Part shown: one piece after another, positions 1 to 64,000 of the stretch | How positions within the stretch are numbered: position 1 is the stretch's first letter | How the letters are laid out: every line of letters begins with the position of its first letter | Source of the DNA: Eledone cirrhosa | Taxonomy: Eukaryota | Assembly (NCBI GenBank): GCA_964016885.1 | Contig: OZ024740.1 | Coordinates: 219,418,001-219,482,000 of the forward strand | DNA: 64,000 nt | Direction: 5' to 3' | The notes under the pieces: generated by a model | Told to the model about the DNA's origin: nothing | The model's input: the letters and a program-made list of their open reading frames with translations, nothing else | The model's database searches: none | Translations under genes and position numbers: made by a program

Positions 1-439
1 TTTCTCGAGTAAACAACATCTGATCCCTCTTATTTCTAATTTTTTCCTTAGTTCGTTTATGCTTTGCCGTTCACGTATATTACTATTGCACATCCAGCGG
101 AGCATGCAAGCTTCGTTCCTCTCTAGTCTGCGTATATCCTCTGCACACAATACCCAGGTCTCACTGCCATGCAGCATTGCTGTTCGTATGCAGGCATCGT
201 ATAACCTGCCTTTCATTTTTAGGGAGAACCCTCTAGCGGCTAATAGTGGTATAAGCTCTCTGAACTTTTTCCATCCAGTTCTGACTCTAGCTACTGTACT
301 TTCAGAGCACCCTCCCCCACTGCTGATTTTGTCACCCAGATAACGGAAGCTGTCCACTATTTCTATAGAACCCTCTGCGCAGTTGAAGGAGCTAGTATTT
401 TGTGGGCACTTGCTGCTACTTATTGCACCAGAGCACCGG
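1..439 (-). mobile_element. RTE LINE fragment (family A, post-RT region), 5'-truncated into (TA)n; continues left of window
   Basis: Near-identical to ~9413-9848 of the long RTE (antisense ORFs 59..343 and 9468..9752 are almost the same peptide); ends at CCAGAGCACCGG followed by (TA)n. Confidence 0.92.
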
Positions 440-472
<33 letters not shown>

Positions 473-1187
473 GTTGTATATCATATATATATATATATAT
501 ATATATGTTATGTCTAGTCTCAGATCATGACAACCTGTCCACATCATCCCAGCATGGAAAAGCAGGCATAAAATGGTGATGATTATAAGGATTAGGTTAA
601 TTATGAGGGTAAGGATGATGATGATGATAATGATGATTGTGGTGGTGGTGTTGGCAGCAACATTGGCGTCAAAGATGACAAAATGATGATGATGATGATC
701 ATGTTCATCATCATCATCATCATCATAAAAGTTCATTTGTATATGTGTGTGACAGGAATCCAGAATATTATTATGAATCATGAAAAAGTTCATTATATAA
801 GCTGTCTAGCTGTAGCTGATATTTGGATATGAAACCAATTTTAGAATGTCTGGCATTAGACAGAACATTTGAGTGGAAAATATTTCCTCCTATCAAAATC
901 ATTGTTTTAGCATCTGGTTTTCCATGCTGGCATCATTTGAATAAATCTGCAATATAGCATCTCAAATCAATCGGGTGTCATCTCATCTGTGAAATAATAT
1001 GATTACATATCTGTTCTATCAGCGATCTTGCCAATCTCGATCTATCTCTGTTTGGTATTTGGGCCACAACATGCCTGCTTGTCTCCATTGAACAAGAAGG
1101 GCTGATCACATTTATATATAGAGAGAGAGCTAGTAGTGTGTGTGTGTATGAATGTATGTGCATATGTATGTATATGTCTATATATAT

Positions 1188-1472
1188 ATTATATAAAATA
1201 AACAAAGAAGCCTTCAATACATCAAAAATCTTTATTTGCTGACAGTGTTTCGTCCCATTAACCAGGACTCATCAGACTCATCAGACTGATTAGTCCTGGT
1301 TAATGGGACGAAACACTGTCAGCAAATAAAGATTTTTGATGTATTGAAGGCTTCTTTGTTTATTTTATATAATTTTTCGGCTCTGTTGGAAAACATTGAG
1401 CTATACTCTATACTGTCTTTTCTCTAATACGACGAGTGTGTTTAACTCCAATGCACTCAAGTATTCTAATCT
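1188..1472. mobile_element. Penelope-like pLTR stub with 5' inversion (88-bp inverted arms 1188-1275/1286-1373) in TA tract
   Basis: Arms are reverse complements with one mismatch; both carry a hammerhead core; TA-rich on both sides. Confidence 0.7.
1238..1277 (-). ncRNA. Minimal type I hammerhead ribozyme motif (stem I apparently truncated by the inversion)
   Basis: Minus strand CUGAUGA-GUCC-UGGUUAAUG-GGAC-GAAA-C-ACU-GUC; the + copy at 1286-1320 has CUGAUUA. Confidence 0.7.
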
Positions 1473-1610
1473 TATATATATATATATAGTAATAATAAAT
1501 ACAATAAACAAAACCCAAAGAGGACTCGATAAAGGTATATATATAAACCAGCAAATATTTATTATTAGTACAGATTAAAAGTTTTTAATCTGCACTAATA
1601 ATATATATAT

Positions 1611-1903
1611 GCCCCCACCCCCTCCCACTGTAAAGTGGTCGTGGAGGTGCCACGGGAAAAAAGCACGCAACCCACACTGTAAAGTGGACGTGTAGGCGCC
1701 ACGGAAAAAAGCACCCAGCACTCACTGTAAATGAAGTTGGCGTTAGGAAGGGCATCCAGCTGTAGAAATCAAGCCAAGATCAGTTCCCGTATGAGCAAGA
1801 CAAGGTCAGCCAACTGGACACTGCCCACAACAGGACAACCCGTCTAACCCATGCTAGTGTGGAAGATCGGACGTAAAACAGTGATGATGATGATGATAAT
1901 GAT
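1611..1903 (+). mobile_element. RTE 3'-UTR stub with (GAT)n tail in (TA)n
   Basis: Matches ~2750-3038; ~44-bp AAAAAGCACCCAGC..CACTGTAAAGTGG subrepeats, GTTAGGAAGGGCATCCAGCTGTAGAAA motif, GGACGTAAAA..(GAT)n. Confidence 0.8.
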
Positions 1904-1930
1904 ATATATATATATATATATATATGCATG

Positions 1931-2209
1931 TCTAAAGTCTGTCTTAAGCCAGAAGGCTCATTTGGCCGGTGCTTATCCCAGTTTCATGGCATGAAGCGAT
2001 TGAGAGTACAAGACGTCCCCCTGGACAGAACGCCAGTCCATCGCAGGGTTAAATCCCCAGCTATTGCTAGTACTCATTTTCAGCTGCGTATACTGGAGCA
2101 ATGTGAAATTAAGTGTTTTGCTCAAGAACACAACACGCAATCCACGAATTGAACCCACGACATTATGATCGGAAGTCCAACACACTTATCACTAGGCCAC
2201 ATGCCTCCA
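1931..2209 (-). mobile_element. tRNA-derived SINE with CORE-like central domain
   Basis: Minus strand A-box TGGCCTAGTGAT, B-box GGTTCAATTC, TTCTTGAGCAAAACACTT..TTGCTCCAGT..CAGCTGAAAATGAG; relatives at ~6685, 8712, 30803, 35575. Confidence 0.75.
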
Positions 2210-2402
2210 ATATATATATATATATATATTTTTCTCCCTTTTCTCTCTCTCCGTTTTTCTCTCTCTCCGTCTTTTTCCCTCTCTGTAACACAACAACTTA
2301 CTAATATAAGTAAACAAATCCACTATCCCAATGTCTTCCAAAAGTAATGGTTGCATTTCGTAAGGGTATGTCAATATTTATTTATAAAACTGGTATATAT
2401 TG

Positions 2403-2467
2403 TATTTTGTCTGATGAAAGCATACCATAATTTAACATGGTCTCCTTGAAATATGTATAATAAAATA
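2403..2467 (+). ncRNA. Type I hammerhead ribozyme with intact core, inside TA-flanked insert ~2230-2508
   Basis: Stem I UAUUUUGU/AUAAAAUA; CUGAUGA 2411-2417; stem II AAG/CUU with inner ACCAU/AUGGU; GAAA 2448-2451; stem III AUA-UG-UAU; predicted cleavage after AUA (2459). Confidence 0.78.
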
Positions 2468-2506
2468 GATATCGTTTTATAAATATAGTTTCCATTTGTT
2501 AATATC

Positions 2507-2565
<59 letters not shown>

Positions 2566-2566
<1 letters not shown>

Positions 2567-3038
2567 TAGAAGTTGATGGAAACCGCGGAGTGGGGAGACC
2601 CAAGATGACTTGGGATGGGGTGATAAAAGCCGACCTTACCCAACTACACCTCTCAAAGACAATGACACACGACCGTGACTTCTGGCGTCACGCAGTAATA
2701 CAGGGTACCCGACCTCCCATGGGTACATGCTGAAGCATATAAACAATATGCCCCCACTCCCCCCACCGCAAGGTGGTCGTGGAGGTGCCATGGCAAAAAA
2801 GCACCCAGCCCACACTGTAAAGTGGACGTGTAGGCGCCACGAAAAAGCACCCAGCACTCACTGTAAATGAGGTTGGTGTTAGGAAGGGCATCCAGCTGTA
2901 GAAATCAAGCCAGATCAGTTCCTGTATGAGCAAGGCATGGTCAGCCGACCAGACACTGCCCACAACAGGACAACCCGTCTAACCCATGCTAGCGTGGAAG
3001 AACGGACGTAAAACGGTGATGATGATGATGATGATGAT
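2566..3038 (+). mobile_element. RTE 3' end (ORF terminus, 3'UTR, (GAT)n) in (TA)n
   Basis: Translates EVDGNRGVGRPKMTWDGVIKADLTQLHL.., homologous to the C-terminus of ORF 9188..11641. Confidence 0.85.
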
Positions 3039-3057
3039 ATACATATATATATATATA

Positions 3058-3273
3058 ACAAAGGAAATGTGGTAAGGAACCAGGTGGACCATAACGCACC
3101 AAAGTACTCAATACTTAGGGTAGTAGAGTGGGTAATAGGAACAAGTAAGACCCCGACGGCTGAGCTCAAGCCGTTTCGACGGTGTTTGATTTATCAAGCA
3201 TAAATAAATAAAACACCAGTCGAGAATTAGCCGTCGAAACGGCTTGAGCTCAGCCGTCGGGGTCTTACTTGTT

Positions 3274-3278
<5 letters not shown>
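3058..3278 (-). mobile_element. TA-flanked repeat with terminal inversion (arms ~3135-3182/3231-3278); second copy at 4232-4357 (+)
   Basis: ATAGGAACAAGTAAGACCCCGACGGCTGAGCTCAAGCCGTTTCGACGG and its exact reverse complement; shared end ..CTTTGTT(AT)n with the 4232-4357 copy. Confidence 0.65.
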
Positions 3279-3326
<48 letters not shown>

Positions 3327-4231
3327 GCATTTATACACACACACACAAATATATATATATAATATAGTTTATCTAATGCCAAAATCTCCATTGGGAGGAA
3401 TACAAGCTAGACAAACTAATATTAGAAAGTTTTGCTTGAAACTGCAGCTTCAGAAATTAAGAAACTATATTAATTATCCCAATAAATTAAGACAAACATT
3501 ATTAGAAGAAATATATAATCTGCCACATAATTTCAGGTGATCTTCCATAGAAAGTAAGGCAACAAATCTGAGGCTTCACTCTGTCACTACTCTGTGCTTC
3601 CACTTTCTATTATGTTCCTGGAGTCAATAAAATAAAGCACCAATCAAAAGTGGTGGATTGGTATAACTGCTACAGTGTTGAACATGGTACATTGCAGTAT
3701 TTGCTCCAGTTTTTTACCTTTCCCAGTTCAAATCCTGCTGTAGCCTAATTGGAATGATAGATTTAATCTGTCACTCTGTTTAACACCACCATCACTTGAC
3801 CCATAACAGAATTCACTCTATTATAAACATTCCGATTAGGCTTTTGGTTTGAGGATAACTTCCTCTTTCACATCCACTAATCCTTAAGGCTCTGAAAAGA
3901 GTCAAAGGCATTGCTCTTACCTTCCTGACTGTTGTTGTATGGATCTGTAACTCCTGATACAGTCAAAGGTGTTGTAACATACAGCATAGTATGGGCATTT
4001 TTTAAAACCTGACAGAGCCCATCCCTTCCATCTAGCTGAAGAAACCATATGGAACATATGTGCAAGATGAGGTCACTCTGACTCATCTGGTCTCAGACAG
4101 TGACAGCCTGTTGAGCCCATGCCAGCAAGGAAAGTGGATGTTAAATGATGGGATGATGATGAAGATGATGATGAAGAAGATAAGGATCATGATGATATAC
4201 ATATAACTATAGGTACTACATATATATATAT

Positions 4232-4356
4232 ATCCGAATGGCCAGAGCTCAGCCGTTGGGGTCCTGACTCTTTTCCTATTACCCACTCTATTGACCTAAG
4301 TATTGAGTACTTTGGTGTGTTATGGTCCACCTGGTATCTTACCACACCCTCTTTGT

Positions 4357-4357
<1 letters not shown>
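4232..4357 (+). mobile_element. Second copy of the TA-flanked family at 3058
   Basis: Diverged reverse complement of ~3058-3175; (TA)n on both sides. Confidence 0.65.
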
Positions 4358-4389
<32 letters not shown>

Positions 4390-4825
4390 ACTTTTAAATA
4401 CTTTCTTTATTCTGTTGTATTTAATTGCATTTCCATTCCCATTGTCAGGAAGTTTGAATTAATTAATATAATTTCCCTCCCCATTAAACAGAAATCAATA
4501 CAATGTATGAAGCGATAATAGTTTCACTTATACATGTACTATTTCCTTTTATGTGCTGCACTTAGATTCTTCAGTGTTGATTGATTTATATACATCATTT
4601 TAGAGGTAAATAAATCCATTGTCATTTGACTCAAATCAGCAAGAGAAATAAAGGAATAATTGAATGTATATATCATTTTTTTCTGTGTGTGTAAGAAACA
4701 CCAGAAGCATCCCTTTGCTTTGTCACCATCTCCATTTCCATCTCCTTGCCTTTACATCGTTCCTACTTTAATGTTGAATATGACAGCAAGCTGGAGACTT
4801 TTGATCAATGTACAGTTTCTATCTA

Positions 4826-5675
4826 CTCACATGTTCACATACATACTAACACACACAGATACACTCAAACATACAAACACTCACACAAACACCTTTTATA
4901 TACACATGCATGCACATGCACACACACACACACAAACACAAACACTCATACATGCGCATACATATTCACACGCATACATACACTTGTGCACATACATACA
5001 TACACGTGCACACATACACATGCACACACACACATACACTCACACATGCACGTACATATACATACATGCACATTCGTACACATATAGACTCATGCACACA
5101 TACACACACACACATAAACATACACACAAGCACACTCACACACACTCAAACATACACACACACACATACATACATGCAAACACAGACACAGAAACAGATA
5201 CACACATATACACACATATACACACACAAACACATGCAAACCTATGTGTATAATTTATTGGGTATGTTTAGATCTTATGAGAACCTATACATAAGGTTTC
5301 AATATACTTGGGATCAATATAACTGATTACATTTTTTGATGATGATGCCCCTGCATGACCATACACATACACACATACATACACTACACACATACATATG
5401 CATACACAGATATCATGCATATACACACATGCACACACACACACATTCATTCATATATACATACGTACATACATACATACATAGATACATACACACATGC
5501 ACACATACACATACATACTCATAGATACATACACTCATATACATATACACACATGTACACACACACACACACTCATACACACACATACATCATATACACA
5601 CATGCACATATATACATGCCAACATGCACACACACAGATTACACACATATACAGACATGCACACAAACACACATC
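4826..5675. repeat. Degenerate (CA)/(CATA) microsatellite field
   Basis: Direct reading. Confidence 0.95.
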
Positions 5676-5960
5676 ACTTTTTAATCATTTTCTTTTATAT
5701 TTTTATTTTGCACTTTTCTTAGTTCTGTTTCTTCAGATCTTCCTTAATCTTGTTATTCTCTATTGATCAATAGCCAACCAATGGTTATATTATTCATAAC
5801 ATTTCCTTTTCTTAAATAATAGAAAATATCTTTCCTTTAGAATTTGATCACACACTGGAAAATATGTTTTAGTAGTGAGAATACCTTGATGTCCAATAGT
5901 GGTATCATTAGGGAAGACATACATTGGTTTTCACCTGACTTTTACTTGCTTTTGATTAAC

Positions 5961-6193
5961 AAAAATGTTTTCCACTGTGGCCCAATAGCTACTTCTGCTG
6001 GCAGGCTAAACATAGTGCAGGACTGGATACTTGAAGAGAGATGGGCTCTGCCAAGAATATATAAGGCCCACTCTGGCAGCCCAAAAATTTTCCACTATAG
6101 CCTAGTAGCTACTCTTGCTGGCAGGCTAAAAATAGTGAGGGACTGGATGCTTGGAGAGGAGATGGGCTCTGCCAAGAATTTCTAAGGCCCACT
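5961..6193. repeat. Diverged ~120-bp tandem duplication
   Basis: TTTCCACT..TAGCTAC..TGCTGGCAGGCTAAA.ATAGTG..GGACTGGAT..GAGATGGGCTCTGCCAAGAAT..TAAGGCCCACT present twice. Confidence 0.85.
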
Positions 6194-7069
6194 ACGAAAT
6201 ACCATGATGGACACACAGTTAAACGTCTGGAACAGTTCCCCAATGACGGCTGCACCAGCTGCAGGACTTGATTGATTGATTATTCAAGTTTATGAATGAA
6301 ACCTGCCAATAAATATTTTACTTTGGGATACAAGGTCAGTTTTCATAATGATGGTGGACAGAGGTAGATTGATCATATGACCATTTGGGGAATGTTTGTT
6401 GGGCCAATGAGCTGGGTAAAAAAGAAACAAAAACAAAAAAAAAAACACTTAAAAAACATATTAATGAACAATTGGCTGACCTGATAGGTGACAGATGCCC
6501 AGGCCAGTTTAAAGACCCAGTTGACCTCTGACGGCAAGATCTAGTAAAGTGAATCTATTTCAGTTTGCCTATAGAGTGAATCTGTTTCAGAAACCTATTG
6601 ATAACTATTTTATTTTGGGTGAAAAGATCATTTTTTGGTTATGATAATAGAATCTAGTGAAGTAAATCTGTTTGAATATGAAGATGTGAGGCCTAGGGGT
6701 TAGAGTATTAGGCTTCTAATAAATATGTTGGTTCGATTTCTGGACTAGACAGTGTGTTGTGTCTTTAAGCAAGATTTCACATTGTTTCAGTCAACTCAGC
6801 TGAAAACAATGAGTACAACCAGCAATGGCAGCCAGAGGTTAACTTTTAGTAGACTGGCCTCTCTTCTAAAAAGGGATCTTGTATTCTCAGTTGCTTAAGC
6901 TCCTGGGCTTGGAACAAAATTTTACTTTAATCTATTTGAATATTTTTGTTTATATTTTAGTAACTTTAGAGCCGACATCAGCAACATCTGCAAGCATCAG
7001 TAACCTCTTTAAATATTACCCATGGCTAACATGTGTATTATATCATATCATATCCTACATATGGACGCT

Positions 7070-7380
7070 TGCATCACTAAGTGGTTAAGGGTTTGGTTCT
7101 ACTGTATGACATCTTCAACAAATGTCTTTTACCATACCCTTGGGTTGACCTATGCCCTGTGAGGGAAATTGAATCAACAGAAACTGTATGGAAGTGGGTC
7201 AGATATATGTGTAATTCAAAGATACTGCCTTGTCAGACTGATTTCATTTGGCAATTATAATAGGGTCACACTTGTCTGCGGAATACTCAGCTACTTTGCA
7301 TGCTAATTCAATGAGTAGATCATTCAGATGATTGAACAACTAAAACTCATGTGTAGTTCTTAATTGGAGAGTCCATTAAA
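7070..7380 (+). mobile_element. Old SINE-like repeat, third family (relative at ~19860-20160)
   Basis: Shared CC.TGTGAG.GAA.TTGA..ACAGAAACT..ATGGAAGT..AATTCAAAG..GCCTT.TC and later blocks. Confidence 0.5.
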
Positions 7381-8290
7381 TATAAAAAGTTGATAAGGTC
7401 TGAGGCTCACAGAGAACACTTCCATAGGCCACATGTCAACTCCTGCTTTAGAGAAAGAGAAATATAAATTTTCAGATTATATTTTTACCGAAAAAAAATA
7501 ATGTTAGATAAATTGAAGCAACTAAATGTTGCAAAGAAGTGATTTGGAAATATCTTAATATTATTGGTCATTTGGTAGGATTGTGTGGCATAATATAGGC
7601 TTACATCTATGACATGTGTGGCTGTAAATGTAGGAAGTAGTCAGATCAAAAGTGAATCACAGATTTAGCTTCCATTGTCTGTCTACTCAACAGGCTTACA
7701 AATACCCAATACTTCATTTGCAGATTCCTAGGTGTTCACAGACTACCTGTTTAGAACTACTGTCCTTAAGCAAAGCTTCAGTTTATCTTGATGTAATTAT
7801 AGTTGTGCTATTGGTAACAAAAAGAACCTTCTTAAATCATTACTGTACAGCATACTGCAGCTCATACAATATATGTTATTTGACTTAAACAGAAAAGTTT
7901 ACTTTCATTACACATAACACACTGTGCTACATATTGTAGCTTATACACAAATGTATCTTATCTAATTATCAACCAGACATTGGAGATTTAGAAACAGAAC
8001 ATAACATTTTCTTTTACAGAAGCTGCAGGATATGGATTCTAGATAGAAGCTGTTTTACTATTTCACTATCCCAGTTGAATCTAAACATTTATTTCAAATA
8101 TGAATATTTGATCTATAAATTCGACAAAATGTTAAATTATCTACAAATGTGTTCAAAGGTTAACTTTCCTCATGCTGTTATTTAGCATTCGCTATCGAAG
8201 CCTTTACTTTTAGTCAACAACATATTCAGAATTTCAATTCCAGATTCTGTTCTTAGTCTCAGATATTATATCTATCATATGTAATTGTTA

Positions 8291-8472
8291 TAATTGTTTC
8301 TACTTTTGGCACAAGGCCAGAAATTACCCAGTGCATTACTGGTACTTTATTTTATCGACCCCGTAAGGATGAAAGGCAAAGTTAACCTCGGAGGGATTTG
8401 AACTCAGACCATAAAGGACCGTAACTCTATACTGCAAAGCATGGTGTCCGACTCTCTACCGATACTGCCAAT
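8291..8472 (-). mobile_element. tRNA-derived SINE with Deu/Nin-like domain
   Basis: Reverse complement of the GAGTTCAAATCCC..TTTGCCTTTCATCCTTACGGGGTCGATAAAATAAAGTACCAG family. Confidence 0.85.
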
Positions 8473-8798
8473 TGAGAACCAAGTCTGTCACTTTAAAAAA
8501 ATATTTTGAATAGTTGGGGCAATCACAAAACACTCAATGGAGCGAAAGTTTAAAAAATATTAGCTCCAGTGTAAACACAACAGTTATAAAGTGTGACACC
8601 AAGAAAACCAACCAAAGGCACTGGCCATACATCTATCACAACACAATAGATACAGAAAGGTTTAAACTATATATATGTGTGTGTGTGTGGGCATGCATGC
8701 ATCTATGTAAAGGCACATAGCTTAGTGGTTAAGGTGTTAGGCTACCAACCGTTAGGTCATGAGTTTAAATGATACTATTTCTTATTGCTCCAGTACAC

Positions 8799-11700
8799 TC
8801 ATCATCATCATCATCATCATCAACGTTTAACGTCCGTGTTCCACGCTTGCATGGGTTTGGACGGGGGTTTTCCCACTTGAGGCAAGAGTGATTGTCTTGC
8901 TCGCATAGGACTGTCTGGCAGGTTTTCTACAGTTGGATGCCCTTCCTAACACCAACCACATTTACAGTGTGGGTCTGGGAGGTTTTTACCGTGTTGCCTA
9001 CACGGCCACATTACAGCGTGGACTGTGTGTTTTTTTGTCGTGACACCTACACGATCTCATTTGTTTCGGCCTGGATGGTGTGGCACCAACATAACTTTAC
9101 ATAGAAGGGGGCGGTGTGGTGGGGGTGGTGGGACAGGGTGTGTTTTGTTAGAGATGCCTACTGACTGTAGTAGGTTTTACTTTGTATTTAGGTAAGGCGG
9201 GTCTTCTCTATTACTGAGTACCGCCAAAGGTCTCGGTCCAGTGACATTGTCTTGGTGAGGTGTAAGTGTGTGAGGTCGGAGTTTATCAGCTCGTCCCAGG
9301 TTTTTCTGGGTCTGCCTATTCCGTGGCTACCGTCTATCTTTATTACCCTGCACTTTGTTATACAGCTATCGTCCTTCATGCGCATCACGTGACCATACCA
9401 ACGTAGCCTTCTCTCTAGTAAACAACATCTGATCCCTCTTATTTCTAATTTTTTCCTTAGTTCGTTTATGCTTTGTCGTTCACGTATATTACTATTACAC
9501 ATCCAGCAGAGCATGCAAGCTTCGTTTCTCTCTAGTCTGCGTATATCCTCTGCACACAATGCCCAGGTCTCACTGCCATGCAACAATGCTGTTTGTATGC
9601 AGGCATCGTACAGCCTGCCTTTCATTTTTAGGGAGAACCCTTTAGCGGCTAATAGTGGTATAAGCTCGCTGAACTTTTTCCACCCAGTTCTGACTCTAGC
9701 TACTGTACTTTCAGAGCACCCTCCACCACTGCTGATTTTGTCACCCAGGTAACGGAAGCTGTCCACTATTTCTGTATAACCCTCTGCGCAGTTGAAAGAG
9801 CTAGTATTTTGTGGGCACTTGCTGCTACTTATTGCCCCAGAACACCGGCCACATGTAAAATCTATGTTCTTAGTTAGCTTACCTGTGATCCCACTACATC
9901 TTTTATGCACCCAAACTTTGCATTTGGGACACAATATGGAATTTCTACCTACGCCTTTCCTACACTCTGCGCATGGCCACTTCCCGGAGGGGACCGCTGC
10001 CTTATTTTCTTTCTTACAAACTAGAACTTTAGTCTTAGCCAGGTTAATTTTAAGGCCTTTTGATTCTAGGCCGTGCTTCCATGTTTGGAATTTCTTCTCT
10101 AGCTCGGCCATTGATTCAGCTATGAGCATTAGATCATCTGCATATAGGAGTTCCCATGGGCAGCCGGTCTTGAACTCCTCTGTTATAGCCTGAAGGGCAA
10201 TAATAAATAGTAGGGGGCTAAGAACAGAGCCCTGATGGACACCAACTTTTACGCTAAACTCTTCACTATATTCGTTGTTAATTCTAACCTTACTGACTGT
10301 TTCTTTATACATGGCTTGTATAGCTCTCACAAGCCATTCATCAACACCTAGTTTTCTAAGAGCCCACCAGATAATGGAACGGAGGACTCTGTCGAAGGCC
10401 TTCTCCAAGTCGACGAAAGCTAAGTATAGGGGTTTACTTTTAGCTAGGTACTTCTCCTGTAGTTGTCGTACAATGAAAATAGCGTCTGTGGTACTTTTTC
10501 CTGACACAAACCCGAACTGCATTTCATCTAGATCAATTCGCTCTCTGATTAGTTGCGCTATTACTTTTTCCGTGACCTTCATGACCTGGTCGATTAATTT
10601 AATGCCTCTATAGTTACTCCTATCTAGGGCATCTCCTTTACCCTTATAACAGTTAACGATAATGCTGCTACGCCAGTCCTTCGGAACAACCCCATTCTGT
10701 ATGACTTGGTTGACTATCCGGGTGACCATGGTGTGTCCCACCGTACCAGATGCCTTCAGCATCTCGGCAACTATTTCCGAAGGCCCAGCCGCCTTGCCTG
10801 TCTTCATATCTTTGATTGCCTTACTTATTATACTACCCTCAACTAACACTGCTGGTCCCTCTATTGGGTCAATGTGGGGGAGACTGTCTTTCTCCCATTT
10901 ATTCTCCTCATTTAGTAGCCTTTCATAGTGACACTTCCAAGCTACCTTCTTATCGGCGTCGGTGATGGCAAGTACGCCGTCATTATCGTTAAGTACACAC
11001 TTCTCCCCGACAATATCACTGTTTTCCTTGACACATTGCCTAGCAATCCTGAACACCTCACGTTTTTGGTCCTCACGTTGTAGAACATGCTTGAACTTTC
11101 TTTCCTCTGCTTCCCTTCTTGCGAAGTACACTTGTCTCCTAGCTTCCCTCCTGGCCACTTGATAGTCTTCTCTGCTTCCACCATCCCGCCATACTTTCCA
11201 AGCCTGCTTTTTGGCCTTAATTGACCCCTCCACCTTACTGTTCCACCACCATGTTACTCTCCTCCTGCCTACAGGCCTGCTCCAGCCACAGACTTCGTCT
11301 GCCGCCGTCAGCAGGTTTGCTTTCAGGAATTCCCACTGTTCCTCTACCTTGTACGTCTCTAATTGCTCTTCCTCACTGTCGAAAGCATCAAGTAATATGC
11401 TTTGGAATTTATTTTTGGCTGTGGAGTCCTTTAGCTTCCATATTTTTCTCCTGAGGATAGTCCTCTTCTGTTGTCTAGTACGTCTCGTCCTGACTATTAG
11501 GTCGCTAATTATCAGTCTATGTTGGGAAGTGCATTCTTCATGGGGGAGGGATTTAGTGTTTACGACAGTCACTTTGTCACGTCTTCTGGTAAGGATATAA
11601 TCTACCTGGCTAGTATGTTCCCCTGATCTGTAGGTGATCAAGTGATTGTCTCGTTTTTTGAAGTTAGTGTTGCAGATAGTTAGGTTATTTGCGTCGCAGA

Positions 11701-12420
11701 ATTCCAGGATTCTGGAGCCTTCCTCATTTCTAATACCAAACCCATAGCCTCCATGGATTTCGTCGTAGCTGTCACAATGTTGTCCAACGTGACCGTTTAG
11801 GTTGCCTGCAATAATTATATAGTCACTGTCGGTTATTTGGGAGGTGTGAGCATCAGTGTCTCATAGAATCTGTCTTTTATAGTGCTGGGCAGTCCGGATT
11901 GGGGTGCGTACGCGGATATTACTGTCACCATAGTTCTATTGAGGACAAGTCTTATTTTAATTATTCTGTCGTTCACTCTATTTACGTCTATTATCTTATC
12001 TGCCCACTTTTCTGCTACCATGATTCCTACTCCACCCAGCCCATTGTCGTTTCCCACCCAGAAAAGCTTATAGCATCGTTTTCTACCCAAAATGTATCTA
12101 GCAGATCCACCCCTCCACCTGGTCTCTTGAATACAACAAACATCGACCTCCTTACGTTCAAGCATTTCTACAACCTCGTTAGAGCGACCCTTTAAGGTGC
12201 CTACATTCAAGGTACCAAATCTGAAGTTTTGGATTCCGTTTGAGGGGTTGGAAAGGTGGGGAGCGGGGGGAGATGGGGTTATGTTAGCCATCCGCGGCCG
12301 AAACAAAGAGGCATGCTCGCATTCTCGTCCACGAGGTGTGATTGTCTTTAACTTTGGCATTGTCACTGAGCGTCCAGATTTTTCTCTCTTCAACTCTCCG
12401 GAACTCCGTAGTCCTTCCAT
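8799..12420 (-). mobile_element. Near full-length RTE-clade LINE, family A (5'UTR may extend further right)
   Basis: APE + RT coding region, ~390-bp 3'UTR, (GAT)n tail read as (CAT)n at 8800-8822; no TSD found. Confidence 0.93.
9188..12420 (-). pseudogene. RTE ORF: AP endonuclease, reverse transcriptase, Cys-rich insertion; one frameshift near 11850
   Basis: GTLNVGTL, CIQETRW, SAYAPQ, GNLNGH, SQVDYIL, SQHRL; RT motifs QFGF, FVDLEKAFD, GVHQGSVLSPLLF, LLYADD, FRYLG; RRLRWYGHVMR. Confidence 0.93.
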
Positions 12421-13189
12421 CCTACATATCGAAGGCGACCAGTTAAGCGATAGTATAGGCCTCTGGCTTATGATTGGTCCACGTAATAATAATGGTGGTG
12501 TGTGGGGACGGGAGGGAGGGGTGTTGAGTTGTTAGCGAGAAGGATAGGTTTAAGTGAGAACCCCGTATTAACGAACAAAAATACAAGATTTGTTTAGTAA
12601 AATACGCCAAAAACTTCCGTATTTTTACAAGCATGACAGAAATACAAGAGATTTGTTTTGGAAAATACATGGGGAATGGAAAGAGGATAGAAAAAATGCT
12701 ATTGGAAGGACTAAAAATGCTGTTGGAAGGACTATGGAGTTAGGCGTATGTTAGAAGAGGTAGAAAAATGAGTACATTACATTATAACCATGAATGAATG
12801 AAGTTCAGCCACAAGTTTGGCGAAAGTGAATTACTTTGTCTTATATATGTATATGGGTTGGGTAGAGAGAGAGAGAGAGGGGTGGTGCTGGTGCTTTGAC
12901 CGCATGTTGTAGAGTGTGGTGGAGAAGATATTAAGGAGCGGGAATTAAGAGTTTGAAATAATAACATATATTTAAAATATTGTTAAGAGTTTGAAGTAAC
13001 AAATATATTTAAAATATTTGTATATGAGAAGAGTAGGTTTTAGCGAGAAGGACTCATGTGATAAAAATATAATCTACCTGTGTATGTGTGTGTGTGTATG
13101 TAGGTATGTATATGTCTTTATGTATATGTATATACATACACATATATGTGTATTATATATATATGTGTGTATATACATATATATATGTC

Positions 13190-13243
<54 letters not shown>

Positions 13244-13658
13244 AGTGGACATGGAAATATTCGGTTTGGTGCCCGAGCATATGGTTAGCCCACCTCTAAT
13301 TCTTGTAAGGACATCCTTCTAGGAGAAGAAAAACTTTGATGTAAAACCTGTGATACAATGGTGGCCAATGATGTTGATCTGTTCTTCTTTTTGCATACCT
13401 GATTCTATTGTTCAGAGAGTGGGATGGTGCAGTGCAAGGCTTTTCTTCACTTAAAAAAAGTTTCAAGTACAGACATCATTGGTTTAAACGACGTTCACGT
13501 GTGTTGGCCTTTTCTTCTTTTTTTTTTGCTGCAGCATATGAAGAAAGGAATCTAAGTCCTTAGAAGGGCTAAAAAAAAAAGTCATGTTTGTGCCACCCAT
13601 ATACGACAAAGAGGTCAAGGGATAGCTATTGTTGAAACTGAGATGCAGCCATTATATG

Positions 13659-13848
13659 TAGGTGGATTGGCAGTATCGGTAGAGGGTCGGACGCCATGCT
13701 TTGACGCATAGAGTTACGTCCCTTGCCATTCTCAGTTCAAATCCCGCCGAGGTTAACTTTGCCTTTCATCCTTACGGGGGCGATAAAATAAAGTACCAGT
13801 AATACACTCGGTAATTGCTGGCCTTGTGCCAAAAGTAGAAACAATTAT
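13659..13848 (+). mobile_element. tRNA-derived SINE with Deu/Nin-like domain, full length
   Basis: GGTGGATTGGCAGTATCGGTAGAG head, GTTCAAATCC B-box, conserved core, AAAAGTAGAAACAATTAT tail. Confidence 0.88.
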
Positions 13849-14642
13849 ATGTATGTATATATGTATGCATGTATGTATGAATGTATGTATGTATGGATGG
13901 ATGGATGTACATACACATATATGTACACTGAAATATACATATTGGTGAAAGCCTTAAGATATATTGTTTGCTTGCTGTAAAGTTGCTTAAATCAACGTAT
14001 TTAAACCTTCCTAATTTCATCTTTTAGCTGTAGTGATATTGATGCATGTTACTGGCTCTTTATAGTAGACAGGGTCAATGTGAATAGTTTAGATATTGCT
14101 ACCAGGATTTGAACTTTTAGTTGATAGATTATATAGCATCAGTCAGGTGTTTATTTTTGTTTGTGATTAGTGTATGTTAGCATGTAGTTAGTTCAGTTGT
14201 TCAAACAACATAATATTCATCATGGAAACTCATGAAGAGCCAGATTATGTATATGTATGTATGTGTATGTGTATATACACATACACTGACACACACACAT
14301 ATATTTATATACATACAGACACACACAGGGACGCACACAGGGACACATACACAGACACATATATATCTATATATATACACATGGTGGCTGCCAACTCGTT
14401 TTCGAGTACGGCCACTACTTTATATCCATGTAGGAGAACCCCTACCAATGCGCTGAACGAGGACCTTTTAGTCCAGCCAGCGACTTGAAAACTCTGGTAC
14501 AAACACTACACCTGTGACAATTATTGACACATAGTGCTGGGCCCATGGTACCATGTGACGACAAGTGCAGAGAGATCAGAGATCTCCAGATATAAAGCAA
14601 TGCCTGTGCACATATATATATACATACACACAAACACACACA

Positions 14643-17468
14643 CATCATCATCATCATCATCATCATCATTTTACGTCCGCTTTTCCCTGCTTGCAAGGGT
14701 GGGACGGATCTTATTCAGCACAGCATCTCTCCACTCGTCACGGTCCTTTGTCATCGCCACCGTGAGCTTCAATGATCTGAGGTCTGTTCTCACCACCTTC
14801 GCCCATGTTTTTCGTGGTCTACCTCTACCACGTCTTCATTCAACTCGCATTTCCTGGCACTTCTTCACCCATCGGTCATCCTCCATGCGCATCACATGTC
14901 CATACCACCTCAGTCTCCTCTCCCGTACACTACATTCTATCTCTCTCAGACACAGTTTCTCTCTCAACACATTTATGCTGGGTCGTTCACGCACATTTAC
15001 ACTGCACATCCAACGGAGCATGCTTGCCTCATTTCTCTCCAGCCGTCACATATCCTCTGCAGTTGCTGCCCATGTCTCACTACCATGCAGCATCGCGCTC
15101 CTCACACAGGCATCATACAACCGGCCTTTCGTACGCAGGGAGAAACCCTTCTTTGTCAACAGAGGAAGCAGCTCCCTAAACTTCTTCCAACCCGTCCTTA
15201 TTCTAGATACTATGGCCTCGGAACACCCTCCTCCCATGCTAATCTGATCTCCTAGGTACCGGAAGCTATCCACCATTTCTATAGCGCCCTCCTGCATCTG
15301 AAAAATGTGTCTATCAATGCGACTTCTACTGTCTAATTTCCCTGTACATCTACTGCATACATATTTCTCCCTACCTGTTAGTTTGCCTGCTATCCCGCTA
15401 CATCTCTTGTGTACCCAGGATCTGCATTGTGTGCATTTTATAGAATTTATGCCAGTTCCTTTTCTGCATATCGAACATGGCCATTTCCCTGACGGAATCA
15501 GGGTTTTGTCCTCTTTTCTACCCATCAACACTTTTGTCTTAGCTAGATTCACTCTCAGTCCTCTTGCTTCCAACTGCTGTTTCCATAGCCAGAATTTATT
15601 CTCTAGCTCCTCTACTGATTCTGCTATAAGAACCAGATCGTCAGCATAGAGAAGTTCCCATGGACAGCCAGTCTTAAACTCCTCTGTTATGGCTTGGAGG
15701 ACTATAATGAACAAGAGCGGGCTGAGGACCGAACCCTGATGTACTCCTACTTGTATCTGGAATTCCTCACTAAACTCCATTCCTACCCTGACTTTACTGA
15801 GAGTACCTCTGTACAAAGTTTGCACTGTCCTCACAAGCCATTCCTCAACACCTAGCTTCCTTAGGGACCACCAGATGACAGATCGGGGTACCCTATCAAA
15901 GGCCTTCTCTAGGTTAACAAAGGCTAAGTATAGTGGCTTATTCTTCTCTAAGAACCTCTCTTGCAATTGTCTCACCAAGAAGAGGGCATCTGTTGTACTC
16001 TTCCCAGGCACAAAACCAAACTGCATCTCATCTAGTTTGACCCTTTCTCTAATTAGTTGTGCTAAAATCCTTTCTGCCACTTTCATAACCTGATCTATCA
16101 GTTTTATACTCCTATAATTGCTCCTCTCCAGAGCATCCCCTTTACCTTTGTAGCAATTTATGAGAATACTGCTGCACCAGTCTTTGGTATGACATCACCA
16201 TATATAGCCTGATTGATGATGCGTGCAACCAGTTTAGTGCCTACCTCCCCTGATGCATTTTTCATTTCCCTAATCGCCTCTTGGACCCTATATTCGTCAA
16301 TCTCAATAGCTGGTCCCTCTGTCGGATCTACCAAGGGTAATTTCTCACTCTCCCATTTGTTCTCCACATTCATCAGTCTCTCATAATGACATTTCCAGGC
16401 CTCCTTTTGCTGATCATTCGTGACACTAAGTTCACCGGCATCATCCCGGACACATTTATCTCCAACAACATCCTGATTTGCATTGACACACTGCCTTGCA
16501 ATGTGGAACACCGCACGCCTTGGCAAACCTCCTACTCTCTGCCTCCCTGCGTGCTAAGTACACCTGACGTCTAGCTTCTCTCTTAGTGGCTGTATATTCT
16601 TCCCTACTCCCACCCTTTTTCCAAGCCTTCCATGCTAGTCTTTTGTCTCTAATAGCCTTATCTACTGTGCTGTTCCACCACCAGGTCACTCTCTGTCTGG
16701 TTGGAGCTCTGCTCCAGCCCCAAGTTTCATCAGTAGTCTGCAGCAAGTTGTCACGTAAGAAATTCCAGTTATTATCTATGTCATACGTCTCTAAATCGTC
16801 TTCTTTTTCGTCATATACATCTTGAAGGGCTTTCCTAAATTTGTATTTTAGTGAAAGGTCTTTTAGCTTCCAGACCTTTCTTCTCCACACCTTCCTATAT
16901 GTCTCATTCCATCTCTTGCTTACTGAGATATCACTAACAACTAACTTATGCTGTGGGGTACATTCTTCCCCAGGGTATGCTTTGGTATTAGACACTATCT
17001 GCCTGTCCCTCTGCCTAACTAGTAAGAAGTCAATCTGGCTTATGTGCTCACCAGATTTGTAGGTTATTAGGTGATTGGCAGGTTTCTGGAAGTTTGTGTT
17101 GCAAATAGTCAATGTACCTGCATCACAAAATTCAAGAAGTCTCACTCCTCCTTCATTTCTTGAACCGTAACCGTGCCCACCATGTACCCCAGTGTAACCA
17201 TCCTGGAGCTGTCCAACATGACCATTGAAGTCTCCTGCTAGCATAACGATGTCTCCGTCCTCTGTCATTGCGGTTGTTTGCAAAAGTTGCTCATAAAAGC
17301 AGTCTTTCTCATCTTTGCCTAGGCCTGCTTGGGGAGCATAGGCCGAGATGATTGTCAGTAGTCTCCTACCTACAACTAATCTAAGCTTAATTATTCGATT
17401 ACTAACTCGAACTACCTCTATTGTCTTATTGATCCATTTCTCAGCCAGGAAAATGCCTACTCCCCCTA

Positions 17469-17469
<1 letters not shown>
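14643..17469 (-). mobile_element. RTE LINE family B, 5'-truncated within APE, with several disablements
   Basis: ORF pieces 16456..17502, 16158..16526, 15046..16086, 14836..15021 with SAYAPQ, GDFNGH, QFGF, LLYADD, RRLRWYGH; short 3'UTR and (GAT)n; 5' junction into (TA)n/(CA)n. Confidence 0.92.
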
Positions 17470-17518
<49 letters not shown>

Positions 17519-17520
<2 letters not shown>

Positions 17521-18072
17521 TGTTATACTTTGGGAGGGTCATGTTGCCAATAAGAAACACACACACCAGTTGCTTTCACTTCAATTTATTATAAATTAAA
17601 TTTATAAATTTAGGAATTTATAAATTTCCGGTTGGTTGGTTGGTTCCACAAACAGATGATTGTTCATATATTGTCAAAGTTCTTTCGTCACACATTCTGT
17701 GACCTCTTCAGTGACTGAGGATTCTTTTCTTTGCTTTTGTGCCTCTCCTTTGTTCTGTCCTACGCCATCTTGTTTTTGTGCGTGTTGTGTGCTTAGTTTG
17801 CGCATGTGTTACATCCGGGTATCTGTGTGTGTAGAGGCACAAAAGGAGAGGCACAAAAACAAAGAAAAGAATTCCCAGTCACTGAAGAGGTCACAGAATG
17901 TGTGACGAAAGAACTTTGACAATATATGAACAATCATCTGGTTGTGGAACCAACCAACCGGAAATTTATAAATTCCTAAATTTATAAATTTAATTTATAA
18001 TAAATTGAAGTGAAAGCAACTGGTGCGTGTGTTTCTTATTGGCAACATGACCCTCCCAAAGTATAACAATAT
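17519..18072. mobile_element. Inverted pair of Penelope-like pLTRs (arms ~17519-17763/17831-18070), each with a hammerhead
   Basis: ~240-bp inverted repeat; terminus ATGACCCTCCCAAAGTATAAC shared with the GIY-YIG element end at 31603. Confidence 0.8.
17878..17920 (+). ncRNA. Minimal type I hammerhead (mirror copy at 17673-17715, minus)
   Basis: GUCA-CUGAAGA-G-GUCAC-AGAAUGU-GUGAC-GAAA-G-AA-CUU-UGAC; stem I GUCA/UGAC. Confidence 0.78.
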
Positions 18073-18126
18073 CGGTTTCAACACACGTTTTCAGATAAAG
18101 AATCTTGCTAAACAAATTCAGAAACG

Positions 18127-18182
<56 letters not shown>

Positions 18183-18278
18183 AAATTTCCGTTGGAAACA
18201 GAAAAGGTCATAGAAATGAAGAGTGCTCTATGTAAGTATCAGAGCAAAATTTAATGTATAAAAATCAATACAATATAA

Positions 18279-18354
18279 TTACCTCATTACCAGAGGTTTC
18301 CCGAATGAGGTGAATATGAAATAAATGACTTCATTCGTTCGTCAGACGAGGCAA
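18279..18354 (-). ncRNA. Type I hammerhead ribozyme with intact core, in TA-flanked insert ~18181-18460
   Basis: Stem I UUGCCUCGU/AUGAGGUAA; CUGACGA; stem II CGAAUGA/UCAUUCG; GAAA; stem III ACC-UCU-GGU; GUA triplet. Confidence 0.82.
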
Positions 18355-19354
18355 TATAAAACATGGGCAAATACTTAGAAAAATACATCAAGAAAATCAA
18401 AAAAAGATATAGATAAATGAAATAGAAATTGAAATATATAAAAATCTATCAAGAAATATAGTTAGGTGTGTGTATATGTATGTATATACGCTCCCAGATG
18501 CGCATATATATATATATACACACATACACAGACACACATGAATACACAATTACATATAACTCCACATTCTTATCATTTCTTTCTCTTGGTATATGTGGGT
18601 GTGTATTGTTAGAATGATTTACTTCACCACTCTACCAATAATAAAAATTTCTTATTCTCTAAAATCTGCAGGTAACTTCATTCATGGAATTCTGTTCATG
18701 CTTCATTGTCATCGCCATTCTAACTGCTTTTATGAATTAAAATCAGCCTTGTTAAATCAGCTTCGTATCTGTAGCGTTAGACTTAGCTTTCCACCTCTTT
18801 GCTTTCTTTGAAATGGTTTTATATTTTCATTTTATTGTTTCTCGAATTATTATTGAAGCATCGAGTATCTATCTTTGTTGCATATTGTTTTTAAGACTGC
18901 AAAATGTATGCTATTATGGTCTTTCAGTGGTTTTATTATTGCTACTATTGTTTCTCAATTAAACATGCAATTTTTAGCGAAACCTTCCATTAAAACTTCC
19001 ATTAGAGGATGTATGTAGTTCTGGAGTATTCCTACTTATTTTTGTATATTTAAAATGTGTGTGAGGTTGGAGGTATGTTGGTTGACTGGTAGCACTGGTC
19101 TTTACAGTTCTAAACCCATTAGTACTGAATGTCATAACAGTACTTATCTCTCTGAACCACAAATTATGAAGCAGACCTAATTTTTTTCTATTATGGTATT
19201 TTATAGCGTATGTCATAGATTTCTTTATAGTTTATAGTATTTTTCTCAGTTTCCTCACAGATATTAAGCTGATATAGTTGATGATGATGATACCTTTTAA
19301 AAAAAAATGTTTTACATTGTTATTATTGCTGTTAACTTACTCTAGTCAGTCTAG

Positions 19355-19421
<67 letters not shown>

Positions 19422-21256
19422 GATTGTTGGTCAAATATTTGGCAGTGTATCTCAGGTCAAGCCTTCTGATGCTAAGAGGCTCCAATAATTTAGAATAGTG
19501 ATTTAGTCAGTGATGATTTAAAGTATTTTGTTTCAATATATTTGGTTTTTAAAACACTGATTTTCTATTGGCCCTAAATATATTAGTATTATCTTGTTTT
19601 TAATTCCTTTCTTATTCACATACTGGTGATAAAAAAGCTTGAGCTAATAATAATAAGACATCTGTACAGTATATTCACTTAAGCCCTCCAATCCCAAAAC
19701 TGTAACGGAAGTTCTGCATTTACACCATATTAGTTACACCACACTTCACCTATGTTCAAGTTTGTATTGTAGTCTCTTTCTAACAATGTTTGGTCATTGT
19801 GAAGGGAAGTATATTTCATTTGGTGCCTGTATAATCAGATGTTGTTTACATTTTGATATCTTTTGATTGCTTAGCAATCATGAGGTCTCGGGTTCAGTCC
19901 TACTGCATAGCATCACTGCATAGCATCTTGTATTTAACACAGCCTAAGGTCAACACAAACCTTGTGAGTGAAGTTGATTAGACAGAAACTACATGGAAGT
20001 CCCTGACAGATGGATTGTACCTGCAATTCAAAGGTCCAAGCCTTATCCCATATTGTGTCAAGGGAACATGTGTAGGTTGAATACTTAATCACTTATGCAT
20101 TAATTCATACCTAGTTGATCAAACAACTGAATATTGCACATGAAAACCAACAGAGGATCCAAGATTTAACGATGCTCTTCTGATCAACAGCACAGCAATA
20201 TTTACATCAAGGAGGCTTTGTTTTAGGGTAGTAATTTCTATCCTGTGATCTGTGGACCCCCTAAGGGTCTGCAAATGTAGTGCTAGAGGTCGATCTTTGT
20301 AGTGAGCAGTTTGGTAGCCTTAGGGTGTAACCTCTTAAGAATCCCATCCCCATCCTCACTTATCATCATCGTTTTAACATCTTCTTTCCCTGTTAGCAAG
20401 GGTTCAATGGGTCTACATAGACCAAGTCAGTACTGAAGTGGGGATACTGACTTCCCAGACAGGCTAAGAGTCATGTTTATCTCACTTACATACAGTATCA
20501 TATTCTACTGAGTGCACAGGAGAGGTTGTCATGTCTTTGACACAACTGAAGGGCCCTCACAACCTTTTCTTTTGGCAAGTGGTCTATGGCTGGATGCCCT
20601 TCCTAACACCAACCCCTTTACAGAATATACTGAGTGTATTTATTGTGTAAATCACCAACACTAGAGAGGTTGTCATAGCATGGCATGAGTAAAGGGTCCT
20701 CTTGACCCTCCTTTTTTTTTCATGAAGATGTGAACACTGAAATGGTGGCGGTGGCATTCACCAGTGCCAGAAAAGGGAGGTGTAGGGATGGAGAGAATAG
20801 TTAAGGTGTGATAGTGGAAGGGGTATGGCTGGGGTGCTGAGAGTAGCTACTAGGTCAATACTATGGTCAATGTTACCTCAACCTATTTTCTGTGGCTCTT
20901 TGGGGACTGTAAATGTACCACTGGAAGTTCACAAATATGGTACAGCATGAAGAACCTTTTGTATAGATAGACTTTTCAAAACACTGGAGTCCACAGGAAA
21001 ATTAATTTATATGTACAGGTGTTCCTTAGTAGTGTAGTGAACAGTTTAGGAACAACTGCCTTTTGGATATTACATGTTTTGTCGGGTTGGGCTCAAAACA
21101 TAAGCTTAGAGGAATATAAGATGGTTTCCCTCATATTTCTGATATTGTGCAAAGGAACTGTGTGAGATGTGCATGCTATTGCCATTGCACCTTAAATGAA
21201 GTTGTACCCCTTTAGTGCTTTGGAAACTAACATCTGTCAAAAGTCAAAGAAGTTAC

Positions 21257-22233
21257 AAGTTTTCCTATCCAGATGTTATAGCCAGAAACTAAGTTTTCCT
21301 ATCCAGATGTTATAGCCAGAGACTAAGTTTTCCTATCCAGATGTCATAGCTAGAGACTAAGTTTTCCTGTCCATATGTTATAGCCAGAGACTAAGTTTTC
21401 CTATCCAGATGTCATAGCTAGAGACTAAGTTTTCCTGTCCATATGTTATAGCCAGAGACTAAGTTTTCCTGTCCATATGTTATAGCCAGAGACTAAGTTT
21501 TCCTATCCAGATGTTATAGCTAGAGACTAAGTTTTCCTGTCCATATGTTATAGCCAGAGACTAAGTTTTCCTGTCCATATGTTATAGCCAGAGACTAAGT
21601 TTTCCTGTCCATATGTTATAGCCAGAGACTAAGTTTTCCTATCCAGATGTTATAGCTAGAGACTAAGTTTTCCTATCCAGATGTCATAGCTAGAGACTAA
21701 GTTTTCCTGTCCAGATGTTATAGCCAGAGACTAAGTTTTCCTATCCAGATGTTATAGCTAGAGACTAAGTTTTCCTATCCAGATGTTATAGCCAGAGACT
21801 AAGTTTTCCTGTCCAGATGTTATAGCCAGAGACTAAGTTTTCCTATCCAGATGTTATAGCTAGAGACTAAGTTTTCCTATCCAGATGTTATAGCCAGAGA
21901 CTAAGTTTTCCTGTCCAGATGTTATAGCCAGAGACTAAGTTTTCCTATCCAGATGTTAGAACCAGACTAAGTTTTCCTGTCCAGATGTTATAGCCAGAGA
22001 CTAAGTTTTCCTATGCAGATGTTATAACCAGACTAAGTTTTCCTATCCAGATGTTATAGCTAGAGACTAAGTTTCCCTATCCAGATGTTATAGCTAGAGA
22101 CTAAGTTTTCCTATCCAGATGTTATAACCAGAGACTAAGTTTTCCTATCCAGATGTTATAACCAGACTAAGTTTTCCTATCCAGATGTTATAGCTAGAGA
22201 CTAAGTTTTCCTATCCAGATGTTATAACCAGAC
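21257..22233. repeat. 34-bp minisatellite, ~29 copies
   Basis: Unit AAGTTTTCCTATCCAGATGTTATAGCCAGAGACT; some 32-bp variants toward the right end. Confidence 0.97.
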
Positions 22234-23244
22234 TCTGGTTTTGATGTTTAAGATCAAAGTAATGTAATGAGTGACAGATTTATGTGGAGATTTATCATTG
22301 AGTCTACCTCAGCTGAAGCCACCCAGAGGTGGACAATACCATGTTTGTTTGAACTCAAACTAAACTCCCCCCCCCCCCCCCAAAAAAAAACAATAAAAAA
22401 TCTTAATTATTTTAAAAACAAATCTTTAAATTATTCATTCAGCTGTTTCAATATTAGGAGTAATGTTGCTTCTTTAATTGAAACATACCTTAATGTATTA
22501 GCAACAATGCCAGCATGTTAGAGCAGGGACATGTAATTGAAAAAAATATTGAAAAAAATTGTATAGTTAATGAATAAAAATTTTCAGAATAGAATAAAGT
22601 AATACTTTTTTTTACCTAAATTCAATATTTGATTAGAGTCTTAGTTCTTCATTTCAATTTTGTTAATTATAATTTCCAGTCAGGGAAGGCTATATAATGA
22701 TATTACTGAATTGAGCTATTACCAAAATTATTTTCCATCATGTATCATTAATAATCATCTATACTAACAACTCTCCCCATAATTTACCTTTTATTTTTAT
22801 TATTATTATCATCACAACCACTAACACCACCATCATCATCCTCTGCCTTCTCTTTCATCTCTTCTTCTTCTCCCCTCCCTTTCACCCTCCTCCTCCTTCT
22901 CCACCCCCACACTTTATTTTATCATTTTATGGTCTTTGCACTCATTTTCTCCCCCAATACTGTTTGCAATGTTTTTATTTTTTATCACTCAATCTTATCC
23001 TTTCCTTTCATATTTACTTCTTTTAATTTTATATCTATCTTTCCTCTTTTCTTATCGATGGCCTAAGACAATATATATATATATATATATTCATATAAAT
23101 CATGTTTGTCTGTCTGTGTGTCTGTCCACTGCTGCTACTGCTATATCAGCCATGAGAAATTCATGTATCATGTGGTATTAGATTCAAGCAAGAAATCTAA
23201 TGGCATTGATATAAGTTTAAATTACCACCCTGCTCAACAATAAT

Positions 23245-23600
23245 AATGGTTTCTGATTTAGGCCCAAGGCCAACTGTTTGGGGGAGGGGAAAGTCGATTA
23301 AATCACCCCTAGTGCACCTAGTGAACTTTGGTGTGATTTGAACTCAGAATGTAAAAGGCCATAACTATATGCCGCAAAGCATATCTGACACCCTAATAAT
23401 ACTAACCAACAATAATAATAATAATGATTTTTACTTTAGGCACAAGGCCAGCAATGTTTGGAGAGGGGAAAGTCAATTAAATTGACCCCAGTGCATTACT
23501 GGTGCTTTATTTTATCGTCTGTATAAGGTTGAAAGGCAAAGCTAACCTCAGCGGGATTTGAGCTCAGAACGTAAAAGGCCAGAACTATATGCCGTGCTGC
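23245..23600 (-). mobile_element. Two tandem diverged Deu/Nin-like SINEs
   Basis: Two TTTAGGC.CAAGGCCA..GATTTGA.CTCAGAA.GTAAAAGGCC blocks with (AAT)n tails. Confidence 0.75.
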
Positions 23601-23601
23601 G

Positions 23602-24602
23602 ATGGCATGTTGTACTTGGTGGGAAACTCACCGACAAAAAGTGCTTGGTGACAGGGTGCATTGTCATCTTGGAGAATCCAGTTCTTCGTGCACCACAGAT
23701 CTGTTGCTTTCACTGAATGTTCTCCCTAAATTGCCTCAGAACTTTGCAGTAAAACTCTTTTTTGACAGTCTGATCCTGGGAAATGTATTCTCGAGGAACA
23801 ATGCTGTAGATCTCGAGAAAGATGATGAGCATGCTCTTGGTTCTGCCTCGCCTTCTTTAGTCATGGAGATGATGGACTCTTCCATTGCGTTGACTGCTGC
23901 TTTGTCTCTTGATTATAACCGTAAACCTAAGACTCAACACCGGTGATGATCCTTAACATTAATGATGGCTCATCTGCTGCATTCCATTTGAGTTCTTGGC
24001 AAACTTTCAGCAGGTTGGGGACAAATTTGAGTTCTTGGCAAACTGTGTCAGCAGGTTGGGGACAAATTTGGCAGCAACACCTCACATGTTCAGTTTAGAC
24101 ATTAAGGTTGCCTGCACTGACCCATACGACACACCAACATTGTTAGCAAAGTCATTGATCATCCTCCGACTATCCTCATGCACAAGTTGCCTAATGTTTT
24201 CAACATTTCTGGGAGTAATGCTTGTCGAAGGTCTTCCAGATTGCTTGTCGTCTTCCAGGGATGTTCTTCTGCCACTCAAAACATTGCGAACAACTCATTT
24301 CCTCATGGCCATAAGCCTGTTGAAGCATGTTTAATGTTTCTGTGGCTGATTTTCCAAGTTCAACACAAAATTTTACATCGACTCGTTGTTCCAACTTGAT
24401 GTCCATGATGTAATCGCAGACTTGTTCATGGATGTGGTCAGAAAAACACCAATTTAACAATTTCCGATGTAAACACAATGATGTCTCTTGGTACACTGAC
24501 TTATGACAGTTACAGCTAACTAGCACTGCCTGTACAACCCTGTGCTGCTATCTGTTGGTGCGCTACAGAGCTACTCTGGAAACTTTTGGCTACCACCGTG
24601 TA
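23602..24602 (-). mobile_element. Decayed mariner transposon, 3' part missing
   Basis: MDIKLEQRVDVKFCVELGKSATET, SGRPSTS, IITGVES*VYGYNQETKQQS and WILQDDNAPCH (DD34D-type motifs); terminus AACTTTTGGCTACCACCGTG-TA. Confidence 0.88.
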
Positions 24603-25789
24603 TATATATATGCATATAATTGGTACAGTATTTCTGTATTCAACTTTCTACTCTCTCCCAGTTCTGAGTTTATCACTGCCAAAGGTGACTTTGATTTTGC
24701 ATTTCTTTGGAAGGGTGGTGAAGAAGTATGTATCTGTCATATATAAGGTCAGCACCCTTTTTATGCAAAGTTGCTTGTTTTAAAGTAGTTGTACAACCTT
24801 CTATCATAATTTTATGTAAGAACCTTTGACCAGTTATTTTCCAAACACCAGCTTAGCCCTTTTAATATCATACTAACTGAAACCACTCTAGTGCTGTGAT
24901 ACTCAGTTGTTTATTTTCAAGTGTTTATATTTATCTAAAAACCTTCCATTACAATTCAATATAATAAACTATGTTAAGTTATGTTACAAACAGTAGCTTC
25001 ATAAAGAGAAAGCTGTATATATTACTAAATCCTTGATTATTTTTGAAATTATTTAAAAATCATAGGCAGTGTAATTCAATTGAAATATTTTAATGAAAAT
25101 GTTAATCAAATATACCCTTCCTTTATACAAAACTTGGAATTTTGTCTGATCAACTGAAATCAATATTTTGTAAATATATGTATACATTTATACCTAACCT
25201 TAATGTTTCTATTCTTCCTTCCTTCTGAACATATCTTCTTCAACTATAGCCTGTATCTGCCTTGGTTTTCAACCTCACTACTACTCTCTATATATTCACA
25301 AACCACATCTTACTTATAGCTTTGCTCTTGATATTTCTTTGCTCTACATTTTCAATTGAGAAAGTAAATGGTATTTTTTTCTTCGTCTTTCTTTCAACTA
25401 ATTGATTTGTATCTTAGCTGCAATTTTTACAAAACAAATTTCTTACAGCCATATTACACTTACTTAGATATTTATACAAATAGTTTATAAGTAATAAGCT
25501 ATAGCTAGCATAGAGTGGATATCTGAAATATTTCTGTTATCTGAAATTATTGTTGGCACCATCTATAATCAGTTTTATCAATATCTTTTAGGACATCGCT
25601 ATTAACTTTATTCCATAAGCTCACAATGGATGACTTAGGAAATTGACTAAGACAGGACTAAAATTGATATCCTCAGTATCCTAAAACCAGAGTACTTCTG
25701 GTAAGCCTGATCTGTATGAATAAAGAAGTATGTTAGCATGGAAAAATGGACGTAAAACGGTGATGATGATGATGATGATACAATGTGAT

Positions 25790-26191
25790 TTAACCCTTTT
25801 GTTACTATATTTCTTGTGAATTACACCCTATTTCAATTGACTAATGAATATTTTGGGGGATTTACTAAAATTATTATTTTATTGGTCTTGGTAGGATTTG
25901 AACTCAGAACATGGAGAGTGAGAACATATACTGAAGCATTTAATCCCATACTCTAACAACTCTGCCAATTCACTGAAGGCAGAACGTTATCATATGGCTC
26001 ATAGCAAGGAAAACAGAGTTAACCGATGATGATGAGGAGGATATTTGTAATATAACTAAACAAAAAGTTTTTGTATCAAATTGTGTTGGGAGAGATTTAA
26101 ATTTAAATAGAAACCCTTTAAAATGGATAGTTTTGTTTCATAGAACCAGAGCCAGTTCTGGGCATACTTATATAGTATTAAAAGGGCTAAC
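25790..26191. mobile_element. piggyBac-like MITE (TTAACCCTTT..AAAGGG.TAA); relatives at 34553-35412 and ~36080-36785
   Basis: TTAA-CCCT ends; shared internal AAAATGG.TAGTTTTGT.TCATAGAACCA motif. Confidence 0.55.
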
Positions 26192-26259
26192 CCTTTGGTT
26201 AACATATCACTAAGGAAATACACTATCAATGTGTTTCAATAAATTTTGAAAATGAAATG

Positions 26260-26872
26260 GAGTTCCACTGAAGTAGGTGAATAAGTTCAAGTATATCAGG
26301 GCCGTGTTCATGAGTGATGGAAGGCAAGAGGCTGAATTAAGTGCAAGAATTGTGTCAGCCTCAGCATTTGGTCATAAGAAGTAGGTGTAAAAGCCAAACT
26401 CGTTATCTTTAATTCGGTATTCTTGCCAACGCTTACCTATGGCCATGAATCTTGGGTAATGACTGAAAGAATACAATGGTGAATACAAGCAGCTGAAATG
26501 GGGTTCCTCTGAAGGGTCTTTGGAGTAACATTAATTAATAGAATGTGTAGCTCAGAGATCAGATAGAGCTGCTACTTCTCCAAATTGAGAGATCACAGCT
26601 CTGATACTATGGGCATGTGGTTAGAATGTCTCAGGAAAGAATCACTGGACTGATTTTACAGACAAAACCAACCGGCAGGAAACCCAGGCGTAGACCCCAA
26701 GCAAGATGGTTGGATAACATCTATGAGGTTGGCTGGTCTCATTTGGGGATCTGGATGGATCAGTTGGAGATGGTTGCTTCTGACAGGACTCGCTGGAAGG
26801 AGTGTTTGAGGATTCTGCCCCCACGACCCTCTCAGGAAGAAGAAGAAGAAGAAGAAGAAGAAGAAGAAGAGG
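26260..26872 (+). mobile_element. RTE (Expander/Rex3-like) 3' fragment with (GAA)n tail
   Basis: KAKLVIFNSVFLPTLTYGHESWVMTE..QAAEMGFL; YGHVVRM..GRKPRRRPQARWLD. Confidence 0.85.
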
Positions 26873-28098
26873 TTTGAGGAATATTGAAATATCTAAGTTT
26901 TTCATTAGTAAGCTGATGGTTGGAGCATTACTTAACAAAAAGTTCTTACGCCAACTCAGAATGGATAGTTTTACTATGAGTATGGACTATAAAACCAGGG
27001 GTGGCTTCAAGATGTTTTGTATCAAAAGGAAATGCGTTAGGGAAGAGTCATTTTAGCTATTAAAAATGCACACATGAGCTGTGAAATTTACTGTATATTT
27101 ATCGTTTATTTCTTGGTGTCACAATTTTGTTGCAGTTTGTGACCGAGTCATTAACACAGTTCCATTATGTAAAGTGAACTTAGCAGCTTTTGTGTTATTT
27201 TCTGATGGTTAAAATGACCCTACAATTTTATAATTGATTTAGTTTTAAAACATGAGCCTCAGATCAAGTCACATGCAATACAACTGTGGTATCAAAAAGG
27301 TTAAACTGAAACAGATTTTTATCAAAGTTCTAGATTGTGCAACTATTAGAAATCTCCTGAAACCTAAAGGGACTACTATCTCTAGAAGCAGTATTGTACA
27401 TACTGCATCAAACTTCCATCAAGTAACATACATGACAAAATAAAAAAATAAAAAAACTTCCGAAGTTGTAATTCTTAACTGAACCATTATTTCAGCAGGT
27501 TAGTAAAGCTGGTCAAAAGAGTAGAATAATGTTTTTTTTTTCAAAAATGCCTTTCTCTATCTAGTAAAGCATCTAATTCACTGCCTCATATTTCTGAGGT
27601 GAAATCCCATTGGGGTCTATGTTATCTTTCATCTCTGTGGCATTGATAAGATAAGCACGGCTAATATATTCAGAGTGATTCAATTGACTGTGGTTTTTGT
27701 CATTTCCCAATAGGACTTAAGGCTAAGGCAAGAGAAGTGATTATGATTTTAGCGATCCTGAGAGAGTAGCATTCCAGTCAACCTAATAGAACATAATATA
27801 AACACAGCATTTCAAAGTATGTTATCATAGAGCAACCAATTCACTCATCAACCATTTCATATATAGTTATATATAGTACATTTCTATGCAATTGTGTTTG
27901 TGTTTGTTTGTGTGTGTGTGTCTGTATGTGCTTGTGTTGTGTGTGTGGATGTGTTTGTGTTGTGTGTGTAATTGTTATTAATGGTGACTAGTTTACTCTG
28001 AAGTTTTGTTGATGTTATTGGCTAATCAAAACAGTATGTAGTGTATGTTTAGTGTGTTATTCACCCAAACCCATAAAACAAGTATTTGTATATATATA

Positions 28099-28143
<45 letters not shown>

Positions 28144-28535
28144 GGGGGGGTGCATATATTGATGTATGAGTGTGTGTATGCATGTATATATATTTTTGTA
28201 TATTTCTGTATGTGCATGTATGTATATGTATGTGTGTATATGTGTATGCATGTACATGTGTGTATGTATGTGTATGTAAATATATGTATGTATGCATATG
28301 TATGTATACATATATGTGTGAGTGTGTGTGTATATGTGTTTGCATGTGTATAGTTAAAGAGTTTACTTGTTGCCTATGAGCAGAGAAAGATGCCTAACTT
28401 TGAATTTTCAAATGCATGGTCAATTAGAGTTGGAAAGTATTTTGAAAACATGGTTAGCACAGGCATGTCCTTCTGCTTGATACCATTAACTACAGGGATC
28501 AGTTCTCATAGTTAAGGCAGGCATTCATACCAGTG

Positions 28536-28830
28536 TCATCATCATCATCATCCTCATCATCATCATCATTTAACATACATTTTATACACTAGCATGGATT
28601 AGACGTGTTTTCCAATTTGAGACAAGTTAGGTCAGGTGACTGTCTTTTTCATACAGAACTGTTTCAGGTTTGGTTTCTACGACTGGATGCCCTTCCTAAC
28701 ACCAACCACATTTACAGTGTGGACTGGGTGCTTTTTGTCATGTCACCAACACAATCACGTTACAGTGCAAATTGGGCACTTTTTGCCATGTCACCAACAC
28801 AACCACTCTACAATGCGGACTGGGCACTTT
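28536..28830 (-). mobile_element. RTE-type 3'UTR stub with (GAT)n tail
   Basis: (CAT)n then CTGGATGCCCTTCCTAACACCAACCACATTTACAGTGTGG as at ~8935-8972. Confidence 0.7.
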
Positions 28831-30014
28831 ATAGTCAAGTTGGACAAACCTACTAACAAACTTAGGCAGGCACAGGAACTTCTTCAGGATTCTCAACAGT
28901 GCATTTCTCTTCATTCTATGAAAAGCTTTTAGTAGCTTAACAAATACCTGATAAAGGGAGAAGTCCTTGCTCTATGAACTTTTCTTGCAGTAACTCATGG
29001 TGGAGTCATGGGGGTGCTGTACATACATATGGCGTTTCTTGTGCATTTTTTAAACCTGATGGTGCCCATCCCTTCTTCAGGTTTGAACACAGCTGATTTC
29101 TTTTAAAACAGGAGAAAGAATGATAGAAAAGAATTGAAAGGTACTTTTTTTTTATCAACCTCAAAAGGATGAAAGGCAAAGTCGACCTTGGTAGGATTTG
29201 AATTCAAAGAGCAAGAGAGCCAGTACAAATACTGATAAGCATTCTATCAGTAACTATTGGGAAATATTTCCCAGACACTTACTAAATCAATTTCAGACAA
29301 ACATATGCTCCATTGTTGTCTTGGAGTCTCAATGTGGTTTTGAATAAGGTAGCAGAGCATGTTTTACTTGCACATTCCATTTTTGGCATGGTTTCTATAG
29401 TTGGATACCCTTCTATGGCTGGATGCTCTTCCTAACACAAAAGCTTCAAACTTCATAGAGTGTACTAGATATATTTTATCATATCATTAACACTTGAGAG
29501 GTTTTTAAGTTCCAAGCAGAGGTTAATGGTTCTTCATGATTGAATGTTTTCTCCATGTTCCCCAACCACTTTACAGGGTGTACTGCATGCACTTTATCAT
29601 GACACCTACATTTGTGAGGTTGACTTAAATCTTGTAAGACTATAAATGCTGAAAAATGGTTGGCATCAAGAAGAGCATCTAGTTGTATAAACCATGTAGG
29701 GATTCACCATATGACCTCACAGAATATGTCAACATATCAAACCATGAGAACATGGAAAACGGATATAAAACAGTAATGATGATGATGATGATATATATAT
29801 TTAAATAATGTTGAAAACCAAACAATGCATTAGGAAGAACATTAAATCGCCAAGATAACAAAAGAATCTTATCTTAGTAAATTTAATGATCCCAAATATT
29901 TTCAGGTTTAAAAATCCATTATCGATAATGGGTCTTTAAACTTTAAATTATTTAAATTTATGTTCCCTATTCAACAATGCTTCAAGCAAGCTACAAAACT
30001 CTGTTATAAATATA

Positions 30015-30522
30015 TATATATAAATGTATATATAGTCTATTTTGCAATACACTGTATGCTTAATTAAAAGCATTTTGAAGACCATATGCTATTGTTTTAA
30101 AGTAGCGACATTGTTGCTTACTTAAATTTTCGGCATACAGTGTATTGCAAAATACACTGTATATACATTCATATATATATCGCTATTTCAGAGCACCAAT
30201 TCTAATTTTCAATTTCTGCTGGGCCAGCGACCACTCTGTAAAATCAGTTCCTGATTGTTACTGGAATTCTATAAGAATCCAACACACATAATTTTCGACA
30301 GATGGGGAGAGTAGTGAGTTTTGATAAGTACCAAATAGTACGAAACAGCGCTGTCAACTTATCTCTCCCTGTCTGCCGAAAATTTAAGTAAGCGACAATG
30401 TCGCTACTTTAAAACAATAGCATATGGTCTTCAAAATGCTTTTAATTAAGCATACAGTGTATTGCAAAATACACTATATATGCATTCATATATAAATCCC
30501 TAATTCAGAGCACCAATTCTAA
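30015..30522 (+). mobile_element. Hammerhead-containing unit with 317-bp period, ~73-bp direct terminal redundancy and 5' inversion, in TA tract
   Basis: Direct repeat 30133-30205/30450-30522; inverted arms ~30015-30135/30374-30494. Confidence 0.75.
30316..30360 (+). ncRNA. Type I hammerhead with mutated core (UUGAUAA)
   Basis: GAGUU-UUGAUAA-GUAC-CAAAUA-GUAC-GAAA-CAGCGCU-GUC-AACUU; palindromic stem III ACAGCGCUGU; stem I extends via GGAGAG/CUCUCC and GACAG/CUGUC. Confidence 0.72.
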
Positions 30523-30802
30523 TATATATATATATATGAGTTCCATACTGTAAATGAGGTCAGTGTTAGGAAGGGCGTCCAGCTGTAAAATACCCAGCCA
30601 AATTTACAGTCCTCGCCGGAGCCAGGTGCGACATAGCCAACCCTGGCCAGACTTGCCTCCCAGCGTAGACAGGCCGTCTAATCCATGCAAGTGTGAAAAA
30701 ATGGACGTTAAGTGATGATGATGATGATGATTATGATGATATATATATACATACACACATGCACACGCATAAACATACACACACACATATATACATGATG
30801 AA

Positions 30803-31159
30803 GGCGCATGGCTTAGTGGTTAGAGCATTGGGCTTGCAATCGAAAGGTTGTGAGTTCAATTCTCAGAGCGAGTGATGTGTTGTTTCCTTGAGCAAGACAC
30901 TTTATTTCACATTGCTCCAGTTTACTCAGCTGTCGAAATGAGATGATAGGGACTGGGGTCCCTATCATTCCACTACAAAGTGGTCGTGGAAGTGCCACGG
31001 CAAAAAAGCACCCAGCCCAACTGTAAAGTGGACGTGGAGGCGCCACGGAAAAAAAGCACCCAGACTCACTGTAAATGAGGTTGGTGTTAGGAAGGGCATC
31101 CAGCCGTAGAAATCAAGCCAGAATCAGTTCCCGTCTCACCCTTGCAAGCAGGGAAAAGT
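30803..31159 (+). mobile_element. tRNA/CORE-like SINE head joined to RTE-type 3' tail
   Basis: A/B boxes and CCTTGAGCAAGACACTT domain, then RTE subrepeats and CCCTTGCAAGCAGGGAAAAGTGGACGTAAAA(TGA)n. Confidence 0.7.
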
Positions 31160-31253
31160 GGACGTAAAATGATGATGATATCAATGAAAAAAGAAGGCAA
31201 GATTCCAATAATTTTTTAAGAACACCATATATATATATGTGTGCGTGTGTGTG

Positions 31254-31304
31254 TCTTGTCTAATGATCCTGAGAGTGTGCAGGTGAAATTCCAGAGTAAC
31301 AAGG
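31254..31304 (+). ncRNA. Type I hammerhead with G5A change, in a ~60-bp stub ending in (TA)n
   Basis: UCUUGU-CUAAUGA-U-CCUG-AGAGUGUG-CAGG-U-GAAA-UUC-CA-GA-GUA-ACAAGG. Confidence 0.65.
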
Positions 31305-31313
31305 GTCACTACT

Positions 31314-31339
<26 letters not shown>

Positions 31340-31344
<5 letters not shown>

Positions 31345-31415
31345 TGTCCCTAAACAATGTATACACATATTTATTACAATGCTGTTGAAGTGTGTATACA
31401 TTTTTTTGATCACCT

Positions 31416-31419
<4 letters not shown>
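31340..31419. mobile_element. Tiny Tc1/mariner-type MITE in (TA)n
   Basis: Imperfect TIRs AGTGTGTCCCTAAACAATGTATACACA / TGTGTATACATTTTTTTGATCACCTTG with TA flanks. Confidence 0.55.
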
Positions 31420-31459
<40 letters not shown>

Positions 31460-31797
31460 GATTTACTGCCCAATGCCAAGAGCTCAAATGCTGGGTAGTA
31501 ACTCTATTTTCTTAAGTATTGAATACTAGGCTGAACAATGGCCTTACTAGTCTACACTGGTAACTCCCACTATATTCACATATATATATATATATATATA
31601 TAGTTATACTTGGGGAGGGTCATATTGCTGTAATAATATTGCCAGAATTAATAACAGAACACACTCACTGTTTGGTTGGTTTTCACTTCTGTATCTTTTA
31701 TATCAGTTAATTCATTCGGTCCTCAATGTTTACCATTGACTGAGCAACGGTCAAAAATACAGATATAATATAGATATAAACACATATATATAGTCTA

Positions 31798-31837
31798 ACA
31801 AAGTTCTTTCGTTGCACATCTGCAACATCATCAGTGG
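31798..31837 (-). ncRNA. Minimal type I hammerhead in PLE pLTR
   Basis: CCA-CUGAUGA-U-GUUGCA-GAUG-UGCAAC-GAAA-GAACUU-UG; same GAAAGAACUU as the 17878 motif. Confidence 0.78.
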
Positions 31838-32084
31838 TACTATTATGTTCCTCCTGTTGTATTGTATGTCTACGCCATTTTTATTTTATCTGTTTATTTA
31901 TTTATTTTTATCTTTTTCTCTGTGCATGCGTTTGCGTGTGTGTATAGTGTTTAGTGTGTGTTCGCGTTAGGGTGACTGTGTTTTGGTTATTGTATTCTAT
32001 CTTAATTTACTAGTGTGTGTTTAAATGTGTTTGTTGTTATTGTGCTTGTGTATGTATTTATTTATTTATTTATTTATATTTCTC

Positions 32085-32549
32085 TTAAGTCAGTATTGTT
32101 TGGGTATGGTTGTTGTTGTTATTCCATTCATTTTTTCTGTTTAGCTTTCTAAGCTCTATTTCGCTTGCTTCTCTAATTTGTCTACCTGTTGGGTCATTTC
32201 TATGTCTAGGTATTATTTTAATTTCTATGTTGTCTATGTTACCGTCGTGTTGTTGTCTGGCATGTTCGTATAGTACTGAACCGTTTTTTCGTCCTTTTAG
32301 TTCCCCCAGTGTTGGTCTATCCTTTCTCCTATGCTTCGAGCTGTCTCGCCTATGTATGTTGTCATGTTTCTGCAAACTCCCTCTGTACATCTTATGCTAT
32401 AGACTACGTTTCTAGTTTTATAGTTTATCTGGGGGTTTACTTTACATATAACACATTTCCTATTAGTACAGTGGGTTTTCTTAAAAGGGTATGTTTTGCT
32501 GATCAGGAATTTGATGGTAGTTCCTGGCATTTCTACCACTTTAATCTTT
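32085..32549 (-). pseudogene. PLE Cys-rich linker plus GIY-YIG endonuclease, frameshift near 32300
   Basis: HCTNRKCVIC..NVVYSIRC..C..TYIGETARSIGERIDQH, then SVLYEHARQQH..DPTGRQIREASEI..LNRKNEW. Confidence 0.88.
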
Positions 32550-32989
32550 ATATATATATATATATATACACACACATATATATGTATGCCATATATTTAT
32601 ACGTATATGTATATATAAACATATACACACACTTACACACACACACACACACATATATATAAACACATACATATATATGTATTTATATGTACATACATTT
32701 TTTTCCACAATAATTACATTTATATACATATATATATATAATTTTAATTTAAAATAAAATGGCTTTAATGTATTCTTCCAAATACATTACTTATATGTTA
32801 TTAGAAGTCTTGCAAAGAGGTTGACTGAATCTTAATTAAATGTATAATGCAGTAGTGCATTACACATTATTACAATTGTGTCTACAGTGTTTTGTTTATG
32901 TTGCATGCCACTCCTGAAAGGCAGGCTTAATGGATTTGAATAGAAAATAAAATTGTAGTATATATATGATGATCGTGTGTGTGTGTGTG

Positions 32990-34125
<1,136 letters not shown>

Positions 34126-34678
34126 ATACATTTTTTTCCTAACTCAAAAGTTCTTTTATATTACTAAAACATCTAGTTGTGCTATTAAAGATACTCTGTT
34201 TGTATAGTCACTGCTGTATTATAATTCAATTTTAAGTCAGCTGTTTAGTTTGTGTGGTTGAAGTTCATTTCAATTATGCCAGTTAGTAATAATGCACACA
34301 ACACTGATACTTTTAAAATGTTATATAGTTCTTATTTTGTTATTTAAATTTTTACTTATACTTATAATGCTGGCATGTTGGTAGAATCAATATATTCAAC
34401 TCCAGGAGTTTCATTAGAAAATAAATCTATAAAAATTTAAAGCTAATAGTCTCAAACATTATTTCCCAACTTTCTTTCAATGATGTCTCCTTTACGTCAT
34501 ACAGTGTAAATAGTGACAGTCTTACTTCTCTGTAGAAATTTCGCAATGTTATTTAACCCTTTTGTTAACACATTTCTAATGAAATACACTGCCTACGTGT
34601 TTCATTTATTCTTTGAAATAATCAAGAACGTTGACTGGTTAATAAAATAATTAACTCGCCATTATTAGAACAGAATGT

Positions 34679-34880
34679 GAGGTGGTCGATTGGCAGTATT
34701 GGTATTGGTAGAGGGTCGGACGCCATGCTATGCAGCATAGAGTTACGGCCCTTTACAGTCCGAGTTCAAATCGCGCCGAGGTTAACTTTTTCTTTCATTC
34801 TTATGAGGTCAATAAAATAAAGTACCAGTAATGTACTAGGATAATTGCTGGCCTTGTGCCAAAAGTAGAAATAATTATTA
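34679..34880 (+). mobile_element. Deu/Nin-like tRNA SINE nested in piggyBac-like MITE
   Basis: Same head, core and tail as the 13659 copy. Confidence 0.82.
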
Positions 34881-35285
34881 GAACATAACGAAATGATTGT
34901 GCCATGATTAGGTGGATCTCTGGCGCCAAATTGAAAGATGATACCCCTTCGACCGTGCTCCACCAGAAGCTGGGTGTGGATGAGATCATTGTTGTCCTTC
35001 ACACACAAGGTCTCCGTTGGTATGGACATGTACAGCGAGCCACGTCATGCATCAATTACATCACTCACTTGGCAATCCTTGGCACTAGAGATAGCAGCAG
35101 ACCAAGGAAGATGTGGTTGGAGTGCTTGAAGAGTGATTTGTATAAATGGAACTTGGCCAATGTCGATACTATGGACAGAAATTCATGGAGAGTGGCTGTG
35201 AGACATTGCTTGGTGTTGCCTACTTCGGAGTCCGGGACAACCACAGCACCCGAAAGACCAAAACTGGATAAGGATGGATGGAACT
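34878..35285 (+). mobile_element. RTE 3' fragment of another family
   Basis: MIRWISGAKL..LRWYGHVQR..RPRKMW..DRNSWR. Confidence 0.8.
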
Positions 35286-37097
35286 AAAAAAAAGCTTCTT
35301 TCATAAAAATATAATATAAGGCTTATATTTAAATATAAATTCTTGAAAATGGGGTAGTTTTGTATCATAGAACCAAGGACATTTTCAGGCAAGCTGATAT
35401 TAAAAAGGTTAATCAATGTTCCAAGCCATATTTTGCATTAGATTAAGTTCACTATGAAACCATGTGGTTTTCAGTTCAATTCTACCCTGTGGTACTTTCT
35501 ACCAGAGTCTGCTACCATAGCCTCAGTTTCAACGAAATGTGGTAGATGGAAACTATATGGAAATCAATTGTGGATAGGGCGTTGGCTTTACAATCATGAG
35601 GTTGTGAGTTCAATCTCCGGACTTGGCAGATTATTGTATTTTTGAGCAAGGGCCATTATTTCAAAATTCTCCAGTCCACTCAGTTAAAAATGAGTACCAG
35701 CAGCAGCATTAGCAGCAACTGTCAGGGTTAACCTTGCAATGGACTGCTGTCATGTACTCTCAGTCACACCTCATGAAACTGAGATAACTTCCAGCCTGGT
35801 GAACCTCTAAGTTAAAAAAAAAGACTTTAATTTTAACAAATATGTAGTCTTGTTCTTAACCCTAATGATACCATAGCATCTGAGACACACCTGGTTCTAT
35901 GATACACATCTGTATATTTTAAACTGTTTGTATCTATCTAAAAACTTTTATGTAAGAATCTTTGTTAAGTTATGTTCCAAACACCAACTTAATAATAAGA
36001 AAGTTAGTTATATTACTAAATCCTTCTAAATTCGCAATTATTTTCAAAATTATTTGAAAATTATAGGCAATAGCTTTCATTAACCCTTTTGTTATCATAT
36101 TTTCAATGAAAGACACTGTCTATTTGTTTCAATTAAATTTGAAAATAGTGGTTTCTGATTTAGACTGAAGGCCAGCAATTGGGGGGGGGGGTCAACTAAA
36201 TAGACCGCAGTACATTACTGGTACTTTATTTTATCAACCCTGTAAGGATGAAAGGCAAAGCTAACCCCAGCCAAATTTGAACTCAGAGTAGTTCAATGAC
36301 GTAATTCAATGACACAAAACGTTGTCTGACACTCTACCGATACTACAAATTGAAAATAATAAAAGAGTTGGAGGAATTTAGAAAAATAACTAATGTTTTG
36401 ATATTTTGAACATAAAATGATGATGAATGTTTTAATATAAGGAATATTTTAATATAAGGAAGAACTCTTTAACCCTTTACCATTTACATTACTCAATATT
36501 TACTTTTATATTTTCACAGTAAAGGTTCTACCTCACATAATTATCTCACATAATATTGAATCTATGAGATTTTCATAGTATTTATTTTGAGAAAAATACC
36601 TTAACATCAGTATGAGCGGCCAGTTACAGCCGGTTTGAGCAGAAAGAGGTGAGAGAATTCTGACCAGATATGGCCAGTTTAAATGCTAAAGGGTTAAAAT
36701 GGTCAGTTTTGTATCACAGAACTAGGGGTAGTTTCAGATGAGCTGGCATCAAAAGGGTTCAATATATGGTAACAAAAGGGTTAATGAAAAATTCAATGTC
36801 TGATGAAATTTGATTTTAATTTTCAAACTTTGACTAATGTAGCTTGAAAGAACTGAAGTGGAACTTATTAGTGTTTTCTTCCAGAAACCTGATGCCTTCA
36901 ATAACTCTAACAAACCAAACCAAGCTGAAATAACTTACAAATGAATGGGTTTTTTTCTCCTATTACTCTAACAGATTTTCAATGATACAATATCTTAACA
37001 TGTTGGTGACATGCAACAAACTTTATTCTTTGTTATTTCATCATAAAAAGAATACTGAAAGATCCTTGCTAACATGGGGGGAAAAAAACAGCCATTA

Positions 37098-37570
37098 AAT
37101 GATGACGGTGGTGGTGGTGGTGGTGGTGATGGTGAATATAGTGGTAGCGATGGTGGTGGTGATGATGATAGTAGTAGCGATGGTAGTGGTGGTGGTGGTG
37201 GTGGGGGTTATGGTGGTGGTGGTGGTGGTAGTGGTGATGATGCGGATGGTGGTGGTGGTGATAGTGGTGTTGGTAGCTTATGGTAGTGGTGGTGGTGGTG
37301 GTGGTGGTGGTGGTGGTGGTGGTGGTGGTGGTGGTGGTAGCGATGGTGGTGGTGATGGTGGTGGTGGTGGTGGTAGCGATGGTGGTGGTGGTGGTGGTGG
37401 TGGTGGTGGTGGTGGTGGTGGTGATGATGGTGGTGGTGATGTTGGTAGCGATGGTGGTGGTGGTGGTGGTGATGTTGGTAGTGGTGATGGTGGTGGAGAT
37501 GGTAGTGGTGATGATGATGATGATTGTAGTGGTGTTAATGGTGGTGGTGTTGATGGTGACGATGATGATT
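37098..37570. repeat. (GGT)n/(GAT)n microsatellite
   Basis: Direct reading. Confidence 0.97.
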
Positions 37571-38077
37571 ACAGTGTTAAACTTATGTGCTTCCTTCTGT
37601 GTGTACATTAGAAATCAAATCAAGTAATAGAGGAAGAGAAGAAGGGATCGTGGAGTAGGGGTGGAGGGAGAACAAAAGCAAAAGAAAAACCTGTTTGTGA
37701 AAGAAAGAGATGAGAAAGAAGGTGTGACCAGCTTTTCATCTTTACTTTAATCTAAAGTATATCATTTATTTGACTTACATTCCAGCTAGGACCAATCCAT
37801 CATTTTCTTTACCACATAATGCATCCATGATTACATTACCAAGTAGATTCGATTTTTTTTGTTTGTTTGTTTTGTTTAAAGATCATAAGGAGTGGTTTGA
37901 GAATTTGATTGTTCATTTCAGCAGGTCAAACTATTGTATAAATGCTAACAACTACTTAAAAACAACACAGTGATTCAACTGGTGAAGGGATGTGGCTTCA
38001 GGGTTAGCCCTTAGGCATTTACATTACTCTATATATACCATTGTATTTGTGTGGTATAGGCTTTATAATAATAATAA

Positions 38078-38268
38078 TAATTGTTTCTACGTTAGGCACA
38101 AGGCCAGCAATTACCCCAGTGCATTACTGGTACTTTTATTTTATTGACCCCGTAAGGATGAAAGGCAAAGTCAACCTCGGCGGGATTTGAACTCAGATCG
38201 TAAAGGGACGTAACTATGCTGGAAAGCATGGCGTCCAACCCTCTACCGATACTGCCAATCCACCGCCC
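38078..38268 (-). mobile_element. Deu/Nin-like tRNA SINE, full length
   Basis: Reverse complement of 49433-49622; (AAT)n tail. Confidence 0.88.
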
Positions 38269-38270
38269 TA

Positions 38271-38306
<36 letters not shown>

Positions 38307-39489
38307 AATGAAATTATTGTGTACAGTGCTCAGGTGCACTACAACTCATCAAAGGTGCATGTATAGTACATAGAATAGTGTACAAAAACCAGGAAAGTGA
38401 ACAGTGTATGAGTCATGATATACTTGTGTGCGTGTGTATGGAGGGGGAATATCATATATGATGATGATAATGATGATGAATTCAGCAGCTTCTAAAGATG
38501 TTATAATAAAATTTCAATTTTGAAAAAGAAAATATATATATATATATAATTAGCACACAGGTAAGAACAGATTAAATTTTTTTATTCTACATATTTTGCT
38601 TGTTTTTGTTTGTTTTTTAATGTTTTGCCTTACTCAAGATTGTCTTCTTTAAATTCTGGTTTAAACTTATTTTCCCCTTGGTTCAGTGTTGGGCTGTTGG
38701 CAAAATATACATCATCACATTCATCAGTGTGATGTTTAGAGAGTCTGCTCGGAGCCCCTTCAAGTGTGTTGACAGTGACCCAAGGGTTTATAGCTGGGTT
38801 ATCATGATGTAAATGTGATATGGAGACTGTTTTAGTGGCTAGATAGTTGCGGAATAGCAGTAACCGTGTCAGGTGTTCTTATTCCCTACGTTCCAACATG
38901 ATGTGAGCTTCGTCAATCAAATGTGTAATATGATCCCTGAATGCTCCGTCTAGTAACTCAGAATTTGACAAATGAGATTTTGATGTTATTTATTTTGAGA
39001 ACAATGCCTTAACATCAGTATGAGTGGCCAGTTATGGCCAGCTTGAACAGAAAGAGGTGAGTGAATTCTGACTGGAGATGGCTGGTTTAAATGCTAAAGG
39101 GTTAAGGTGTTAAGCTCATGATTATAAGGTCTGTCTTAGGTTTGATTGCTACTGACATGTTTTTCCCTTCGTGTTGTTCTAATTTACTGGCAGAAATGAG
39201 TTGTATCTGTAATTAAAAGGGCTAGCCTTGTCATATCCTGTCATGCTGAATCTTCTTGAGAACGGTGTTAAGGGCACACATGAATTATAATCAGAAATAT
39301 TCAACTTGTTAAAAATGGCAGCCAAATCTCCCTTAAATTACATACTACCATAGTAAAAAATGGAAGAAGGTCACATTGGATAAATACAGTCAGCGTGTCA
39401 GCATTTCTGAAAAAGAAAATACCAGGATGATTGCAACTAGAACACCTTTGATCTTATGTCTTCTCAATCAAGATTTGACATGTTCTCTA

Positions 39490-39970
39490 GTGTTGGTGCT
39501 ATAAGAAAATGCATGCAGTACACTCTGTAAGGTGGTAGTGCTTGTGCCATGATAAAATGCACCAACTACTCACTATAAAGTGGTAGTGCTGGCACCACAA
39601 GAAAATGCACCCAGTACATCCTGTGAAGTGGTAGTGCAATAAAATGCACCTAGTACATTTTGCAAAGTGGTTGTGTTTATGCCACAACAAAATGCACCCA
39701 GTACACTCTGTAAAGGAGTAGTGCTAGCACTGCAATAAAATGCACGCAGTATATTTTGTAAAGTGGTTGTGTTTGTGCCACAACAAAATGCACCCAGTAC
39801 ACTCTGAAAAGAGGTTGGTATTAGGAAGGATATCCAGCTATAGACACCAAACCAAGTATGGAAGAGATGATCAAAATGTAGTTCTCTGACCTATCTTGTC
39901 TCAGACAGTAACACCCATCTAACTCCTGCCAGCATGAAAAACAGATATAACATGATGATGGTGATGATGC
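39490..39970 (+). repeat. RTE-type 3'UTR with ~43-bp subrepeat expanded to about 7 copies
   Basis: AAAATGCACCCAGTACACTCTGTAAAGTGGTAGTG units, then TTAGGAAGGATATCCAGC and (GAT)n. Confidence 0.75.
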
Positions 39971-40059
39971 TGGTGAGGTTAAATGTTGTTGCACATACAA
40001 TGATTATCACTTAACCTTTTTACTATTGTTACATTACTTCTTTGTGCTTTTTGAATCAC

Positions 40060-40119
40060 ATGCTGCTGCTACTACTACTGTTGTTATTGTTGCTGCTGCT
40101 ACTACTGCTACTGTTGCTG

Positions 40120-40176
<57 letters not shown>

Positions 40177-40182
40177 TTACTG

Positions 40183-40243
<61 letters not shown>

Positions 40244-40260
40244 CACTACTACTATTACTG

Positions 40261-40321
<61 letters not shown>

Positions 40322-40430
40322 CATCACCATTTGCCACCATTTACCCCACTATTGCCAACACCACCACAGCCGCTGCTGCCACCACCAACACCATCTCCAC
40401 CTCCACCACCACCACCACCACAACCACAAC
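40060..40430. repeat. (CTA)n then (CCA)n microsatellite
   Basis: Direct reading. Confidence 0.97.
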
Positions 40431-40777
40431 CCTTATTTACTTTGTTTGTGATCTCTTTTTTATGGGGTGCAGTATGTTTAATATATCTTTATGATATGCC
40501 ATGGCTGTAATTTTATATTGATGTTATTATATTTTATACAAAAAAAAAAAAAAAAAAATGAATAAATCTGTTAGAAAAAATTGAAAATACATTTAAAAAA
40601 AAAGAAATGACTCTAAGTTTACATAGTGACTCCATAACTCAATAAGTTTATTTTGAATCTTCACTTAACCACTAAACCATTGATGCAATGTCTATTGAAT
40701 ATTAACAGGATCATACGAATAATAGTTTCCTTTGATGGAGCGCAAAGCCAATTTTTAATGTAACGGTTATAAAAACA

Positions 40778-41360
40778 AATGTGAATTAGTTGTTGTTAAG
40801 GGATTATAGAGGCAACTGTGAACTGGCAGTATTGTTATAACTTATATAAGCAATTTTGGACTGGCAGTGTTGTTAGAGGTTATATAGGCAATTGTGGATT
40901 GCCAGTGTGGTTAGGGGTTATATAAGCAATTGTGAATTGGCAGTTTTATTAGGTGTTATATAAGCAACTGTGATTGTGGATTGGCAGTGTTGTTAGGGGT
41001 TAAATAAACAATTGTGAATTGGCAGTTTTGTTAGGTGTTATATAAGCAATTGTGATTGTGAATTGGCAGTGTTGTTAGGGGTTATTTAGGCAATTGTGGA
41101 TTGGCAGAGTTGTTAGGTGTTATATAATCAATTGTGAATTGGCAGTGTTGTTAGGGGTCATATAAGCAATTGTGACTATGGATTGGCAGTGTTGTTAGGG
41201 GTTAAATAAGGAATTGTGAATTGGCAGTGTTGGTAGGGGTTAAATAAGCAATTGTGAATTAGCAATATTTTAGGAGTTATTTAAGTAATTATGATTATGA
41301 GTTGGCAGTTGCTTGAGGTTATATAAATTGTGAATTGGCGTTTATTAGGGGTTGTATATC
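40778..41360. repeat. 38/44-bp minisatellite, ~14 copies
   Basis: Unit GCAATTGTG(ATTGTG)AATTGGCAGTGTTGTTAGGGGTTATATAA. Confidence 0.92.
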
Positions 41361-43776
41361 TTATATGCATCATGAGGTTCTTTTGAGGCATTGTTTTATA
41401 GTTGGATGCCCTTTCTGTCACCAACTTTTAGTCATTTCTTACAGCTTTCAAAGATACAGTACATCTATTCTAAACCGGATGCTTATTGTTGTTAGGAGTG
41501 ATATAGACAATTGCAAACTGGCAGAGTATGGGACAAGATGCCTTGTAGTATTTGTTCCAGCTGTCTGCACTCTTAGTTCAGATTATGTCAAGATAAATTT
41601 TGTATTTCATCCTTTTGGGCTCCCCGCCCACCAAGCTACCATTCTACAGCAGTGGATTGATGGAAGTATTAGAACACCTGGTGTGTATTCTAAGTTCAAA
41701 TCCTACTGTAGCCTCCTTGGATGCTAGACTTAAAGTGTTGCCCAGTTTAACCCTTTTCATACCAATCTACCCCTGGTTCTATCAAACAAAACAACTCATT
41801 ATAAAGGATTCCTATTTAAATTAAAATCACCCACATAATTTGACATCAGAACTTTTTCTTAAATTATATTACAAATACTATCTTAATCATGAAATAATTA
41901 TTCTAGTAAATCCCTCCAATTCTTCAATAATTAATTAAAATGCAGTACATTTCATTAGAAATATAGCAATGAAAGGGCTGATACTGCAATCTGGTCTTTG
42001 AGTGCCTTTAGTGGAATTAAGTTTGTTATAAGTATTCAAGCCAGGTCTTTTGTTTGGAGATACTCTCATCCCTTCCACCAGTCTTGGAGGCTCATGTCCT
42101 TCCCTCACTGACTAAACAACAACAGGCATCTTAAGGTTATTTTCCCTTTTAAAGCAGGAGTTATCCATGTAGTTTCCATGACAGGCTTCATACTCACCAA
42201 CGGGTCGTTTTTGAGACAATGTTTTACAACCAGATGCCCCTTCCTCATGCCAATCCTAATTTCCTCTTACAACATGTAGAGGATGCTATGTACCTATTCT
42301 ATACTGAATACACACAGTTTCTGTTTTGTTGTTTTTTTACTGTTTGGTGCTTTGGTTGAACAGTAAAAAATATATGGATCAGTATGATTATATTATATGT
42401 ACGGGTTATAGAAAATTACTTCGCTCTAATTATATTAGATGTAAGGATTATATAGGCAAATGCATCAATCCAATTACATTAGATGCAAGGATTATATACA
42501 CAATTACTTCAACCCAATTTTACAATTAGTTAATATATTATATGAACCACTGGGAGGTGAACTACTAAGTAAACTCTGACAGATTTTCGACCGAAAAAAT
42601 CAACAATGATGAAAGTAGCTTCTATAATGTGTTCAGTACAGTGCAGCACTTTTGTTTTGTATGCATGTAGAAATAATAATAATAATAACAACAATAATAA
42701 CAATAATCATAGATATAATACATTTATAGTTTTATGTTAGTAGTACCATTTTACTTTAGAAGAATTTAGTATTCATTTTTCCATTTATGACTGATTCTAT
42801 CCATTTTTAATGGCAATTATAGGCATTTAGGAGAGTCTATTTGGCTATTAGTAATAAATGATAGAGTTTGTCTAGTTTGTATGTCAGAATAACCAGAAAG
42901 AAGAATCGCATACAGTTCAATAGAGAAATATATAACTGTATTAGTGAGCTTTATTGGATGTATTTGATATTACTACATACACCTGCCTCTCCAAATGGTC
43001 AGAATTATTAACTTTCTTCCTAGAAATTTGCTCCATTTACCAACCAACAAATATATATATATATTTTCCTGTAAGTTGCAATAGCAGTTACCAATATATT
43101 CCACTTTTGGGCAACACATTCTTATTGCAACAAAGAATATATATTTTTCTTCTGTTTGAGAGGCTGAGGCATTCTTTTGTGAATGCCTTCTCGATGAATG
43201 AACAAACCTCTGACCTCCTAAAGGACTAACAAGAGAAGCTTGCTACAAGCAATCAATGTTGTAAGATGTCTTAATAGTACTCAAGTCACTTGTATTATTT
43301 ATTCATCTATTGTAAGGATAAATACAATGCATTCTAGAAACATCAATATTGATGCCTGTTTTATTGAACCATTTGTTAGTGAAGGATAAAGATATAGCAA
43401 AACTTTGTGACTCAGTGACTTGGCTCACTGATTAAATTTCCAACAATCTTATTATTATCTTTAATTTTGATTAAAACCTTACACTTTATATGGCGAACTT
43501 TTAACAATTGTTTAACTTTGGTCATATTTCATTCCAAGTTTTTGTTGATATTGTGACCACTACCACCATCCCCACCACCACCACTAACACCACCACCACC
43601 ACCACCACCGGCACCATCATCATTACCACCTCATCGCTACCATCACCACCACCACCACCACCACCTCATCATCATCATCACCACCACCACCAAAGCAACC
43701 ACCAGCACCAACTAATATTTATTGTTTAATAAAAGATGTAATAATGCACCAAAATTGCAGAATTGTTAATGTAGAA

Positions 43777-44094
43777 CAGGGGCATGCAACAGGCAGCCTG
43801 TGGGTCACAATCCAGCTCACCAGACCAGTCAGAGTGGCCCGCGAGGCCATTTTTTAATTTTTACCTTGTAGGCCTATTTAGAATTTTTTTTTAACCATAA
43901 TACAATTTTCTGTTAGTTGCCCTATACTAAAGGGCTTCACTGATAGGGTTATGTGTGTTATAATTTCCCAGTTCCCTGTTATGGAAAGAAGTTGTGGTGA
44001 ATCTTTGGAATAGTGCTTAATAAATATTGATGGCCCTAATTGTTGTTCCAATGTTCAAAAGTGGCCCGCTAATGGAATATGTTGCATACCCCTG
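43777..44094. mobile_element. hAT (Charlie/Buster-type) MITE
   Basis: TIRs CAGGGGCATGCAAC / GTTGCATACCCCTG; TSD ATGTAGAA/AGGTAGAA (7/8, central TA); GTGGCCCGC subterminal motifs. Confidence 0.75.
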
Positions 44095-47000
44095 AGGTAG
44101 AATGTCTAGCAGCATTTCTTTCAACTTTGCCTTGCATACTTTCAGGGTCGATAAATAAAGTTCCAGTCAAATCTGGCCTGTTATACCAAACTGCATCTTA
44201 AAGATGTCAGACGACTTCTTCATAGTACTTTGTTGTAACTGTTTGTCCTTCTGCTGTGTATTTATGATGCACAACACCTTGGTAGTCAAAGAAAACTCTC
44301 AGCATCACCTTGATTTTTCTCTGCACTTGACATATTAACAGTGTGTGCTGAGTACTTTTTGTTGTGACTCCTACACAACCACTTTACAGTGTGGGCTGGG
44401 TGCTTTTTGTTGGGATACCTACACGACCACTTTACGGTCTTTGGAATCTCAGAATCCTTGTTTACAATATCAGGTGAAATGAAAATGTAACTAGTAAGTA
44501 GTACAGCATCTCACACACTGGCTGCCTGGCAGTGACTGACACATCCAGCAAGCTCACCAAAAAGTAAGCATGGACATGAATGTATGCAGTTCCAACCTGC
44601 ACATCTTTGTCACCCTAATGTCATTACTTCCCAGGGGAAAAACTAAAGTTGGATACTTTTTCAACAGATCTCATATTTCAAATGTGCCATAGTTTATTTG
44701 TTGCAAAATAATGAGTTAAAATGTTCTCAACGCGGACTTAGTAAATTAATTAATGTATGCCTTCTAGTGGCCAAATATCAGAATATTTTGTGATATTTGT
44801 TCCATCTCTCTGCACACTGATTTCAAATCATGCCATGGTCAACTTTGCCATTCATCTCTTTTGGGTCAATAATATAAAATACCAATCCAAGATAGGCAGA
44901 ATTATTAGAAAGTTGGATGAATTTGTTTTGTTTTTTCACATTCTGAGTTCAAATCCAGCTTTTGTCTATTAGGTTAGTAGCTTTGACCTGTATCTTGATT
45001 TAATATTATAACCCACTGCTTGAAAATCTTTAGTGGAGTCCACTCTGTTGCATGTATTCAGGACAGTTTTCCTGTTTGTGGATAGCTTCCACACTCCATT
45101 CATTCCAACACTGTTCTAAATAGTGTTTTACTAAACAGTAAAAAAGAAAAAAATGCATGATGATGGTTATGACATCCACATCTTAGGTGAAGATTGAGTG
45201 GCAAATGTGGTGGTAATGGTGGTAGTGGTTGTGTGGTGTGTATGCTCTACTCACACTGTGGACATACATACACAGAATGGCTGAGATGGCTGAAACCGAG
45301 GAGAAAATAAAGATGCCAAAATGGAAATTTTCCAAAAGTTTCTCCAATATTTGGAAAAGGTTAAAATGTTTGTCAGTTTGGTAGTATAGAATTATTGTTA
45401 TTTGCTATTACCTGTTTTGGACAATTGTGTTTTGAGAAGCTTTGAGGTCTCACAAAAATATTCTTTATAATGAAATTTCGATATTATTTTTGAATATTCC
45501 AAGTTTAGCAATTTTCTAATAGTGGTTTGATATCTATAATTTACTGGTGATTGTTCAAAGGTTATTAAGCTACTGACAAGTGTAAGATTAATCATGGTTG
45601 ATAAGATCTGAAATGTATACCAAATCTGTGTTTGTTCTTACTGTAGGACTATGCAGTAAGTTCTACTGCACCAGTTTTCACTTATTCACTCACACTATCT
45701 CTCTCCCTTTCTCTCTCACTCTCTATCTATCTTTCTCACTTCCTCTTTTTTTGTACAGATAGAATAATGGAGTTGATTTATATCAATATTTCAAACAGTA
45801 AGCAGCTGCCTGATTATTGCTAAGCTCTACTGTAACCATCAATTTTGGCAAGGTACCATTAATTTTATGTTTCAGTAGAAATTGTGCCATTAGAATCCTC
45901 TAGAAATCTTTTACAACTAATAATATATATATATATTCATATTTATATATATATATATATATATTCTATCATAGTGTACATTTTAGGCTTTCTTTCATTG
46001 GTCTGGAAACAAATGCCAGACAAAATCTTTGTAATACCATAAATATATTCCTGCTATATAAACACAAAGTATCAATTCCTTAAATGTACTACATGCACCA
46101 CTGCAGTTGGCAATATGTATAGCTGTATCTGCTATTAGAGTATATTTGAAGTAGTAGGCTAAACTGTTCCATTTCTTAGATGATCTAATAACTACTGATT
46201 CAATAAATAAATTATTTCATTAAGAGATCTTCAGTTGATGGAAGAAAATTACAAAACTGTTAACGCCACTAATATCTATTTATTTATTTAGCAAATTGGT
46301 TAACAGCCAAAATTGATAGAATGTATTGAAGTTGATTGTCTCACTTGTATGTCCTGTCCACCACAAATGTCTACATGGTCCAAGTACTACACTTACAGTG
46401 AGTCATTAACAATGATTTAGCAGAAATATCTAAATAAAAAAAAAAGTTGTCCATTATTTCAAATGTTTATAATATCTTCATTAATGAACAAATCATTGTG
46501 AAAATCTGTAGTAAACGAAAGTACACTTAATTTTTTAATGTGATGCAGTCATAATGCTGTTTTGCACTTTTCAAGAATACCTTGCTAATGCAGTTTCATG
46601 TGGTACAGTATGTAAAGAGTTAAATGAATCTCTTTAGATATGTGGCTACACAACCTAATATTGGTAGCAAATCAAACTCTCTGAAACCACATCCTACATT
46701 GGATAATGTAATTTGAGAAGACACTACCTTTGAACATAAGTCTGTTTGATTAAAGCTAATCTAGGATTAATCCCTTCATTACCATATTTCTAATGAAACA
46801 CACTATTGGAATTCATTAATAAAAGAATAGGGATATTTGGACCTCCATACTCCTATGTTACTATTGACTGTATTCCATAAAATAAAAATGTTAGAACACT
46901 CTTGACAGATCGCTGCATTTGTATGTGATATCACCTTCATCATCAACACCATCCCTGTTTTAAATCCATTTTCCATGCTGGCATCACTTTCTGAGACTAG

Positions 47001-47736
47001 ACAAGTTAGATGACCATGTCCTGCTCATTTATTCCAGTTTGGCACAGTTTCTATGGCTGGCTGTTCTTCCTAATGCTAACCATTTTACAACATGTACTAA
47101 GTGCATTTTGTCACATCTCTTAGATATGCCCTTATCTATTTTTTCCATCTCCACACAAAAACAGAATAAATTAATTTCTGGACAAAAAATACTGTACAGT
47201 ATAAATTTCATTAGTAAAATGGTAAAGGCCGTGGAATTGGCAGTATTAGTAGAACATTGGACAACATGCTTTGTGGCATATAGTTATAGCCCTTTATGTT
47301 CTGAGTTCAAATCCTGCCATGGTTAGCTTTGCCTTTTATCCTTATGGGATGGATAAAGTAAAGTACCAGTAACACACTGGAGTTGATTTAATCGACTTAA
47401 CTTTCTCCAAAATTGTTGGCCATGTGCTTAAATCAGAAACCGTTATTAAAATGGTATTATAACATTAACTTAACAAAAAGTTCTTACATGAAATTATGTG
47501 GTTTAAATCCAAATAGAAACTCTTTAAAATGGGTGGTTTGGGTAGGTTTGTAACAAAAGGATTGAACAATAACTACATTCACACACAATACACTAGGCAT
47601 TAGAGCATCACTCACAGAAAGAAAAAAATAGATGATAAATTAGGATAATAATGATGATGATGATGATGACTCATCAGCCTCTGGACCATAGATGTGCTGT
47701 GTCATTCCTCTATCTCTTCATCTACTACTACCACAA

Positions 47737-47782
<46 letters not shown>

Positions 47783-48244
47783 AATAGTATATACTACTCA
47801 GACTGGTTTGTTTCATACCACATCTACTCAGGCACTCCTTCATGAATTATCTCTCTACCTCTCATCAACCCCCCCCCCCAGGTCCTGCACAAACCATTAC
47901 ACATAGTCCTTCTTGCCCAGAATGCTGGCTTTGTGGTTTCTTCCATCTTGTGTCTTTCCAAAAACGAGTTGCCTTGCATTAGTTTAATCTCTCCAGTTTC
48001 AGTAAAACTGGAAGGTTATGGGCAGTAGCCCTTCCTCCAGAATTAAATAGAAAAAGAATTCTTAGATCTAGGAATCCCAAACACAGAAAATAACTGTAGA
48101 TGCAGTCAATTGCTATAAACAATAACTTAGAAAATTGGGTAAAATACCCTTATAATTAGGAGAAAGTGGTCAGCAGCTGTTTTATTTCATCTTTTTGCCC
48201 CCGAAGTCAAAATTCTTTTGGGATGAGTAAATAAATGCTAGTCA

Positions 48245-48413
48245 AGAGGTTCAGACGCCATGCTTTGCAGCATAGAGTTACAGTCCTTTACGGTCTGTAT
48301 TCAAATCCCGCTGAGGTTCACTTTGTCTTTTATTCTTACGGGGGTCGATAAAATAAAGTACCAGTAATACACTGGGATAATTACTGGCCTTGTGTCAAAA
48401 GTAGAAACAATTA
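48245..48413 (+). mobile_element. Deu/Nin-like tRNA SINE
   Basis: Core GGGGTCGATAAAATAAAGTACCAG and family tail. Confidence 0.82.
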
Positions 48414-48645
48414 TTGTTCGAGTGCTATGTATGATATTTTGCACTATCTGTTCTGGGTCTATGCTGTCTCAATTCAAATCCTGTTTCTTGTCACCAGAAA
48501 AAGGTTGACATGATAGAACTGGAGCCTCAGTCGTTAAAATAGCCCAGAAACCTCCTATGAAATGCTATTTCATAGAAGATTAGCTAAGCTTATAACTGGT
48601 GTGAGATGTAACAACAAACACACACACACACACACACACGCACGC

Positions 48646-48681
<36 letters not shown>

Positions 48682-48685
<4 letters not shown>

Positions 48686-48733
48686 TATTTCTGGCAATAT
48701 TATAACAATATGACCCTCCCCAAATATAACAAT
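48682..48733 (+). mobile_element. Extreme 3' stub of the 31603 PLE family
   Basis: TTCTGGCAATATTATAACAATATGACCCTCCCCAAATATAAC is the reverse complement of ~31603-31648; lies between (CA)n and (TA)n. Confidence 0.75.
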
Positions 48734-48967
48734 ATATATATATATACAAGTGAATGAATGAAGGCCAGTAACTCCTTCATTCACTTGTTTATACCTGCTC
48801 TGCTTGATCACTCTACTAAATATTAAATCCTCTCTAATATTTAACTCTGCTAATCCAAGCATTGAGCATATTTCACTTCGGCTATCGGTATTTAGTAATC
48901 TGTATCGCACCTCTCTGTATCCCCCTCTCTCCTCCTCTCCTACAATACATATATCCTATTATTATTA

Positions 48968-49622
48968 TCTGAGTTCAAATCCCGCCGAGGTTAACTTTGC
49001 CTTTCATCCTTACGGGGTCGATAAAATAAAGTACCAGTAATACACTGGGTAATTGCTGGCCTTGTGCCTAACGTAGAAACAATTATTATATATATATAAT
49101 GGACGGTGGATTGGCAGTATTGGTAGAGTGTCGGACGCCATGCTTTGACTTATAGAGTTACGGCCCTTGTCATTCTGAGTTCAAATCCCGCCGAGGTTGA
49201 CTTTGCCTTTCATCCTTACGGGGGTCGATAAAATAAAGTACCAGTAATGCACTGGGTAATTGCTGGCCTTGTGCCAAAAGTAGAAACAATTATTATTATA
49301 TATATAATTGTTTCTACTTTTGGCACAAGGGCAGCAATAATCCAGTGCATTACTGGTACTTTATTTTATCGACCCCCGATGAAAGGCAAAGTCAACCTCG
49401 GCAGGATTTGAACTCAGAATGACAAGGACCAATGGCGGTGGATTGGCAGTATCGGTAGAGGGTTGGACGCGATGCTTTGCAGCATAGTTACGTCCCTTTA
49501 CGGACTGAGTTCAAATCCCGCCGAGGTTAACTTTGTCTTTCATCCTTACGGGGTCGATAAAATAAGGTACCAGTAATGCACTGGGTAATTGCTGGCCTTG
49601 TGCCAAAAGTAAAAACAATTAT
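48968..49622. mobile_element. Cluster of four young Deu/Nin-like SINEs (+,+,-,+)
   Basis: Copies at ~48968-49088, 49100-49295, 49305-49430 (minus), 49433-49622. Confidence 0.88.
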
Positions 49623-52600
49623 TATTATATATATATATATATATATATGGCCTAGTTTCAGACCAATCATAATTACATAATGATTATGCAATGAAACTTC
49701 ATAGGAGATGGGGGCTCCTCAAATGAACATAAAGATTGTCTGTTAAAACTACTCTCATATATATATAATGTGTGTGTGTGTTTGTGTGCGTCTAATGGTA
49801 TAGTTTATATGAAGTATCGTAGTTAAGATTGTTTTGTGAAGCTGGTATAATGCAAATTGGAAATGCAAGCATCAAAACTAGGGTAAAGTAAGAAAAATAA
49901 AATAAGAAAATAGTTTAGAGCTGGGGTTAAGAGGTTGGGGGTTTAAACTGTTAATGTATATTAAATTATATTTCCAAAAATGAGGAACTGGTGTGAGGTT
50001 TTGACGATGAGCAGATATGCCTAAATAGATAGATAGATATGGTTAAATAAATAGATAGATAGGTCTAAATAGATAGATAGATAGGTAGATAGATAGATGT
50101 CTAAGTAGATAGATACATAACTTTCTTTTTATTTGCCACCAGGACATCAAAAAGTGGGACAAGTACAATGGGGGGAGTTTACATAAAAAAGGCGTCCTCA
50201 ATAAGGAGGAGGCAATAACAAGATATAAAAATAAAATAAAATATAAAAATAAATTTAATAACAAAATCCTCAATAGGGAAGAGGCGCCTTGGGGGTCGCA
50301 CACACCCTCGAAAAAAAGTGTGCAACCCTTCTCCTCAGGAGCACAGAGAGGGGGGTGCTCCCTTGATCTTTCATCTTCCTCACCTATAGTCTGATGTAGA
50401 GTGAAGGCCCATTCACACGGGCCATTATCGCCACTTTCACCCATCTTTCATAGAAACGGCTGGGGTGCAGCACCTCTCTCTCCATCCTGATCCTTCTTCC
50501 GAAATGATATCGGAAGAAACGGACCAGTTGTTGGCCAGAGAGAAAGGTGTCTGACCTCAGTCCTTTCAGACGCGTCCACCATAAACCACTTTCGCCATGG
50601 CTATTACGCACAGAAACACCGCCTCTTCTTCGTTTTTGAAGAGGGGAGGCGGCTTGATCATTACAATAGACTCGGTGGTCAACCGGATTGGTCCCACCCT
50701 TGACAGCAGTTGTTCGACATAGCCCCACAGATCGGCAATGCCCGAGCAGTGTACCAATGCGTGTGCAACGGTTTCCTCGTCGCACACGCATCTGGGACAG
50801 ATCTTTTTCGAGGGGTCCTTATCCAGGCGCCCGTGTCTGTAGAGCCTTTCTCGAACGGGCAGATCCCGTCGGTAGCACTGCCAGGCCAGGGACCTCTGGA
50901 AGTTATCCATGTGTCCCGGGCTGAATGTCCTACCGAACAGGTTGGCCAGTTCGTCTTTCTCCATGCCTAGGGCTTCTCCGAGGGCGTCGTCGCACCTGCT
51001 AACCACCAGTCCTCTATAGAATGATGAGGTGGATTCTCCACTGACAGCCGGGTCCGCCTGCCAGAGAGCCGTGAGCGCCTGGGCACACTCGGTGTGCCAG
51101 GCGCCCAGTTTTCTTGGTCTTTGCTTGACCCAGGATTGCAGCTCGGTGAGCGAGACGAGTCTGGGAAAAGCTCGCCTCACAAACGGGGTCCACACCGGTT
51201 GACCGGTGAGGAATACCTGGAGGTGCCGTAGCCTTAGTGCGTGTTTACGTATCATTAGCCACGGCATCCCCAGCCCTCCTTTCGAAGGGTGTTGACAGCA
51301 GATGGATCTCCTCACCATAGGAGCCCGCTTGTTCCAAAGGAATTGGAAGAGTGTGCGCTCCATTTTGGCGAGCGTTTCCCTTGGGCAAGGCACAACAGTC
51401 AGGTGGTAGTAGATAACGGACGCTATATAAGTGTTCGCCACCTCCGCCCGACCTTTCAGGGACAGTTTGCACTCGGCCCACTTCTGGGTCAGTGCAAACA
51501 CCCTGTTCGTCACCTCACCCCAGTTCTTCTCCACCTGGAGGTCTGGTCCGAACCAGAACCCGAGCAACTTCACCGGGCCTTCCGTCCAGCGCCCGATGAC
51601 GCCATCGGAGGGCATCGATCTGCCCCTCCACGTGCCGAGTTGCAGACCGATCGACTTGTCCCGGTTCAGCTTAGCCCCTGTAAACCTTTCGTACTCCTCC
51701 AGTAAGGTGCCGATCGCCCCGATTTCCGAGGCCGTCGACACCATTACTGTTACGTCATCGGCGTAGGCTGACACCGCTTTCCGCAATCCCGGTTCCAACG
51801 GGATGCCCTGCAACAACTCCTACTTCCGCAGCAGTGGCTCTAGAGTCATTACATACAGAAGAGAGGAGAGAGGGCACCCTTGTCGGATGGACCGCGTGAT
51901 TTTGAACAGCTCCGAGAGGTAGCCGTTCACCTTGACACTAAAGCAGATGCGGCTGCTGTGCATGGCATTGATCCAGCCCCTGAAAACGGGTCCAAAGCCT
52001 GCCGCCACTACACCGCATCCAGGTAACCATGGTCGACCCTATCGAACGCCTTAGATTGATCCAAGTTGATCAGGGCCCCACCAACGCCGGGTCGTTCCCA
52101 ACCCTCTCTATGATGTATCACATAAGGTGGAGGTTGTCGTGGATGGACCTGGACGGGATAGCGCATGTCTGCGCATCTCCCACCAGGTTGCCCACGACAA
52201 GCGCCAACCTCTTTGCTAGCACCTTGGCCAAAATCTGTAACTCTGTATTTAGCAGAGTTATGGGCCTGAAATTATTTATATCGTCCCCCTTGTTCTCGTC
52301 ATTCCTCACTAGCGTGACTACGCCCTTGGTCACAGCACAGGGAATTCTCCCGTTCTGTTGCCAGTTGCAGTAGACCGCCTCGAGGAGATCGGGGAACAAG
52401 TCCGGCATAGCTAGATATAGTTCGTATGGAAGACCATCGAGACCCGGGGATTTGCGTTTGCTGAATTGGCTCAGCACGTCCTCTATCTCAGCGGCTGAAA
52501 TCGGCTCCTCGCAGGACTTCACCTCCCTGTCCGAGAGACGCGGCAGGCCGTCGAGGTATGGACCGAAGTCCACTTCCCCAACCGGCTCCCCGCCCCTTCC

Positions 52601-53230
52601 GAACAATCTGGCAAAGTGCTTTTGAAAAGCCTCGCACATCTACTTAGGTTCAAGGATTACCCGTCCATCCTGGTCTCGCAAAGACCGGATAGTGGATCTA
52701 CTCCCTCTTTTGGCTTCTGTCACGCAGGCCCAGCTAACAGCTTTGGTCCCCTCGTTTCCCAGAGCACGTATTTTGCTTCGGACGATGCAGCCTTCGTGTT
52801 TTGCGTTGAAGAACTGGCCCAGGGCCGTTCTTGACGCTAGCACTCTGGCCACGTAGCCACTTCTAATTGCCTCTTCTACACTATCTACCAACTCCCTTTC
52901 CTTCCTATTTCTATTTGAGGCTAACTCCTTACTAAATTCTATAGAGACTACTCTAATCTCTCTTTTGAGAGATCCCACCACCTGCTGTTGACGATGGCGC
53001 CCGTCAACCGCTCCTTAACTAAAGTGCTAATCCAGTCCCTGTAAGCCTTACTTTCCGGTAAGGACAAGTTGAGCTTCCAGTAACCGGGTCCCTGTCTATG
53101 CGTTCTGTCAAGGTTGACCATGCAGGTCACTAACTTGTGGTCTGAATAGCCAACCATGCGCATTTTTGGACAACTTAAAAAGTCCTTATCCTTATTTCTA
53201 ACTAAGAACCTATCTAGGTACTACCTAGAT

Positions 53231-55711
53231 CAGTGGTTCTTAACCAGGGGTGCTCGCACCCCCTAGGGGTGCGAGAATGCTTCCTAGGGGGTGCGAGGAT
53301 ATCCTGGGGTAAATTTACAATTTTTCGGGAATAATGGTCGGGTAACCGAAAAAAGTGAAAAATTCTGGAAATCAAGAAGTCATTGTGCTAATTGGCATTA
53401 GGGATAATTTATAAAATTATTTTGCATTTTTTTCATTAAATTTGTCATAAACATGGCCAGAGAGTCCATTTCATTGAAAATTATTGGGGGCGAAGGTCAT
53501 TTTCGCCACACCTGAAATGATCTCGCCCCCCGGATGTGCGCCTCTGGTATAGACATGTATCACAGACATGCACACTATGCTTTTATTGTAACTTCAATTT
53601 TGCTCATAAAAATTATTGTTTTCCAGGTTTATCATCAGTATGTCCAAAAAACGAAGGTGGAATGATGACTATGTTCAGTATGGCTTCACGTGTGTTACTG
53701 ATGAGAAGGATGGTACACAACGTCCACAGTGTATCCTATGCAGCACCATGTTCTCCAACACAAATTTGAAGCCATCAAAGCTTGACGAACATTTTAAGAA
53801 CAGACATGGTGGCAAGGATGCAGAGAATGATCTTGCAACATTACGAGTCAAAAGAGCTAGGTTTGATCGTGCCGGCACTTTGCTGACACACGGATTTATA
53901 CCAACAGTGAAACCTTTATTACATGCTTCTTATCAAGTTGCATACCTGGTTGCTAAGTCAAAGAAGCCCCATACGATTCCCGAGGAATTGATCAAGCCAT
54001 GTGCCCTTGAAATGGCAAAGACTGTTCTCGGTCAGGAAGCTGCGAGGAAACTGCAACAAGTGTCTTTATCAAATGATATGATCCGTAACCGAATCATCGA
54101 CATGAGTGATGAAATCCTGGAGCAAGTTATTGCAGACATCAAGGCCAGTCCAGTAAAGATTAGCCTACAAGTGGATGAGTCAACAGATGTGTCAAATTGT
54201 TGTCAGCTATTGGTATTAGTCCGGTACGTGAAGAACAATAAAGTGGAAGAAAGTTTTCTTTTCTGTAACTCACTGAACACAACATCTAAAGCCATAGATG
54301 TGTTCAGTATGATAAAAGAATTCTTCACAAGATACCAACTTCATCTTGACAAGATTGGTTCCATATGTACTGATGGTGCACCAGCCATGCTAGGCAATCG
54401 TTCAGGGTTTGCTGCATTGATGAGAAAAGAAATTCCTGAACTGAAGATTACCCACTGCTTTCTTCATCGGCAGGCTCTTGCAGCAAAAACATTGCCCCCA
54501 TACCTGAAAAAGACTTTGGAGATTTGTGTGAAGATCGTGAATATGATTCGTGGTCGTGCTCTGAATCATCGACTGTTTCAGTTATTTTGTGAGGAAGTGG
54601 GTCAGGAACACACTGTGCTGTTGTATCATACCGAAGTGAGGTGGCTGTCACGTGGGTGTGTGCTATCTCGTATGTTTGAATTGCGAGAAGAAATTCAGCA
54701 GTTTCTCCACGGACTGGGACAAGAACTGGCTGGATATTTTGATGATCCTGAATTTATTCAAATGCTTGCCTATTTGGCTGATGTGTTCACAGCACTCAAT
54801 GAGCTCAATCGCTCACTACAATGAAGAGGGATGAACATTTTGATTGCAAGTGAGAAGTTGGCTACATTCAAAGACAAAATTGTTTTGTGGATTAGGCGTT
54901 TAAAGAAAGGGAACTTGGCAAATTTTCCTTCCCTTGAAGAAACAGTAACAGAGGATGCTTGCCTACATCAAGATTTTGTTTCAAAAATTATTGAACATCT
55001 GCAGATACTGTGCACCTCATTTGATGACTACTTCTCTTGTGGAGAGCTAAAACCCTGTGACGACTGGATCCGGCACCCTTTTAAGCATAATATGGAAGAT
55101 GTTGATGATGATAGCAACATCAAGGAAGATCTCATCGAACTCAGAAACAATCGTGGAATGCAAATGGAGTTTACCGATGGTCACTTGGAGCACTTCTGGG
55201 CTTCTCAGTTGGAAACGTATCCTGCACTGGCAAAGAAGGCTCTCACTGTGCTCACGCCTTTCGCGACTACTTACCTCTGCGAGACTGGATTTTCCTGTCT
55301 GCTTCACATCAAAACCAAGAGCCGAAATCGGCTGGATCCTCAACACAACATGCGAGTGGCACTCAGCACCAAGACACCAAGATTTGATGCCATCATAAAT
55401 GGAAAGCAACAGCAACAAAGTCACTGAATTTGGCGCTCAGCCATAATAATTCACAGCACACCATGCATAGTACAAGCACAATGTTATTTCGTTTTTTTAC
55501 TAGTATGAATGTAATCTTGATTTTTGTAATCCTGCAATGCATTATTTTGTTGTCAGTTATGTAAATAAAGAATTAAATACATGATTGTTTTGTTACTTAC
55601 ACATTATGATTATGATATCAATATTGCTTTTCATCAATTCTGGAAGGGGGTGCGAGAACTGGCTGGTGAATTGAATGGGGTGCGAACAAGTAAAAAGGTT
55701 AAGAACCACTG
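53231..55711 (+). mobile_element. Complete hAT (Buster/Charlie) DNA transposon, 2481 bp
   Basis: Perfect 15-bp TIR CAGTGGTTCTTAACC (53231-53245/55697-55711); perfect 8-bp TSD ACCTAGAT (53223-53230/55712-55719); GGGGTGCGA subterminal repeats at both ends. Confidence 0.97.
53640..55427 (+). pseudogene. Buster-type hAT transposase (ZBED5/SCAND3-like) with one in-frame TGA at 54822-54824
   Basis: BED finger PQCILC..KPSKLDEH; DESTD, CTDGAPAM, HCFLHRQAL, TEVRWLSRG, TTYLCETGFS; the two ORFs are in the same frame. Confidence 0.93.
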
Positions 55712-56602
55712 ACCTAGATGATCCGCTGCGGTTTGCCCAAGTCCAGGTTGGCGCAGTCGGAAAATCTAGTCGATATCTATCGGCCAGGTCAAATCGACCA
55801 ATTAACCCTTTGAGGCTATTACACCCCTCTCTATCGGTACAGGCCCCTACGTAGTCCCAACGTGCATCTAGGATACCATTCCAGTCCCCCACTAATAGCA
55901 AGGAGCGGGATGTCCCTAGAAAAGTCTCCAGACGATGGAAGAAGTCCGGCCGCATTGACCCGAAAGGGCCGTAGACAGCTACCAACCTAAACGCTCCGCC
56001 TTCATCACTGCCAAGGTCCAGAACCACTAGTCGACCCTCCGGGTCCAAATGTACCGTCTGTGTTGCGAGACCCAGATGTTTTTGCAGCAGAACGACAACC
56101 CCACCCCCACCTCCGGGCTGACAGAGAGATGCGTGCATCTCAAAGTCATCAAAGGTGGGGACCCGCTGTCGCATGTTGCTGATCCGGGCCTCGCAAATAA
56201 CCATCACATCTATACATTGTGACCTGAGGTCATTTAGAAGTATTGCTTGCTTCCAAGTTGAGCCCAGGCCACGCGCATTTAGACAGATAGATAGATAGAT
56301 GACTAAATAGATAGACAGATATCTAAATAGATAGATAGGTAGAGAGAACAATACATATGAATGTTGGGTTTGTATATATATCAACTACAACTTGATATAG
56401 AAGCTCCATTTTTGTGGTAGAATCACATTTATTATATATTAGAAATTCAAAGACAAAGAGACTATGGCAAAAAATCTAATGTCTAATAAAGGCTCCTGAT
56501 TGTGACAAGAAAGTAGTTTTGCTCAGATTAGACTTGACACCAACATGAAAGATAGACGTTAAATGATGATGATGATGATGATGATGATATATATATATAT
56601 AT

Positions 56603-56892
56603 GGTAAGTAAGTATGTTTTGAAACTGAGCAGGTTTGAATTTAGAAATTAGAATAGCTTTCACCGTATTTTTGACTAAAGGATTTTTAGCCTGATAATGG
56701 GGTTTAGAACCCTCAGATAAATGGAAAAAGATGAGTATTGACATACATGGGAGTTGAACCCACATCTTTGGTTATCGCCAAAGATGTGGGTTCGACTCCC
56801 ATGTACGTCAATACTCATCTTTTTCCATTTATCTGAGGGTTCTAAACCCCATTATCAGGCTAAAATTCCTTCAGTCAAAAATACAGTGAAAG
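56603..56892. mobile_element. TA-flanked fold-back element (115-bp arms 56657-56771/56778-56892) with tRNA T-arm
   Basis: Near-perfect inverted repeat; GTGGG-TTCGACT-CCCAT next to the hairpin centre. Confidence 0.7.
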
Positions 56893-56951
56893 ATATATAT
56901 ATATATTTGCATTCCTTTATTGTGCTACAATAAAACTCACCTCCTACATAT

Positions 56952-57926
56952 ATCATCATCATCATCGTTTAACGTCCATATTCCACGCTTGCATGGGTTT
57001 GGACGTGAGTTTTCCCACTTGAGGCAAGAGTGGTTGTCTTGCTTGCATAGGACTGTCTGGCGGGTTTTCTACGGCTGGATGCCCTTCCTAACACCAACCA
57101 CATTTACAGTGTGGAACTGGGAAGTTTTTACCGTGTTACCTACACGGCCACATTACAGCGTGGACTGTGTGTTTTTTTGTCGTGACACCTACACAACCTC
57201 ATTTGTTTCGGGCTGGATGTTGTGGTACCAACATAACTTTACATTGAAAGGGGTGGTGTGGATGGGGTGGGTAGTGGGACGGGGGTGTATTTTGTTAGAG
57301 GTGCCTACTGACTGTAGTAGGTTTTACTTTGTATTTAGGTAAGGCGGGTCTTCTCTATTACTGAGTACCGCCAAAGGTCTCGGTCCAGTGACATTGTCTC
57401 GGAGAGGTGTAAGTGTGTGAGGTCAGAATTTATCAAGTCGTCCCAGGTTTTTCTGGGTCTGCCTACTCCGTGGCTACCGTCTATTTTTATTGCTCTGCAC
57501 TTTTTTATACAGCTGTCGTCTTTCATGCGCATCACGTGACCATACCAATGTAGTCTTCTCTCGAGTAAACAACATCTGATCCCTCTTATTCCTAATTTTT
57601 CCCTTAGTTCGTTTATGCTTTGCCGTTCACGTATATTACTATTACACATCCAGCGGAGCATGCAAGCTTCGTTCCTCTCTAGTCTGCGTATATCCTCTGT
57701 ACACAATGCCCAGGTCTCACTGCCATGCAACATTGCTGTTCGTATGCAGGCATCATACAGCCTGCCTTTCATTTTTAGGGAGAACCCTTTAGCGGCTAAT
57801 AGTGGTATAAGCTCTCTGAACTTTTTCCATCCAGTTCTGACTCTAGCTACTGTACTTTCAGAGCACCCTCCACCACTGCTGATTTTGTCACCCAGGTAAC
57901 GGAAGCTGTCCACTATTTCTATAGAA
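56952..57926 (-). mobile_element. RTE family A 3' fragment, 5'-truncated into (TA)n
   Basis: ORF 57335..57967 is nearly identical to the C-terminus of 9188..11641; same 3'UTR and (GAT)n tail. Confidence 0.93.
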
Positions 57927-58033
57927 ATATATATATATATATATGTCAACAAGGAAAAAGGAAACACTGGAGAATACTACAATAAAAATGAGGATATAAA
58001 TATTAATTTAACATTTGATGTAGAAAATAAAAG

Positions 58034-58070
58034 AACCTTAATGTTTCGGATGTTCGTCCCTTATCAGAAA
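58034..58070 (-). ncRNA. Degenerate minimal hammerhead in TA-flanked PLE-like stub (~57945-58245)
   Basis: UUU-CUGAUAA-G-GGA-CGAACA-UCC-GAAA-CAUUA-AGG, resembling the PLE-type CUGAUGA..GAAACGUUA. Confidence 0.5.
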
Positions 58071-58959
58071 ATAGAATGAATGGAAGAAGAAATAGAAAGA
58101 CAGATGAGAGTAATACAAAAAAGTATTTTTCAGGAGTCGAAACATGTGTATAGTTAGTCAGCCATTTTGGAAGATTGGAATACAGAATGAGATCCATGGA
58201 TTAAAGAGTTACATGAGGAGAAATAAGCATTGAAGAAGTTGTATATATGTGTATTTGTATTTGTGTTTGTTTTCACAAGCTCTTCCTTGAATCTCTGGGC
58301 CCCAAACTAAAGTATTGGCTGAACTTTTCTCTTATAGGCACTGGCACTGGGTTCCTTATCATTAAAACATCCAAGAAACTTCTTATTATGTTATGTAACT
58401 TTATAGGAGGCTGGCTGAACCTACACAAGTGTGAGCTGTAACAATAACTACAACAATAACAATAATACATCAAACAATGTTGTTCTGGTCAAATTTAGAA
58501 AATTAACCAAGTATTAAATGTGAAATTGCCAAATTTTAGCACACAATAAACAGTCCATGTTGGATGGCCAAAAAATTCTACTTCAGTTTAAATACTACAA
58601 TCGACAAGCTGTCATCAACATATATATCTGAGCTGAAATTTTGCCATAGTGTACTAAGCCTGCCATAGAATAATAATTATTATTAATGTTAAAGTTGAGT
58701 CAATTTAGTATATTTCTTCATATTTTGTGCTGAAAAATGAATAAATATGAATCAACCCCAGTTATTATTTAGTACTTATTATTCTGGTACTTATTTTATC
58801 AATTTTTATTTGTTAAAATGGCAGATTGTAAACATAAACACAAATACAGTCACACATTTATTATGGGGTTTCAGCACAGTTTCCATCTATCAAATTTCAT
58901 TTTCAACTCATGCCAGTCCTTTCCACGGGGTGCAGCGCCATTACCACCTCGCTCTAGAC

Positions 58960-59239
58960 CAAGCAAGGGCAACCTTTTTTGAAAAGCGGACCGCATGATA
59001 TATGGCTCATCATCAGGTGGGCCACAAGCACTAATTTACATTCATGCCCACATTTTAAAAAAAGGGTGGTAACTCAGGTTGTTTTGATTTGTTTCTTCAT
59101 AATTCGTTCATGTTTTCTTCGATTGTAAAAAGGATAGAAAGATAAATTACGACTGAAAAGTTGGACTAAAAAATTCAGAAAGATTTCACTTAGATGAGCC
59201 ATTCAGAAAGCTTCGCAGCCCACAGGTTGCCCAGGACTG
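58960..59239. mobile_element. Old hAT-type MITE remnant
   Basis: Imperfect TIRs CAAGCAAGGGCAACC / GGTTGCCCAGGACTG; TSD not convincing. Confidence 0.45.
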
Positions 59240-59929
59240 CTCCTGGGCCAGAGTCCAATCATCCTCACCCTCACTCTCCCCACTCTTCTGTGACACTGGA
59301 GCCCTTGCCTTTTCCTTCCTTTTCTGTTTTTTTTTTCTTTGTTTTTTAAATAATTTCCTATTTTACATTCCATTCTTTCAACTCATGGCTATATTAGAAG
59401 ACACCCAAGGTGCCACATAATGGGACCAAATCCAAAATATTATGTGGTTGTGAAGTAAACTTCTCAACCACAGAGTAACTGTATTTGCGTAAAAAAATAA
59501 ATCAAGGATGGTTATGACTGAAATGTGTTTTGTTCATAGGTCTGCTTGATGGCTTGGTGTTAACCTATAACCCAACATCAAACCAGTTAGTGCTTTACTT
59601 AGCAAGAACCACTACCAAGTGTTAATTATATGATGCTGTACAGTTTGTAGAGGTGTGTATCGAATACTTCCATATACAATATGTTTATGTATAATAAACA
59701 TTCCTAAGTCTTGCTGTGAGTATTTTAAGTTGTGATCATGTCACAGACCTCAGTAACCATTTGAGCATGCTAAATTTCAGGATCATTAATCCATCACCAG
59801 TGATGTTTATTCACTTGGTACTGAGGCAAGAAAGCTAAAGCTTCTTATATATGTATTTGTCGTTTGCAATGGATCGGAGACTTCTGTAGAATGGAAGATG
59901 ATCAAATCCCAAAACAGCTTTTGCCAAAG

Positions 59930-60255
59930 CTCCAATTGTAAAAAAAACTGGTTTGGTGGTGGCTGACTGGGAGATAAAAGCTCTTGAAAGAGAAACCTGG
60001 CATGGAATGGTGAATGATGGAGTCCATGATTTTGAGAACAGATGCATAGAGCATGAGAAGATCAAACGGGATGTGTATAAGCAATACCCTGGTGTATCTC
60101 TCGAAATGATTGGTGTCTCCATTGAATTGGTGTGCCCTGAGTGTGGAAAGGTGTGCTTGAGCAAATCTGGTCTTAAGAGCCACAGTCACAGCCATGTTCA
60201 GAGAGAACCAGTGAACTATGATCGCTATAGTATTGCAAAGAATCTCGATCTGTAG
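59930..60255 (+). mobile_element. RTE (BovB/RTE-X-like) ORF C-terminus with C2H2 finger
   Basis: DWEIKALERETWHGMV..FE..CPECGKVCLSKSGLKSHSHSH. Confidence 0.7.
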
Positions 60256-61294
60256 CAGGTATGTCTTGGATATTTTAAACCTGGCAAAGCCTGCCCCCTC
60301 TCCAGGTTCTTATATATAAAATTTCACAAATAATTCATTTATGGAGATGCTCATAAGTCTTTAGTAGTCATTATCAGTTTTTATCAGGATTGCCACTTTA
60401 GGAAGATGGAGATGTAGAAGAAGTGTTCCAATGGTTCAAAAAGTATAGATCAGAAGGCGTAGTTTTTATACAAAATAATTTATTTTTTTGGTTGGTTTGA
60501 ACACATGAACAAAGTGTATGCAGCAAGATGTTAGTGAAATTAGTGGGGTTTTTTGTAGGCTAAAACTGTAGTGAGACAGGCACTAATTTATCCTTAATTA
60601 CTGTCACTATCAAAGGAAGGATAATAATGTTGTATACATAAGGGATTAGAATATTTGGTAAAACAAAGTCAACAGACAAATGGTATATCTCTGAAAGGCC
60701 GTCTAACAAACTACTCTCAATGTTAGAGAGAAAAATCAAAAACATTGGGAAAGCTAGTTAAGAACTGTTGCACTACCAGCGTCCAAAACGCAACTACTAG
60801 CTAGTTTTGCAAAAGGCGTGTTCTATTGCTGGATGGAAATGGTCATTTGTATTCATATGTCAACAAGCCTACAGGGCTGGCAACTGACTAAGTACGACCA
60901 AATTATGCTACAGCAATAAAATAGTACTATCATGTCTCGCTACAAGTCTATAATATGGGCCTCAGAGGCTAGTATTAAACAGCAGCAACACTGACACAGC
61001 ATGATTCATAATAGAACAAGACTTGTGTATGTTTATTATATTTTGCCTTTCATCCTTACAAGGTCAAAATAAAATACAAGTGATGCACTGGGGTCGATTT
61101 AGTTGATTTCCCCTTGCCCTAAAACTCTTGGCCTTGTGCCTAAATCAGAAACCATTATACATAAATATATAATATATGCTTCCATATGCACCTCGATTCT
61201 AAATTACACTGTGTTGGTGCTGCTGCTGCTAAATTAACATATAAGTAGTGAAACTGAAAGTAAATAGCTATAACCTATTTATTAGTAGCATGTG

Positions 61295-61782
61295 CAGTGG
61301 TGATGGTAGTAGTGGTTGTGGTGGTGGGAGGGGGAGTATGTAGTGATGGCTGTGTTGGTGGTGGTGGTGGTGGTAGTGTTGTTGTTGGCGGTGGGGTTGA
61401 GGTTGTCGTTGGTGGTGGTGGTACTTTGTTGTTGCTGTTGGTGGTAATGGTACTTTTGTTGTTGTTGCTGTTGGTGGTTGTGGTGGTGGTACTTTGTTGT
61501 TGCTGTTGGTGGTGGTGGTACTTTTTGTTGTTGTTGTTGTTGTTGTTGTTGGTACTTTGTTGTTGCTGTTGGTGGTGGTGGTACTTTTGTTGTTGTTGTT
61601 GTTGTTGGTGGTGGTACTTTGTTGTTGCTGTTGGTGGTGGTGGTGGTACTTTTGTTGTTGTTGTTGTTGTTGGTGGTACTTTGTTGTTGTTGGTGGTGGT
61701 GGTACTTTTGTTGTTGTTGTTGGTGGTGGTGGCGGGGTGGTATGTTTGTTGTTGTTGTTGTTGCTGCTGTTGGTGGTGGTTA
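61295..61782. repeat. (GTT)/(GGT) compound microsatellite with GGTACTTT interruptions
   Basis: Direct reading. Confidence 0.95.
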
Positions 61783-61969
61783 TATACAATTATCGAACAA
61801 AAAAAACTAATAATAATGAAAAAAAGAAAATTTGTGAAAATATAATTTTTTTCTTTTTAGATAACATCTGCAGAATATTTCTTAGATTTAATAATTTTCT
61901 TATTCTCTTTTTTTCTATTTTGTGAAGCAGACTGTAATATTGACTTCATGTTTTAAGAGGTGAACATGA

Positions 61970-63160
61970 TATTTATATGGTCTTTATATAGACTTTATTT
62001 GGTTTTTATATGGTTTTTAATGTTCTTTTAAGTAGTTTTTATAGAGATTTTAATGATCTTTATATACTCTTTACAGTGTCTTTAGATAGTCTTATATGTT
62101 CTTTATACAGTCTTTATATAGTGTTTATATAGTGTTTATATTGTCTTTATATGGCCTTTATATTCCACCAGTGGTGCCTGTGTAGGATCATTCATGTGTC
62201 CTGGCACAACCGAGTGTGAAACAAAAAAAATCCTGCAGGATGCCGAGTCGTGGACATTGCAGAGGATGGTCATGGAGCACCAGTTTTACCTGGCTGGCCA
62301 TATTCTGCGCCTGCCTAATAATCGACACTCAAAAACAGTAATGAACTGGACTCCACCTGGCGGGAAACGGCATTGCCCCAGGATCACCTGGTGACGAACG
62401 TTCCAAAAAGACCTGATGGCAGCCAACATCACTTGTTACAGATGTGAAAAAGCCGCTGCTGATTGTGACCATTGGTGACTACTTACTGCTCAATGGGCCG
62501 AAAGGCATGGAAGAACCTAAGACAAAGACTAAGTCTTTGTATAATCTTTATATGATCTGTGTATAATCTTTATATGGATATGGTCTTTAATTTTTATCTA
62601 GTCCGTATATAGCTTTTATATGGTCTTCATATTTTTAAATAGTCTTTATATAATCTTAATAGTCTTTATATTCTCTTTACATGGTCTGTATATGGTCTTC
62701 ATATAGTGTTTATAAAGCTTTATACGATCTTTGTATGGTTTCTATATAGTCTTTATATAGTCTGTATAATTTTTATATGGTTTTATATAGGTTTTATTTT
62801 GCCTTTATATTGTCTTGATATTGTTTGTTAACTTTGCCTTTCATCCTTACAGGGTCGATAAAATAAAGTACCAGTAATGTACTGGGTAATTGCTGGCCTT
62901 GTGCCAAAAGTTGAAACAATTAGTTTTATGTTGTCTTTATATAATATTTATATAGTCTTTATATGATAATTATATTGTCCTTATATTGTCTTTATATGAT
63001 AATTATATTGTCCTTATATTGTTTTTATATTGTCTTTATATGATCTTTATATTGTTTTTATATGATAATTATATTGTCCTTATATTGTCCTTATATTGTC
63101 TTTATATTGTCCTTATATTGTCTTTATATTGTTGTTATATGGTTGTTATATTGTTCAGGT
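61970..63160. repeat. Degenerate ~11-bp TCTTTATAT(AG/TG) repeat field hosting RTE and SINE fragments
   Basis: Direct reading; SINE 3' half at 62828-62921. Confidence 0.75.
62190..62532 (+). mobile_element. RTE 3' fragment
   Basis: LAGHILRLPNNRHSKTVMNWTPPGGKR..PRITW*RTF..DL; CTAAGAC-type tail. Confidence 0.75.
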
Positions 63161-63411
63161 TACTATTCTATTTTTATCTTCATCTTTTTAAGATTTCAAA
63201 ATTTAAGAATTTGTCATATTTAGGTTTTATTTATGTTCAAGTGTGTATTTAATGTGATGAAATGCCAGAGATACTTGAATGTTGGATAGAATACTTGGCA
63301 GTCCATCTTCCTGCTCTCTATGCTCTTGAGTTCAAATTATGCTAATGTCATCTTTGCTTTTCATCTATTCAACATTGATAAATAAAGAGTACCAGTCCAG
63401 TACTGGCATTG

Positions 63412-63495
<84 letters not shown>

Positions 63496-64000
63496 ACACA
63501 CACACAGTGTGAGTGTGTAAGAAATCAGCCTTGTTCAGACTTGGGGAGAGATCTACCATTGTAAGTCACAACAGTGTCCCTATGATTCCATCAGAAGTTT
63601 AGGGTCCATGAATGATGGATGGAACTGTGTACTTGTCTGTGTGAACACATGTCAATGTGCATGCATGCCCATATTTGTATGTATGTATGTATGTATGTAT
63701 GTATGTATGTATGTATGTATGTATGTGTGTACATGTATGTATGTATTATGTATGTATGTTTCTCTTTCTTTTAATTTCGGGTACACTTTTGACCAGCCAC
63801 CTTCCTGGTGGCAAAGTTGTAAAAGAAAAGAAATTGGCATCCCTTGAATCGCAAGAATGTTTTTCAAACATACAAATATTTCTACATAAGTGTTTGAACA
63901 GTTCATATATTGCAACACATCTATTTATATGAACAATACATATGTATGTATGTATGAATGTTTCTCCTTCTCTTAATTTCGAGTACATTTTTGACCGACC

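Follow-up and report, generated by a model that had tools for sequence, protein, structure and literature searches.

Two copies of a pLTR, each carrying a minimal hammerhead motif, face each other on opposite strands at 17517-18128 of the window (the whole 64,000-nt stretch of Eledone cirrhosa DNA that was analysed). This arrangement raises the question of how two inverted copies come to lie head-to-head in one target, and whether their hammerheads act as a pair. A preliminary description of the locus had proposed ~240-bp arms with a common 3' terminus, a link to a Neptune-type element in the same window, and dimeric cleavage. We examined the insertion, its family in public reads and its relatives, and we compare them below with published systems as these appear in the accessible parts of the papers cited.

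Anatomy of the head-to-head insertion

Alignment of the left arm (17517-17751) with the right arm (17842-18072) gave 96.2% identity over 235 columns, which bears out an inverted pLTR pair with arms of ~240 bp. The arms differ by five substitutions and one 4-nt indel. These differences were rejected as proof of two templates, since only the 4-nt indel is a shown variant of the family and 17873 is private. The insertion and its target consist of the following parts.

17468-17520, no strand: microsatellite target on the left, (AT)n(AC)n(AT)n, directly beside a presumably RTE-like LINE whose truncated 5' end is at ~17466
17517-17832, minus strand: left copy, a 5'-truncated pLTR of ~315 nt that stops after codon 7-8 of a putative ORF and is followed by (AT)n
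17833-17841, plus strand: 9-nt junction filler, a slip duplication that exactly repeats 17847-17855 of the right copy
17842-18072, plus strand: right copy, a 5'-truncated pLTR inverted relative to the left copy
18073-18128, plus strand: one-sided 3' tail, ~56 nt of family sequence, followed by (AT)n
18128-18181, no strand: right target microsatellite, (AT)n

Most of the 90 nt between the arms is not a foreign spacer. Minus-strand alignment to the region upstream of the hammerhead in the neighbouring element (31603-32549) identified it as mostly upstream pLTR: 81 nt (17752-17832) are the native upstream pLTR of the left copy, and the right copy is without them. Public reads show the reverse complement of 17752-17832 as the native sequence ahead of 17842, which assigns this stretch to the left copy itself, and the native continuation after 17832 in the reads differs from the sequence of the window. 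Opposite-strand joints at 17752/17842 were considered as repeated inversions and rejected, since they represent native continuity through the left arm.

At the outer ends, (AT)n lies on both sides of the insert, and a target duplication is unreadable within it. The left copy meets (AT)n at once and the right copy enters it only after the tail. Of the claim that both arms reach the same 3' terminus, the similar ending therefore stands, but the right arm runs on for the ~56 nt of the tail as family sequence.

Two 5'-truncated pLTR copies lying head-to-head in (AT)n almost certainly represent a known insertion type of Penelope-like elements (PLEs). The inverted insertions of endonuclease-positive PLEs, as presented in the available parts of PMC8557442 and PMC3846280, share with the pair the truncated head-to-head pLTRs, the one-sided tail and the (TA)n target, and their pLTR ends inside the first codons of the ORF, as that of the pair probably does. 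Unlike them, the pair carries no ORF body, its tail is ~56 rather than 30-40 nt long, and its junction holds a 9-nt duplication instead of a palindrome. The locus is a dead remnant of a high-copy PLE.

The shared terminus as a putative ORF start

Four copies of the terminus are present in the window, two in the pair and the others in a truncated element and a short stub.

18047-18130, plus strand: putative ORF start with 28 codons open (MTLPKYN...), which includes both the common terminus and the tail
31603-32549, minus strand: related family, a 5'-truncated PLE with a frameshifted GIY-YIG endonuclease end, a 3' region, a hammerhead core at 31834 and the MTLPKYN terminus
48683-48730, plus strand: terminal stub of ~48 nt that resembles the 31603 family more closely and leads into (AT)n

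All four read ATG ACC CTC CCN AAR TAT AAC, and both differences among them within these seven codons are synonymous. The match of the terminus to the 31603 element and to the stub, noted before, holds as a homologous end but is inexact, with one mismatch to the element and two to the stub. From its codon pattern, the common terminus is probably the start of an ORF beginning with MTLPKYN. Three of the four family variants listed in this region are synonymous, the non-synonymous one being at 18074 (among 40 variants listed, with 36 further). The reading also fits the available part of PMC3846280, in which the first 12 codons lie within the pLTR and the tail continues to codon 22.

At the protein level, the peptide motif [GS][FY][ND]TR, which was picked post hoc, turned up in 2 of the 270 other proteins compared, both of them full-length relatives, where it sits at residues 8 and 9. 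Comparison of the N-terminal peptide with the relatives was not significant: the best score of 34 came from proteins without the motif, and 67 of 2000 shuffles equalled it.

Abundance and variation of the family in public reads

The stretch 17752-18128 was compared at 85% likeness with 4 of 23 public runs, so that a family-wide tail end beyond 18128 lies outside the compared stretch. In organism A, 13,977 contig pieces of run X1 and 634 of run X5 matched the family, as did 138,508 of 12,467,656 reads of X21, a reduced-representation and biased sample; these tallies are signs of abundance and give no copy number. Depth at 17842 was 59.7 in X1, against 267,985 at 17848, and 19 reads in X21, against ~72,000. 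This collapse indicates that the junction is close to private.

Most of the depth continues past 18072 into the tail, and copies that stop at 18072 and pass into (AT)n were recovered as 153 contig pieces in X1 and 2,637 reads in X21. Molecule ends of X21 at 17806, 17966, 18003 and 18118 were rejected as biology, since they fall at CATG or AATT words, which we take to be library restriction sites; the drop at 18118, coinciding with such a word, is therefore not the end of the tail.

In run X4 (organism B), a contig matched 17842-18104 with one substitution and a 4-nt indel at a depth of ~8. Only three pieces matched in this run, and contamination, diet and transfer are indistinguishable as their source.

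Hammerhead motifs of the pair and its neighbour

The two mirror hammerheads of the preliminary description were recovered in the pair, with cores at +17882 and -17711, and a third has its core at -31834 in the neighbouring element. Hammerhead positions follow the customary numbering, and the NUH rule is used in its general form.

17673-17715, minus strand: hammerhead of the left copy, minimal type I, core starting at 17711
17878-17920, plus strand: hammerhead of the right copy, minimal type I, predicted cut after 17916

Each arm carries a CUGAAGA core, one extra G (before G10.1 at 17878-17920), a 6-bp stem II, GAAAGAACUU and a 4-bp stem I. Helix III at 17878-17920 has 2 bp closed by an AA loop, in agreement with the 2-bp stem III described earlier, and GAAAGAACUUUG, said to be conserved, is indeed invariant in all three hammerhead rows. 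Stem II reads GUCACA/UGUGAC in the arms and GUUGCA/UGCAAC in the 31603 element. The covariation claimed for it was upheld in that pairing is kept and two pairs are changed on both sides, but the stem is 6 bp long, not 5. Counted over all the rows, pairing holds in 35 of 36 cells, and 3 of 12 pairs are changed on both sides; since the three rows represent only two independent families, this covariation is by itself modest evidence.

A search for the core-plus-stem-II pattern gave five matches in the window and none in each of 100 dinucleotide shuffles; two of the five belong to one further hammerhead near 1280. The Rfam search of the window returned no hammerhead among 110 matches at E<=1, and the isolated hammerhead folds were no more stable than shuffles (z -0.8 to -1.6).

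The motifs resemble the minimal hammerheads of metazoan PLEs in the accessible part of PMC4209133, being of type I with a conserved core, a short stem I of 4 bp, an enlarged stem II, the G10.1-C11.1 pair and an extra base between positions 9 and 10.1. They depart from them in helix III: the 15.2-16.2 pair is G-C and loop 3 consists of two A residues, each of them subject to A>G variation within the family, so that the segment is not palindromic in the Watson-Crick sense. Position 17 also differs, with U in the copy of the pair and A common in the family (17916 U>A in 18% of X1 depth). A non-palindromic variant of loop III was not found described in the literature searched or in the available part of the supplement of PMC4209133, and it may be known.

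Within the hammerhead, the variants listed from public reads fall only in loop II (17898), loop III (17912 and 17913, both A>G) and position 17 (17916), and none of the 40 listed (with 36 further) lies in the core or the stems. Such a distribution suggests that the motif is under selection across the family rather than at this locus.

Formation of the pair and competing readings

The pair is best explained overall, and with good probability, as a doubly 5'-truncated insertion of a high-copy, endonuclease-bearing PLE. As for the route, we consider priming from two ends reasonably likely. In this scheme, a GIY-YIG endonuclease would nick both strands of an (AT)n tract, and on each strand the RT would begin at an internal site in the ORF start, either just after MTLPKYN or ~60 nt further on, copying an RNA template uncut at the hammerhead. 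Both cDNAs would halt after 290-315 nt, and the two would then presumably be joined by microhomology and fill-in, with a slip.

Several observations bear on this scheme. Unique sequence is present on both sides, the tail on the right only and the 81 nt on the left only, which excludes one fold-back and requires a second template. Both arms run intact through the predicted cut site. The same layout recurs in a second family at 1188-1478. Less favourable are a tail longer than published ones and AATAT at the first terminus, which is native there and matches the (AT)n target.

Published work supplies parallels for individual steps. The accessible part of PMC8557442 describes an inverted 5'-truncated copy with a tail of 30-40 bp, often at one end only, and that of PMC4209133 describes minimal hammerheads in pairs, placed on opposite strands at a distance of 100-700 bp. 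In vitro, according to the available text of PMC11167929, both strands are cut and extended, and two RT start sites within the ORF define the tail; the same text gives a predicted protein dimer, AT-rich targets, uncut RNA as the main template, and hammerhead cleavage that is dispensable. PAc, the green anole Poseidon element of that study, is therefore like the pair in its two 3' end points within the ORF start, its AT-rich target and its copies made from uncut RNA. It differs in that its hammerhead overlaps the start codon, whereas the cut site of the pair lies 131 nt upstream of the ATG, and in that its start sites are without homology to the target, whereas AATAT of the pair matches it. Two-ended priming as the source of such joints was not found reported in the accessible parts of the literature examined.

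The same PLE insertion could also arise if synthesis self-primed on an antisense template and then jumped to another template, as the available part of PMC3846280 proposes for head-to-head pairs. The 9-nt duplication can be taken as slippage at the junction, and the joint of the other pair, at 1188-1373, is an almost perfect palindrome. The junction at 17833-17841, however, is not palindromic, and the unique sequence of each arm still calls for a second template; we regard self-priming as an unlikely origin of this pair. Two separate insertions into one (AT)n tract, fused later by deletion or repair, would draw on the abundance of the family and on arms that differ at five positions and by an indel that also varies in the family. 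Yet no target sequence remains between the arms, both copies are cut near the same region of the pLTR, and the layout, typical of PLEs, recurs in another family of the window, all of which makes a fusion very improbable.

Two further readings would give the pair a life of its own. As a small, non-coding, hammerhead-bearing unit bounded by inverted repeats, it might be a non-autonomous element, MITE-like or retrozyme-like, that amplifies with the arms as its termini. Against this, the three runs that reach family-level depth show deep coverage of the arms but a drop at the junction, and in non-LTR retrozymes the repeats are direct and in tandem, every one with its own type I hammerhead, unlike the inverted copies here; we give this reading next to no weight. 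Hardly more credible is the functional reading of the preliminary description, that the mirror hammerheads jointly form a dimeric ribozyme or a selected source of dsRNA. Both cores are intact and identical, and transcripts diverging from within the pair might bring one sense ribozyme each and encounter each other in trans. The cores lie on opposite strands, however, so that no transcript of the locus carries both hammerheads in sense and no dimer can form in cis, and the antisense arm is transcribed first, whichever the direction. By predicted folding, a read-through RNA would form a hairpin of about -405 kcal/mol, from which forcing the hammerhead fold would cost 73 kcal/mol. The AGAACU self-duplex is also predicted to be unstable (+2.4 kcal/mol, against -1.7 for the GA-loop variant and -4.8 to -5.0 for palindromic loops), and the junction is near-private.

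With the pair taken as a doubly truncated insertion, its hammerheads appear to be passengers at this locus. Dimer cleavage could only belong to the tandem RNA of the parent family; a cleavage role would sit in that RNA, probably as a dimer or with the help of a protein. To judge from the predicted energies, dimerisation in the family would depend on tandem purine mismatches or on assistance from a protein. If helix III is conserved and non-palindromic across a hammerhead family, that family would offer a test of the dimer rule.

As an individual locus the insertion has little weight, being one of very many PLE remnants. It provides a clean fossil for the open question of how PLE head-to-head copies form, one that excludes a single fold-back.

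The neighbouring element and its relatives

The neighbouring element at 31603 sits between (AT)n runs. Homology of the pair to it beyond the terminus, implied by the earlier claim of a link, was confirmed by a local score of 43 against a best of 38 in 500 shuffles. The alignment comprises 171 identities in 295 columns, and by its sequence divergence the link joins two diverged families, not copies of one.

The Neptune assignment of the neighbour is not supported, since its endonuclease linker places 7 rather than 25-27 residues between CxxC and the Cys position that follows. On the rows of Fig. S2 in the accessible part of PMC8557442, our own count of this spacing came to 25-27 residues for the four rows of Neptune type and to 7 for three rows of Nematis. 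With Neptune the element does share a C-terminal endonuclease, the CX2-5CxxC linker motif and (TA)n targets; its relatives differ from that clade by a long insert in the RT. With Nematis it shares the reduced linker (CxxC-x7-C) and an ending of the EA..I...LN type. Naiad features, namely an N-terminal endonuclease and no canonical hammerhead, were absent: the endonuclease precedes the pLTR at the 3' end, and the element has a hammerhead.

Searching with the endonuclease fragment of the neighbour retrieved 276 relatives at E<=0.001. The linker pattern fitted 88 of 151 relatives, of which 63 have a spacing of 7, 87 a spacing of 6-11 and one a spacing of 20. A spacing of 25-27 was seen in none of the 88 that fit, the other 63 of the 151 being unmatched by the pattern, and an E..WI..L or P.GLN ending occurred in none of 153 proteins. 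Pfam did not recognise the fragment, and the endonuclease tree gave little resolution, with 1 of 19 inner branches starred.

Four relatives contain both RT motifs, and the distance from motif A to B' is 131-132 residues in three of them and 63 in the fourth. In a wider search from one RT relative, 85 of 119 proteins were measurable and all had 129-138 residues (among the 120 of 195 proteins listed), in a set that is biased by its query. The difference corresponds to a conserved insert of ~68 residues separating motif A from B', apparently where telomerase has its IFD. Proteins P0063, P0154-P0271, P0061 and P0088 form a large group of PLEs with a C-terminal endonuclease and this insert, some of them with DUF8422 (PF28514). 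The best RT-bearing match to the fragment of the neighbour, 52.7% identical over 73 residues and labelled Octopus vulgaris in its source, also has the insert. A structure model of one relative reached a mean pLDDT of 92.3 across the insert and matched telomerase best (Z 16.4, rmsd 4.7, 330 residues aligned), within 1 Z of other telomerases.

Canonical PLEs with a C-terminal endonuclease lack the IFD according to the available part of PMC8557442, and a PLE group combining such an endonuclease with the insert is undescribed in the accessible parts of the literature searched, a set without Repbase and Arkhipova 2006. Membership of the neighbour in Nematis is not established: its linker fits, but its closest RT-bearing relatives have 129-138 residues from A to B', against 63 in a Nematis-like protein. 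The search found no protein for the family of the head-to-head pair, and the endonuclease and RT of that family are therefore deduced from the neighbour. The connection from the pair to the protein group thus involves two inferred steps, from the pair to its neighbour and from the endonuclease of the neighbour to the RT-bearing proteins.

We tentatively propose, as a possibility that we rate below even odds, that the stubs derive from an unnamed PLE lineage widespread in marine invertebrates (octopus, sea cucumber). Such a lineage would combine a C-terminal endonuclease of Nematis type with an RT bearing the ~68-residue insert at the IFD position, would form hammerhead dimers through tandem purine-purine mismatches rather than a palindrome, and would prime in (AT)n through a native AAUAU from both strands simultaneously. 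If true, the lineage would add a branch to the classification of PLEs, and its insert, of telomerase length and lying in the RT fingers, would bear on whether this feature is ancestral to PLEs and telomerase.

Flanking and other features of the window

The LINE beside the left microsatellite occupies 14644-17466, and a second LINE copy lies at 9188-12531, both on the minus strand. The two, which we take to be RTE-like, are ~65% alike, and in each the RT domain is immediately followed by a PHD-finger match (E 2.5e-06 and 2.5e-04). The idea that the PLE start is fused in frame to the adjoining LINE was rejected, as the reading frames differ. A sigma-70 scan was set aside as irrelevant to an animal element.

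The second inverted pLTR-like pair, at 1188-1478 and from another family, has 93-nt arms that meet in an almost palindromic joint; it extends by ~100 nt on one side only and is flanked by (AT)n. Its minus-strand core is intact (CUGAUGA...GAAAC), and its plus-strand core reads CUGAUUA.

Other repeats were also recognised. A hAT transposase remnant with two ORFs (DUF4371 and hAT dimerisation matches) lies at 53610-55427 on the plus strand, and a broken LINE, different in type and matching RT and zf-RVT, at 50043-53014 on the minus strand. At 29999-30523 there is an inverted repeat of ~130 nt with 95% identity (30012-30140 with 30369-30497) and AT-rich ends, and a tRNA-like sequence at 30805-30871 on the plus strand (Rfam 31.3 bits, gathering score 29) is probably the head of a SINE. 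Dispersed repeats of ~200 nt occur at 8260-8472, 13653-13875, 34681-34880, 38063-38285, 48245-48418, 48962-49649 and 62827-62931; those clustered at 48962-49649 alternate in orientation and thereby form a long hairpin around 49300. A tandem array with a period of ~68 nt, ~14 copies and 91-94% identity extends over 21257-22234.

Follow-up and report, generated by a model that had tools for sequence, protein, structure and literature searches.

The window analysed here is a stretch of 64,000 nucleotides of animal DNA, octopus-like to judge from its repeat families and rich in microsatellites, SINEs and LINE ORFs. It contains a 290-base element (56603-56892), a genuine and aged fold-back of the Penelope-like-element (PLE) type, in which an unexplained module resembling part of a tRNA stands at the place where three of four neighbouring fold-backs carry a ribozyme. 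We consider it very probable that PLE machinery made this insertion and probable, with somewhat less assurance, that the T-arm of the module is truly tRNA-derived. The explanation that we favour on balance is that the element is a 5′-truncated fold-back produced by a PLE endonuclease and reverse transcriptase (RT), and that the template was the terminal pLTR-plus-tail part of a hammerhead-less PLE-family transcript holding a tRNA-derived module. The features of the element and its borders are the following.

56587-56602, no strand: left (TA)n target tract, preceded by the (GAT)n tail that ends an unrelated SINE.
56603-56656, minus strand: 3′ "tail" of 54 nt by which the long arm outruns the short one; 50 nt of it lie past the TAT microhomology.
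56603-56765, minus strand: ATG frame of 54 codons (163 nt), without a stop up to the very last base of the long arm.
56657-56771, minus strand: paired part of the long arm, the presumed first-strand copy; the sense of the element is minus.
56763-56747, minus strand: mirror of the T-arm, with one CpG transition in its loop.
56772-56777, no strand: loop at the head-to-head junction, 6 nt, the presumed point of 5′ truncation and snap-back.
56778-56892, plus strand: short (inverted) arm, which stops where the long arm has TAT.
56786-56802, plus strand: intact copy of the tRNA-like T-arm/B-box, matched by the strict descriptor and perfect in the short arm.
56803-56824, plus strand: 8 nt in the position of an acceptor 3′ strand plus discriminator, a 9-nt trailer and T5, in a putative tRNA register.
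56893-56906, no strand: right (TA)n target tract, (AT)7.

Two arms of 115 nt flank a 6-nt loop, as the first-pass annotation had described. The arms stand head-to-head with five mismatches between them, and the loop reads TTATCG; counting in the TAT microhomology brings the arm length to 119 nt at 95% identity. The predicted fold has an energy of -123 kcal/mol (z -27.8), which none of 200 shuffles equalled. The longer arm, said earlier to run about 170 nt to a (TA)n junction, measures 169 nt in all and abuts (AT)8 with its terminus at 56603, while the short arm adjoins (AT)7 and ends, beside the TA target, at the point where the long arm reads TAT. Runs of TA account for 2049 of the 64,000 bases of the window, and the TSD of the element is unreadable amid the flanking TA. 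The orientation of the element was inferred from the T-arm and from the direction of the hammerheads in the control fold-backs presented below. No poly-A is found at the 3′ end, and the (GAT)n nearby is the tail of the unrelated SINE, on the opposite strand. The earlier statement that the element has neither kind of tail is upheld to that extent; it is not absolute, because three short TACT-like repeats occupy the extreme 3′ end of the long arm. These repeats, the T5 run, the open ATG frame and four similar fold-backs in the window are features that the first-pass annotation did not contain.

The arms are 96% identical, and their five differences, four of which are transitions, affect all three CpGs (Fisher p 0.0008). 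That every CpG differs between the arms indicates aged genomic DNA rather than an assembly artefact, and the pattern is methylation decay of a genuine insertion. The inverted structures of PLEs are known to trouble assemblers (PMC8557442), and an assembly artefact was an outcome that the first-pass annotation had itself set against its reading. The CpG-biased divergence speaks against a fold-back artefact of the assembly or of the library, as do the clean stops at TA tracts on both ends, and its probability appears negligible. If the O. vulgaris calibration holds, in which a JC distance of 0.09 corresponds to 25 My (PMC13282606), the two arms would have begun to diverge some 2-6 My ago, a crude figure derived from two to five differences.

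Self-comparison of the window for nearby inverted repeats returned 13 rows, six of which represent five TA-flanked asymmetric fold-backs, i.e., the element and four others (A, B, C and D, the last contributing two rows) that serve as internal controls. The seven remaining rows comprise four SINE pairs, one match of B to its second copy, one 60-nt palindrome and one simple repeat.

Control A, 1188-1472: hammerhead core intact on the minus strand and with one substitution on the plus strand; central minimal hammerhead; 99-nt tail; TA tracts.
Control B, 3058-3278: no full hammerhead core; GTCGAAAC motif; 77-nt tail.
Control C, 17517-18128: 231-nt arms, hammerhead, 56-nt tail.
Control D, about 29999-30521: complex fold-back with an internal duplication; hammerhead core at about 30321-30355.

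In all five fold-backs, an internal TAT/ATAT or TA-rich site marks the point where the short arm gives way to (TA)n, and the long arm continues as a tail, about 24 nt long in D, before reaching a (TA)n of its own. This short-arm/tail rule provides a usable annotation test. Three of the four controls hold hammerhead cores that read outward from the centre, with 0 (A), 0 (C) and 2 edits (D) under the flexible descriptor; a descriptor without offset misses the core of C, which the other searches find, and the U3-A8 hammerhead variant seen in D has been described (PMC4209133). A further hammerhead, related to that of C, lies at 31799-31836, and short pieces of the C family at 31598-31628 and 48706-48735 end at the same internal site as C. 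Control B, like the element, was inserted directly after a SINE that ends in (GAT)n-(AT)n; a second copy of B (4237-4346) is unfolded, 87% identical and stops at the same tail terminus, and the GTCGAAAC motif of B recurs close to the 3′ ends of Naiad_Obim and Naiad_Ovul (PMC8557442). A ATTCTAAT motif stands at or near the 3′ end site of three unrelated fold-backs (the element, 56645-56653, minus strand; A, 1462-1470; D, 30515-30523, approximate positions), where it is possibly an endonuclease or priming signal or possibly a product of chance.

The published anatomy of PLE insertions includes an inverted 5′-truncated copy, a one-sided tail of 30-40 nt and a preference for (TA)n (PMC8557442), and head-to-head palindromic PLE junctions have been read as the result of self-priming (PMC3846280). 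The element presents an inverted, 5′-truncated, head-to-head copy with a one-sided tail in a (TA)n target, its tail of 54 nt and three of the four control tails exceeding the published 30-40 nt. Hammerhead-less PLE clades exist (PMC8557442), and in the account of an anole PLE, the nicked sites are AT-rich, two RT start sites bound the tail and the hammerhead is dispensable (PMC11167929). Since the controls have the same geometry and the published anatomy matches, the element is taken to work like a PLE insertion. The earlier proposal of mobilisation by PLE machinery is thus well supported by four controls, three of them with hammerhead cores, and by the literature.

These observations suggest a model in which the insertion would have begun with an endonuclease nick in the (TA)n tract behind the older SINE tail. 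Reverse transcription would have started from the tail end at 56603 and covered about 175 nt before arresting immediately 5′ of the T-arm, whereupon the cDNA end may have snapped back via a small native hairpin and copied 115 nt of itself. Joining to the other TA end would have proceeded through the TAT microhomology, and the inserted copy would later have undergone methylation and CpG decay. Instead of a snap-back, a second priming event might have occurred at an internal start site on the other strand, which would be consistent with PMC11167929; the tight 6-nt junction favours snap-back.

A long inverted repeat within TA could also be produced in other ways. In one, a fold-back DNA transposon or MITE, characterised by long TIRs and a TA target, would have lost one end by deletion; in another, two independent insertions would lie side by side, as do two ordinary SINE copies at 49219-49378, which are inverted relative to each other with a TA tract between them. 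Both origins are very improbable. The termini of the element are asymmetric, with 54 unpaired nt on one side, and hence differ from the symmetric TIRs of a MITE; moreover, the asymmetry ends at the TAT microhomology and recurs in hammerhead-bearing controls. The SINE pair is arranged tail-to-tail with TA at its centre, whereas the element is head-to-head with no central target sequence. Equally slight is the probability of a LINE-mobilised SINE with a 5′ inversion by twin priming, in which the TACT repeats would serve as the tail. The three TACT-like units at the 3′ end and the abundance of LINE ORFs in the window would suit this origin. However, twin priming inverts a non-overlapping 5′ part, whereas the short arm of the element duplicates 115 nt of the long arm, and the element has no similarity to other sequence of the window, LINE ends included.

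The PLE-made fold-back that we favour is distinguished by its tRNA-like module. The first-pass annotation had pointed to a canonical T-arm/B-box beside the centre, and this holds: only two strict T-arms (5-bp stem, G-TTCRANY-C) occur in the 64 kb, both of them in the element, and when the long arm was shuffled with its dinucleotides preserved, 11 of 20,000 versions contained such a T-arm. The description of the element as tRNA-derived is therefore statistically supported for the stem-loop, but a whole tRNA, an A-box and an isotype cannot be shown. Neither ARAGORN at default settings nor Rfam at the gathering threshold finds a tRNA at the element, and the T-arm itself scores weakly in Rfam (tmRNA T-arm, E 0.12). 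Neither A-box nor isotype is readable because truncation removed everything upstream of the anticodon/variable-arm region. A phage search returned 219 records, the best 40 of which, at E 2-6, are often tRNA T-arms of Met, Ala, Leu, Asp and Ile; as these best 40 of 219 mix isotypes, they assign none. A plasmid search with the element gave nine records, every one at E 2 or worse, and the DNA pattern of the element had 0 matches in a prokaryotic genome collection. A cloverleaf at 56739-56811, called by relaxed ARAGORN, was rejected because the mirror supplies its 5′ half and 28 such calls are made across the window. Below-gathering Rfam matches to miRNA (E about 1e-9) and tRNA-Sec are accounted for by the hairpin, and such remnants could be misfiled as SINEs, MITEs or, as the former E-value illustrates, miRNA hairpins. 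The structure of the short arm as RNA is not unusual (z -0.54). Elsewhere in the window, a SINE head at 30805-30871 reaches 31.3 bits with the Rfam tRNA model, above its gathering threshold.

If the module functioned as a Pol III promoter, the element would be a short non-autonomous tRNA-headed unit that used PLE proteins in trans, a narrower version of the explanation that we favour. This possibility draws on the T-arm/B-box, which is flawless in the short arm and seldom arises by chance, on the PLE-type geometry, and on precedents such as non-autonomous Chlamys elements, retrozymes and the schistosome SINE-like repeats, the last apparently Pol III transcribed; in addition, cargo bounded by pLTRs, including host genes, is mobilised by PLE proteins in trans (PMC3846280). 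We nonetheless hold it to be doubtful. The A-box and the 5′ end are absent from the retained sequence, and a T5 run (56820-56824) lies 18 nt past the T-arm, at unit position 49 in both arms. As a general rule, a T run ends a Pol III transcript; the T5 is thus a candidate terminator, and in both arms it would stop the transcript 123 nt before the presumed end of the element. A T5 this near the T-arm is not rare by chance (1551 of 20,000 shuffles). The order of T-arm, 8 nt, 9 nt and T5 is the ending of a tRNA gene, unlike a continuing SINE: of five ordinary SINE heads checked in the window, four lack any T4+ run, and in the fifth such a run does not appear before position 170. Cnidarian and echinoderm genomes include tRNA-headed repeats that contain a T run internally.

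Strict and flexible descriptor searches alike find no hammerhead in the element, and it lacks the tandem array of type I hammerhead units that is a feature of non-LTR retrozymes and Sm-alpha. One could nevertheless suppose an ordinary PLE pLTR remnant in which the stem-loop resembles a T-arm by chance and is possibly stem II of a decayed hammerhead. The stem-loop does lie at the ATG, where stem II would sit (PMC11167929), and its flanks differ from a hammerhead core by 4 edits on the short arm and by 5 on the long one, with 4 or fewer reached in 74 of 1,500 shuffles under the strict descriptor. Under the flexible descriptor, however, 276 of 600 shuffles are as good, and the real hammerheads of the window score 0-2; helix I is not visible in the six retained upstream bases, and the T-arm is far rarer by chance than such a core, at the frequency given above. 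A decayed hammerhead in the element is only marginally suggested, and we regard the ordinary-remnant reading, to which the element would revert if its T-arm were incidental, as decidedly improbable.

The ATG overlaps the start of the T-arm, with its mirror at 56784 (plus strand), 109 nt before the end of the short arm, and a frame open to the 3′ end occurs in 14 of 3,000 shuffles in what was a post hoc test. None of the controls has a significant open frame: the corresponding counts are 1122 (A), 970 (B) and 344 (C, where no stop interrupts the 82 nt from an ATG to the end of the tail) of 3,000 shuffles, and D has no such frame. The pLTR plus tail of canonical PLEs holds the first ORF codons (PMC3846280), and the ORF of the anole PLE begins at hammerhead stem II, with RT starting 111-118 nt in; the short arm of the element ends 109-113 nt after the ATG (PMC11167929 for the anole values). 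By analogy, the open frame appears to fit the terminus of a coding PLE, with an ORF start in the pLTR plus tail, and it argues against a Pol III passenger. No PLE ORF could be linked to the element, a truncated copy, and peptide searches found no homologue of the putative peptide: two phmmer matches are repeat-inflated unrelated proteins, and a prokaryotic peptide scan, in which 1 of 232 candidates passed, gave a 19-aa bacterial match that was taken as chance. Such a peptide without a homologue is weak evidence, because even the 890-aa LINE ORF of this host has a best match of only 53% identity, with no database relative above that value.

Searches with blastn and nhmmer detect no relative of the element elsewhere in the 64-kb window and hence none among its SINE copies, in agreement with the earlier claim that it is unrelated to the SINE families present. 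The ordinary SINE families recur, unlike the element, and this again counts against a Pol III passenger; a single copy in 64 kb shows no family-level pattern. A weak candidate at about 29865-29985 is the best of 573 windows compared with the long arm but does not stand out from the background (40.5 versus 38.5); this segment is AT-rich, includes a 60-nt palindrome and lies behind a (GAT)n-(AT)n tail. Among the other repeats, the family of the tail-to-tail SINE pair has more copies at 48283-49633, and a minisatellite with a 34-bp unit, about 29 copies and 92% matches occupies 21257-22232. LINE copies with endonuclease and RT are found at 9188-12531 and 15046-17538, and a 3′ fragment at 57335-57976. 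A DUF4371 (hAT-like) transposase ORF with one internal stop (53610-55427) is located between minus-strand LINE pieces (50566-56384), and a minus-strand LINE endonuclease ORF spans 55593-56384.

The original suggestion of a SINE-like passenger moved by PLE machinery is thereby retained for the mobilisation and for the tRNA-like stem-loop, and a single truncated copy, the T5 run and the ATG frame make its Pol III unit doubtful. As to the parent, we lean slightly towards a family that codes or once coded for protein, of which the element would be the terminus, in preference to a free-standing Pol III SINE, which seems to us unlikely. Tentatively, one may also envisage a PLE-dependent family in which a tRNA-derived module replaces the hammerhead, whether as a Pol III "PLE-SINE" or through tandem transcripts cut by host RNase P/Z at the tRNA-like fold. 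An RNase P/Z cut would fall at the usual ribozyme site, because the position of the T-arm coincides with the ATG, about 26 nt upstream of the putative discriminator. tRNA-headed SINEs are classically LINE-dependent; a tRNA-headed element using PLE enzymes would, if true, widen this rule and offer a compact substrate for mapping the cis needs of PLE proteins. The question bears on the role of the PLE hammerhead and on how hammerhead-less lineages define their RNA ends.

The closest known systems are the truncated insertions of EN+ PLEs (Penelope/Poseidon, Neptune, Hydra, Naiad), which share with the element the inverted 5′-truncated head-to-head copy and the one-sided tail (PMC8557442, PMC3846280, PMC11167929), together with the (TA)n target, the lack of a discernible TSD and a possible ORF start in the pLTR plus tail. 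The element differs from them in having no hammerhead, which the canonical clades possess, in the T-arm by its junction, in having no linked ORF and in a tail that is longer than the published range. With Naiad, it has in common the absence of a canonical hammerhead, the (TA)n preference and inverted truncated copies (PMC8557442). The first-pass annotation had proposed a comparison of the 3′ end with PLE pLTR termini; by eye, it matches none of Naiad_Obim, Naiad_Ovul and Naiad_Omin, three of the 54 Naiad consensi of PMC8557442, and a 14-nt AT-rich match to the Naiad_Omin end, seen by eye on the antisense strand, was taken as chance. The sense strand of the element is without a GTCGAAAC-type motif, and its arms retain the high identity given above, whereas cephalopod Naiads are described as long inactive (PMC8557442). 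The T-arm and common B-box 10-mers are absent from the supplement text of PMC8557442; this type of search does work on that text, within the limits set by its line breaks and incomplete rows.

Short PLE passengers provide a second comparison. Non-autonomous Chlamys elements, e.g., MRC1 (PMC8557442), short non-autonomous heliconiine butterfly Penelopes (PMC6685494), animal non-LTR retrozymes (PMC7761336; bioRxiv 10.64898/2026.07.22.740005) and the schistosome Sm-alpha/Sj-alpha SINE-like repeats, which bear a hammerhead and appear to be transcribed by Pol III (PMC6765202), are already in print, and hammerhead repeats, including the schistosome type, have been proposed to use PLE proteins (PMC7761336). 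The pairing of such a passenger with PLE machinery is consequently better described than the first-pass annotation had supposed. The element resembles these passengers in being short, apparently non-coding and moved by or derived from PLEs. Retrozymes, unlike the element, are tandem and hammerhead-bearing, and in the excerpts of these sources none of the passengers compared is described as tRNA-headed. A Pol III-type promoter in a short repeat, putative in the element, is shared with Sm-alpha/Sj-alpha, but those repeats are tandem with an active hammerhead, whereas the element is a single fold-back with a tail and without a hammerhead. A hammerhead-less tRNA-headed PLE passenger was not found described in the literature searched, which lay outside Repbase, Dfam and most subscription journals. 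Ordinary tRNA-derived SINEs of the window have the T-arm/B-box and the association with TA tracts in common with the element, which differs from them in its internal T5, its fold-back with tail, in showing no LINE-type tail and in the absence of sequence similarity. Altogether, PLE fold-back remnants are ordinary and non-autonomous PLE cargo is already known.
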